A stretch of DNA of 60,256 bases, taken from the NCBI RefSeq assembly GCF_004010195.1, contig NC_057735.1, positions 11,154,420-11,214,675 of the forward strand, read 5' to 3'. Positions 1 to 60,256 of this stretch are shown one piece after another. A model generated the notes under the pieces. That model ran no database searches and was not told the origin of the DNA. It saw only the letters and a program-made list of their open reading frames with translations. The DNA is from Chiloscyllium plagiosum. Lineage: Eukaryota. Positions within the stretch are counted from its first letter, which is position 1, and each line of letters starts with the position of its first letter. The translations under genes were made by a program, and so were the position numbers.

Positions 1-335
1 TTTCCACTGATGGTTGAGTGCCGAACCAGAGGACACAGCTTACAAATATGGGGTAGACCATTTAGGACAGAGATGGGGAGAAACTTCTTCACCCAGAGAG
101 TGGTGGCTGTGTGGGATGCTCTGCCCCAGGGGGCAGTGGAGGCCCAGTCTCTGGATTCATTTAAGAAGGAGTTGGATAGAGCTCTCAAAGATAGTGGAAT
201 CAGGGGTTATGGAGATAAGGCAGGAACAGGATACTGATTAGGAATGATCAGCCATGATTATATTGAATGGCGGTGCAGGCTCGAAGGGCTGAATGGCCTA
301 CTCCTGCACCTATTGTCTATTGTCTATTGTCTATT
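1..335 (+). mobile_element. CR1-type LINE 3' end with (TATTGTC)n tail
   Basis: RNFFTQRVVAVWDALP..FKKELD ORF2 C-terminus, 3' UTR and tandem tail. Confidence 0.85.
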
Positions 336-714
336 GTTTCCAAGTGTTCTCCAGGAGATTACCCAACGTGTTGTTTCTGTTTTCCAGACAGAGCATTGCA
401 ATGGTCCTCGTTGGTTCAGTCTCTGGGTAATGACTCCAGTGACTCTCCTTCCATATTAAGGGTTAAGGTGGGGGCATTGCATTCAGTATTGTGGCTGGGG
501 ATGAGCAGGGTTGGTGAAGGGTGTCAGCTCCTTTGATCTTCAAAGAATAATGTCGTTAAGGTTAAATTCCACCCTCTGGCTCACTGTGGTCTCAGAAGCT
601 GGTTTCCGATATCCTCTTACTCATGTAACATCTTGTAGACATTGCAGTCCACACTTATTTCAAAGTGAGAAACAGAGCTGAGAGACTGACATCATGAACT
701 TTGTGAATAAATCA

Positions 715-751
715 ATGTGGACTTTGATTCTCCTCATCTGTTCCATTCCCA
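715..751 (+). pseudogene. Gene A leader exon (MWTLILLICSIP)
   Basis: ATG at 715 (in-frame ATG also at 694), donor GTGAGT at 752. Confidence 0.8.
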
Positions 752-1549
752 GTGAGTGATCATCTGAGTTGTATATTCAGATACCAAATGTTTGTTGAAG
801 TCCAATGTGTGGTTTATACAGTGGAAATGTTTAAATTGCTGAAGATGTATAAAGGGATAAAGGCAGAGCTTGTGACACAATGGGTAATATTGTTATTGCC
901 ATGTCAAATTCTGAGAGTTTGATTCTCATTCAGCACATTTTGCAAAGGAATGTGTATTCTCACAAAACCAAACAGGTTCATTGTCAACCTGCGAATCCTT
1001 CCAACATACCCAGGGTAGGGAGCAGGACTGGGAGGGTTTCCAAGTCATGCTTATTCAATGCAGAACAACACACCTCACATTGCAACAACTCAGGCAAGTG
1101 ATAAGCTGCAGAAAACAGACACAGCATTTGCTTTGTCTGTCCCATGCATACCTAAACAACATTACAAAATGTAATGCCTCTACTGAACATATTATCATCC
1201 CAGGTGACAGAGTTCCCAAATACTTCAGAGCAGCATTAATTATTAATTAAATAAAAAGGACAAATAATGTTGATTTTAAATCAAAAATAAAGCGTCAAAA
1301 TTATCTTAATTTGTCCAAAATTTTCAATGTTCAGTAGCCACTAAAACTGGGGTGGAAATAAGCCCTCAAACAAAACATCTTGAGTTTGCTTTTATTTCTG
1401 TTATTTTAGTTTAGAAATGCAGTTCATTAAGTATACATCTGTGAGGCTCAGTCACAAAAGCAGATGGACGTTTTACACTTCTCTTTGCATAACAAAGCTT
1501 TTTTTTCCTTTCAGTCTAACTTGAATCAAGTTGTTTACTATCTTTCAAT

Positions 1550-1757
1550 GGAGAAGGTGAGGTCTGCAGATGCTCGAGATCAGAGCTTAAAATGTGTTGC
1601 TGGAACAGCGCAGCAGGTCAGGCAGCATCCGGGGAACAGGAGAATCGACGTTTCGGGCATAAGCCCTTCTTCAGGAATCCCCTGAAGAAGGGCTTATGCC
1701 CGAAACGTCAATTCTCCTGTTACCTGGATGCTGCCTGACCTGCTGCTCTGTTCCAGC
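1550..1757. mobile_element. Penelope-like terminal fragment as an inverted repeat, 14-bp TSD
   Basis: Inverted arms about 1600-1676 and 1681-1757; TSD tactatctttcaat at 1536-1549 and 1758-1771; empty site in paralog near 43835-43860. Confidence 0.75.
1682..1710 (+). ncRNA. Minimal type I hammerhead ribozyme motif (PLE-associated)
   Basis: CTGAAGA-A-GGGC-TTAT-GCCC-GAAAC-GTC; antisense twin at about 1656-1674. Confidence 0.55.
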
Positions 1758-2946
1758 TACTATCTTTCAATCCCATTGGTTTACATGTTACAATGTAACA
1801 CCGCAATAAAAGTATTGTTCATCATTGCAATCTCTCCACTAGTGATTTTGAAACACTCAAGATTAAAATTCCCATGTTGCATTGACTCTAGGCTACAACG
1901 CAATGAATTCTGTTACATGAAACCTTCCTGAAACATGTTGTGGCTCTGACCCACCAACTTCATACAGAATACTTCACAGATAGAAACCTGAAGTGTGCAT
2001 CCCTCTGTTTTCACAATTCTCTTTCTTTCAAAGCTTCCTTTATCCAATAAGGTCTCTGTTTCCTGGCTTTCATCACCTTTCATCATTCATGTATCTTCCT
2101 CCCTTTCTTCTCTCTTCTCCACCTCTTCACTGAGGTTGAAAACCCTTTTTGTCATTTTGCTTGAAAATTCTTCCCCACACAAAGGGCGGTTCTCCCAACA
2201 AGCCTGTTAGTCTGCTATTTATTGAAGTAAATTTACCCCGTCATCAACAGGCTGCTCCTCTTCCCCACCGGGACACAATGTGGCAGCAATTTAAATATTT
2301 TCTCATTAAGCAACACTCAGCAAAATCAGTAAATAATTCTGTTATTTTTCTCTCCTCACACTGACAACAATGTGTGATTACAAACCATCCTGCCTTTACT
2401 GCCCTCAAGATCCTCCACATTGATGTCTCTCTCCCATCGTGAACCATCCCTTGCTGAACTTCAATTCTCTTCTTCTCCCATTATCTTCCTGGGTCACCTC
2501 GAGCCTTGGACATGTAGACCCTGAGCCCACCATGAGTCTACATACATCCCCCCCTCCTCCTTGGATGAATCTCTCCTTCTCCAGTTGGAGTAAGGACCCT
2601 TCAGCACCTGTGCCCTCCTTCACACTGATCCCCAGCCGACTCCAATCCAGGCCTGTCACTCAGGCTGCTCTCCAGGGGTGTGGCGGGGGGGGAAACATTT
2701 CGATGATGTCACACACGGTGGAGTTAGAGCCCACAGCGGGCAGCACAAACCCAATTTCAAGATTGTCCCAAAACTCGACCAGTGGGGTAAGAAAATATCC
2801 CGACTGTTTCGATCATTCCCTAGGAATTTGGAACAGCCTGACGCTGTGATAAGGGATTAACTTCACCATGAACAAGATACAATGTAGCTGATTAAAATGT
2901 ATTAAAGAGTTTTTTCCAGTTAATTTCTGAAATATTGTCTCCTCAG

Positions 2947-3261
2947 TTTCAGGTGCTTTATGGCCAGAGAAGCACGTTATGGGAATTTTGGGAAGAGCGA
3001 TCACAATATCTTGTCACTACGAAGCACGGTGGTATCAGTCACACATGAAATATTAGTATCACGGAAGGGCTCGTCAGTGTACGGTTATAGCAACGACAAA
3101 TTGGCCAAATGGGAGAATATCAATCACTGATAACAAAGCACAAGGAATATTTCTTGTCACAATCACGAATCTTCAATGGGGAAATGCCGGACGATACAGC
3201 TGTGGGATTGAGACTCCTGGCCTTGACCCAATGTTTAATGTAGAGCTGCACATCTCTGACG
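2947..3261 (+). pseudogene. Gene A V-set Ig exon with premature stop
   Basis: ISGALWPEKHVMGILGRAITISCHYEARWYQSHMKY*YHG...NAGRYSCG; W to TAG and C to Y in the KYWC motif. Confidence 0.9.
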
Positions 3262-3393
3262 GTAAATGTCTCAGTGATTTTTTAAAATTACCCTCAGCTG
3301 ATATCTGATCAGTGTTTTATCCAGGAAGAAAATTGACCAAGTGTTGAAGGATATTTGATTTTTGATCTCTCAATAATTGTTTCTTTCCCACAG

Positions 3394-3717
3394 AAGCTGT
3401 CTCTGTTCCTGGACTCCGATATTTATCCCCACCATATGTTTCATATTCTGGAGGTTCAGTGACAGTCTCCTGTGAGTCTGCCCGGGGATCTCTCCCCATT
3501 CACTACACATGGTCTGAGAAGACCCCTTCTCAAGATTTAAAGATATCTGACACCAATAAACCGGATCTACATTGTCAATCCTTCACACAGCAACATCATC
3601 AATATTACTGCACAGCCTCAAATACTCAGGGAACAAAACCCAGTGAAATTGTTCATGTCTCAGTCAGCAATGTAAGAGAGAAGAACTGCAGTTATAACAT
3701 AAAAGCCAATGGCATCG
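3394..3717 (+). pseudogene. Gene A C2/I-type Ig exon (frame open)
   Basis: cacag / gtaagt borders; ORF 3459..3740 VTVSCESARGSLPIHYTW..YYCTASN. Confidence 0.88.
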
Positions 3718-3950
3718 GTAAGTGTGATGCACATGTTTAACATCTCACTCTGCAAAACTGTAATGTATAAAATGCACTCCACTTGTTTCATTGTCACTTC
3801 TGATTTAAACCAATACTCTGTACTGCAGTTAGAAAATAAACAGGTACATAAAATACTATCCACAGCATGCATAAACCTTGCAACCACTCCAATAATCCCC
3901 ACAAATTAAAATAATGTTGAATTGACAGGCAATTTGCATTTTTCTAACAG

Positions 3951-4264
3951 GCCTCCACTCTGTTGTATCCAGATTTCGGACAAATATTGGGGATAGAGTG
4001 GAGATCAGTTGTACAATGAAATATCTGTAAATATTGCCTGCAGCCATTTCCTGATATGATCTGTTTGAGCTGTCAGAGAAGAAGCAAGTCAGCATCAAGT
4101 CGAAGTGACACCCGGGAACTGTATTTGGAACTATCAGCAGCAGCTCATGTGGCTGCACTCTCACTTCTGATGGCAGCATGTTGGGGGTTCCAGTTCCCCT
4201 TCGGGGTTAAAATTCAGCTGGATCCCACTGCCCAGCAGAGAGAAGTAATGCTGTGCTGTGGCAG
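3951..4264 (+). pseudogene. Possible fossil Ig-domain exon
   Basis: ttttctaacag acceptor; reads ...TNIGDRVEISCTMKYL*ILPAAIS*Y (C to [W] spacing 14); candidate donor cag/gtgaga; 314 nt. Confidence 0.35.
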
Positions 4265-4444
4265 GTGAGACAGTGTCGATGAGGTGATAAACTGAGAACC
4301 TGTTCCCCCTTTAGGAATGGCACCATATGTGAACTATTTGCAGAATAGAGGTTCTCCTGGTGTCCAAGCAAGCATTCATTCCTCAATCAATGTTATTAAA
4401 CACTTCAATGGCATTGGCTGCTGCAAATTAACTTCTACATATTA

Positions 4445-5905
4445 GACTCATAGAGTGACATAGATGTACAGCTTGGAAACAAACCCTTCGAACCAACCCG
4501 TCCATTCCAACCAGATATCCCAACTCAATCTAGCCCCACCTGCTAGCACCAGGCCAATATCTCTCCAAACCATTACTATTCAGAGACCCATCCAGTTGCC
4601 TTTTAACTGTTGCAATTGTAATAGCCTCCACCACTTCCTCTGGCAGCTCATTCCACACACGTACCACCCTCTGCGTGAAAAATCTGCCAAGTTGGCCCCT
4701 TTATATCATTCGCTTCTCACCCTAAACCTATGCCTTCTACTTCTAGAATCCCCCACGCCAATGAAGATACTTTGACCATTTATCCAATCCATGCTCCTCA
4801 TGATTTTGCAGACCTCGATAAGGTCAGCCCTCAGCCTCCAATGCTCCAGGGAAAACAGCCCCTGCCTATTTAAATTATCCTGATAGCTCATATCCTCCGA
4901 CCTTGGCAACATCCTTGTAAATCTTTTCTGAACCCTTTCAGATTTCACAACATCCTTCTGCTGAGAAGGAGACCAGAGTTGCACGCAATATTCCAAAAGT
5001 CGCCTAACCAATGTCCTGTAAAGCTGCAATATGACCTCTCAACTCCTGTACTCAATACTCTGACCAAGAAAGGAAAGCATACCAAACACTTTCTTCACAA
5101 TCCCATCCACCTGAAACTCCACTTTGAAGGAGCTATGAACCTGCACTCAATGGTCTCTTTGTTCATGAAGTGATAAGTCCTGCTAAGATTTGCTTTCCCA
5201 AAATGCAGCACTTCACATGTATGTAAATTAAACCCCACCTGCCACTTCTCAGCCCATTGGTCCATCTGATCAAGATACTGTTGTAATCTGAGGTAAGCTT
5301 CTTCGCTGTCCACTACACCTCCAATTTTGGTGTCATCTGCAAACTTACTAACTGTACCTCTTAGGCTCATACCCAAATCATTTATATAACTGATAAAAAG
5401 TAGTGGACCACGCACTGAGCCTTGTGACACTCCATTGGTCACAGGCCTCCACTCTGAAAAACAAACTTCCACCACCACCTTCTGTCTTCTACCTTTGAGC
5501 CAGTTGTGTTTAGTTCTCCCTATATTCCATGAGATCTAACCTTGCTAACCAGTCTCCTGGGGGAAACCTTGTCAAATATACAAGTCCATATAGGTCACGT
5601 CCACTGCTCTGCCCTCATCAATCCTCTTTGTTACTACTTCAAAAAGCTCAATCAAGTTTGTGAGACATGATTGAATATGCACAAAGCCATGTTGACGATC
5701 CCTGATCAGTCCTTGCCTTTCCAAATACATGTACATCCTGTCCCTCAGGATTCCCTCCAACAACTTGCCCACTACTGATGTCAGGCTCACTGGTCTGTAG
5801 TTCCCTGGCTTGTCCTATACCACCTTTCTTAAACAGTGGCACCACATTCGCCAACCTCCAGTCTGCCAGCACTTCACCTGTGATTGTTGATGATACAAAT
5901 ATCTC
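4445..5905 (-). mobile_element. CR1 LINE, 5'-truncated (RT and 3' end)
   Basis: RT fragments QGSVRGPLLF, KFADDTK, LEYCVQLWSP; 3' UTR near 4445. Confidence 0.9.
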
Positions 5906-5907
5906 AG

Positions 5908-6240
5908 CAAGTCCACCAGTTTCCTCATTTCCCCTCCCCCACCTTACCCCAGTTACAACCCTCCAACTCAGCACCATCCGCAATACCTGCCCCACCTGCC
6001 AATCTCCCTTCCCACCTCTCCGCTCCACTCTCCTCTCTGACCTATCACCTCTGTCACCTCCCCCATTTACCTATTGTACTCTTTGCTACCTTCTCCCCAG
6101 CCCCACCCCACCCCATTTATCTTACCACCCTGGAGACTTCCTGCCTCTATTCCTGATGAAGGTCTTTTGCCCGAAACGTCGATTTTCCTGCTCCTCGGAT
6201 GCTGCCTGACATGCTGTGCTTTTCCTGCACTACTCTAACC
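5908..6240 (+). mobile_element. Penelope-like element 3'/pLTR fragment with hammerhead motif
   Basis: C/T-rich tract then CTGATGAAGGTCTTTTGCCCGAAACGTCG at 6153-6181. Confidence 0.65.
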
Positions 6241-6249
6241 AAAATTATA

Positions 6250-7570
6250 GATCTGAGTCTGACATCAGTGGTGGGTAAGTTTTTGAAGGGGATTTTGAGA
6301 GATCAGATTTACAGGCATTTAGAGAGGCAAGAACTGATTAGGGATAGTATGCAGGAAAACGTGCGTTCTAAACTTGATTGAGTTTTTTGAGAACGTAGCC
6401 AAAAACGTTGCGAGAGCAAAGCAGTAGATGTTGTCTATATGGACTTTAGGAACAAGGTTCCACATGGTAGACTGAGTCATAAAGTTAGATCACATGGGAT
6501 TCAGGGTGAGCTTGCCAATTGAATCAAAATTAGCTTGATGGCAGGAGACAGAGGGTGATGGTGGATGGTCATTTGTTTGGATTGGAGGCCTGTGATCAGT
6601 AGTGTTCTGCAGGGATCAGTGTAATTTATACAACAATTTGAATGAGAAATTAGAAGACATGGTTAGTAAGTTCATGGATGGCACCAAAATTGGTGTTATT
6701 GTTGACAGTGACAAAGGTTATCTACGATTGCAAAGGGATCTTGATCAATTGGTCCAATGGACTGAGGAGTGGCAGATGGAGTTTTGTTTGGATCAATGTG
6801 AGGTGTAGCCTTTTGGTAAAACAAACAAGGACAGGACTAATACAATTAAAAGTAGGGCCCTGGGTAGTGCTGTCGAACAGAGAGACCCAGGGGATCTTTA
6901 AAATTTACACCAGAGATAGACAGGGTGTTTCAGAAGGTACTTAGCATGCTCACAATCATTTCTCAGACCATTGAGTGTCGGAGTTGGAACATCACGCTGC
7001 ACCTGTACAGAATGATGGTGAGGCCACTTTTGGATTACTGTGTACAGTTTGAATCAACCTGCTTCAGGAAGATTATTATTAAATTAAAGATTTATTAAGA
7101 TGCACAGAAGATTTCCTAAGATGTTGCTGTGACTGGAGGGTTTGAGTGGTAAGTATAGGCTGGGACCTTTTCCCCTTGAGCGGAGGAGGTTGGGAGGTGA
7201 CTTTATCGAGGTTTATAAAATCATGAGGAGTCGAGATAAGGTGTTTAGCAAAGGTTGCTTTCACTAGGCTGGGAGAGTTCAAAGTGAGGGGTCATGTTTT
7301 CACGGTGAGAGGAGAAAGATGTAAAATGAACCTGAGGGGCAACATTCTCACACAGAGGGTGGCTCATATGTGGAATGAGCTGCCAGAGGACATGGGAGAT
7401 GACGGGTCAGTTGCAACGTTAAAAAGACATTTCGATCAGTACATAAATAAGAAAGATTTGGAGGGCATGAGCCAAATGCAAACAAGTGGGACTGGTGTGT
7501 TTTGAGAAACTTGTTCATCGCGGATGTATTAAACTGGAGGGACTATTTCTGTGCCATATGAGTCTATGAC
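6250..7570 (+). mobile_element. Older CR1 LINE shared with gene C intron
   Basis: Degenerate RT (SLTSVVGK, KFMDGTK, TQRVAHMWNELP); counterpart at about 39003-40830. Confidence 0.85.
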
Positions 7571-7649
7571 AGTGAATGGGATAATGAAGGGAAAAGTGTT
7601 GGTGGTTTTTGGATTTTCAAATATAGTCAGTTTTCTAATAAATGGTTAT

Positions 7650-7978
7650 TTTCCAAAAAGGAAAGTTTCCTGAACTTCAATTATAATCACAACCTAATGT
7701 CTCATGCTCTGGGGGTTTAGTCACACTCTCCTGTGAGTCTGTCCGAGGATTCCTCCTCATTCACGTCACATGGTCTGAGAAGACCCCATTTCCCGATTCA
7801 ATGATCTCTGACACCAACAAACTGGATCTACATCGTCAATCCCTCACACCACAACATCATCAATATTACTGCACAGTCTCAAATTCTCAGGGAACAAAAC
7901 CCAATGAAATTGTTCATGTCTCAGTTCCCAGTGTAGCAGAGAGGGGCTCTAGTTCCATGGTATAAATCAACAGCATCG
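7650..7978 (+). pseudogene. Dead duplicate of the second Ig exon in gene A
   Basis: LVTLSCESVRGFLLIHVTW...YYCTVSN with two TAA stops and a degraded 5' end; gtaagt donor retained. Confidence 0.85.
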
Positions 7979-8421
7979 GTAAGTTTTATACAAATACTGA
8001 GGCTGACACATTCATTCAATCTTCATTCAAACTGCTCATTGCATAAGTTTCTTGTGTAACTACCAACAACTGCACCACATCACATTACATCTCTTTGACC
8101 TTTGAATAATTATGAACAAGGCATTGATTTACTTTCAAAAATGGAATCAATTGTAATGCAGCTCCAGATTATGTATTAATGCTGAACTCTACCTCAGTGT
8201 TACGTCTCACAGCTTGTATGTGCTCTGCCTTTAGTAGACAAAACCATTGCTGTGTCATAGCATGTGATGTGAGGGGACAATAGTGTCTGGCTCAATCTTA
8301 GTTGGTGTCACTTCCAGCATGACATGCTGTTGGAAGTGTTCCACTGTATGTAACTGAATACCTCAGTTTTAGTTCAGATCCTGAAGTGCCTGTGGCTGTG
8401 AGACATATTTAGGCCAGACTT

Positions 8422-8507
8422 TATATTTGTGAAGTCTTTTCAACAATTTCAACAACAACGTCACCAAGAATAAGAACATCTTCAGGAACCAAGTCTGTCA
8501 GCAAAAG
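8422..8507 (+). pseudogene. Gene A stalk exon remnant
   Basis: YICEVFSTISTTTSPRIRTSSGTKSVSK plus AG/gtagaa; upstream intron and acceptor deleted relative to gene C. Confidence 0.7.
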
Positions 8508-8635
8508 GTAGAACATTTTCATTGTTGATATTTCATTGATTCCAAGTGAGAATAAGTGACTTAACATAAATAATTTTCAATTTCAGACTATAATTTATCA
8601 GAATGGAAATGGTGGCTGAATTTATACAGTGCAAC

Positions 8636-8930
8636 TATAGAGTCATTGAAATGTACCAAACCTCAGGTCCAACTCTTCCATGCCGACCGGATTTCCTCAG
8701 CTAATCTACTCCCATTTGCCAGTACTTGGTCCATGCCCCTGTAAACCCTTCTAGATCCATAGAGCTATCCAGATGCCTTTTCAATGTTGTAATTCTACCA
8801 GTGTCCACCATTTCCTGTGGCAGCTCATTCCATACACACACCTTACTCTGGGTGAAAACATTGCCCCTTAGGTCTCTTTTAAACTTTCCTCTCACACCCT
8901 AAACATATAACCTCTAGTTCTGGACTTCCG
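8636..8930 (-). mobile_element. CR1 3' fragment
   Basis: RGNVFTQSKVCVWNELP ORF2 end plus 3' UTR. Confidence 0.8.
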
Positions 8931-9726
8931 TTACCTGTCTTACAATGTTGCTATTTATGTAATTGGAAATTCATAACAGCAAGTACAAATTTTCTGTTTG
9001 CAACCTCCCAGATTGAGGTGCTGTTTTCAGCAATAAAATTCAATACTTCATTATTTATCTCAGCTCATGGTATTTTTTAAAGACCGGCAATGAGAGCTTT
9101 TTTTAAGCCGGGGTGTTCTGGAGTATCACTGACAGGGACATTACACTCTCTGTTGGCTTCTGCTCTTCCATCCTCTTCTTATACATTATTCCCAAACTGA
9201 GAGGGTGGGAAGCTATTTGGTTCCAGCTGGTTAAGCCTTGCCTGTTAGAAGGTGCAAGGAGCAGTGAGGGATGATGATATTCTGAGTTCCTCACTCACTG
9301 AAGAGACATCTCACCCACTGGAATATCACACCAGACTGCAGTGCCACCTGTAAATGTCCACCCATTTAACCTTATAATCCACATGTATGACATTGGGCTG
9401 ACCATTCCAGGACATGTTACTGCAACTTGTTTCATTTGACCTTTATCTGTTGTTCATTTCTGTGGCTGTAAGGTACACTTAGACCAGAGGCTGTTCTAAA
9501 CATCTGTGATTTGTCAGGACTGCAATAGCCACACCTTGTCTACATGTGACAAGCGCTAACATAAAGACTGCCTCATCAGGTTTAAATACCATGACAGGAC
9601 GTACTACAGTACTAAAACTTGTTTCTTTTGACTGTTATCTGTTGTTCATGTCAGTAATAAATTAAACTGCAATTTAATTTTCCCACATTACTCACTGAGC
9701 TGTGCTGCTTTACTTTGCTACAATAT

Positions 9727-10617
9727 ACTAATGTCCTGTACAGCAGCAACATGACATCCCAACCCCTGTCCTCAATGCTCTGACCAATAAAGGAAAGCAT
9801 ACCAAACGCCTTCTTCACTATCCTATCTACTTGCGACTCCACTTTCAAGGGTCTATGAACCTGCACTCCAAGGTCTCTTTGTTCAGCAACACTCCCGAGG
9901 ACCTTACCGTTAAGTGTATAAGTCCTGCTAAGATTTGCTTTCCCAAAATGCAGCACCTCGCATTTATCTGAACTAAACTCCATCTGCCACTTCTCAGCCC
10001 ATTGGCCCAATAGTCCAGATCCTGTTGTAATCTGTGGAAGCCTCTTCACTGTCCACTACACCTCCAAATCCACTGTTGGAGTATTGCGTGCAATTCTGGT
10101 CTCCTTCCTATCGGAAAGATATTGTGAAACTTGAAAGGATTCAGAAAAGATTTACAAGGATGTTGCCAGGGTTGGAGGATTTGAGCTATAGGGAGAGGCT
10201 GAACAGGCTGGGGCTGTTTTCCCTGGAGCGTCGGAGGCTGAGTGGTGACCTTATAGAGGTTTACAAAATTATGCAGGGCATGGGCAGGACAAATAGACAA
10301 AGTCTTTTCCCTGGGATCGGGGAGTCCAGAACTCGAGGGCATAGGTTTAGGGTGAGAGGGGAAAGATATTAAAGAGACCTAAGGGGCAACCTTTTCACAC
10401 AGAGGGTGGTAAGTGTATGGAATGAGCTGCCAGAGGATGTGGTGGAGGCTGATACATTTAAGAGGCATCTGGATGGGTATATGATTAGGAAGGGTTTGGA
10501 GGGATGTGGACCGGGTGCTGACAGGTGGGACTAGATTGGGTTGGGATATCTGGTCGGCATGGACAGGTTGGACCAAAGGGTCTGTTTCCATGCTGTACAT
10601 CTCAATGACTCTATGAC
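9727..10617 (+). mobile_element. CR1 LINE with inverted 5' part
   Basis: 9727 to about 10068 is minus-strand RT sequence; about 10069-10617 continues the same ORF2 on the plus strand to the ATGACTCT tail; absent from paralogs. Confidence 0.85.
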
Positions 10618-10709
10618 CCTATTCTGCAGTGTAAACAGGGGATAAATGTTTGAAACATCAAACAGTCTTGTTTCCTTCAAATGATTTTGTATTTCTCCAT
10701 TTTGCACAG

Positions 10710-10800
10710 TTGCGTTGTCTGGGATGTTGTACGCTGGGTACTCTTCACTCTCCTGGTGATTTGTTCTGTTTCAGTCACAATGTTTACACGAAAACATTAG
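10710..10800 (+). pseudogene. Gene A transmembrane exon
   Basis: gcacag acceptor; CVVWDVVRWVLFTLLVICSVSVTMFTRKH* then gtgagc. Confidence 0.85.
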
Positions 10801-10924
10801 GTGAGCATCATGGCCTTTACATGAATGATTTTGAGCACTCTAAGTTCCCCATCAATGAGGTGGCCCTGGGTGGAGGGGTTTCGAAGCAGGAGACACAGTT
10901 TGAGAAGAATGGGTTGACCATTTG

Positions 10925-11400
10925 GGACTGAGATGAGCAGGAATTTCTTCACTCAGAGGGTGTTGTTTTTTTGGAATTCTCTGCCCCAGAGAGCTCTGGG
11001 GGCTCCAGCCTTGTGTATATTCAAAACAGAGATCAATAATGTTCTGGGTAATAAAAATATACTATAGAGGGACATGCAGGATAGTGCAAGAAAGCATGGT
11101 ATTCAAGTGCTCTGATCTAGGTGAATGCTGAAGGAGCCTCGAGGGGCTGAATGGCCTACTCGGGTCCTGCCTCATCTCTATCCATGATGACCTCATGCTG
11201 TTAAATGCTGTCATTGTACCAGCATCCACCACTTCCTCTGGCAGCTCGTTTCATACACACACATACCCTCTGTGTGAAAAGGTTACTCCTCAGGTCATTT
11301 TGAAATCTTTTCCCTCTCACCTTCAACCTATGACCTCTAGATCTGGACACTGCCAGAGAGGAAAAATACCTTGGCTGTTCACCCTGTCCATGCCGTCGTT
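10925..11400. mobile_element. Two old LINE 3' fragments in opposite orientation, duplicated with the gene unit
   Basis: RNFFTQRV-type segment (+) and SNLFTQRV-type segment (-); copies at about 35905-36395 and 55065-55545. Confidence 0.7.
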
Positions 11401-11739
11401 TAAATCTCATTGGATAATATAGTCATGTGTCCTAATCTGGAACGAAGAAAATGTAAATGTTGTTGGGTAGAGAGACAAGTGAGTTAGTGTCTCATTAACG
11501 AGGTGAATGTAATCAGACAAGTACATTTTAAAGGGCCACTTGGGTTTGGTATTTCTGTAATGCACTGCATGGCGAACAGTGGAAGACAGCAATTCTCAGT
11601 TGCAATGCTCATACACTGAATTGTCAGTCTGTGAGGGGATACACTGCAATGTGCAGGGTGCTTGGTTGTGCCAATGACATTTGGATGAGGATACACACTT
11701 CGGACATGGGCTTATGACATGGTCAACATTTCCCCTAAA

Positions 11740-12290
11740 TTTTCACAAACACATACACACATATACATCGATGGGGTGAAATGCATTTGCAAATTTGTAT
11801 TTGCAGATGCTTTTTATTTTGTTCAAAAAGCACACAATCTATAGACAGTCAGACAATGTAACATTTTATAAATTCCTACTTTCAAAATAAAATGAGTCTG
11901 ACTCCAGGTTGGGACACAGACACTAACCTCATCCCTTTACTGCATTGCCTGAGCTGAGATGTCACATTTTTATTGACGGATAAAACCTAAAGATATTCTG
12001 GGATATTCTGGGAAATTCTGGGATTTACATATTAATCAATCGAAACCTGCATCCCCATTCTACGTGATTACAGACTCCACAGCAATCTCGGTTTCTCTAA
12101 CACATTGCATCCGTTGTGTGTCCCTTTGATCTTTTACTTATCGATGCTGTATCCTTTGTATCCTGCCCCACTCACTCCCTGACAAAGGAGTAGTGCTCTG
12201 AAAGCTTGTATTTTCAAATGAACCTGTTGGACTATAACCTGGTGTTGTGTGATTTTCAGCTTTGTCCACCCCAGTCCAACAGCAGCCCTC
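11740..12290 (+). mobile_element. Penelope-like fragment (second family), degenerate hammerhead-like terminus
   Basis: cctgacaaaggagtagtgctctgaaagcttg...cctgttggactataacctggtgttgtgtg; copies at about 29190-29750, 47995-48430 and 53180-53710 (-). Confidence 0.5.
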
Positions 12291-13109
12291 CATATCCTGA
12301 ATCTTCTTGCCAGTGGCTCATATCCAGCAGACAGTGAGTGCTGAGCCTGAGTCTGAATGACAGTTGTTCACCTCTCCAAGGAGACAGCTAGACATACGGC
12401 TCAGGATTGATAGTGATGGTTGATGCCTCCATCCCCATTGATCCAGTTTAAGGACTGTCTCTGACATACCGACCTGCTGTGATTGTGCTTGTCTCTGCAT
12501 TTTCACAACTTCAATAAAATTACACCTGACAATTCTGAAGATAGAAGCCATTGTCTTTATCTCAACACAATCACCTTTCCTTAACCACTGATTCCATCCC
12601 CCTCTCTGTCCAACAGAGCTCTCATTCACGATGTTGTTAGCTCCACACTCAATCATTCCAACATCATTCTGTCCAGCCTTGAATATTCAAACTTCCACTC
12701 ATCCATATTTCTCCTTCAGCTTTACCTCTTTGAAGGTGCTATATAAATGCAACTTGCCATATTCATAAACACACTGAAAGTCAAGGCTTTGAAAATGAAC
12801 ATGCTTCTCAGTTCACCGTATTTAGAAAGCTGCAAATTTGCCCATCATTCTGAAACAATTTGAAGTTTTATCCCAAATGTTACAAACCAAATTAATTTCA
12901 ATAGAATTGAATAATTTTAATTTTTTATCAAATTAACTTTTAAATGTGGTAAAATAGTGTTCCACGCAATTTATTCTGGTTATAAAAAAATGTTTCTGTC
13001 TGCAGCATGCTACATGTGAATGCTTCATTGTAAATGAACACATATTCAGTTTGGGCCCATTCCATTAAAACCTCAAACAGGTTCCTGGCCAATGAGGAAT
13101 GTAATTGAG

Positions 13110-13460
13110 AATTATAGAATCCCTACAGTGCAGAAAGAGGCCATTTGGCCCATCTGGTCTGCACCAGTCATCTGAAGAACATCCTACCAGACCCAGAACC
13201 CCACTCTGTTCCCATAGCCACACATTTCCCATGGCTAACCCACATTACCTGTACATCCGTGGTATTGTGGGCAATTTAGCATGACCGAACCTGCACATTG
13301 CTAGAAGTTCGGAGAAAACTGTAGCACGTGGAGGAGACCCACACAGACAGAGGAAAAATGTGCAAACTGCACAGACAGTCACCCAAGGTTTGAACTGAGC
13401 TCAGTTCATGGGAGCTGTGAGGCAGCAGTGCTAACCACTGGGCCAATGTGCCATCCATTT
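13110..13460 (-). mobile_element. HE1-like tRNA-derived SINE (old)
   Basis: Reverse complement of GGCACA..CAGTGGTTAGCACTGCTGCCTCACAGC with LINE-derived tail. Confidence 0.8.
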
Positions 13461-15479
13461 TTGAGAGGGTGGGGTGTAAAAAACAAGTTTCCACACTTGT
13501 TGCATGGTTTGATGTTCATTGTGTTTTGACACTATCAGAAAAAAGTGTGAATATTATCAAGGAGGATGTGTGATAGATAGCCATGGATGTACAATGAGAG
13601 TAAGTGTGAGTTACTTTTGTCTGCAAATTGGAGAGAGAGCTGCCCTGGTACAGCACTTGCTGGAGGCTAATGTTGTGGGTCCTGGTCCATTTGAAGGACA
13701 TTGTTGGATGTGGATGGAACAAACAGTGGACAGATGTATCGGGGTCGGGCCTGAGCGGGATGTAGGTTATGAATCACAAAGAGGACAGGTGAAAGGGGGG
13801 AGAAGCTTTATCGATTAATCTACAGGGGAGATTCCAAAGGACCAAAAGAAGAGATATTAATTAAACGGTGCTGTAAACTGGGCTAATGTTCCTAAGCACT
13901 GAGCATTTTATTTTGTCCAGGAACTGTGTGACAATAGCTCAGGAGTCCAGGAATATGTCACTAACTGTTACAGCAGGGACATTAAACAACTCTTCCAAAG
14001 GATTTCGAAAAGCTTGCTAGACACTTGGCCTCCTCTGTCACTGGGAAAACCCCAGAACCTGTGGGGAAAGCCCATTGCGAAACCACAACCCATACCTGCA
14101 GACACTGTAACACCCTCCTGGCACCCATTGCCTACAGCTCAGTAAACAGGGAGAACTGTGTCACCTGTAGCAATATGTCTGCAGCCACGTTTGCGCAGCC
14201 ACTGACAGAAATGCTCAGTGGACAGGCTTTCTGGAAAGGCAGGGAGGGGGCAGTTTTCTTAGAGCCCACATCAGTGTTAATCAACAGGATATTGTGGGTG
14301 GCACACTCTGGGTCAGTCAAGGCTGTACTGAGAGTTTTCAGACCCAGCCCTTTGATCACAATCTCTGGGAAGGAAACCTCCTGGGACAGGCTCATGTCCA
14401 TGTTGTGGGTGGATCACTGCACCATTCCAGAGCAAATGGGACATCCATCCGAATGGGGGAGGGTCTTTGTGGCAGCTCTAGGTCCTGCAATTGTTTGTCT
14501 CAGAAGAACGGTCTTTTAAACACTGCTGAGTGACCGTCTACCAGGATGTGGCTTTGACACTGAACAAGTCACTTTACAGGATCCCTGACAATTAGATCAG
14601 ATATTCTTCACTTTGTTAATAACTGCTGCCTTCACTGTTTCATCACAGAATCTAATTTTTCAATCTGGTCCGATTTTTCCAACTGATTCTACAGTGTTCA
14701 TGTCATTCAGGGGCTGGGGGATCTCTACTCTCTGTTTCTGACACTCAGACACTGGTGACCATTGGGGTATTAACCCCCAAATGTTTCCAAGTGTTCTCCA
14801 GGAGTTTACCCAACGTGTTGTTTCTGTTTCCCAGACAGAGTATTGCGATGATCCTTGTTGGTTCAGTCTCTGGGTAATGACTCCAGTGACTCTCCTTCCA
14901 TATTAAGGGTTAAGGTGGGGGCACTGCCTTCAGCATTGGGGCTGGGGATGAGCACGGTTTTTGAAGAGTGTCAGCCCCTTCAATCTTCTCAAAGGTGAAA
15001 CCCAGCATGGTTCACCAGATTCACTCATCATCAACCATGTCCTGGTGAATACAAAGCCCCATGTCAGCCGGTTCACCAGAGGGATCCTCACCTTGGAATT
15101 GAAACTCACTCCCAGTTACTCAATCACAGCTCATGTTTGAAAGAATTGTCTCTCTGTTGTTGAATTCCTTTCTCTGCCTAAAATTGACCCCATGACTTGT
15201 TTACTTGGATCTTGTGGAAATGGAACAGAGGATGTCCTACTCCTGCACATCCAGGAGATTAGATCCTGACACAATAATTATTCAGCACCGAGATCGGAAT
15301 CATTTGGCCTAAAAGCAAAATTTTAATAAAAGTCCTGCGTTGAATTGCAGCAGTAATTTTCACAAAAGAAATTTCTATTTGTTAAAAACTGTTTGTTGAA
15401 AGTTCTGACACTGGAGAATGAGTCAGTTGGTGTTCATCTGAGAATGGGAAAATGGCGGCAACGAAGTTGGCAGATTTTG

Positions 15480-15710
15480 GCTCAGTGTCTAGACTAGAGT
15501 GGGGCTGGAAAAGCACAGCCGGTTAGGCAGCGTCTGAGGAGCAGGAAAATCGACGTTTCGGGCAAAAGCACCTCATCAGGATTGAAGCTGGGCTTTGGCC
15601 CGAAACATCGATTTTCCTACTCCTCTAATGCTGCCTTACTGGCTGTGCTTTTCCAGCCCCACTCTAATCAAGACTCTGTTTTCCAGCATCTGCAGTCCTC
15701 ACTTTTGCCG
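15480..15710. mobile_element. Penelope-like inverted terminal fragments
   Basis: Inverted pair around 15585; minus-strand CTGATGAGGTGCTTTTGCCCGAAACGTCG. Confidence 0.65.
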
Positions 15711-15862
15711 AGATTCTAGACTCAGCCCTGGGCTCGCCCTGTCCAGCCATTTCTCATCTTTTTTCCCGTTTCTCGATCTTCTCTTCTTAATTATTTTCAG
15801 GTTTTCTAACTCACCTTGTGGAGTTAGTGGTGGTGACAACATCAGAGTGTGGCAGCAGCCTA

Positions 15863-15980
15863 GGCCCTGGAGTGGAGTGGGCCTGGAGTGGAGTGGGCCT
15901 GGAGTAGAAGGGAGTGGGCCTGGAATAGAGGGGAGTGGGCCTGGAATAGAGGGGAGTGAGCCTGGATAGAGGGGAGTGGG
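15863..15980 (+). repeat. About 21-bp tandem repeat (GGAGTGGGCCTGGAATAGAGG)
   Basis: Directly visible imperfect tandem copies. Confidence 0.85.
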
Positions 15981-16742
15981 CAGTGGGTGGCGGCAGGACG
16001 AGTGCGGATTGGGCGGTGGGTGAGGGTGCCGGAGCAGGGACCGTGTCACAAATGATGGTCAGCATTTTTCTTGTCTGACTGGAATCAGCTCAGTGTGAGG
16101 AGAGAGAGAGAGAGATAGCGAGAGAGAGAGAGACGACATGTGGAATCCCCCAACATGGAGCGACTGCAGGCTATAGAAGGACTGTAATGTCTATCTTTTA
16201 ACTTTATCTCTCTATTTCCCTAACATATACAATGAAAAACTGTCATGTAGAACTTTTAGCTTTTTCCTTTATTTCTCTATTTTTGGAACTAATCTATTTT
16301 AGCCCCTGAGTTTTATAATGATACACTTTGTCCCTAAGATGACATTGTGCATGGCAACATCGTACACTTTTCAGTGGACCCCTATACGTTTGTACTTGAG
16401 CACACATGACAATAAAACCGAATTCTAATTCTAATTCAGGATAAATAATGAACTTGGGTCACCATTGCCCATAGCATCTGATTCCTTCACCATTTTGATT
16501 TCAGGATTCTTTGTTCATTTAATGAAAGTTAATTTTGTTCTTCTTTTAAATACAACTGACAGGAAGCTCTCCTTCAGGGTCAGTTCACACCCTCTAGCTT
16601 CCTGTAGTTTCAGCAGCTGGCTTCTTATATCCTCTTCCTCATTTAACTTCTTGTAGACATTGCAGTTCACACTTACCACAATGTGAGAAACAAGAGCTGA
16701 GAGACTGACATCAAGAACTGAGCTGATCTTTTGAATAAAATG

Positions 16743-16779
16743 ATGTGGATTTTAATTGTCCTCATTTGTTCCATTCCTG
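16743..16779 (+). pseudogene. Gene B leader exon (MWILIVLICSIP)
   Basis: Homolog of the other leader exons, donor GTGAGT at 16780. Confidence 0.8.
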
Positions 16780-17469
16780 GTGAGTGACCATCCGAGTTGT
16801 ACATTAAGACAATCTATGTTTGTTGAAGTGCACTGTCTGGTTTGAACAGGAGAGACGCTTAAATATTTGTCAACCTGTAAAAGCAGAAAGGGAGATCTTG
16901 TCACACGTTGACAAAATCTTGAATTTGTGATTATTCCTTTTTTTACAGGACAATGATGTTTTGTGAGGCTCAGTTGCAAAAGTAGACGATTGATACAGAT
17001 TTCTCTTTGCTTAAGACACCGTTTTCCTTTCAGTCTTGAGCTTTAACCAAGTTGCTTACACTCTTTCATTTCCAACAAATTTAACATTGCAATGTAGCAC
17101 TGCAACAAAATTATTGTTCAATATTTCCATCTCACATTCATTTATAAACAAACTGTTTTAAAACAATCACCATTAAAGTTCCCAGTGAAACTCCAACTTG
17201 TTATTCACTCACTGTGACTGTCTAAATCTCTTTGCAGATTCTTTGTTTCTTCCTCACAGCTTGCACTCACACCCAACTTACTCCCATCAGTAAACTTAAC
17301 ATTATGTTGTGATGCAAAACCTAATGCTCAGAATACTCATTTACAAAATTTCCTGAGCATCCTTCAGTAAATGATATCCCTCTCTGTACCCTATACAATT
17401 TAATTCTTCTCGTCAAGCTGAGATAATTACACTTCCCAATCGATTATTACATGGCTCTTTCAATGGTCT

Positions 17470-18130
17470 GAAAGAGAGTACACATTACAGAAGAGGAGGT
17501 TCCTGACATCTTAAAACACATTAAGGTAGATAAATCCCCAGGATCTTATGAAGTCTATCCCAAGGCCATTTGGGAGACCTGGGAGGAAATTGTGGGGCCC
17601 CTAGCACAGATATTTGTGTCAGCGATAGCCGTGGGTGGAGTGCCAAGAGGTTGGAGTGTGGCTAATCTTGGACAATTATTTAAGAAAGGCCACAGGGAAA
17701 TGCCTGGGAACTTCAGATTGAAGATCCGAACATCTCTTGTGGGTACCGTGTTAAAGGGGATTTAGACAGACAGGATGTACAGGCATTTGGAGAGGTAAGG
17801 ACTCACTTGTGAAAGTCAGAATCGCTTTGTGCACAGAAAATTGAATCTCACAAATTTAACTGAGTTTTATTGAAGGACTTTAGCAAGGCCTTTGATAAGG
17901 TGGGTTGATGAATAAGGTTAAATTTCACAGGATCCAGGAAGAGCTGACCAGTTGGATACAATTGAAGAGAGAAGGGTGGTGGTGCAGGGCTGTTTTCCAA
18001 CCTGGAGACCCATGACCAGTGATGTGCCTCAGGGGGTGGTGCTGGGTCCATTGTCATTTCTAGAATTATGATTAATATGATGGGCTGAAAGGCCTGTTTC
18101 TATGCTGTAAATCTCTATGACTCTATGACA
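17470..18130 (+). mobile_element. Degenerate, internally deleted CR1
   Basis: gtagataaatccccagga..., aaggcctttgataagg, ctatgactctatga tail. Confidence 0.75.
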
Positions 18131-19184
18131 ACACCTTCCAAATCAATGACTGCAAAACACCAAAAGCTCAAGGGCAACAAATACAGGTGAACATAATGAC
18201 CTGCAAGCTCCCTTCCATTCACCGCTCCTCCAGTGTGTCAGTATCCTGGATTTCCCTCCCTAACAGCAGTGCGTGGTCAACTGCACTGAATGAACTGTAA
18301 CAGTTCAAGAAGTGAGCTCATCACCACATTCTCAGGGGCAATAAAGAATGGGTAATCCATGCTGGCCCAGCCAGGAACACCCACAGCCCCTGTGTGAATA
18401 AAACAAAGGTCACCTCACCTCTTCATTTGTTTGTCAATGAATGGAAACTGGTAAACTGATGATGCACAATGAGGATGATACCGGTGGATGGTTGGTTATA
18501 GATCTGGGGAGTCTCTGCAGGATTGGCTGTGGATACTGAGAAGGGCCAGTGGGATTATGTGTTACAATGCTGCAGTGCTAGTCACAAACAAAAGGGCACA
18601 ACTCTAGGGAAACCCTGGATTCCCGGCAGCAATGAGTCACTGTGAATGCATAGAGGTTCTGAAGGATTCTGGAAAATGGGTAGTTCCATAATTAAAATAC
18701 AGATCAGCCCCAATCTGACTGATGGGCTGAATGGCTTCACCCCTTTTTCTATTTTCTGGAACTTCACTGAATTTTGCAATGGATCTGGAAGTATGACCAG
18801 AAATGTGCTGAGGGACAACATTTCAAACAATGAATGCTCAAGAGCAGATTTTGTCCAAATTTGTTTCTGAACACAGTTATTGCATGCTCACTCAAAATCT
18901 CATCAGAAACGTTGGCGCCAGGTCACCAATGTACTTGGACAATAAACTAAAAACAGCAACAAAGGGCGAATTTTAACTGCACATCCCAATAGAACAGAAA
19001 ATCGTACAATAAATGTATTTAAATGGGCAAAAACATGAAATTCAATATACTTGTGGTTGAACCATTTGAGATTTGGGGTATTTGAATACCTTCTCAGGAG
19101 ATATGGTCTCTGATTCTTGTATTTAAATAAAGTTCCATTACTCAGATTGTGACATGAACCTCATCGCTGTTGGCCCCTTTATCC

Positions 19185-19660
19185 CAGCTCAGCCAGAATA
19201 TCATGTCCATCTTAATTGCCTGTGAAAAGGCAGTGGTGAGCTTCCTTCTTGAACGGCTGCAGTCCGTGTGATGAAGAGACACCCAGAATGATGTTGGGAA
19301 GGTAATTCCCGGGTTGTGACCTGGTGAAACTGAAGGAAAGTGGTCAGGTTAGTATGAGGATTGAAGAGGAAATTGCAGATGATAGTGTTTGTATGGCATT
19401 TGTGTTCCCTGTATTTCACAGTATTAAATGTCGCAGGTTTGGAAGGTATTGTCGGATGTACTGTCACTTGGTGAGGTACTGCAAGGCATCTTGTAGATGG
19501 TCCACATTGGTGCCACTGTACGTTGAGGATTGAATGTTTAGGATCATGGAAATGGTGCCAAACAAGTGGGCAACTTTGTCCTGGAATGTATCAAATGGCT
19601 TCAATATTGTTGGAGCTGCACCCATCCAGGGAAGTGGGGAGTTTCCCATCTAACTCCTGA
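19185..19660 (-). mobile_element. Old LINE 3' fragment (related piece at about 18140-18400, +)
   Basis: WMGAAPTILKPFDTFQDKVAHLFG and gcagttcaagaaggaagctcaccac 3' motif. Confidence 0.5.
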
Positions 19661-20066
19661 CTTGTGCAACTCAAATTGTGGAGTGTCAGGAGGAGAGTTA
19701 TCTCCTGGGACCAATCAGTGTGTAGGAAGTATCTCCCACTGCAGCTCCTGGATGCCTGGATTTCGGAGCAGGAGCGATGCCTGTAGACATTGTGGAGCAT
19801 CCAGGAGATGTTGAGTATTATGGATAGCAGATATAGAGAGATGGTCACTCTGCAGCCTGAAACTCCACAGCAGAGAGGAAACAAATATCCTCAGGAAGAG
19901 AAAGAGGATTGATCTGGGGAAGTTGGGGCATGGGATTGGGCCTGGAGGTAATGAGGGGAGGGTTTCAATCGGGCTACGGTTGGCCAGACTCTGTCCATTC
20001 TTTCTACTCCCACATTTGCCGTCTATTCCGATTTTGATGTCAGTCCTGGTCTGTGCACATTCACAT

Positions 20067-21062
20067 TCTGGAACAGTACATGATACAACACCGTGAAGGG
20101 TGTGGAACTGTACATGATACAACACAGTGCAGGGACTGGAACTGTACATNNNNNNNNNNNNNNNNNNNNNNNNNNNNNNNNNNNNNNNNNNNNNNNNNNN
20201 NNNNNNNNNNNNNNNNNNNNNNNNNNNNNNNNNNNNNNNNNNNNNNNNNNNNNNNNNNNNNNNNNNNNNNNNNNNNNNNNNNNNNNNNNNNNNNNNNNNN
20301 NNNNNNNNNNNNNNNNNNNNNNNNNNNNNNNNNNNNNNNNNNNNNNNNNNNNNNNNNNNNNNNNNNNNNNNNNNNNNNNNNNNNNNNNNNNNNNNNNNNN
20401 NNNNNNNNNNNNNNNNNNNNNNNNNNNNNNNNNNNNNNNNNNNNNNNNNNNNNNNNNNNNNNNNNNNNNNNNNNNNNNNNNNNNNNNNNNNNNNNNNNNN
20501 NNNNNNNNNNNNNNNNNNNNNNNNNNNNNNNNNNNNNNNNNNNNNNNNNNNNNNNNNNNNNNNNNNNNNNNNNNNNNNNNNNNNNNNNNNNNNNNNNNNN
20601 NNNNNNNNNNNNNNNNNNNNNNNNNNNNNNNNNNNNNNNNNNNNNNNNNCCTGTACGTGACACAACACAGTGCAGGGACTGGAAAATGTACATGAAACAA
20701 CACTGTGCAGGGTCTGGAACTGTTCATGAAACAACACTGTGCAGGGTCTGGAACTGTTCATGACACAACACAGTGCAGGGACTGGAACTGTACATGACAC
20801 AACACCGTGCAGGGACTGGAACTGTATATGACACAACAATGTGCAGGGATGGAACTGTACATGATACAACAATGTGCAGGGATGGAACTGTACATGATAC
20901 AACACCGTGCAGGGTCTGGAACTGTACATGACACAACACCGTGTAGAGACTAGAACTGTACATGACACAACAATGTGCAGGGATGGAACTGCACATGACA
21001 CAACACCGTGCAGGGTGTGGAAGTGTACATGACACAGCACTATGCTTGGTCTGGAACTGTGT
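20067..21062. repeat. 33-34 bp minisatellite (GGAACTGTACATGACACAACACCGTGCAGGGACT) spanning an assembly gap
   Basis: Tandem copies on both sides of N run 20150-20649; more copies at 23104-23165. Confidence 0.95.
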
Positions 21063-23790
21063 GCATGCACGTTCCTGAGTGAGTGTGCACTCACATTGTC
21101 CTGCATTCCCACTGTTAGCAGACACTGCCTTCATTTGTTAATAATTTATTTTTTCAGCAGTATTAGCTACTTATGTTTTCAAGAATTGACGGGATATAAA
21201 ACATCGAAGGTGACCATCACATTGCGTGATGTCAGTAACCACTCCTGCAAACCGTGGAACACCCTCGTGGTAACAATGCTCTCCAAGGAAACACACAGGC
21301 AGATATCGAGCTGCGCTTTCTGTTGCAAGAATATCTGCAGCTAACAAGGAGAATGTGGAGTCTAATTCTATTCATTTATTCACTGCCCAGTGAGTGACAG
21401 CCAGAACTGGAGAGTTGGATTGTCATTGTAGAGTCACATCTCGTTTATGTTTTGTTCAGCAGTGATGGTTAAATACTCAGAGACACATATAGGCACAGAA
21501 TACTCAGGAGAAATTTTTGGATGAAGTCTTATACCTACTTTGTGTATCCTATTCAATCTCAAAAATACTTACCAAAATAAACTAATGCACATTATTCATG
21601 TTGAACATCAAATGAAGGGTCCTGCTTCAATTTTTACAAGAGTTGTGAGTAACATTAAATATGTTATTGCTGCATTTCTTTTATCTGTTAAAATTTGGAG
21701 AAAGGCCAATTTTGATGATATTAAGCAAGAACTTTCGAAAGCTGATGGGGGGCAGATGTTCGCAGGTAAAGGGACGGCTAGAAAATGGTAAGCCTTCAGA
21801 AATGAGATAACAAGAATCCAGAGAAAGTATATTCCTGTCAGGGTGAAAGGGAAGGCTGGTAGGTATAGGGAATGCTGGGTAATTAAAGAAATTGAGGGTT
21901 TGGTTAAGAAAAAGAAGAAAGTATATGTAAGGTATAGACAGGATAGATTGAGTGAATCCTTAGCAGAGTATGAAGCAGGTAGGAGTGTACTTAAGAGGGA
22001 AATCAGGAGGGCAAAAAGGGGACATGAGATAGCTTTGGCAAATATAATTAGGGAGAATCGAAAGAGTTTTTACAAATATATTAAAGACAAAAGGGTAACT
22101 AGGGAGAGAATAGGGCCCCTCAAAGCTCAGCAAGGCGGCCTTTGTGTGGATCCGCAGAAAATGGGGGAGATACTAAATGAGTATTTTGCATCAGGGATAT
22201 GGAAGATATAGACTGCAGGGAAATAGATGGTGACATCTTGCAAAATGTCCAGATTACAGAGGAGGAAGTGCTGGATGTCTTGAAATGGGTAAAGGTGGAT
22301 AAATCCACAGGACCTGATCAGGTGTACCAGAGCACTCTGTGGGAAGCTAGAGAACTGATTGCTGGGCCTCTTGCTGAGATATTTATATCATCGATAGTCA
22401 CAGGTGAGGTGCTGGAACACTGGAGGTTGGCAAATGTGGTGTCACTGTTTAAGAAGGGTGGTAAGGACAAGCCAGGGAAATATAGACCGGTGAGCCTGAC
22501 GTTGGTAGTGGGCAAGTTGTTGGAGGGAATCCTGAGGGACAGGATGTACATGTATTTGGAAAGGCAAGGACTGATCAGGGATCGTCAACATGGCTTTGTG
22601 CGTATGAAATCATATCTCACAAACTTGATTGAGCTTTTTGAGGAAGTAACAAAGAGGATTGATGAGGGCAGAGCAGNNNNNNNNNNNNNNNNNNNNNNNN
22701 NNNNNNNNNNNNNNNNNNNNNNNNNNNNNNNNNNNNNNNNNNNNNNNNNNNNNNNNNNNNNNNNNNNNNNNNNNNNNNNNNNNNNNNNNNNNNNNNNNNN
22801 NNNNNNNNNNNNNNNNNNNNNNNNNNNNNNNNNNNNNNNNNNNNNNNNNNNNNNNNNNNNNNNNNNNNNNNNNNNNNNNNNNNNNNNNNNNNNNNNNNNN
22901 NNNNNNNNNNNNNNNNNNNNNNNNNNNNNNNNNNNNNNNNNNNNNNNNNNNNNNNNNNNNNNNNNNNNNNNNNNNNNNNNNNNNNNNNNNNNNNNNNNNN
23001 NNNNNNNNNNNNNNNNNNNNNNNNNNNNNNNNNNNNNNNNNNNNNNNNNNNNNNNNNNNNNNNNNNNNNNNNNNNNNNNNNNNNNNNNNNNNNNNNNNNN
23101 NNNGACACAACATTGTGCAGGGACTGGAACTGTACATGACACAACACTGTGCAGGGTGTGGAAATGTGTGCATGCACCTTCTTGAGTGAGTGCGCACTCA
23201 CATTTTTCCTGTGTTCCCAATGTTAGTAGGCACTGTCTTAAGTTGTTAATTCTTGACACATTTATTTTTTCAGCAGCATTAGACACTTATATTTTCAGCT
23301 TCGTTTCTAAGACATCTCAGGATGATTAGCATATTGCATGATGTCAGTAACTATATCTGCAACACCCTTCTGGTAACAATTCTCTACAAGGAAGCAAACT
23401 GGCAGATATCGAGCTGTGCTTTCTGTGGCAAACATATATGCAGCTAACAAGGAAAATGTGGAGTCTGATTTTATTCATCATTCACTGCCCAGTGAGTAAC
23501 AGCCAGAACTGGTGAGTCAGATTGTCAGTCTTGACTTAGGTCTAGTATATATCCTATTCAGCAGCGATGGTTAAATACTCAGAGACATATACAGGTACAG
23601 AATACTCAAGAGAAACATTTGGATGAAGTCTTATACCTACTTTGTGTATACTATTCAATCTCAAAAATATTTCCAATGTATACTAATGCACATTAATCTT
23701 GTTGAATATCAAACATAGGTTCCTACTTCGTTTTTTACAACAGGTGTGAGTAACATATAACAAATGCAAGAGTAACATATTTAATCTGTT
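21040..23790 (+). repeat. Diverged direct duplication (about 21040-21690 versus 23140-23790)
   Basis: Same sequence follows each minisatellite block, with scattered substitutions. Confidence 0.8.
21695..22676 (+). mobile_element. CR1 LINE ORF2 fragment running into gap
   Basis: WRKANFD..., KSTGPDQVY, YRPVSLTLVVGKLLEGIL, QHGF. Confidence 0.92.
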
Positions 23791-24207
23791 AAAAGCGAAC
23801 TTTTGCTTGCAATTTGCTATCCAATAGAAACTGAAGGCTGTAGTGGTAATGAAGCCTCTAAGGGACCATGCCCTGAGTTTGTAATTGTTTCTGTTCTGCT
23901 GCTGAAATATTGAGGCTCTTTCAATGTCACTGCTCCTCAATCACACACATTTTATACACAGTGTTCCATCAGTAAGGCATTGTTTTCCTTTCATTCTTTA
24001 GCTCTAAACAAGTAAATTTATTGCTTTTGCATCCACTCCAAATTAATGTTACGATTTTAACTTTAGTGAAATTTGTGCTGGAGACTCTTCATAGCAGAAC
24101 TGAAGAAATTGCAGAAGGAGTCAGCTCTTGGGCCCTTTGAGGTTGCTCCATCTCTGAACAACATTGTGGCTGATCTCTCTCAACTCCTCGTGCCTGTGCA
24201 AGCCCCA

Positions 24208-24700
24208 TATAGAGTCACAGAGTCACAAAGATGTACAGCACGGAAGTAGACTCTTCAGTCCAACTTGCCCATGCTGACTAGATCTCCTAACCTAATCTAG
24301 TCCCATTTGCCAGCACTTGGCCCATATCCCTCTAAATCCTAGATATTCATATACTCAATCTGATGTATTCTAAATGCCGTAATTGTATCAGCGTCCACCA
24401 CTTCCCTGGCAGCTTATTCCATACACGCACTTCTGCGTGGAAAAGTTCCCTCTTAGTTCCTTTTTAAATTTTTCCCCTCTCAGACTAAACCTATGCTCTG
24501 CAGTTCTGGAATCCACCGCCCCAGGAAAATGACCATGTCTATTTACCTTATCCATGCCCCTCATGATTTTATAAACCTTTCTAAGGTCACCCCTCAGCCT
24601 CTGCCACTTGAGGGAAAACATTCCTCATCCCATTGACCCATCCGATCAAGATTCCATCGTACTCTGAGGTAACCTTTGCTGTCCACTAAACCTCCAATAA
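24208..24700 (-). mobile_element. CR1 3' fragment
   Basis: RLRGDLRKVYKIMRG ORF2 end plus 3' UTR. Confidence 0.85.
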
Positions 24701-25842
24701 AAGGCAACTGTGTGGACCTGAAAGCTGATAGAGCTGAAGGGAACTGGAGATAGGTCAGTACGGAAGCAGCTGCAGACAGTCAAAGTGATATTCCAGAATA
24801 CTCAGAACACATGCATTCCTCCTGGAAAGGAAAATTTTAAGGGGATGGCCCTGAAGGAGTTCATTAAATGTTAATCCCAAAACACACAAACATTAATTCA
24901 CAAAATCCATCGCCAAGACAGATAGCTCTGCAGAAATACCATGGGTGGAAAACATTGGCAAAGAGACCCCAATTGTTCTGATCGAGAATCCAAGTAACAA
25001 TTCTGGAGTTCAGTGATTTCCCTCAAATATTTTGTTTTCTGGCAATCTTGTTAATTTAGTTAAATGTGGTGATCCTTAAATTTGGAGCTGGCCAATGTAT
25101 TTTGTTGTTGCATCTTTCTTTATTACACGAAAGAACAAAAAAGATAAAAATAAAGTAAGCTTAGCTATCTGCTATGAAACAGCACTCTGAATAGACCACC
25201 CAAAGTTATACACCTCAAATACTGTAAGTTTACTGTATTGTCACTCCTGCGTTATGGTCTGATTTCTTAGTGTGTGTGTTTACATTGATTATATAGATCT
25301 CATGATCACCTGGAAAATTTGGTCAGCCAGTACACTCTGCTCCAATAGGTGCCAGATAAAACAAAGTTTGATGTAATTCAGGCTTGGAAATTTTTCAAAT
25401 TAAGCCTTGACATTGAGGTAACTGTACTTATGCAATTTAGTTGAAAAAATATATTTGCCTTTGACACCATTACGGTCCCCACCAAATCCTGCCCCAAAAG
25501 AATTGACTTACTGTATTTTTCTGAGCTAAAATAAATCAATAATTATTTGAATCAAAAGCAAGCAAGAGCCTTTCAATATTTATTCACCCTGTCGTAAACT
25601 CCACAGCATCAACAATAATCTATTAACACTCCAGAAGGTATGCAGTTTCCTCTCTGCTCTCTGACATGTGTGGATTGGGTCATTATTCTGGAAAGATCAC
25701 TCTGATGTTGTCTTTTATAACCCTGTCAATAACTATGTCACAAGAGTAACCAACACCCAAATGCCAACAATTTGAAATCCAATCACTGAAAATGATACGC
25801 ATACATTATGTTTCCATGCATATATGTACAGATGCCTTTCAT

Positions 25843-26142
25843 CGGCACGGTGGCACAGTGGTTAGCACTGCTGCCTAACAGCGCCAGAGACCTAGGTTCA
25901 ATTACCGGCTCAGGCGACTCTCTGTGTGGAGTTTGCACATTCTCCCTGTGTCTGCGTGGGTTTCCTTCGGGTGCTCCGGTTTCCTCCCACAATCCAAAAA
26001 TGTGCAGGTTAGGTGAATTGGCCACGCTAAATTGCCCATAGTGTTGGGTGTAGGGGAATGGGTCTGGGTGGGTTGCACTTCGGCGGGTCGGTGTGGACTT
26101 GTTGGGCCGAAGGGCCTGTTTCCACACTGTAAGTAATCTAAT
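25843..26142 (+). mobile_element. HE1-like SINE (young)
   Basis: CGGCACGGTGGCACAGTGGTTAGCACTGCTGCC head with A/B boxes; tail ...ccacactgtaagtaatctaatc. Confidence 0.9.
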
Positions 26143-26834
26143 CATAGTTCCCCACAAAGAAGATTGAAAATATATCATTCAGAGCCATTACCATTTCGCA
26201 TCAAAAATTACTTTGAAAAACCTTATGTTTGCATTTTGTTTATGATAATAATGTAATGACATTAAAACATACAATGAGTTTAATGATAACCTTTTGTTTT
26301 AAATATAATTCCACTTGAATTACAGAAATTGTGTTTTTTGTATGTGTTTTGATAAACTATCCATTATAATAATGTTTATGCAGACACATGAATGATTTTT
26401 AAATTGCATGACCATAAAATTAAACTCCACAGAAATAACCATAATTTTTTGTCCAAACTTTTTGTCCCAATCCAAGTAATCAAAAAGTTTAGGGTCCATA
26501 TAGTTACAGGATTCAAATGCAATCAGGGATGAATGGGAAAGTGAAATTCAGAACACAGCCAGATCAGCCATGACCTTCTCAATGGGCTGAGGGTCTCACT
26601 TCTGCCTTATCGTTCCAGATTGTACTCCCCAACACAGAACATCGAACATTCCAGTCCAGTACAGGCCCTTCAACCCTCGATGTTGTGCCAACTGAATATC
26701 TAACATATATGGTCATATATTTGTTACAGATATAGTGCAGTTTCCCCTGTTAACAGGGGCACAACATATTGAGTTATATTTATTTGTATTAAGAATTTCA
26801 TTCTTGTTCAATTTCTGAAACATTATTTTCCCAG

Positions 26835-27153
26835 CTTCATCATATCTGTGGACAAACAAGAAAGTAACAGGAATTGTGGGAAGATCAATCACAATAAATT
26901 GTCAATACAACTCACTGTTCAAGCCCAACATGAAATACTGGTGTCATGGTTGGTCTATACATTGCTCATATTTGGTGAGAAAACTGATCCAGGTGGACAG
27001 CGAGGAAGAATATCAATCAAGGATTACAAGGCACAAGGAGTATTTGTTGTGACCATGGAGGATCTTCGCAGGGAAGATGCAGGATGGTACAGCTGGGTAT
27101 TGATAAACAAGATAGTGATAATTTACGTGCTGTAAAGCTTGAAGTATCTGATG
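26835..27153 (+). pseudogene. Gene B divergent V-set Ig exon with two frameshifts
   Basis: ASSYLWTNKKVTGIVGRSITINCQY..MKYWCHGWSIHC / RISIKDYKAQGVFVVTMEDLRREDAGWYS[C]GI; 319 nt, not a multiple of 3; no downstream exons found. Confidence 0.85.
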
Positions 27154-27274
27154 GTACATTTCTCATTGATTTCCTTGATTAATCTCTACTGAAATGTCTG
27201 ATCAATGTTTTATATGGGAGGAACCATGAACGCTCCAATATCCCAAGGTGCCCCAGCAATGTCGATACTTGTTG

Positions 27275-27850
27275 GTAGGAACATAGGAACAGGAAGAGGC
27301 CATTCAGGCTATTGAGCCTGCCTCACACTTTACTATGATTATGGCTGATTGAACACTTCAATATATTCAGCCATACTTAACTCCTCCTCCTATTAATGAT
27401 CAAAAATGTATCACCATCTACTTTAAGTATACAACAAAAGATCTGGTGAACCTATGATGCACTCCTTCAATGGCAGTTTTATCTTTTCAGAGATCAAGTG
27501 ATCAAAAGTGCAAAAAATACTTCAGGTGTGGTCTAACCAAGATCCTACGCAACATCTGAAGCATCAATTCTCAATTCTTGCCCTCAAATCCTTTTGTATT
27601 AATGTTGATAATCTATTAGCCTTCCTAATAACTTGCTGCACTAGCATGTTAACCTTCAGTATCTGATAGACAAGAGCATCCAAGTGTCTTTGCACATCAG
27701 TACTTTCCAACATCTCACCATTTGAAGAAGACACTGCACATCAGTTCTTGCGACCAAAGTGGATAACTTCTCATTTCTCCACACCATATTGCATCGACCA
27801 AAGTCCTGCCCAATCGTTAAGTGTATCCAAATCCTCCTCGTTTTATATCT
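27275..27850 (-). mobile_element. Degenerate CR1-type fragment at the inversion junction
   Basis: aggaacataggaacaggaagaggccattcag 3' end and decayed RT sequence. Confidence 0.6.
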
Positions 27851-28012
27851 TTCTCACAACACATAATCCTGTCTTTGAATATACTTCTGTAATCCAGCGC
27901 AGACTCAAAGCGTATGGTGCTGGAAAAGCACAACCGTGTCAAAAGACAATGAACATCAAAACATGCAACAAGTGTGGAAACTTGCTTTTTGGATCTCAAC
28001 TTCTCAAAAATG

Positions 28013-28360
28013 GACAGCACAGTGTCTCAGTGGTTAGCACTGCTGCCTCACAGCCCCCGTGACCTGGGTTCAGTTCAAACCTTGGGTGACTGTGTGCAGT
28101 TTGTAAGTTCTCCCTGAGTCTGCCTGGGTTTCCTCCAAGTGTTTTCTCCCACTGTCCAGCAATGTGCAGGTTCAGCAGAATGGTCATGCTAACTTGCCCA
28201 GAGAGTCCAGGGATGTACAGGCTTGGTGGGTTAGCCATGGGAAATGTGTGGTTATGGGAACAGAGTGGGGTTCTGGGTCTGGTGGGATGGTCTTCAGATG
28301 GGTGGAGCAGACCAGATGGGCCAAATAGCCCCTTACTGCACTGTTGGGATTCTATAATTC
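28013..28360 (+). mobile_element. HE1-like SINE (duplicated with the unit; copies at 47060-47375 and 52023-52337)
   Basis: CAGTGGTTAGCACTGCTGCCTCACAGC head. Confidence 0.8.
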
Positions 28361-30083
28361 TCAGTTGCATTCCTCATTGACCATGAACCTGTTTGAGGGT
28401 TTAATGGAATTGGTCCAAACTGAATGTGTGTTCATTTACAATGAACCATTCACACACAGCATTCTGCAGACAGAAACATATTTAGAAATAAAGCAATTTA
28501 GGGAAGAAAACTATTTTACCAGATTTAAATTTTAATTCAATAAAATTTTAAAATTATTCAATTCCATTGAAGTTAATTTAGATTGTAATGTTTGGGATAA
28601 AAGTTCACATTGTTTCAGAATGATAGGTGGATTTGCAGCTTTTGAAATACAATGAGCTGAGAAGCACATTCATTTCTTTCAAAGTCTTGCCTTGTCAGTG
28701 TGTTTGCGAATATGGCAAGTTGCATTCACATAGCACCTTTAAAGGTGTAAAGCGAGAGCAGAGAGATGGATGAGTGTAAGTTGGAAGATTCATGGCCAGA
28801 CAGAATGATGTAGGAATGATTGAGTGTGAAACTAACAGCATCATGGATGAGGGCTCTGCTGGACAGGGAGATGGATGGACTCAGTGGCTGAGGAAAGATG
28901 GTTGTGCTGGGATAAAGGCAATGGCTTCATTCTTCAGAATTGTCAGGTGTAATTTTATTGAAGTTGTGAAAATGCAGAGACAAGCACAATCACAGCAGGT
29001 AGGTATGTCAGAGACAGTCCTTAAACTGGATCAATGGGGATGGAGGCATCAACCGTCACTATCAATCCCCAGCCGTATGTCTAGCTGTCTCCTTGGAGAG
29101 GTGAACAACTGCCATTCAGACTCAGGCTCAGCACTCAGTGTCTGCTGGATATGAGCCACTGGCAAGAAGATTCAGGATGTGGAGGGGCTGCTATTGGACT
29201 AGGGTGGACAAAGCTTAAAATCACATGACACCAGGTTATACACCAACAGGTTTATTTGAAAATACAAGCTTTCAGAGCACTACTCCTTTGTCAGGTAGCC
29301 AGTGGGACAGGGTACATAGGACACAGCATCTATAAGTAAAAGATCAAAGTGTCACACGATGGATGCAATATATTAGAGAACCCTAGATTGCTGTTAGGTC
29401 TGTAATCACATAGAATGGGGATACAGGTTTCGATTGATTAATATGTAAATCCCAGAATTTATCTCAAATCACTGCCCCGATATATCTTAAAATTTTATCA
29501 GTAAATAAAAACGTGCCATCTCAGCTTAGACAATGCATTACTGGTATGAGGTTAGAGTCTGTGCCCAACCTGCAGTCAGACTGGATTTATTTTGAACGTA
29601 GGAATTTATAAAATGTCACATTAACTCACTGCCTATAGACTGTGTGATTTTTGAACAAAATAGAAAGTATCTACAAATACAAATTTGCAAATGCAGTTCA
29701 CCCCATAGACTTATATGTGTATGTGTGTGTGTGTGTGTTTGTGTAGCTTTGGGGGGTGTGGTAAGAGACATACAGGGAAGATGTGTGTATGTGTGTGAGG
29801 GAGAGAGAGAGAGTGCGTGAAAATTCAGGGGAAATGTTGTCATAACCCCATTAGGATGTCCAATGTGTGTATCCTCATCCAAATGTCATTGGCACAACCA
29901 AGGGCCCTTACACATTGCAGACTATCTCCTCACAGACTGTTTGCCATGCAGTGCATTACAGAAATACCAAACCCAAGCAGAACTTTAAAATGTGCTTGTC
30001 TGATTACATTTGCCTCGTTAATGAGACCCTGAGGGTGAACAATGTTGTTGTAAATGATTGCTTTAGGCCATCAATTGTAATGT

Positions 30084-30243
30084 GCTGAAAATGTGTTGCT
30101 GGAACAGCGCATCAGGTCAGGCAGCATCCAGGGAACAGGAGAATCGACGATTTGACTGAGACAAGGTGGGGGGAGGGGAAATGAGGAAACTGGTGAAATC
30201 CGAGTTCATCCCTTGTGGTTGGAGGGTTCCTAGGCGGAAGATG
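30084..30243 (-). mobile_element. Penelope-like fragment with 19-bp TSD
   Basis: aggccatcaattgtaatgt at 30065-30083 and 30244-30262; empty site at 54061. Confidence 0.7.
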
Positions 30244-30317
30244 AGGCCATCAATTGTAATGTTTATTTCTGGATAATGAGTGACCTGTTGTTGAAGTGCA
30301 ATTTGATGCCAGTGGTA

Positions 30318-31869
30318 AAAGATGGATAAATCCCCAGGACCTGATCAGGTGTACCCAAGAACTCTGCGGGAAGCTAGAGAAGTGATTGCTGGGCCTCTTG
30401 CTGAGATATTTGTATCATCGATAGTCACAGGTGAGGTGCCGGAAGACTGAAGGTTGGCAAACGTGGTGCCACTGTTTAAGAAGAGCGGTAAAGACAAGCC
30501 AGGGAACTATAGACCAGTGAGCCTGACCTCAGTGGTGGGCAAGTTGTTGGAGGGAATCCTGAGGGACAGAATGTACAAGTATTTGGAAAGGCAAGGACTG
30601 ATTAGGGATAGTCAACATGGCTTAGTGCGTGGGAAATCTTGTCTCACAAACTTGATTGAGTTTTTTGAAGAAGTAACAAAGAAGATTGATGAAGGGAGAG
30701 ATGTGATCTACATGGACTTCAGTAAGGCGTTCGACAAGGTTCCCCATGGGAGACTGATTAGCAAGGTTAGATCTCATGGAATACAGGGAGAACTAGCCAT
30801 TTGGATACAGAACTGGCTCAAAGGGCGAAGACAGAGGGTGGTGGTGGAGGGTTGTTTTTCACACTGGAGGCTGGTGATCAGTGGAGTGCTACAAGGATCG
30901 GTGCTGGGCCCTCTACTTTTTGTCATTTACATAAATGATTTGGATACGAGCATAAGAGGTACAGTTAGTAAGTTTTCAGATGACACCAAAATTGGAGGTG
31001 TAGTGGACAGCGAAGAGGGTGACCTCAGATTACAATAGGATCTGGACCAGTTGGGCCAATGGGCTGAGAAATGGCAGATGGAGTTTAATTCAGAAAAATG
31101 CGAGGTGCTGCATTTTGGGAAAGCAAATCTTAACAGGACTTATGCACTTTATGGAAAGGTCCTCGGGAGTGTTGCTGAACAAAGAGACCTTGGAGTGCAG
31201 GTTCATAGCTCCTTGAAAGTGGAGTCGCAGGTAGATAGGATAGTGAAGAAGGCATTTGGTATGCTTTTCTTTATTGGAACAGAGTGGGGTTCTGGGTCTG
31301 GAGTACGGGAGTTGGGAGGTCATGTTGCGGCTGTACAGGACATTGGTGAGGTCACTGTTGGAATGTTGCATGCAATTCTGGTCTCCTTCCTATCAGAAAG
31401 ATGTTGTGAAACCTGAAAGGGTTCAGAAAAGATTTACATGGATGTTGCCAGGGTTGGAGGATCTGAGCTACAGGGAGAGGCTGAACAGGCTGGGGCTGTT
31501 TTCACTGGAGCGTCGGAGGCTGAGGGGTGACCTTACAGAGGTTTACAAAATTATGAGGGGCATGGATAGGATAAATAGACAAAGTCTTTTTCCTGGGGTC
31601 GGAGAGGGGAAAGATTTAAAAGACACCTAAGGGGCAACATTTTACACAGAGAGTGGTGTGTGTATGGAATGAGCTGCCAGAGGATGTGGTGGAGGCTGGT
31701 ACAATTGCAACATTTAAGAGGCATTTGGATAGGTATATGAATAGGAAGGGTTTGGAGGGATATGGGCCGGGTGCTGGCAGATGGGACTAGATTGGGTTGG
31801 GATATCTGGTCAGCATGGACAGGTTGGACCGAAGGATCTGTTTCCATGCTGTACATCTCTATGACTCTA
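30318..31869 (+). mobile_element. CR1 LINE, 5'-truncated, young
   Basis: RT ORF 30454..31038 (DFSKAFDKV, QGSVLGPLLF, FSDDTK); tggta repeated at both ends; empty site near 54130. Confidence 0.93.
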
Positions 31870-32435
31870 TGGTAGGACTGAATCAGTGGATGCATGGTGG
31901 ATGTAATTGCCCTGATGATGTTTCAAATGCGTAGAATTTTACTCCATCAACCCCCTCCCCTTCCCCATCCAAAATATGTATGACTGACTACACCCCTACT
32001 CTGCAATTGGGTGCCTGTCATTTTACACAGTTATTGTGCAGCGACTGGGTCAGGATGGGTGAAGTGTCAACTGAGTGTTTTTGTGAGAAAAGCAGAAATA
32101 GCTGGAGAAACACAGCAAGTCTGGCAGTGTCTGTGGAGCGAAAGCAGAGTCACTGTTTTGGGTCCGATGACCATACTTCAGAACTATTAGTAGCTTTGAT
32201 AAGGTGCTCCATATGCTGCAGACACAGGGATTGGGGTGTTTCTGTGAATTAACAGCCAACTCTACCTGTGATGCCTTCCTCTCTTTATTGTTGCTGTCCC
32301 TGTGGATCCAATGATCGTTTGTCACCTCACCATTTCTGTTCATTCTCTCTCTATAGCCATTATGTCCCTAACTTCCCATCAGAGCTATCTCTTTCAGAAT
32401 TGCAAAGCCCTTACTGACCCTAACCATCTCCAATT

Positions 32436-35400
32436 TATTTCAATGTAAGAGGCTTAACAGGGAAGGCAGATGAACTCAGGGCATGGTTAGGAACATGGGA
32501 CTGGGATATCATAGCAATTACAGAAACGTGGCTCAGGGATGGGCAGGACTGGCAGCTTAATGTTCCAGGATACAACTGCTACAGGAAGGACAGAAACGGA
32601 GGCAAGAGAGGAGGGGGAGTGGCGTTTTTGATTAGGGATAGCATTACAGCTGTACTGAGGGAAGATATTCCAGGAAATACATCCAGGGACGTTATTTGGG
32701 TGGAACTGAGAAATAAGAAAGGGATGATCACTTTATTGGGATTGTATTACAGACCCCCTAATAGTCAGAGGGAAATTGAGAAAAAAATTTGTAAGGAGAT
32801 CTCAGTTATCTGTAAGAATAATAGGTGGTTATGGTAGGGGATTTAAACTCTCCAAACGTAGACTGGGACTGCCATGGTGTCAAGGGTTTAGATGGAGAGG
32901 AATTTGTGAAGTGTATACAAGACAATTTTCTGATTCAGTGTGTGGATGTATCTACTAGAGAAGGTGCAAAACTTGACCTACTCTTGGGAAATAAGGCAGG
33001 GCAGGTGACTGAGGTGTCAGTGGAGGAGCACTTTGGGGCCAGTGATCATAATTCTATTAGTTTTAAAATAGTGATGGAAAAGGATAGACCAGATCTAAAA
33101 GTTGAAGTTCTAAGTTGGATAAAGGCTAATTTTGACGGTAGTAGGCAAGAACTTTCAAAAGCTGATTGGGGGCATATGTTCGCAGGTAAAGGACGGTTGG
33201 AAAATGGGAAGCCTGAGGCTCAGTGGTTAGCACTGCTGCCTCACAGCACCATGGTTCCAGATTCGATTCCAGCCTTGGGCGACTGTCTGTGTGGAGTTTG
33301 CACACTCTCCCTGCGTCTGCTTGGGTTTCCTCCGGGTGCTCTCGTTTCCTCCCACAGTCCAAAGATGTGCAGCTTCGGTGAATTGGCCATGCCAAATTGC
33401 CTCTAGTGTTAGGTGCATTAGTCAGGAGTAAATGTAGGAGAATGTGTCTGGGTGGGTTGCTCTTCAGAGGGTCGGTGTGGACTTGTTGGGTCAAAGGGCC
33501 TGTTTCCACACTGTAGGGAATCTAATCTAAATGAGATAACGAGAATCCAGAGAAAGTATATTCCTGTCAGGGTGAAAGGAAAGACTGGTAGGTATAGGGA
33601 ATGCTGGATGACTAAAGAAATTGAGAGTTTTGTTAAAGAAAAGAAGGAAGCACATGTAAGGTAGAGACAGGATAGATCGAGTGAACCCTTAGAAGAATAT
33701 AAAGGCTGTCGGAGTATACTCAAGAGGGAAATCAGGAGGGCAAAAAGGCGACATGAAATAGCTTTGGCAAATAGAGTTAAGAAGAATCCAAAGGGGTTTT
33801 TACAAATACATTAAGGACAAAAGGATAACTAGGGAGAGAATAGGGCCCCTCAAAGATCAGCAAGGCAGCCTTTATGTGGAGCTGCAGGAGATGCGGGAGG
33901 TACTAAATGGTATTTTGCATCTGTATTTACTGTGGAAAAGGACATGGAAGTTATAGATTGTAGGGAAACAGATGGTGACATCTTGGAAAATTCCATATTA
34001 CCAAGAAGGAAGTGCTGGATGTCTTGAAACACCCAAAAGTGAATAAATTCCCAGGACCTGATCAGGTGTTGCCTAGAACTCTATGGGAAGCCAGGGAAGT
34101 GATTGCTGGGCCTCTTACTGAGATATTTGTACCTGGAGGTTGGCTAATATGGTGCCACTGTTTAAGAAAGGTGGTAAAGACAAGCCAGGGAACTATGGAC
34201 CAGTTAGCCTGACACCGGTAGTGGGCAAGTTGTTGGAAGGAATCCTGAGGGACAGGATGTACATGTATTTGGAAAGGCAAGGACTGATTAGGGATCATCA
34301 ACATGGGTTTGTGTGTGGGAAATCATGTCTCATAAACTTGACTGACATATTTGAAGAAGCAACAAAAAGGATTGATGAGGGCAGAGTGGTAGATGTCATC
34401 TATATGGACTTCAGTAAGGCATTCGACAAGGTTCTCCATGGGACACTGGTTAGCAATGTTAGATCTCACAGGATACAGGGAGAACTAGCCATTTGTATAC
34501 AAATCTGGCTCAAAGGTAGAAGACAAAGGGTGGTGGTGGAGGGTTGTTTTTCAGACTGGAGGCCTGTGACCAGTGGAGTGCCACAAGGATTGTAGCTGGG
34601 TCCACTACTTTTCATCATTTATCTCAATGATTTGGATATGAGCCTAAGAGGTATAGTTTATAATTTTGCAGATGGCGCCAAGATTGGAGGTGTATTGGAG
34701 AGCGAAGAAGCTTATCTCAGATTACAACAGGATCTTGATCTGTTGGGCCAATGGGCCGAGAGGTGGCAGATGGAGTTTAATTTAGATAAATGTGAGGACC
34801 TGCATTTTGGGAAAGCAAATCAGAGCAGGACTTATACACTTAATAGTAAGGCCCATAGAGTGTTGCTGAACAAAGAGACCTTGGAGTACGGTTCATGGCT
34901 CCTTGAAAGTGGAGTCGCAGGTAGATAGGATAGTGAAGAAGGCGTTTGGTATGCTTTCCATTATTGGTCAGAGTATTGAGTACAGGAGTTGGGAGGTCAT
35001 GTTGAGGCTGTACAGGACATTGGTTCAGCCACAGTTGGAATATTGCGTGCAATTCTGGTCTCCTTCCTATCAGAAAGATGTTGTGAATCTTGAAAGGGTT
35101 CAGAAAAGATTTACGAGGATGTTGCCAGGGTTGGAGGATTTGAGCTCTCGGGAGAGGTTGAATAGGTTAGGGCTGTTTTTCCTGGAGCATCGGAGGCTGA
35201 GGGTGACCTTATAGAGGTTTACACAATCATGAAGGGCATGGATGGGATAAATAGACAAGGTCTTTTCCCTGGAGTGGGGGAGTCCAGAACTAGATGGCAT
35301 ACGTTTAAGGTGAGAGGGAAAAGATTTAAAAGAGACCTAAGGGGCAACATTTTACACAGAGAGTGGTGCGTGTATGGAATGCGCTGCCAGAGGAAGTGGT

Positions 35401-35541
35401 GGAGGCTAGTACAATTGCAACATTTAAAAGGCACCTGGATGGTTATATGAATAGTAAGGGTTTGGAGGGATATAGGCCAGGTTCTGGCAGGTAGGACTAG
35501 ATTGGGTTTGGATATCTGGTTGGCATGGACGAGTTGGACCG
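32436..35541 (+). mobile_element. CR1 LINE with nearly complete degenerate ORF2 (APE endonuclease and RT)
   Basis: YFNVRGL..ITETWL, YYRPP, GDLN, SDHNSI, then RT motifs; absent from paralog near 54700. Confidence 0.93.
33215..33528 (+). mobile_element. HE1-like SINE nested in CR1
   Basis: SINE head and AATCT tail interrupt CR1 ...gggaagcc / aatgagataac. Confidence 0.88.
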
Positions 35542-36508
35542 CGCTGTACTTCTCTGTACAGCGACCTTGAAATATGCCATTTCCTTTTGCTGTCTGGAGC
35601 CTCCTACGTTCTATGAGACTCCCAGAAAAGGTGATTTGATGCTGCATTTCCTCTTTAGATCAGACTCAGGTTTCTTTGTTTACATAATTTATTAATGTAT
35701 GCATGGGAGCTGTACACGTTGAATAAAAGTTGAATAAATCAATTCTTTCGAATAACAACAAATGTATTTTATTATTTTAACAGATAACAAGGCTCCATTC
35801 AATCAAACTATTACACACTAATTCACTTGTCTCTCTGCCCAACAGCATTTACATTGTCTTTGTCTTCATTCCAGATTAGGATACATGACTATATTATCCA
35901 ATGAGATTTAAAAGAGGGCATGGACAGAGTGAACAGCCAAGATCCTTTTCCTATCTGGGGGTGTCCAGATCTAGAGGGCATAGGTTGAAGGTGAGAGGGA
36001 AAAGATTTCAAAATGACCTGAGGAGTAACTTTTTCACATAGAGGGTGGGTGTGTGTATGAAATGAGCTGCCAGAGGAAGTGGTGGAGGCTGGTCCAATGA
36101 CAGCATTTAACAGCATGAGGTCATCATGGAGAGAGATGAGGCAGGACCAGAGTAGGCCATTCAGCCCCTCGAGGCTCCTTCAGCATTCACCTGGATCAGA
36201 GCAGATTTTCCATCTGAATACCATGTTTTCTTGCAATACCCCCCCCCCATGTCCCTCCATATCTTTATTACCCAGAACATTATTGATCACTGTTTTGCAT
36301 ATACTCAAGGCTGGAGCCTCCAGAGCTCTCTGGGGCAGAGAATTCCAACAAACCATCACCCTCTGAGTGAAGAAATTCCTGCTCATCTCAGTCAACCCAT
36401 TCTTCTCAAACTGTGTCACCTGCTTCAAAACCCCTCCACTCAGGGCCACCTCATTGATGGGGAACTTAGAGTGCTCAAAATCATTCGTGTAAAGGCCATG
36501 ATGCTCAC

Positions 36509-36599
36509 CTAATGTTTTCGTGTAAACATTGTGACTGAAACAGAACAAATCACCAGGAGAGTGAAGAGTACCCAGCGTATCACATCCCAGGCAACGCAA
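36509..36599 (-). CDS. Gene C exon 5, transmembrane exon ending in TAG
   Basis: Polypyrimidine tract plus acacag; SCVAWDVIRWVLFTLLVICSVSVTMFTRKH*; conserved in three copies. Confidence 0.85.
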
Positions 36600-39500
36600 C
36601 TGTGTAAAACAGAAGAAATACAAAATAATTTGAAGGAAACAAGACTGCTTGATGTTTCAAACAGTTATCCCATGTTTACACTGCAGTATATTGTAGCAAG
36701 GTAATGCAGCACAGCTCAGGGAGTTACGTAGGAAAATTAAATAACAGTTTAATTTATGAATGACTGAAACAATATATAAAAGCCAAATGTAACAAGTTTC
36801 AGTCCTGTCATGCTCAGCATTTTGTTGTCAATGAGGATTATTAGATGTGGATGGATAGTTACAGGAGCACTGCAGTCTGGTGCGATATTCCAGTGGATGA
36901 GATGTCTCTTCAGTGAGTGAGGAACTCAGGATATTATCATCCCACACTGTTCCTGCACCTGCTAACAGGCAAGGCTTAACCAGCTGGAACCAGACAGCCT
37001 CCCACCCTCTCAGTTTGGGAATAATGTTTAACATGAGAGAGAACGGAGGAGGAGAAGATGACAGAGAATGTCGTGTCCCTGGCAGTGATACTCCAGATGC
37101 CCTGGCTCAACAACATGTCACTTCTTTGACATATACAACACTGTGAGCTTAGATGAATAATGAAGCATTTAAATTGGGATGTGGCAGACAGAGAATTGGC
37201 ATTTCTTGTTATGAATGTCCAATAACTTAAATAACAACATTGTAAATGTTACGACCTGGAAATTGAACCCCTTTGCTAATTAAACCTAAAATTAAAACAC
37301 TCAGAAAATCTCGCCTTCAGCTCACCAATAAGGAAGCGCACATAATGACATTGCATGAAATCAGTGACCATTGACATTCTGATAAGTTATCACCTAAAAT
37401 TGAAACTTATTGCAAGCCTATGCTAAGTCACTTATTCTCACTGGAATCAATGCTAATGGAAACATTGACAATGAAATTTTTCTACCTTTTCCTGACAGAC
37501 TTGGGTCCTGCCGATGTTCCTGTTGCTGTTGGTGATATTGTTGGTGAAGTTGTTGGTGATATTGTTGTGAATGTTGTTGATGATTTTATTGAGGATTTGT
37601 CACAAGTATATTCCCTTCCTATTGAGACATAAGGTAATATTCAGCTTCATCTGAGTCTCAGTTACAGACAACCAAGAGAGCACTCTTCACCAATGGAACC
37701 TCAGGACTTGTTGTGAATAATGGATTTTGTTGAATTCATTTGTCTCTAACTCCCCCTGTCTGGAGAGATGTGGTAGTGACCTAGTTTGCATGTAATTTGT
37801 ATTTTGTTCCTCACCCGGACTTTGGCGCTACTGTATTTTTATTAAAGCATTTGAAAGCCTGAGGTTGGGTGGGACTATATTACTAAGATCACCTTTCTCA
37901 TCCTTGTCAAACATAAACGAAAGTTCCAGCCACTGAGCTGGTCACTGCTCCCGCTGGACAATGTATTTCTGGGGGATCCAGCAGCCCCTGCTCTGTCCTG
38001 TAATATTCTGTGATTGCTGGGTGAGCTTCCACTGTGACTTTTGCCTCCACTATTGTATTTAGACTCAATGATGTAATCTTTACGTTAGCTCCTGTTACAT
38101 GAGAACAAGGCGTGGATTTTGTAGTACTGAGAAATCAACAGATATTTATACCAGCATCTGGCGAAACATATCTCACAACCACAGACACTTCAGATCTGGG
38201 CTGAAACTGAGGTATTCAATTACAAACAGTAACACCCGTCCATCAGTATGTCATGCCTGATGTGACCCTGACTAAGATGGAGTCTGACACCATTATCCCC
38301 TCAGGTCACATGCTACGATACAGTGATGACTTTATCTATTAAAGGTATAACACACACAAGCTGTGAGATGTAACACAAAGCTGGAGTGAAGCACGCATGC
38401 ATTTTCTGAAGCTTTATTACAATCTTGTCCATTCTCATAAATAAGTTAACACCTTGTTCAAATTTGTTCAATATCATAGAGACATAATGTGATGAGGTAC
38501 AGTTATTTGTCAGTATGAAAGAAACTTAACCAATGAGCAGTTTGATTAAACATTGAATGAATGTGTCAGCCTCAGTGTTTGTATAAAACTTACCGATGCT
38601 GCTGATTTATATCATGGAACTACAGCCCCTCTCTGCTACACTGGGAACTCAGACATGAACCATTTCACTGGGTTTTGTTCCCTGAGTATTTGAGGCTGTG
38701 CAGTAATATTGATGATGTTGCCGTGTGAAGGATTGACAATGTCGAACCAGTTTATTGGTGTCAGAGATCTTTGAATCTTGAGATGGGGTCTTCTCAGACC
38801 ATGTGTAATGAATGGGGAGGGATCCCTGGACAAACTCACAGGAGACTGTCACTGAACCCCCAGAAATGAGACATTTGATTGGGATTAAAATTGAAGTCCA
38901 GAAACAGAGATGGCTTCATTGGGAAATAAACATTTGTTACAAAACTGACTATAATTGAAAAACCAACAACCCACAACACTTTGCCCTTCACTATCCCATT
39001 CAGTGTCATAGACACATATGGCACAGAAATAGACCCTTCAGTTTAATATGTCTGTGCTGAAAAAGTTTCTCAAATAAACCAGTCCCACTTGCTTGCATTT
39101 GGCACATTTCCCTCCAAATCTTTCTTATTTATGTACTGATCCAAATGTCTTTTTGATGTTGCAACTGCCCCTTCATCTCCCATGTCCTCTGGCATTTCAT
39201 TCCACATATAAAACACCCTCTGCGTGAAAATATTGTCCCTCAGATTCCTTTCAGATCTGTCTCCTCTCACCGAGAAAACATGACCCCTCACATTGTACTC
39301 TCTCAGCCTCGTGAAAGAAACCTTTGCTAAACACCTTATCTAGACCCCTCATGATTTTATAAACCTCGATAATGTCCCCTCCCAACCTCCTTTGCTCCAG
39401 GGGAAAAAGTCCCAGCCTATCCTTATCACTCAAACCCTCCAATCACAGCAACATCTTAGTAGATCTTTTCTGAAACCTCTTCAATTTAATCATAACCTTC

Positions 39501-42500
39501 CTGAAGCAGGGTGACTCGAACTGTACACACGAAACCAAAAGTGACCTCACCATCATTCTGTACAAGCTCAACATGATGTTCCAACTCCTACACTCAATGG
39601 TCTGAGCAATGATAGTAAGCACGCTAAATACCTTCTTAACCACCCTCTCTACCTGTGATGCAAATGTCAAAGATCCCCAGGGTCACTCTGTTTGACAGCA
39701 CTACCCCAGGCTGTACTTTTAATTGTGTAACTCCTGTCCTGTTTTGTTTTACCAAAAGGCTATACCCCACATTGAACAAAATAAACTCCATCTGCCAATC
39801 CTCAGCGCATTGACCCAATTGATCAAGATCCCTTTGTAATCATAGATAACTTTTTTCACTGTCAACGATACCACCAATTTTGGTGTAATTCATAAATTTA
39901 CGAACCATGCCATCTAAATTGTCATCCATATTGTTTATATAATTTACACCGATCCCTGCAGAACACCACTGGTCACAGGCCTCCAGTCCGAAAAAATGAC
40001 CCTCCACCACCCTCTGTCTCCTGCCATCAAGGTAATTTTGTATTCAATTAGCAAGCACACCCTGAATCCCATGTGATCTAACTTTACAAATTACTCCTGA
40101 ATGTGGAACCTTGTTACAAAAGTCCATGGAGACAACAATTACTGTTCCCCCTCATCAAGCTTTTTGCTTACATCCTGAAAAAAATGGAACCAAGTTTGTG
40201 ATGCACGACTTCCCACGCTCTGTCCCTAATTAGTTCTTGCCTCTCCAAATATATGTCAATCCAATCTTTAAAAACCCTCTGCAACAACAGTCCAAAGATG
40301 TGCAGGTTATGTGAATTGGACACGATAATGTACAGGTTAGGTGCGTTAGACAGGGGAAATGTTTCTGTGTAGGATGCTCGTCGGAGGGTTGGTGTGGAAT
40401 TGTTGGGCCGAATGGCCTGTTTCACACTGTACGGAATCTGTCATTCTATGATTCTCACTTACCCACCACTGATATCAGACTCACAGATATGTAATTCCCA
40501 GGCTTCTCCACACAGCTTTTCCTACATAAAGGGATAACGTTAGCCACCCTCACTTCCTCCAGCACTTCACCTGTGACTGTGGATGATACAAATAGCGGCG
40601 CTAAGGGGACCCACACTTTCTTCCCTAATTTCCACTTGATCAGGTCCTAGAAATCTATCTGTTGTTATATCTTTTAAGATTTTCAGGACTTCCTCTTTCT
40701 GTAATGTGGACTGTTTTCATGGCATCAATGTTCATTTACCTGAATTCCCTTGCCTCCATGTCTTTCTCCACAGTAAAATATTCAAAATATTTATTGAGTA
40801 TCTTTTCCATCTCCTGTGGTTCCCCACAATGACGATCCCGGTTACTTCCTTCCCTGAATCTGAGAGTTGGTGTGTTCCATTGGGGTTTATTAAAGGGTTT
40901 GGGCTGGTAACTACGACCCAGATATACCACTTGTTTAAAACCACGGGTTTCACATGGAGCTGTCGCTTGCTGATATTGGCAGTGGTCACTTCCATCCTCT
41001 TGAGATGGTTTTCTGATCTTGCAGGAATAATGGAAAACCTCATCTACAGACACATAAGCCACCGTAAGGAGCCATGAGGCAAACAGATGAGGTTCCCCAT
41101 CTCCAAGGAGTACTCAGAAAACACAGCTTGGGTGTGTTTTGCGTGAGTAATGTCTGCAACAATTATCCTGTTAGTTCTTTATCTTTTAGTCTTTAATGGC
41201 CAGCGTCTGTTGCCCATTCCTAATTGCCCCTGACTGAGTGGCTTTCTAAACCTTTTGAAGAGGGCAGTTAAGAACAAACCACATTGCTGGAGTCCCATGT
41301 AGAGCAGATGTGGAAAAGGCGGCAGATTTCCTTCCCTAAAGGACATTGATGAATCAGATGGGTTTTGGCACTTTAGAGAATCTGAGGAGATCCCAAAATA
41401 CTCTCCACCCTTCAGGCACTCTGCCTGTATTCCTGATGAAGGGCTTTTGCCCGAAACATCGATTTTACTGCTCCTCGGATGCTGCCTGAACAGCTGTGCT
41501 TTCCCAGCACCACGAATCCAGAATCTGGTTTCCAGCATCTGCAGTCATTGTTTTTACCTCGATATTTCATTTGTACAACTGCTCTCCACTCTTTCCCCAA
41601 TATCCGTCCGAAATCTGGTCACACTAGCTACGTATTGAACTTAGTAATTCCATATGTTAGAAAAATGCAAATTGTAAGACAATCAACCACTATTTTAACT
41701 TGTGAGGAGTTTTGGAGTTTTTGCAAAGTTTTTGCATGTTGTGGGCAGTATTTTATGTACCTGCTCATTTTCCAATTACCGTACAAACCATTGGCGTAGA
41801 TCAGAACTGACAATGAAAACATACATTTTATCATTTGCAATTTTCAAGTGTGGAGATAATAAGAAAGCATTGTTTACATCACACTTACCAATGTTCGGCA
41901 TTTTTATTCTATAACTGCAGTTCTTCTCTCTTACATTGTTGACTGACACATGAACAATTTCACTGGATTTTGTTCCCTGAGTATTTGAGGCTGTGCAGTA
42001 ATATTGATGATGTTGCTGTGAGAAGGATTGACAATGTAGATCCAGTTTATTGGTGTCAGAGATCATTGAATCTTGAGATGGGGTCTTCTCAGACCATGTG
42101 TAGTGAATGGGGAAGGATCCACAGGCAGATTCACAGGAGACTGTCACTGAACCCCCAGAACGTGAGACATTTGGTTGGGATAAATATTGAAATCCAGGAA
42201 CAGACACAGCTTCTGTGGGAAAGAAACAATTATTCTGTGAGAAAATTCAAATATTCCCCAACACTTTGTCACTTTTCTTCCTGGATAAAACACTGATCAG
42301 ACATATCAGCAGAGAGTAATTTAAAATAAAATGAGTCACGTACCATCAGAAATGTGCAGCTTTACATTAAACATTGGGTCATGGCCAGGAGTCTCGATCC
42401 CACAGCTGTACCATCCTGCATCTTCCCATTGAAGATTCTTGATTGTGACAAGAAACATTCCTCGTGTTTTGTCGTCAGTGATCGTTATTCTCCCATTTGG

Positions 42501-44716
42501 CCAATTTGTTTTTGCTCTAACAGAACACAGACGACTCCATCCTTGACACCAATATTTCACGTGTGACTGGTTATGCTGCGCTTCGTAATGACAAGATATT
42601 GTGATTGCTCTTCCCAAAATTCCCGTTACGTGTTCCTCTGCCCATAAAGCATCTGAAACTGAAGAGACAACATTTCAAAAATTTAACTGGAAAGAATTGC
42701 TTATTACAAACAGATACATTTTAATCAGCTACATTCCATCCAGTATATGATGAATGTAATCATTAATATAAACCCTTATCAGAGCCTCAGGTGTTCCAAA
42801 TTCCCAGGGAATGATTGAAACAGTCGGGATATTCTCTTACCCCACTGGTCAAGCTTTGGGACAATCTTGAAATTGGGTTTGTGCTGCCCGCAGTGGGCTC
42901 TAACTCCAACGTGTGTGACATCATCGAAATGTTTCCCCCCCCGGAGAGCAGCCTGAGTGACAGGCCTGGGTTGGAGTCGGCTGAGGATCAGTGTGAAGGA
43001 GGATACAGGTGCTGAAGGGTCCTTACTCCGACTGGAGAAGGAGGGTTTCATCCAGGGAGGAGGGGTGGGGGTGTGTGTGGTGTAGACTCATGGTGGGCTC
43101 AGGGGCTGCATTTTCAGGGCTCAAGGGGCAGATATAACAGGTGACCCAGGAAAATGATGAGAGTCCTCAAGTTGGAGAGGAAGAGAACTGAAGTTTAGCA
43201 GGGGCTGGTTCACGATGGGAGAGAGAGAGATCAATGTGCAGGATCTTGACGGCAGTAAAGGCAGGATTATTTGCAATCACACATTGTTGTCAGTGTAAGG
43301 AGAGTAAAATAATATATGTAATTTACTGATAATTCCAGAGAGATGGTACCTGAGAAAATGTTAAAATTGCTGCCACATTGTGTCCTGGGTGGGGAAGAGG
43401 TGCAGCCTGTTGATGACTGGGTAAATTTACTTCAATAATTACTGAGAGAAATGTCTTTATTAAGCGTAAGTGAAGAGGTGGAGTGGAGGGAAGAAAGGAA
43501 AAAGACACGTGAATGATTTAAGGTGGTGAAGGGCAGGAAACAGAGACCTCATGGGAAAAAAGGAAGCCTTGAAAAAAAGAGAATTGCGAAAACAGAGAGA
43601 TGAACACTTCAGGTTTCTGTCTGTGATGTTTTCTGCATGAAATTGGTGGGCAACAGCCAAAAAAAAGGTTTCAGAAAGTTTTCCTGGAACAGAATTCATG
43701 GAGTTGTAGCCGAGAGTACTGCAACGTTGAGAATTTTAACCATGAGTGTTTGAAAATGTCTTGATTATAAATGGAGAGATGACAATGATGGGCTGCAATT
43801 GTATTGCCGTGTTACATTGTAATGTGAGAATCAATGGGATTGAAAGAGAGTAAGCAACTTGATTCAAGTTAATGACTGAAAGATAAAAAGCTTTTTATGG
43901 GAAGGGAAATATAAACCAACCACCTACTTTTGTGACAGAGCCTCACAAGACATTTAATAATGAACAGCACTTCAAAAATAAAAAAAAGCAAGCTCAAGAT
44001 GTTTAGTTTGAGGGCATATTACCCTCCAGTTTCAGTGTGTTATTAATATTCTAAACTTTGAATAACTTAAAATTATTGTGCTGGTGTGTTCACTTAAAAG
44101 AAACATTATGTTGTCCTTTTTATTTCATTCATAATTAATAATGCCGCTCCAAAGTATTTGGGAACTCTGTCACATGAGATTATAATGTGTTCAGTAGAAC
44201 ATACAATATTTTGTGATGTATTTCATATATTTTTACATTTGTTCATTTAAACTTCAAAGACTTCCATACATAGGGACACATGGGGCAGGCAAAGCACATG
44301 CTGTGTCTGTTTTCTGCAGCCTGTCACTCTCCTGAAGCCAGTTGCTGTAATGTGAGGGGTGTCAAACTGCATTGGATATGGCTCACCTGGGATCTCACCC
44401 AGTCCTGCTCCCTGCCCTGGGCATGTTGGAAGGATTTGCAGGTTGATAATGAACCTGTTTGGCTTTGTGAGAATACACATTCCTTTGCAAAATGTGTTGG
44501 AGTGAGAATCGAACTGTGAGCATTTGTCACAGCAATAACAATGTTACCCACTGTGTCACACGATGTTCCTTTGGCCTTTTACATATCTCCAAATACTTAC
44601 ACATCTAGTCTGTATAAATTAGACCGTAGATTGTAATAGACATTGATTATCTGAATACACACCTCAGATGGTAACTCACCAGGAATGGAACAAATGAGGA
44701 GAATCAAAGTGCACAT
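36509..44716 (-). CDS. Gene C: intact 5-exon CD300/pIgR-like (MDIR-type) Ig-superfamily receptor, 299 aa (leader, V-Ig, C2/I-Ig, mucin-like stalk, TM with Arg, 4-aa tail)
   Basis: Exons 44716-44680 (37 nt), 42658-42344 (315), 42212-41889 (324), 37618-37486 (133) and 36599-36509 (91) have GT-AG borders, compatible phases (1,1,1,2) and total 900 nt with no internal stop. Protein: MCTLILLICSIPVSDALWAEEHVTGILGRAITISCHY...KYWCQGW...EDAGWYSCG...VTVSCES...YTW...YYCTASN...GREYTCDKSS..TISPTTSPTISPT..VRKSCVAWDVIRWVLFTLLVICSVSVTMFTRKH*. Confidence 0.85.
37486..37618 (-). CDS. Gene C exon 4, Ser/Thr/Pro-rich stalk with TISP repeats
   Basis: caatag acceptor; GREYTCDKSSIKSSTTFTTISPTTSPTISPTATGTSAGPKSVRK; donor AG/gtagaa; homologs at about 8422-8507 and 57464-57545. 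Confidence 0.75.
38594..38916 (-). pseudogene. Dead duplicate of the second Ig exon within an intron of gene C
   Basis: Homologous to exon 3 (VSCEFVQGSLPIHYTW..YYCTASN) but the acceptor is lost (cag to atg), with a 1-nt frameshift and three stops. Confidence 0.85.
39003..40830 (-). mobile_element. Older CR1 in gene C intron, with SINE fragment at about 40290-40455
   Basis: Degenerate RT ORFs; paralog of 6250-7570. Confidence 0.85.
41405..41560 (+). mobile_element. Penelope-like terminus with hammerhead motif
   Basis: CTGATGAAGGGCTTTTGCCCGAAACATCG at 41433-41461. Confidence 0.65.
41889..42212 (-). CDS. Gene C exon 3, C2/I-type Ig domain (FcR-like/PECAM-like)
   Basis: GGSVTVSCES..GSFPIHYTW...YYCTASN; cacag acceptor and gtaagt donor; ORF 41776..42207. 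Confidence 0.9.
42344..42658 (-). CDS. Gene C exon 2, V-set Ig domain of CD300/pIgR type
   Basis: ITISCHY, KYWC..W...C (extra C-C' cysteine pair), RITITDD, LQWEDAGWYSCG; ttcag acceptor and gtacgt donor; overlaps ORF 42336..42617. Confidence 0.92.
44680..44716 (-). CDS. Gene C exon 1, signal peptide (MCTLILLICSIP)
   Basis: ATG, hydrophobic leader, phase-1 donor GTGAGT; near-identical to three other leader exons in the window. Confidence 0.85.
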
Positions 44717-47314
44717 CGTTTTATTGTCAAAGATCAGTTCAGTTCTTGATGTCAGTCTCTCAGCGGTTGTTTCTCACATTGAAGTACGTGTGTAATGCAA
44801 TGTCTACAAGAAGTTAAATAAGGAGGAGGGTATAGGAAGCCACCTTCTGACACCACAGTCAGCCAGATGACGAAATTTAACCCTGATGAAACTTATCTAC
44901 TACCAGTCATGTTTAACAGAAGAATGAAATTACTTTTAATTTTAAGAATAGAAAAATCTGAAATCAAGACAGTTAAAGAGTCTGAATGTTAAGGATGATG
45001 TTAAGGATAATCTTGACTCAAGCTCAGTATTAATATTGAAATCTCAAATGATAACAACTGGCTTATTCACCTCTGTCAGAAAATTTTAATGAACATTTTT
45101 TGACAAGGGTTTCTTCAACAAAAATTAATCCTACAACTAAAAATAGATTTAACAAAGACTATTTGGAGTCTTAGGCAGAACATGTCTCCAGTTCACACTG
45201 AATAATTATTGTGTCAGGATCTGAGCTCCTGGATGTGCAGAAGAAGGACACCCTCTGCTCCAGTTCCACAAGATCCAAGTAAACAAGACATGGGGTCGAT
45301 TTCAGGCAGAAAAAGGAACTCAACAACAGAGAGACAATTCAGGGAGAAGTGAGCTGTGATTGAGTAACTGGGAGTGAGCTTCAATTCCAAGGTGAGGATC
45401 CCTCTGGTGAACCGACTGACATGGGGCTTTGTATTCACCAGGACATGGTTGATGATGAGTGAGTCTGGTGAACCAAGCTGGGTTTCACCTTTGAGAAGAT
45501 CAAAGGGGCTGACACCCTTCACCAACCGTGCTCATCCCCAGCCACAATGCTGAAGGCAGTGCCCCACCTTAACCCGTAATATGGAAGGAGAGTCACTGGA
45601 GTCATTACCCAGAGACTGAACCAACGAGGACAATCGCAATACTCTGTCTGGGAAACAGAAACAACACGTTGGGTAAACTCCTGGAGAACACTTGGAAACA
45701 TTTGGTGGTTAATATCCCAATGGGGATGAAACCCCTCTACTGTCAGGTCACCAGTGTCTGAGGGTCAGAAACAGAGAGCAGAGATCCCCCAGCCCCTGGA
45801 TGACATGGACACTGTAGAATCAGTTGGGAAAATAGGACCAGATTGAAAAATTAGATTCTGTGATGTAACAGTGAAGACAGCAGTTATTAACAAAGTGAAG
45901 AATATCTGATCTAATTGTCAGGGATCCTGTAAAGTGACTTGCTCAGTGTCAAAGCCATATCCTGGTAGACGGTCACTCAGCAGTTTTTAAAAGACCGTTC
46001 TTCTGAGACAAACAATTGCAGGACCTGGAGCTGCCACAAAGCCCCTCCCCCATTCGGATGGATGTCCCATTTGCTCTGGAATGGTGCAGTGATCCACCCA
46101 CAACACGGACATGAGCCTGTCCCAGGAGGTTTCCTTCCAGAGATTGTGATCAAAGGGCTGGGTCTGAAAACTCTCAGTACAGTCTTGAATGACCCAAAGT
46201 GTGCCACCCACAATATCCTGTTGATTAACACTGATGTGGGCTCTAAGAAAACTGCCCCCTCCCTGCCTTTCCAGAAAGCCTCTCCACTGAACATTTCCGT
46301 CAGTGGCTGCGCAAACGTGGCTGCAGACATATTGCTACAGGTGACACAGTTCTCCCTGTTTACTGATCTGTAGGCAATGGGTGCCAGGAGGGTGTTACAG
46401 TGTCTGCAGGTATGGGTTGTGGTTTCACAATGGGCTTTCCCCACAGGCTCTGGGGTTTTACCAGTGACAGAGGAGGCCAATCCCAAGTGTCTAGCAAGCT
46501 TTTCGAAAGCCTTTGGAAGAGCTGTGTAATGTCCCTGCTATAACAGTTAGTGAAATATTCCTGTGGTCTCCTGAGCTATTTGTCACACAGTTCCTGGACA
46601 ATATAAAATGTTCAGTACTGTAGGAACTTTATCTCTAGTTTACAGCACAGTTTAATTAATAACTCTTCTTCTGGTCCTTTGGAATCTCCCCTGTAGATTA
46701 ATCGATAAAGCTTCTCTCCCCTTTCACCTGTCCTCTTTGTGATTCATAACCTACATCCCGCTCAGGCCGGACCCCGATACATCTGTCCACTGTTTGTTCC
46801 ACCCACGTCCAACAATGTCCTTCAAATGGACCAGGATCCACAACATTAGCCTCCAGCAAGTGCTGTACCAGGGCAGCTCTCTCTCCAATTTGCAGACAAA
46901 AGCAACTAACACTTACTCTCTTTGTGCATCCATGGGTATCTAACACACATCCTCCTTGATAATATTCACACTTTTTTCTTATAGTGTCAAAAGACCATGA
47001 ACATCAAAACATGCAACAACTGTGGAAGCTTGTTTTTTACATCTCAACTTCTCAAAAATGGACAGCACAGTGGCTCAGTGGTTAGCACTGCTGCCTCACA
47101 GCCCCAGTTATCTGGCTTCAATTCATGCCTTGGGTGACTGTCTGTGTGCAGTTTGCCTGTTCTGCCTCGGATTCCAGCAATGTACAGGTATTGTGGAATG
47201 GTCATGCTAATTGTCCGGAGTGTCCAGGGATGTACAGGCACAGTGGATTAGCCATGGGAAATTTGTGGCTATCGGAACAGAATGGGGTCTGGGTCTGGTG
47301 GGATGTTCTTCAGA

Positions 47315-47628
47315 TGTCTAGTGTGGACCAGATGGGCCAAATGGCCTCTTTCAGCACTGTAGGGATTCTATAATTCTCAGTTACACTCCTCATTGACCAT
47401 GCACCTGTTTGAGGGTTTAATGGAATGGGCCCAAACTGAATGTGTGTTCATTTACAATGAACCATTCACACTGTCTAGTGTGGACCAGATGGGCCAAATG
47501 GCCTCTTTCTGCACTGTAGGGATTCTATAATTCTCAGTTACATTCCTCATTGACCATGCACCTGTTTGAGGGTTTAATGGAATGCGCCCAAACTGAATGT
47601 GTGTTCATTTACAATGAACCATTCACAC
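47315..47628 (+). repeat. Recent tandem duplication of about 157 bp
   Basis: tgtctagtgtggaccagatggg...accattcacac occurs twice, nearly identical. Confidence 0.9.
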
Positions 47629-48429
47629 ACAGCTTGCTGCAGACAGAAACATTTTGGGCGGAAGACTATTTTACCAGATTTAAATTTTAATTTGATACAA
47701 GTTTATAATTATTCAATTCCTTTCAAATTAAGTTGGATTATAATGTTTGGGAAAAAACTTCAAATTGTTTCAGAATGATAGGGGAATTTGCAGTTCTCTA
47801 AGCACAGTGAGCTGAGAAGCACATTCACTTCTTTCAAAGCCTTGCCTTGTCAGTGTGTTTGCAAATATGGCAAGTACGTTTACATAGCACCTTATGAGCA
47901 GAGATATGGGTGATTGTCAGTTAGAAGATTCAAGGCCAGCTGGGATTGTGTTGGATTGGTTGAGTGTGGAGCTAACAACATTATGTATGAGTCCAACATG
48001 TTTATTTGAAAATACAAGCTTTTGGAGCACTGCTCCCTTGTCAGGTAGCTAGTGAGACAGGATACATAGGACACAGGATTTACAATTATAAGATGAAAGT
48101 GTCATACAACTGATGCAATGTATCAGAGAAACCTAGATTGCTGTTAAGTCTTTAATCACTTAGAATGGGGATGCAGGTTTCGATTGATTAATATGTATAT
48201 CCCAGAATTTCTATCATGTCACCGCGCCGATATATCTGAAAATAAGTGACATCTCAGCTCAGACAATGCATTAAAGATATGAGGTTAGAGTCTCTGTCAG
48301 ACTGGGTTTTTTCCAAAGTAGGAATTTATAAAATGTCACTTTGACTGACTGCCTGCAGATTGAGTGCTTTTTGAACAAAATAGAGTATATCTGCAAATAC
48401 AAATTTGCAAACGCAAATTCACGCCACAG

Positions 48430-48700
48430 GGTGTGTGTGTGTGTGTGTGAAGGAGAGAGATTGAGAGTGTGTATGTGAGGGAGAGAGAGTGAGAGAGTGT
48501 GTGTGACAGAGAGTGAGTGTGTGAGGGAGAGTGTGTGACCTAAAGAGAGAGAGTGTGTGAGGGAAAGCAAGTGAGAGAGTGTGTATGTGTGAGGAGGGAG
48601 AGAGAGTGAAAGTGCGTGTGTGAGGGGGAGAGAGTGAGAGAGTGTGTGTGTTAGGGAGAGAGAGTGAGAGTGTGTGTGGGAGGTAGATAGAGTGAATTGT
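48430..48700 (+). repeat. Compound (GA/GT)n microsatellite
   Basis: Direct inspection. Confidence 0.9.
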
Positions 48701-49786
48701 GGGAACACAGAGATGCACGCTTCAGGTTTCTGTCCGTGAAGTATTCTACATGAAGTTGGTGGGCAAGAGCCACAAAATGTTTCAGGAAGTTTTCATGGAA
48801 CAGAATTCATTGAGTTGTAGCCGAGAGTAATGCGACACTGGGAATTTTAATCTTGAGTGTTTGTAAATTTCTTGCTCATGAATGGAGAAATAGCAATGAT
48901 GAGCAATAATTTTAGCGTTACATTGAAATGTTTAAATCAATGGGATTCAAAGTGAGTAAACAACTTGATTCATGTTAACGACTGAAAACAAAAAGGCTTT
49001 TTCTGCAAAGTAAAATATAAACCAATCATCTACTTTAGCAACAGACCCTCAGAAAACAATATTTAATGAACAGCACTTCAAATAGAAAAGAAATAAAAGC
49101 AAACTCAAGTTGTTTTGTTTGAGGACTCATTACTACTCCGGTTTTCAGTGTACATTCAACATTAAAAACATTGGCAAAATTAAAGTTATTGTGCTGCTTT
49201 TTTCACTTAAAAGAAATATTATGTTGACCTTTTCATTTAATTCATATTAATAATGCCGTTGTCAAGTATTTGGGAACTCTGTCACATAAGATTATAAAAT
49301 GTTCAGTTGAAGATAAAACATTTCATAATGTTGTTTTTTATATATTTATTCCTTTAAACTTCAAAGACTTCCATATTTAGAGACACACGGGGCAGACAAA
49401 GTCCATGCTGTGTCAGTTTTCTGCAGCTTGTCACTCGCCTGAAGCCAGTTGTTGTAATGTGGGAGGTGTCATTCTGCATTGGATAAGGCAGACCTGGAAT
49501 CTCACCCAGTCGTGCTCCCTGCCCTGGGTATGTTGGAAGGATTTGCAGGTTGATAATGAACCTGTTTCGACTTTGTGAGAATACACATTTCTTCACAAAA
49601 TGTACTGGAGTGAGAATCGAACTCTGAGCATTGTAACAGTAATAATAATGTTACCCATTGTGTCACAAGCTCTCCATTTATCTAATTATGTATTTTCAAA
49701 TATTCAAATATTTCTACTGTATAAACCACACAGTGGACTTCAACAAACATTGATTATCGGAATATACAACTCGGATGGTCACTCAC

Positions 49787-49823
49787 CGGGAATGGAACAA
49801 ATGAGGAGAATCAAAGTCCACAT
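49787..49823 (-). other. Orphan duplicated leader exon (MWTLILLICSIP), possible alternative first exon of gene C
   Basis: Intact ATG and GTGAGT donor; followed by about 1.1 kb of intron-1 homology that stops near 48700, with no V exon of its own. Confidence 0.75.
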
Positions 49824-52800
49824 TGTTTTATTCAAAGATCAGTTCAGTTCTTGATGTCAGTCTCTCAGCTCTTGCTTCTCACATTGAAGTTAGTGTGTAA
49901 TGCATGAGGAAGAGGATGTAGGAAGCCAGCTTCTGAAACCACAATGAGCTAGACGGTGAAATTTAACCCTGAAGACATTTTTCTCCTATCAGTTTTGTTT
50001 AACAAAAAACCTGAATTAATTTTCTCTGAAAAAATAGAAAATTCTGAAATCAAAACAGGTGCTAAGAAAATTGTTGACCCAAGCTCAGTGTTTATAAAAA
50101 AATCGCAGTTGCCTGACAACTGGATGGTTCTCTAATACAGAATTATTTTGCAAATAATAATCATGCAGCTAAACATAAAATTGTTTTGAATATTTTGTCT
50201 GTTTGCAGAATGTACCTCCTGTTAGTGCTGAATAATTATTCCATCAGAATCTGCTCTCGTGAATGTGCAGGATGAGGGCAACATCTGCTCCATTTCCACA
50301 AGATCCGAGTGAATAAGTCATGGGGCCGATTTCAGGCAGAAAAACTGGGAGTGAGTTTAAGTTCCAAGGTGAGGATCCCTCTGGTGAACCGACTGACATG
50401 GGGCTTTGTATTCACCAGGACATGGTTGATGATGAGTGAGTCTGGTGAACCATGCTGGGTTTCACCTTTGAAAAGATCAAAGGGGCTGACACCCTTCATC
50501 AACCGTGCTCATCCACAGCCCCAATGCTGAAGGCAGTGCCCCCACCTTAACCCTTAATATGGAAGGAGAGTCACTGGAGTCATTACCCAGAGACTGAACC
50601 AACGAGGACCATCGCAATACTCTGTCTGGGAAACAGAAACAACACGTTGGGTAAACTTCTGGAGAACACTTGGAAACATTTAGGGGTTAATACCCCAATG
50701 GGGATGAAACCCCTCTGCTGTCAGGTCACCAGTGTCTGAGTGTCAGAAACAGAGAGCAGAGATCCCCCAGCCCCTGAATGACATGGACACTGTAGAATCA
50801 GTTGGAAAAATATGACCAGATTGAAAAATTCGATTCTGTGAAGAAACAGTGAAGACAGCAGTTATTAACAAAGTGAAAAATATCTGATCAAGTTGTCAAG
50901 GATCCTGCAAAGTGACTTGTTCAGTGTCAAAGCCATATCCTGGTAGACGGTCACTCAGCAGTTTTTAAAAGACCGTTCTGCTGAGACAAACAATTGCAGG
51001 ACCTGGAGCTACCACAAAGCCCCTCCCCCATTCAGATGGATGTCCCATTTGCCCTGGAATGGTGCACTGATCCACCCACAACATGGACATGAGCCTGTCC
51101 CAGGAGGTTTCCTTCCCAGAGATTGTGATCAAAGGGCTGGGTCTGAAAACTCTCAGTATAGCCTTGACTGACTCAGAGTGTGCCACCCACAATATCCTGT
51201 TGATTAACACTGACGTGGGCTCTAAGAAAACTGCCCCCACCCTGTCTTTCCAGAAAGCCTCTCCACTGAGCATTTCTGTCAGTGGCTGTGCAAACGTGGC
51301 TGCAGACATATTGCAGGTGACACAGTTCTCCCTGTTTACTGAGCTGTAGGCAATGGGTGCCAGGAGGGTGTTACAGTGTCTGCAGGTATGGGTTGTGGTT
51401 TCACAATGGGCTTTTCCCACAGGCTCTGGGGTTTTACCAGTGATAGAGGAGGCCAATCTCAATGTTTAGCAAGTTTTTTGAAAACCTTTGAAAGAGTTGT
51501 GTAATGTCCCTGCTATAACAGTTAGTGAAATATTCCTGTGGTATTTGTCACACAGTTCCTGGACAATATAAAAAGGATCAGTGCTGTTGGGCCTTTTGGC
51601 CCAGTTTACAGCACAGTTTAATTGATAACTCTTCTTCTGGTCCTTTGGAATCTCCCCTGTAGATTAATCGATAAAGCTTCTCTCCCCTTTCACCTGTCCT
51701 CTTTGTGATTCATAACCTACATCCCGCTCAGGCCGGACCCCGATACATCTGTCCACTGTTTGTTCCATCCACATCCAACAATGTCCTTCAAATGGACCAG
51801 GACCCACAACATTAGCCTCCAGCAAGTGCTGTGCCAGGACAGCTCTCTCCAATTTGCAGACAAACGTAACTCACACTGAGTCTCATTGTACATCCATGGC
51901 TATCTATTACACATCCCCCCTTGATAATATTCACACTTTTTTCTTATAGTGTCAAAACACAATGAACTTCAAACCATGCAACAAGTGTGGAAACTTGTTT
52001 TTTACATCTCACCATCTCAAAAATGGACAGCACAGTGGCTCAGTGGTTCGCACTGCTGCCTCACAGTCCCACTGATCTGGGTTCGGTTCAAACCTTGGGT
52101 AACTGTCTGTGTGCCTGGGTTTCCTCGAGGTGTTTTCTCCTGCTGTCCAGCAATGTGCAGGTTCGGTGGAATGGTCATGGCGCCCAGGAAAATACAGGCT
52201 AGTTGGGTTAGCGATGGGAAATGTGTGGCTATCGGAACAGAGTGGGGTTCTGGGTCTGGTGGGATGCTCTTCAGATGGGTGGTGCAGACCAGATGGGCCA
52301 AATGGCCTCTTTCTGCACTGTAGGGATTCTATAATTTTCAGTTACATTCCTCATTGACCATGAACCTGTTTGAGGGTTTAATGGAATGGGCCCAAACTGA
52401 ATGTGTGTTCATTTACAATGAGCCATTCACACACAGCATTCTGCAGACAGAAACATTTTTAGAAATAAAGTAATTTGGGGAGGAAAACTATTTTACCAGA
52501 TTTACATTTTAATTTGATAAAATTTTAAAATTAATCAATTCCATTCAAATTAGTTGGGATTGTAATATTTGGGATAAGTGTTCAAATAGTTTCATAATGA
52601 TAGGTGGATTTGCAGCTTTTGAAATACAATGAGCTGAGAAGCACATTCATTTCTTTCAAAGTCTTGCCTTGTTTGTGTGTCTGTGAATATGGCAAGTTGC
52701 ATTTATATAGCACCTTCAAAGATGTAAAGCTGGAGCAGAGATATAAATGAGTGTAAGTTGATGCATGGTGGAAGATTCAAGGCTAGTTGGAATGATGTTG

Positions 52801-55670
52801 GAATAGTTCAGTGTGGAGCTAACAACATCGTGGATGAGAGCTCTGCTGGACAGGGAGATGGAGGAGTCAGTGGCTAAGGAAAGGTGATTGTGCTGGGATA
52901 AAGACAATGGCTTCAATCTTCAGAATTGTCAGGTGTAATTTTATTGAAGTCGTGAAAATGCCCAGACAAGCACAAACACAGCAGGTCGGTATGTCAGAGA
53001 CAGTCCTTAAACTGGATCAATGGCGATGGAGGCATCAACCATCACTATCAATCCTGAGCCGTACATCTAGCTGTCTCCTTGGAGAGGTGAACAACTGTCA
53101 TTCAGACTCAGGCTCAGTACTCACTGTCTGCTGGATATGACCCATTGGCAAGAAGATTCAGGATGTGGGGGGGCTGCTGTTGGACTGGGGTGGACAAAGC
53201 TGAAAATCACACGACACCAGATTATACACCAACAGGTTTATTTGAAAATACAAGCTTTCAGAGCACTACTCCTTTGTCAGGTAGCCAGTGGGACAGGATA
53301 CATAGGACACAGCATCTATAAGTAAAAGATCAAAGTGTCACACGATGGATGCAATATATTAGAGAACCCTAGATTGCTGTTAAGTCTGTAATCACGTAGA
53401 ATGGGGATGCAGGTTTCGATTGATTAATATGTAAATCCCAGAATTTCTCTCAAGTCACCACCCCAATATATCTTAAGGCTTTATCAGTAAAATAAAAAAG
53501 TGACATCTCAGCTCAGACCTTGTATTAAAGGTATGAGGTTAGAGTCTCATCTCTAGTCAGACTGGTTTTATTTTGAAAGTAAGAATTGATAAAATATCAC
53601 ATTAACTCACTGCCTATAGATTGTGTGCTTTTTGAACGGAATAGAAAGTATCTACAAATACAGATTTGCAAATGCAGTTCACCCCATAGACTTATATATG
53701 TGTGTGTGTGTAGCAGGGGAGGTTGGGGGAGAGATGGACAGGGATGATGTTTGTGAGGGAGAGAGAGAGTGTCTGAAAATTCAGGGGAAATGTTGTCCAT
53801 ATCATATCTCCATTAGGATGCCTCAAGTGTGTATCCTCATTCAAATGTCATCGACACCACCAAGCACTGTGCACATTGCAGACTATCTCCTCACAGTGTG
53901 TGAACCTGGCAGCTGAGAATTGCTGTCTTCCACTGTTTGCCATGCTGTGAATTACAGAAATACCAAACCCAAGTGGCACTTTAAAATTAGCTTGTCAGAT
54001 TATATTCACGTCGTTAATGAGACACCGAGGGTGAACAATGTTGTAGTCAATGATTGCTTGAGGCCATCACCTGTAATGTTTATTTCTGGACAATGAGTGA
54101 CCTGTTGTTGAAGTGTAATTTGATGCCAGTGATAGGACTGAATCAGTGAATGCATGGTGGATGCAATTGCCCCGAATAGGTTTCAAATTCATAGAGCTTT
54201 GCACTAGCCCTCTCCCCCTTATCATCCTAAAATATGTATAACTGACTCCACTCCCACTCTGCAATTGGGTGTCAGTCATTTTACACAGTTATTGTGCAGC
54301 AACTGGGTCAGGATGGATGAAGTGTCAACTGAGTGCTTTTGTGACAAAAACACAAATTGCTGGAGAAACACAGCAGATCTGGGGACACCTGTGGAGAGAA
54401 AGCAGAGTCACTGATTCACGTCTGTTGACCATTCTTCGGAAGTGTTAGTAGGTTCGATAAGGTGCTCCACATGCTACAGACATGGGGAGTAGGGTGTTTC
54501 TGTGAATTAACACCAGACTCTACCTGTGATGCAGAATGATCCTTCTTCCTCTCTTTAATGTTGTTGTCCCTGTGGATCCAATGATCTTTTGTCACCTCAC
54601 CATTTCTGTTCATTCTCTCTCTATAGCCAAATGTCCCTAATTTCCCACAAGAGCTCATGTCTTTGAGAATTACAAAGCCCTTATTGGTCCTAACCCTCCC
54701 CATGTGAAGGACAAAATGGCACTGACCTGGGAAAATATCATTTCCTTTTGTTCTCTGGTGCCTCCTATGTTCTATGAGAGCCCCAGAAAGAGGGATTTGA
54801 TGCTGTATTTCTAATTTAGATCAGACAAGATTCAGGTTACTTTGTTTATATGTTTATTAATATCTGCATGGGAGCTGTACACATCAACAAATGCTGAACA
54901 GGTCAATTCATTTGAACAGCAACAAATGTATTTTATTATTTTAACAGATAACAAGGTTTTGTCCAGTCAAACTAATACACACTAACTCACTGATATCTCT
55001 ACCCAAAGATAATTACATTGTCTTCATTCCAGATTAGGACACATGACTATATTATCCAATAAGGTTTAAACGAGAGCATGGACAAGGTGAACAGCCAAGG
55101 TCTTTTTCATCTCTGGGAGTGTCCAGAACTAGAGGGCATAGGTTGAAGGTGAGAGAGAAAAGATTTCAAAATGACCTGAGGAGTAACTTTTTCACACAGA
55201 TGGTGGGTGCGTGTATGAAATGAGGTGCCAGAGGAAGTGATGGAGGCTGGTACAATGACAGCATTTAACAGCATGACGTCATCATGGAGAGAGATGACGT
55301 AAGACCAGAGTAGGCCATTCAGCTCCCTCGAGGCTCCTTCAGCATTCACCTGAATCAGAGCAGATCTTCCACCTGAATACCATTTTTCTTGCACTAATTC
55401 CATATCCCTCCCTATCTTTCTTACCCAGAACATTATTGATCTTGTTTTGAATATACTCAAGGCTGGAGCCTCCAGAGCTCTCTGGGGCAGAGAATTCCAA
55501 CAAACCATCACCCTCTGAGTGAAGAAATTCCTGCTCATCTCAGTCACAAATGGTCAACCCATTCTTCTCAAACTGTGTCACCTGCTTCGAAACCCCTCCA
55601 CCCAGGGCCACCTCATTGATGGGGAACTTAGAGTGCTCAAAATCATTCGTGTAAAGGCCATGATGCTCAC

Positions 55671-55761
55671 CTCATGTTTTCGTGTAAACATTGTGACTGA
55701 AACAGAACAAATCACCAGGAGAGTGAAGAGTACCCAGCGTATCACATCCCAGGCAACGTAA
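55671..55761 (-). CDS. Gene D transmembrane exon, no stop (ends KHE at a phase-0 donor)
   Basis: acacag acceptor; SYVAWDVIRWVLFTLLVICSVSVTMFTRKHE/gtgagc; functionality of gene D unknown. Confidence 0.7.
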
Positions 55762-55837
55762 CTGTGTAAAACAGAAAAAATACAAAATAATTTGAAGTAA
55801 ACAAGACTGCTTCATATTTCAAGTACATATTCCCTTG

Positions 55838-56126
55838 TTAGATTAGATTCTGTACAGTATGGAAACAGGCCCTTCAGTGCAACAAGTCTGCACTGACCCT
55901 CTGAAGTGTAACCTACCTGGACTCACTCCCCTACATTTACCCCGGCTCTGGGCAATTTATGATGGCCAATTCACCTAACCTGCATATCATTGGATTGTGG
56001 ATGGAAACTAGAGCAGACACGGGGAGAATGTGCAAACTCCACACAGACAGTCACCTGAGGTGGGAATCAAACCCGGGTCCCTAGCGCTGTGAGGCAGCAG
56101 TGCTAACCACTGAGCCACCATGCCAC
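55838..56126 (-). mobile_element. HE1-like SINE in gene D intron
   Basis: Reverse complement of GGCATGGTGGCTCAGTGGTTAGCACTGC; absent from paralogs. Confidence 0.85.
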
Positions 56127-56729
56127 CCCTGTTAACCTGTGACACTGCAGTATATTGTAGCAAATTAAAGCAGCAAAGCTAAAGGAATTATGTGGGAAAA
56201 TTAAATTACAGTTTTTTTATTACTAACATGAACAACAGATAAAGTTCAAATGAAAGAATCCTCTGTAGTACGTCCTGTAATGGTATTTATATCTGATGAA
56301 GCAGTCTTTATGTTAGCTCCTGTCAGGTGCAGACAAGGCGTGGCTATTGTAGTCCTGACAAATCAACATATGGACAGAACAGTTTCTGGTCTAAATGTAC
56401 CTTCCAGCCACAGAAATGAACAACAGATAAAGGTCAAATGAAACAAGTTGCAGTAACATGTCCTGGAATGGTCAGCCCAATGTTATACATGAGGATTATA
56501 AGGTTAAATGGGTGGACCTGGTGCAAGTGGCCCTGCAGTCTGGTGTAATATTCCAGTGGGTGAGGTGTCTCTTCAGTGAGTGAGGAACTCAGAATAACAT
56601 CATCCTATACTGTTCCTGCACCTGCTAACAGGCCAGTATTATCCAGCTGAAACCAGACAGCCTTCCACCCTCTCAGTTTGGGAACAATGTATAACACGAG
56701 AGAATGGAGGAGGAGAAGATGACATGCAG

Positions 56730-57105
56730 CATCAATGTGGATTTCATCAGTTTGCTCATTTCCCCTCCCCCCACCTTATCCCAGATACAACCCCTTCAAC
56801 TCAGCATCACCCTCATGACCTGTCCTACCAGTCCATCTTCCTTCCCACTTATCCACTCCTCCCTATTCTCTCTCCTATCACTGTGATCCCCAACTCTATC
56901 TACCTATCACACTCTCAGCTACCTTCTCCCCAGCCCCACCTCCCTCTCATCTATTTCTCAGTCACCTGGCCCACATTCCTGATAAAGGACTCTTGCCCGA
57001 AATGTCAACTCTCCTGCTCCTCGGATGCTGCTTGACCTGCTGTGCTTTTCCAGCACCACACCCTCGACTCTGATCTCCAGCATCTGCAGTCCTCACTTTC
57101 TACTC
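56730..57105 (+). mobile_element. Penelope-like 3' fragment
   Basis: C/T-rich tract, degenerate cctgataaaggactcttgcccgaaatgtc, ..ctccagcatctgcagtcctcactttc. Confidence 0.6.
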
Positions 57106-57463
57106 AAGAATGTAATGTCACTGTCAGTGATTCTCCAGAACACTCTGGTTTAAAAAGCTATCGTTGTTGGTCTTTAAAAAATACCGTGAGCCGAGATAAA
57201 TAATGGAGCAGTGAATTTTAATGCTGAAAACAGCATCTCAATCTGGAACGTTCCAAACAGAAAGTTGGTACTTCCTGTTATGAATTTCCAATTACATAAA
57301 TAGCGACATTGTAAGGAAGGTAACAGAATAGCACTGTATAAAATCAGCCATCATTTCGATTTTGTTAAATTGTCATTTGAAATTGAAAATTATTGTACAC
57401 TTTATGTTAAATCAGCGACTCTCACTTGGAATCAATGAAATTTTGACCATGAAATTGTTCTAT

Positions 57464-57545
57464 CTTTTCCTGACAGACTTGGATTCTGAAGATGATCTTG
57501 TTGTTGGTGACATTGTTGAAGAGACTGCACAAGTATATTCACTTC
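57464..57545 (-). pseudogene. Gene D short stalk exon with mutated donor (GT to AT)
   Basis: caatag acceptor; GSEYTCAVSSTMSPTTRSSSESKSVRK; donor reads atagaa versus gtagaa in paralogs. Confidence 0.65.
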
Positions 57546-57963
57546 CTATTGAGACCTCAGAAAATATTTAGCTTCATCTGGGTCTCACTTCCAGACAACC
57601 AAGAGAGCTCTCCTCACCAATGGAACCTCACGGCTTGTTGTGAACAATAGATTTTGTTGAATTCATTTCTCTCTAACTCCCCCTGTCTGGAGCGATGTGG
57701 TAGCAACCTAGCTTGAACATAATTTGTGTTTGGATCCTCGCCTGGACATTGATGCTCCTGTATCCTTATTAAAGCATTTGAAAGGCTGAGGTTGGTGGGA
57801 CTATATTCCTGAGATCCCCTTTCTCATCCTTGTCAAATGTAAAGGAATGTTCCAGACACTGAGCTGGTCACTGTCCCCTGCTGGACAATATATTCCTGGG
57901 GGATCCAGCAGCCCATGTTCTGTTCTGTAATATCCTTGATGTGGAGGTGCTGGTATTGGACTG

Positions 57964-58111
57964 GGGTGATATTGTTGGTGATGTTGTTGGTAATATTATT
58001 GGTGATATTGTTGGTGATATCGTTGGTGATATTGTTGGTGATGTTGTTCATATTATTGGTGAACTCGTTGGTGATATTGCTGTTGATGTTGGTGATATTG
58101 TTGGTGATATT
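57964..58111 (-). repeat. 12-bp repeat (ACAATATCACCA, reading TISP) running into gap
   Basis: Same unit as in the gene C stalk exon; about 12 copies visible, one with TGA. Confidence 0.85.
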
Positions 58112-58611
58112 NNNNNNNNNNNNNNNNNNNNNNNNNNNNNNNNNNNNNNNNNNNNNNNNNNNNNNNNNNNNNNNNNNNNNNNNNNNNNNNNNNNNNNNNN
58201 NNNNNNNNNNNNNNNNNNNNNNNNNNNNNNNNNNNNNNNNNNNNNNNNNNNNNNNNNNNNNNNNNNNNNNNNNNNNNNNNNNNNNNNNNNNNNNNNNNNN
58301 NNNNNNNNNNNNNNNNNNNNNNNNNNNNNNNNNNNNNNNNNNNNNNNNNNNNNNNNNNNNNNNNNNNNNNNNNNNNNNNNNNNNNNNNNNNNNNNNNNNN
58401 NNNNNNNNNNNNNNNNNNNNNNNNNNNNNNNNNNNNNNNNNNNNNNNNNNNNNNNNNNNNNNNNNNNNNNNNNNNNNNNNNNNNNNNNNNNNNNNNNNNN
58501 NNNNNNNNNNNNNNNNNNNNNNNNNNNNNNNNNNNNNNNNNNNNNNNNNNNNNNNNNNNNNNNNNNNNNNNNNNNNNNNNNNNNNNNNNNNNNNNNNNNN
58601 NNNNNNNNNNN

Positions 58612-60256
58612 ATTGTCAGAGGATCAGTGTGGAGGGAGTGCAGCGTTGTCAGAGGATCAGTGTCGAGGGAGTGCAGCATTATCAGAGGGTCAGGATGGAG
58701 GGAGTGCAGCATTATCAGAGGGTCAGGGTGGAGGGAGTGCAGCAGTGTCAGAGGATCAGTGTCAAGGGAGTGCAGCATTGTCAGAGGATCAGTGTGGAGG
58801 GAAGGCAGGATTATCTGAGGGTCAGGATGGAGGGAGTACAGCAATGTCAGAGGATCAGTGAGGAGGAAGTGCAGCATTGTCAGAGGATAATTGTGCAGGG
58901 AGTGCAGCATTGTCAGAGGGTCAGGATGGAGGGAGTGCAGCATTGTCAGAGGATAGTGTGGATGGAGGGCAGTATTGTTAGAGGATCCGTGCGGATGGAG
59001 TGCAGCATTGTCAGAGGGTCAGTGCAGAGGAAGTGCAGCAATGTCAGAGGATCAGTGTGGAGGGAGTGCAGCATTGTCAGAGGGTCAGGACGGAGGGAGT
59101 GCAGCATTGTCAGAGTATCAGTATGGAGGGAGTGCAGCCTTATCAGAGGGTCAGTGTGGAGGGAGGGCAGCATTGTCAGAGGATCAGTGTGGAGGGAGTG
59201 CACCGTTGACAGAGAATCAGTGTGGTGGTAGTGCAGTATTGTTCGAGGATCAGTGAGGAGGGAGTGCAACATTGTCAGGGGGACTGTGTGGACGGAGTGC
59301 AGCATTGTCAGAGGGTCAGGATGGAGGGAGTGCAGCATTATCAGAGGGTCAGGATGGAGGGAGTGCAGCATAGTCAGGGGGTCAGAATGGGGGGAGTGCA
59401 GCATTGTCAGAGGGTCAGTGTGGAGGGAGTGCAGAATTGTCAGAGGATCAGTGTGGAGGTAGTGCAGCATTGTCAGAGGATCAGTGTGGAGGGAGTGCAG
59501 CATTGCCAGGGGTACAGTGTGGACGCAGTGCAGCATTGTCAGAGGGTCAGGATGGAGGGAGTGCAGCATGATCAGAGGGTCAGTGTGGAGGGAAGACAGC
59601 ATTGTCAGAGGATCAGTGTGGAGGGAGTACAGCGTTGTCAGAGAATCAGTGTGGTGGTAGTGCAGCATTGTCAGAGGATCAGTGTCGAGGGAGAGCAACA
59701 TTGTCAGAGGATCAGTGTGGAGGGAGTGCAGCATTGTCAGAGGGTCAGGACGGAGGGAGTGCAGCATTATAAGAGGGTCAGGGTGGAGGGAGTGCAGCAT
59801 TGTCAGAGGGTCAGGATGGAGGGTGTGCAGCATTATCAGAGGGTCAGGGTGGAGGGAGTGCAGCATTGTCAGAGGATCAGTGTGGAGGGAGTGCAGCATT
59901 GTCAGATGATCAGTGTCGAGGGAGAGCAACATTGTCAGAGGATCAGTGTGGAGGTTGTGCAGCATTATCAGAGGGTCAGTGTGGAGGGATTGCAGCATTA
60001 TCAGAGGATCAGTGTGGAGGTAGTGCAGCATTGTCAGAGGATCAGTGTGGAGGTTGTGCAGCATTATCAGAGGGTCAGTGTGGAGGGATTGCAGCATTAT
60101 CAGAGGATCAGTGTGGAGGTAGTGCAGCATTGTCAGAGGATCAGTGTGGAGGTTGTGCAGCATTATCAGAGGGTCAGTGTGGAGGGATTGCAGCATTATC
60201 AGAGGATCAGTGTGGAGGTAGTGCAGCATTGTCAGAGGATCAGTGTGGAGGGAGTG
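58612..60256. repeat. 33-bp minisatellite (GCAGCATTGTCAGAGGATCAGTGTGGAGGGAGT)
   Basis: About 50 tandem copies; the last ones alternate in a 99-bp higher-order pattern. Confidence 0.97.

What the first reader, a model, noticed from the sequence alone, without database searches (positions are those of the whole stretch)
36509..44716. Hidden intact V+C2 Ig receptor gene: CD300/pIgR-type V domain joined to an FcR-like C2 domain, mucin stalk and charged TM
Seen: five exons splice in frame to 299 aa, and the ORF track shows only two pieces. Knowledge: KYWC plus a second C-C' Cys pair and DxGxYxC mark CD300/pIgR/TREM/FcmuR-type V domains, and mixed-domain receptors of this kind (MDIRs) are known from skate. 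Inference: a member of a little-characterised chondrichthyan leukocyte receptor family, possibly binding Ig or lipid ligands.
Basis: partly seen in the sequence, partly recalled or inferred. Interest (0 to 1): 0.85.

Follow-up and report, generated by a model that had tools for sequence, protein, structure and literature searches.

The report
Annotated shark CD300-like activating receptor gene
This is a real, intact five-exon immune-receptor gene of a bamboo shark, but it is already in the public annotation and belongs to a receptor family first described in skates, so it is ordinary rather than hidden or new.

Summary
On the minus strand, five GT-AG exons (44716-44680, 42658-42344, 42212-41889, 37618-37486, 36599-36509) add up to 900 nt, which is 299 codons plus a stop.

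Each exon's translation is an exact substring, in order, of RefSeq XP_043572422.1, "CMRF35-like molecule 8 isoform X1", Chiloscyllium plagiosum. The gene is therefore already annotated, though uncharacterised.

- **Family:** it belongs to the skate MDIR family. It is 52% identical over 245 aa to MDIR2 and 48% over 288 aa to MDIR5, including the transmembrane (TM) helix.
- **V domain:** CD300/pIgR type. It superposes on CD300lf at 1.3 Å with 34% identity.
- **Second domain:** an ordinary C2-set Ig domain. "FcR-like" is only weakly supported.
- **Membrane end:** a disordered Ser/Thr/Pro stalk, a TM helix with a family-invariant Arg, and a 4-residue tail. These point to an adaptor-coupled activating receptor.
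- **Paired partner:** an ITIM-bearing protein of the same species is 80% identical in the ectodomain.

RNA evidence for this exact gene is thin. The ligand is unknown.

Two first-reader notes of this scan on this same window cover the TM exon; none covers other DNA.

The parts
44680..44716 (-). Exon 1: start codon and 12 leader codons plus 1 base (phase 1). Donor GTGAGT.
   Evidence: Exact match to P0197 residues 1-12.
49787..49823 (-). Alternative first exon. Its leader differs at residue 2 (W for C). Donor GTGAGT. It matches the leader of RefSeq isoform X2.
   Evidence: tblastn 49823-49788; sequence and donor; P0225 leader. Use of this exon by the gene is inferred from the isoform; no reads were seen.
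42344..42658 (-). Exon 2: end of the signal peptide plus a CD300/pIgR-type V-set Ig domain with two disulfide pairs (C35-C98 and C50-C57).
   Evidence: - Pfam V-set, E 1.3e-12.
- PDB sequence hits to pIgR, CD300A and CD300LF.
- Foldseek: CD300lf at rmsd 1.3 Å, 34% identity.
- Exact match to P0197 residues 14-117.
41889..42212 (-). Exon 3: C2-set Ig domain (C144-C190) plus an 18-residue Cys-containing linker. Donor GTAAGT, phase 1.
   Evidence: -.
- pLDDT 85-98 in all but one 10-residue block of the domain in the full model.
- C178 is Cys in 40 of 40 family rows and C216 in 39 of 40.
38580..38917 (-). Decayed duplicate of the C2 exon (pseudo-exon). Not part of the product.
- Acceptor is TG instead of AG.
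- In-frame TAA, shared with the equivalent copy in the neighbouring paralogue.
- 1-nt deletion.
- A TGA near the 3' end.
- The donor GTAAGT is kept.
   Evidence: alignment A4.
37486..37618 (-). Exon 4: membrane-proximal Cys (C231) and a Ser/Thr/Pro-rich stalk. Donor GTAGAA, phase 2.
   Evidence: -.
- pLDDT below 50 over residues 234-270.
- No Pfam family.
- RefSeq isoform X3 skips this exon and ends after a frameshift.
36509..36599 (-). Exon 5: TM helix with D275 and R278, a 4-residue tail and a TAG stop, followed directly by GTGAGC.
   Evidence: -.
- Arg is present in 12 of the 12 family rows with this TM type; Asp in 4 of those 12.
- A contig of run X1 is identical over 36489-36599. It starts at the first exon base, with 44 further letters that do not lie on the intron (record 1).

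Best explanation
This is an intact, conventionally spliced vertebrate gene, most likely of Chiloscyllium plagiosum. It encodes a 299-residue type I membrane receptor of the MDIR family.

**Architecture**
- Signal peptide.
- One CD300/pIgR-type V domain, which carries the variable, presumably ligand-binding loops.
- One C2-set Ig domain, tied to a short Cys-containing linker.
- A disordered stalk that is probably O-glycosylated.
- A TM helix with a conserved Arg near its outer end.
- A 4-residue tail.

**Proposed mechanism (inferred)**
- With no signalling tail of its own, the receptor pairs through the TM Arg with an acidic TM residue of an ITAM adaptor. It then acts as the activating partner of a paired-receptor set.
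- A same-species paralogue has an 80% identical ectodomain, an uncharged TM and several ITIM-like tyrosine motifs. It would be the inhibitory partner.

**Shown versus inferred**
- Shown: gene structure, identity to the RefSeq model, family membership, domain types, conservation of the Arg, and existence of the inhibitory look-alike.
- Inferred: adaptor coupling, cell type and ligand. My best guess for the ligand is a lipid or another non-Ig ligand, by analogy with CD300.
For: - **Exons:** they are exact, ordered substrings of XP_043572422.1, and all introns are GT-AG and in phase.
- **Skate family members:** 52% identity over 245 aa to MDIR2 and 48% over 288 aa to MDIR5, including the TM segment.
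- **V domain by sequence:** as single-domain hits, CD300A scores 56.4 bits and CD300LF 53.6 bits, against pIgR D1 at 40.7-43.4, NKp44 39.7, TREM2 35.5 and FCMR 26.7.
- **V domain by fold:** CD300lf at rmsd 1.3 Å over 109 columns, TM-score 0.87 on the target.
- **Model quality:** mean pLDDT 81.7, with a helix at 271-298 and a disordered 234-270.
- **TM type:** 12 of the 40 aligned family rows, from sharks, rays and skates, carry a TM segment of the W-x-V-x-R-W type. Arg is present in 12 of those 12.
- **Inhibitory partner:** same-species protein P0202 (XP_043572421.1) is 80% identical over 241 aa. It falls in the same 100/97-supported clade.
- **Variable V loops:** among 8 close relatives, 50 of 104 V columns vary against 23 of 91 C2 columns. 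Variation is concentrated in three loop regions.
- **RNA:** a contig of run X1 is identical to the TM exon and begins exactly at its acceptor.
Against: - **No junction seen in reads.** No read or contig shows any junction of this exact gene.
  - The one spliced V-to-C2 contig in X1 has 12 other letters in 265.
  - Its junction codon reads Ala, as in the inhibitory paralogue P0202, not Asp.
- **No exon coverage in RNA-seq.** Two single-cell poly(A) RNA runs of the same species label gave no reads on any exon. One was sampled at about 2 in 100 reads and the other at about 6 in 100; the latter laid no reads at all.
- **Decaying neighbours.** At least two neighbouring copies in the window look disabled. 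One has a stop in the V exon. Another has AT in place of the GT donor of the stalk exon.
- **No known adaptor partner.** No adaptor was examined here. A 2014 survey reported finding no FcεRIγ, PIGR or FcRL homologues in shark genomes (passages of PMC4016189).
- **Asp not conserved.** The Asp next to the Arg is present in only 4 of 12 rows, so it is unlikely to be essential.
- **Unusual Cys residues.** P0197 carries Cys at 148 and 271, where other family members do not.
Confidence: 0.72

Rival explanations
1. The reading frame is intact, but the copy is silent or on its way to becoming a pseudogene. It sits in a birth-and-death cluster, and the RefSeq model would rest on similarity and on reads from paralogues.
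For: - Neighbouring copies are broken: a stop in the V exon at 2955-3263, a fragmented V at 26828-27155, and an AT donor on the stalk exon at about 57466.
- The scRNA runs X16 and X17 laid reads only on repeats, or none at all.
- The only spliced V-to-C2 contig fits a paralogue.
Against: - All five exons, four splice-site pairs, the start and the stop are intact.
- All six Cys that are Cys in at least 37 of 40 family rows and lie in the two Ig domains are kept.
- A contig identical to this copy's TM exon, stop included, starts at the acceptor in a run that holds spliced RNA. The two other TM exons in the window differ from it at 2 and 3 positions.
- RefSeq lists three isoforms, including one that skips an exon. 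That usually reflects transcript evidence (my inference; the evidence itself was not seen).
Confidence: 0.12
2. It is a shark receptor for immunoglobulin (IgM, IgW or IgNAR). It would use a pIgR/FCMR-type V domain together with an FCRL/CD22-like C2 domain.
For: - pIgR gives the best whole-chain PDB score for the V exon. FCMR is also a hit, at E 5.1e-05.
- FCRL5 is the best solved sequence match for the C2 exon, at E 5.8e-17 summed over domains. FCRL4 is also a hit, at E 0.0049.
- Automatic names of multi-C2 relatives include "Fc receptor-like protein 5" and [quoted passage not shown].
Against: - As single domains, the CD300 proteins beat pIgR D1 and FCMR in score. They also beat pIgR D1 in fold match: CD300lf 1.3 Å and CD300a 1.9 Å, against 2.5 Å for pIgR D1.
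- The pIgR total is inflated because five domains are summed.
- In the alignment, the basic residues of the pIgR D1 B-C loop are not matched here. That these residues bind polymeric Ig is recalled, not tested.
- Foldseek found no PDB match at E <= 0.001 for the C2 domain folded alone. VIA-align ranks it with generic C2-set domains.
- The V loops vary strongly between close paralogues. That fits diverse ligands better than a constant Fc.
Confidence: 0.08
3. The main product is a secreted V-C2 protein, a decoy or opsonin, made by skipping the stalk exon. The membrane form would be minor.
For: RefSeq isoform X3 (231 aa) joins exon 3 to exon 5 out of frame. It ends after six residues and has no TM (frame checked).
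Against: - Two of the three RefSeq protein isoforms are full-length.
- The TM exon is 93.5-96.8% conserved between paralogues, against 73.8% for the V exon. That argues for selection on the membrane form.
- No read evidence was seen for either form.
Confidence: 0.05

Closest known systems
Clearnose-skate MDIRs: MDIR2 (ABC86796.1) and MDIR5 (ABC86800.1). Also elephant-shark MDIR2 (AFK11143.1).
   Same: - Same leader, V and C2 domains and Cys-containing linker. Identity to MDIR2 is 52% over 245 aa.
- The same Arg-bearing TM type as the C-terminus of MDIR5, at 48% identity over 288 aa.
- The family is multigene and has both charged-TM and ITIM-tailed forms.
   Different: - MDIR2 itself is the inhibitory form, with an uncharged TM and a long tail.
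- MDIR5 has V-C2-V-C2.
- This protein has V-C2 with a 4-residue tail and a longer Ser/Thr/Pro stalk.
- The 2006 paper that defined the family was not held, so its own criteria are recalled.
Mammalian CD300 (CMRF35-like) receptors, such as CD300lf and CD300a.
   Same: - A V domain with the extra C-C' disulfide.
- 34-36% identity and rmsd 1.3-1.9 Å.
- A stalk, plus charged-TM and ITIM-tailed family members. This architecture of the CD300 family is recalled.
   Different: - CD300 proteins have a single Ig domain (recalled). Here a C2-set domain follows the V domain.
Polymeric Ig receptor (pIgR).
   Same: The V domain is of the same subtype. Each of the five pIgR domains aligns with it, at 12-40 bits. 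Teleost pIgR is the top Foldseek row for the two-domain model.
   Different: - pIgR has only V-type domains.
- The teleost pIgR ectodomain superposes on the two-domain model at only 8.7 Å rmsd.
- pIgR has a long sorting tail (recalled). Here the architecture is V plus C2 with a 4-residue tail.
C2-set domains of FCRL5, CD22 and CEACAM.
   Same: - Best solved sequence match for the second domain is FCRL5, at 64.7 bits summed. CD22 d6-d7 and FCRL4 follow.
- VIA-align: CEACAM6 Z 9.1, CEACAM5 Z 8.8, CD22 d1-3 Z 8.1.
- Beyond cartilaginous fish, the HMMER hits I looked up are bony-fish multi-domain proteins named CD22-like, sialoadhesin-like or hemicentin-like, at 24-37% identity.
   Different: - The best single FCRL5 domain scores only 20.4 bits.
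- Foldseek found no PDB match at E <= 0.001 for the domain alone.
- The resemblance is that of a generic C2-set domain and does not show FcR family membership.
Teleost DICP receptors.
   Same: A multigene family of Ig receptors. [quoted passage not shown]
   Different: No DICP sequence was compared here, so any relationship is untested.

Membership tests
MDIR (modular domain immune-type receptors of cartilaginous fish) | Significant full-ectodomain similarity to the named skate MDIR proteins. | tested here: met
   52% over 245 aa, E 7e-88, to MDIR2. 48% over 288 aa, E 3e-81, to MDIR5.
MDIR (modular domain immune-type receptors of cartilaginous fish) | N-terminal V domain of the CD300/TREM/pIgR type (as stated in passages of PMC3031540). 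| tested here: met
MDIR (modular domain immune-type receptors of cartilaginous fish) | Multigene family with activating (charged TM) and inhibitory (ITIM) members. | tested here: met
   - The window holds at least four copies or fragments.
- 12 of 40 aligned relatives have the Arg-type TM.
- Others have uncharged TMs with tyrosine-motif tails.
MDIR (modular domain immune-type receptors of cartilaginous fish) | Expression in leukocytes or immune tissues. | tested here: inconclusive
   One search gave one contig identical to the TM exon in a run that holds spliced RNA, and nothing on the exons in two scRNA runs. The tissue of the runs is unknown to me.
CD300 / CMRF35-like family (the RefSeq name) | V domain with two disulfides and the CD300 fold. 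| tested here: met
   - CD300lf: rmsd 1.3 Å, 34% identity. CD300a: 1.9 Å, 36% identity.
- C50 is Cys in 38 of 40 rows and C57 in 37 of 40.
CD300 / CMRF35-like family (the RefSeq name) | A single Ig domain in the ectodomain (recalled). | tested here: not met
   A second, C2-set domain occupies residues 118-208.
CD300 / CMRF35-like family (the RefSeq name) | Orthology to a mammalian CD300 gene, shown by phylogeny or synteny. | not testable with these tools
Polymeric Ig receptor | An ectodomain built only of V-type domains, and a long cytoplasmic sorting tail (recalled). | tested here: not met
   The protein has one V domain, one C2 domain and a 4-residue tail.
Fc receptor-like (FCRL) | The second domain is specifically related to FCRL Ig domains. 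| tested here: inconclusive
   - FCRL5 is the top PDB sequence hit, but its best single domain scores 20.4 bits (i-E 0.0045).
- FCRL5 is not among the top 50 VIA rows.
- Foldseek found nothing at E <= 0.001.
Adaptor-coupled activating immunoreceptors (functional class) | A basic residue inside the TM helix, and no signalling motif in the tail. | tested here: met
   R278 lies inside the predicted helix 271-298, and the tail has 4 residues. Arg is conserved in 12 of 12 rows with this TM type.
Adaptor-coupled activating immunoreceptors (functional class) | Physical association with an ITAM adaptor. | not testable with these tools
   This needs co-expression and co-precipitation.

The most novel reading that the evidence does not exclude
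The MDIR V-C2 receptors would be the cartilaginous-fish representatives of the stock that later gave the pIgR/FCMR/CD300 V-domain receptors and the FCRL/CD22-type C2 receptors. This activating member would bind shark immunoglobulin. It would then be a molecular candidate for a shark Fc receptor, against the 2014 report that sharks lack PIGR, FcRL and FcRγ homologues.
Probability: 0.08. Interest if true: 0.65.

Novelty: already known. Interest (0 to 1): 0.2.

Why it matters
**Practical value**
- The RefSeq name "CMRF35-like molecule 8" hides the gene's real affiliation. It is an MDIR-family V-C2 receptor of the activating type, with an inhibitory twin.

**Value for comparative immunology**
- The locus is a clean example of a paired activating/inhibitory Ig-receptor cluster in a shark. 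It shows birth-and-death decay around an intact copy.
- Sharks do carry pIgR/CD300-type V domains joined to FCRL/CD22-like C2 domains. This qualifies the 2014 statement that no such homologues exist in sharks (passages seen).

None of this would surprise a specialist. The family has been in print since 2006.

Tried and rejected
1. **Apparent phase clash between exon 3 and exon 4.**
   - I first took AAT|GTAAGA as the exon 3 donor. That would be phase 0, against a phase 1 acceptor.
   - I then back-translated the ORF in my head and wrongly noted that the family donor was GA in this gene (note).
- Alignment A1 and a direct read showed G|GTAAGT at 41889/41888. The "broken donor" idea is rejected.
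2. **Exon 2 acceptor.** I first used the downstream AG (exon start 42652, giving 297 aa). The stored protein shows that the upstream AG is used (42658, giving 299 aa).
3. **Second C2 copy as a sixth exon.** Rejected, because the acceptor is lost and the copy has two stops and a frameshift.
4. **Word-based protein search with the V exon alone.** It found no candidate, because of the tool's length window.
5. **C2 domain folded alone.**
   - The model was mediocre, at pLDDT 72.5.
   - Foldseek found no hit at E <= 0.001.
6. **Pfam Ig_C17orf99.** It matches 28 of 40 family members, best E 1.6e-06. For this protein the score is 19.8-23.3 bits, below the cut-off of 26. I treat it as cross-matching between Ig profiles, not as a relationship.
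7. **Tree labels.**
   - My regular expressions for activating or inhibitory type mislabelled at least P0189 and P0208. I therefore do not use the counts of label changes, only the supported local clades.
   - P0024 was dropped from that tree because its ectodomain was short, leaving 39 of 40 rows.
8. **Literature.**
   - Searches found no paper on this gene or on MDIRs in bamboo sharks.
   - They found no paper on shark DAP12 or FcRγ either.
   - The MDIR paper and three reviews were not held.
   - No supplements were opened.
9. **Subsets used.**
   - Alignments A2 and A3 use 40 and 44 sequences out of about 240 proteins fetched.
   - One search uses 8 close relatives.
   - One search uses 7 family proteins.
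   - name 10 each of the 150 listed hits.

Full report
**What is there**

The six-frame listing of 35500-46000 shows two long minus-strand ORFs with Ig-domain hallmarks, at 42336..42617 and 41776..42207. Stop-to-stop translation adds three more minus-strand pieces: a leader, a Ser/Thr/Pro-rich piece and a hydrophobic piece.

Reading the flanks gives five exons with canonical splice signals:

| Exon | Coordinates | Signals |
|---|---|---|
| E1 | 44716-44680 | ATG start; donor GTGAGT |
| E2 | 42658-42344 | acceptor CAG; donor GTACGT |
| E3 | 42212-41889 | acceptor CAG; donor GTAAGT |
| E4 | 37618-37486 | acceptor TAG; donor GTAGAA |
| E5 | 36599-36509 | acceptor CAG; TAG stop |

The lengths add up to 900 nt, which is 299 codons plus the stop.

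I made no joined model.

**Two errors of mine on the way**

- I first chose the downstream AG for exon 2, which gives 297 aa.
- After back-translating an ORF in my head, I noted that the exon 3 donor was GA.

**It is already annotated**

- An HMMER search of 1.84 billion representatives with the C2 exon gave 400 proteins at E <= 0.001, of which 104 were at <= 1e-10 and 20 at <= 1e-30. The top hits are shark and ray proteins at 60-90% identity.
- A word-based search with one full-length relative (P0025, catshark) returned 76 proteins at E <= 1e-10 among 1866 candidates.
- One of these, P0197, is 299 aa long. Every exon translation of the window is an exact substring of it, in order, and the four junction residues fit.
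- P0197 is XP_043572422.1, "CMRF35-like molecule 8 isoform X1 [Chiloscyllium plagiosum]", on a 53.3-Mb record. The window is therefore most likely from that species.
- Isoform X2 has the same length and a leader that differs at residue 2.
- Isoform X3 (231 aa) skips the stalk exon. It runs out of frame into the TM exon for six residues and would be secreted.

**Which family**

- The product is 52% identical over 245 aa (E 7e-88) to clearnose-skate "modular domain immune-type receptor 2", ABC86796.1. The match covers the leader, the V domain, the C2 domain and the Cys-containing linker.
- It is 48% identical over 288 aa to the C-terminal V-C2-TM half of MDIR5, ABC86800.1. That match includes the TM segment.
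- An elephant-shark protein named MDIR2 sits in the cluster of hit P0094.
- I could not read the 2006 paper that defined the family. [quoted passage not shown]
- The automatic names of relatives vary widely: pIgR-like, CMRF35-like, Fc receptor-like 5, CXADR-like and A33-like. This shows that the family is annotated but not curated.

**The domains**

*V exon*
- Pfam V-set, E 1.3e-12.
- In the PDB the top score goes to pIgR, but that is a sum over five domains.
- As single domains the order in bits is: CD300A 56.4, CD300LF 53.6, pIgR D1 40.7-43.4, NKp44 39.7, TREM2 35.5, TLT-1 34.4, TIM-4 28.5, FCMR 26.7.

*AlphaFold model*
- I built an AlphaFold model of the stored protein from a 40-row family alignment. 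Its mean pLDDT is 81.7.
- The V domain scores 90-97 over blocks 21-120. The C2 domain scores 85-98, except for one block at 59.
- Residues 234-270 are disordered, and residues 271-298 form a helix.
- Foldseek puts the V domain on CD300lf at 1.3 Å (34% identity), on CD300a at 1.9 Å and on pIgR D1 at 2.5 Å.

*C2 exon*
- It matches generic Ig profiles. Ig_3 gives 27.8 bits for the exon alone and 33 bits in the whole protein, against a cut-off of 30.
- Its best solved sequence relative is FCRL5, at 64.7 bits summed with a best single domain of 20.4 bits. SYG-2, CD22 d6-d7 and FCRL4 follow.
- Folded alone, it gave a pLDDT of 72.5 and no Foldseek hit at E <= 0.001.
- VIA-align ranked C2-set domains of CEACAM6 (Z 9.1), CEACAM5 and CD146, an amphioxus V-C2 protein and CD22.
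- "C2-set" is therefore firm, and "FcR-like" is not.

*Conserved cysteines*
- The conserved Cys residues are C35/C98, C50/C57 and C144/C190.
- C178 is Cys in 40 of 40 rows and C216 in 39 of 40. These two may tie the linker to the C2 domain; this is my inference, and I did not measure distances.
- C231 is Cys in 29 of 40 rows.

**The membrane end and the mechanism**

- In the 40-row alignment, 12 rows from sharks, rays and skates share the Arg-containing TM type. Arg is present in all 12, and the neighbouring Asp in only 4.
- Most other rows that reach the membrane have an uncharged TM and long tails with several tyrosine motifs.
- The same species has such a protein, XP_043572421.1 (P0202, 414 aa). 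Its ectodomain is 80% identical to this one over 241 aa.
- In an ectodomain tree of 39 rows, the two sit together with two Hemiscyllium activating forms in a clade supported 100/97. Skate MDIR2 (inhibitory) likewise sits with an Arg-TM skate protein, at 100/98.
- Among 8 close relatives the V domain varies at 50 of 104 columns, against 23 of 91 in C2. The variation clusters in three loop regions.
- I therefore read the gene as the activating half of a paired-receptor set. It would signal through an ITAM adaptor bound by the TM Arg. Assigning outer-leaflet Arg receptors to FcRγ-type adaptors is recalled knowledge. The adaptor itself was not examined.

**Expression**

- The run search listed no holder on record as RNA.
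- I laid four runs on 36400-42399.

*Run X1 (kind guessed)*
- It holds a contig joined from 42213 to 42347, which is the V-to-C2 splice. So the run contains spliced RNA.
- That contig and its neighbour differ from the window (2 of 74 and 12 of 265 letters). The junction codon reads Ala, as in P0202. It therefore belongs to the paralogue.
- A second X1 contig is identical over 36489-36599. It begins exactly at the first base of exon 5, with 44 more letters that do not fit the intron, and it runs 20 nt past the stop.
- This fits a spliced transcript of this copy. The other two TM exons in the window differ from it at 2 and 3 positions.
- No joint for exons 3-4 or 4-5 is among the 15 listed; 33 more were not shown.

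*Other runs*
- The two single-cell RNA runs gave reads on repeats only, or none at all.
- The DNA-like run X12 covers all 30 bins.

**Surroundings**

The window is a cluster of this family:
- **Plus-strand copy at 715-10797.** It has an in-frame stop in the V exon and a frame problem in the stalk exon.
- **Further fragments.** A leader lies at 16743, and a fragmented V of another subtype at 26828-27155.
- **3' part of a minus-strand copy.** Its stalk exon lies around 57546-57466, with AT in place of the donor GT. Its TM exon is at 55766-55674 and ends in GAG instead of TAG.
- **Decayed second C2 exon.** Both this gene and the plus-strand copy carry one, with a shared TAA. That duplication therefore predates the gene duplication.

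No exon for an ITIM tail was found in the window with the two long-tailed proteins among the seven run, P0204 and P0032. Intron 3 holds LINE reverse-transcriptase fragments and a very high-copy repeat.

**Novelty**

The exact protein is in RefSeq, and the family has been described since 2006. My searches found no paper on this gene or on MDIRs in bamboo sharks.

A 2014 survey stated that no PIGR, FcRγ or FcRL homologues were found in shark genomes (passages). This family shows that the domain types do exist in sharks, but it does not show Ig binding.

I rate the finding as already known and of low interest.

Noticed in passing
window 715-10797 (+): A paralogous copy with the same exon order: leader 715-750, V 2955-3263, C2 3393-3665, decayed C2 copy 7669-7926, stalk 8413-8505, TM 10705-10797. 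It has an in-frame stop in the V exon and a one-base length difference at the start of the stalk exon, so it is probably a pseudogene.
   Followed up: partly
window 55674-57546 (-): The 3' part of another copy. Its stalk exon has AT where the other copies have the GT donor. Its TM exon ends in GAG|GTGAGC instead of TAG|GTGAGC, so it could splice on to further tail exons.
   Followed up: partly
window 16743-16778 (+) and 26828-27155 (+): A further leader exon, and a V exon broken over three frames. The V is closer to another subtype of the family (P0189/P0203-like). Two N gaps lie between them.
   Followed up: no
window 38580-38917 (-) and 7645-7992 (+): Decayed duplicates of the C2 exon in two paralogues share a TAA stop and a diverged 3' end. 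The ancestor therefore had a V-C2-C2 layout, as some living relatives with two C2 matches still do.
   Followed up: partly
window 39000-41100 and 41400-41560: Intron 3 contains LINE-type reverse-transcriptase fragments. It also holds a short repeat with extreme depth in the DNA-like run (mean word depth about 1.5 million) that is also read in the scRNA run.
   Followed up: no
window 36180-36500 (-) and 55107-55547 (-): Directly 3' of the TM exon in two copies lies the same LINE-tail-like ORF. In the Hemiscyllium model XP_060700983.1 this stretch is read as protein between two fused receptor genes. That 650-aa model therefore looks like an annotation artefact.
   Followed up: no
window 58946-60229 (-), next to the N gap 58112-58611: A long tandem repeat with strong GC skew (0.545 in the last 2 kb). 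It gives a 427-aa repetitive ORF and is probably not coding.
   Followed up: no
family alignment A2 (P-ids): Pfam Ig_C17orf99 (the IL-40 Ig domain) matches the C2 domain of 28 of 40 family members at E <= 0.001, mostly below its cut-off. This is probably profile cross-talk. It might still be worth one profile-profile test, given that the CD300 genes and C17orf99 share a human chromosome arm (recalled).
   Followed up: partly
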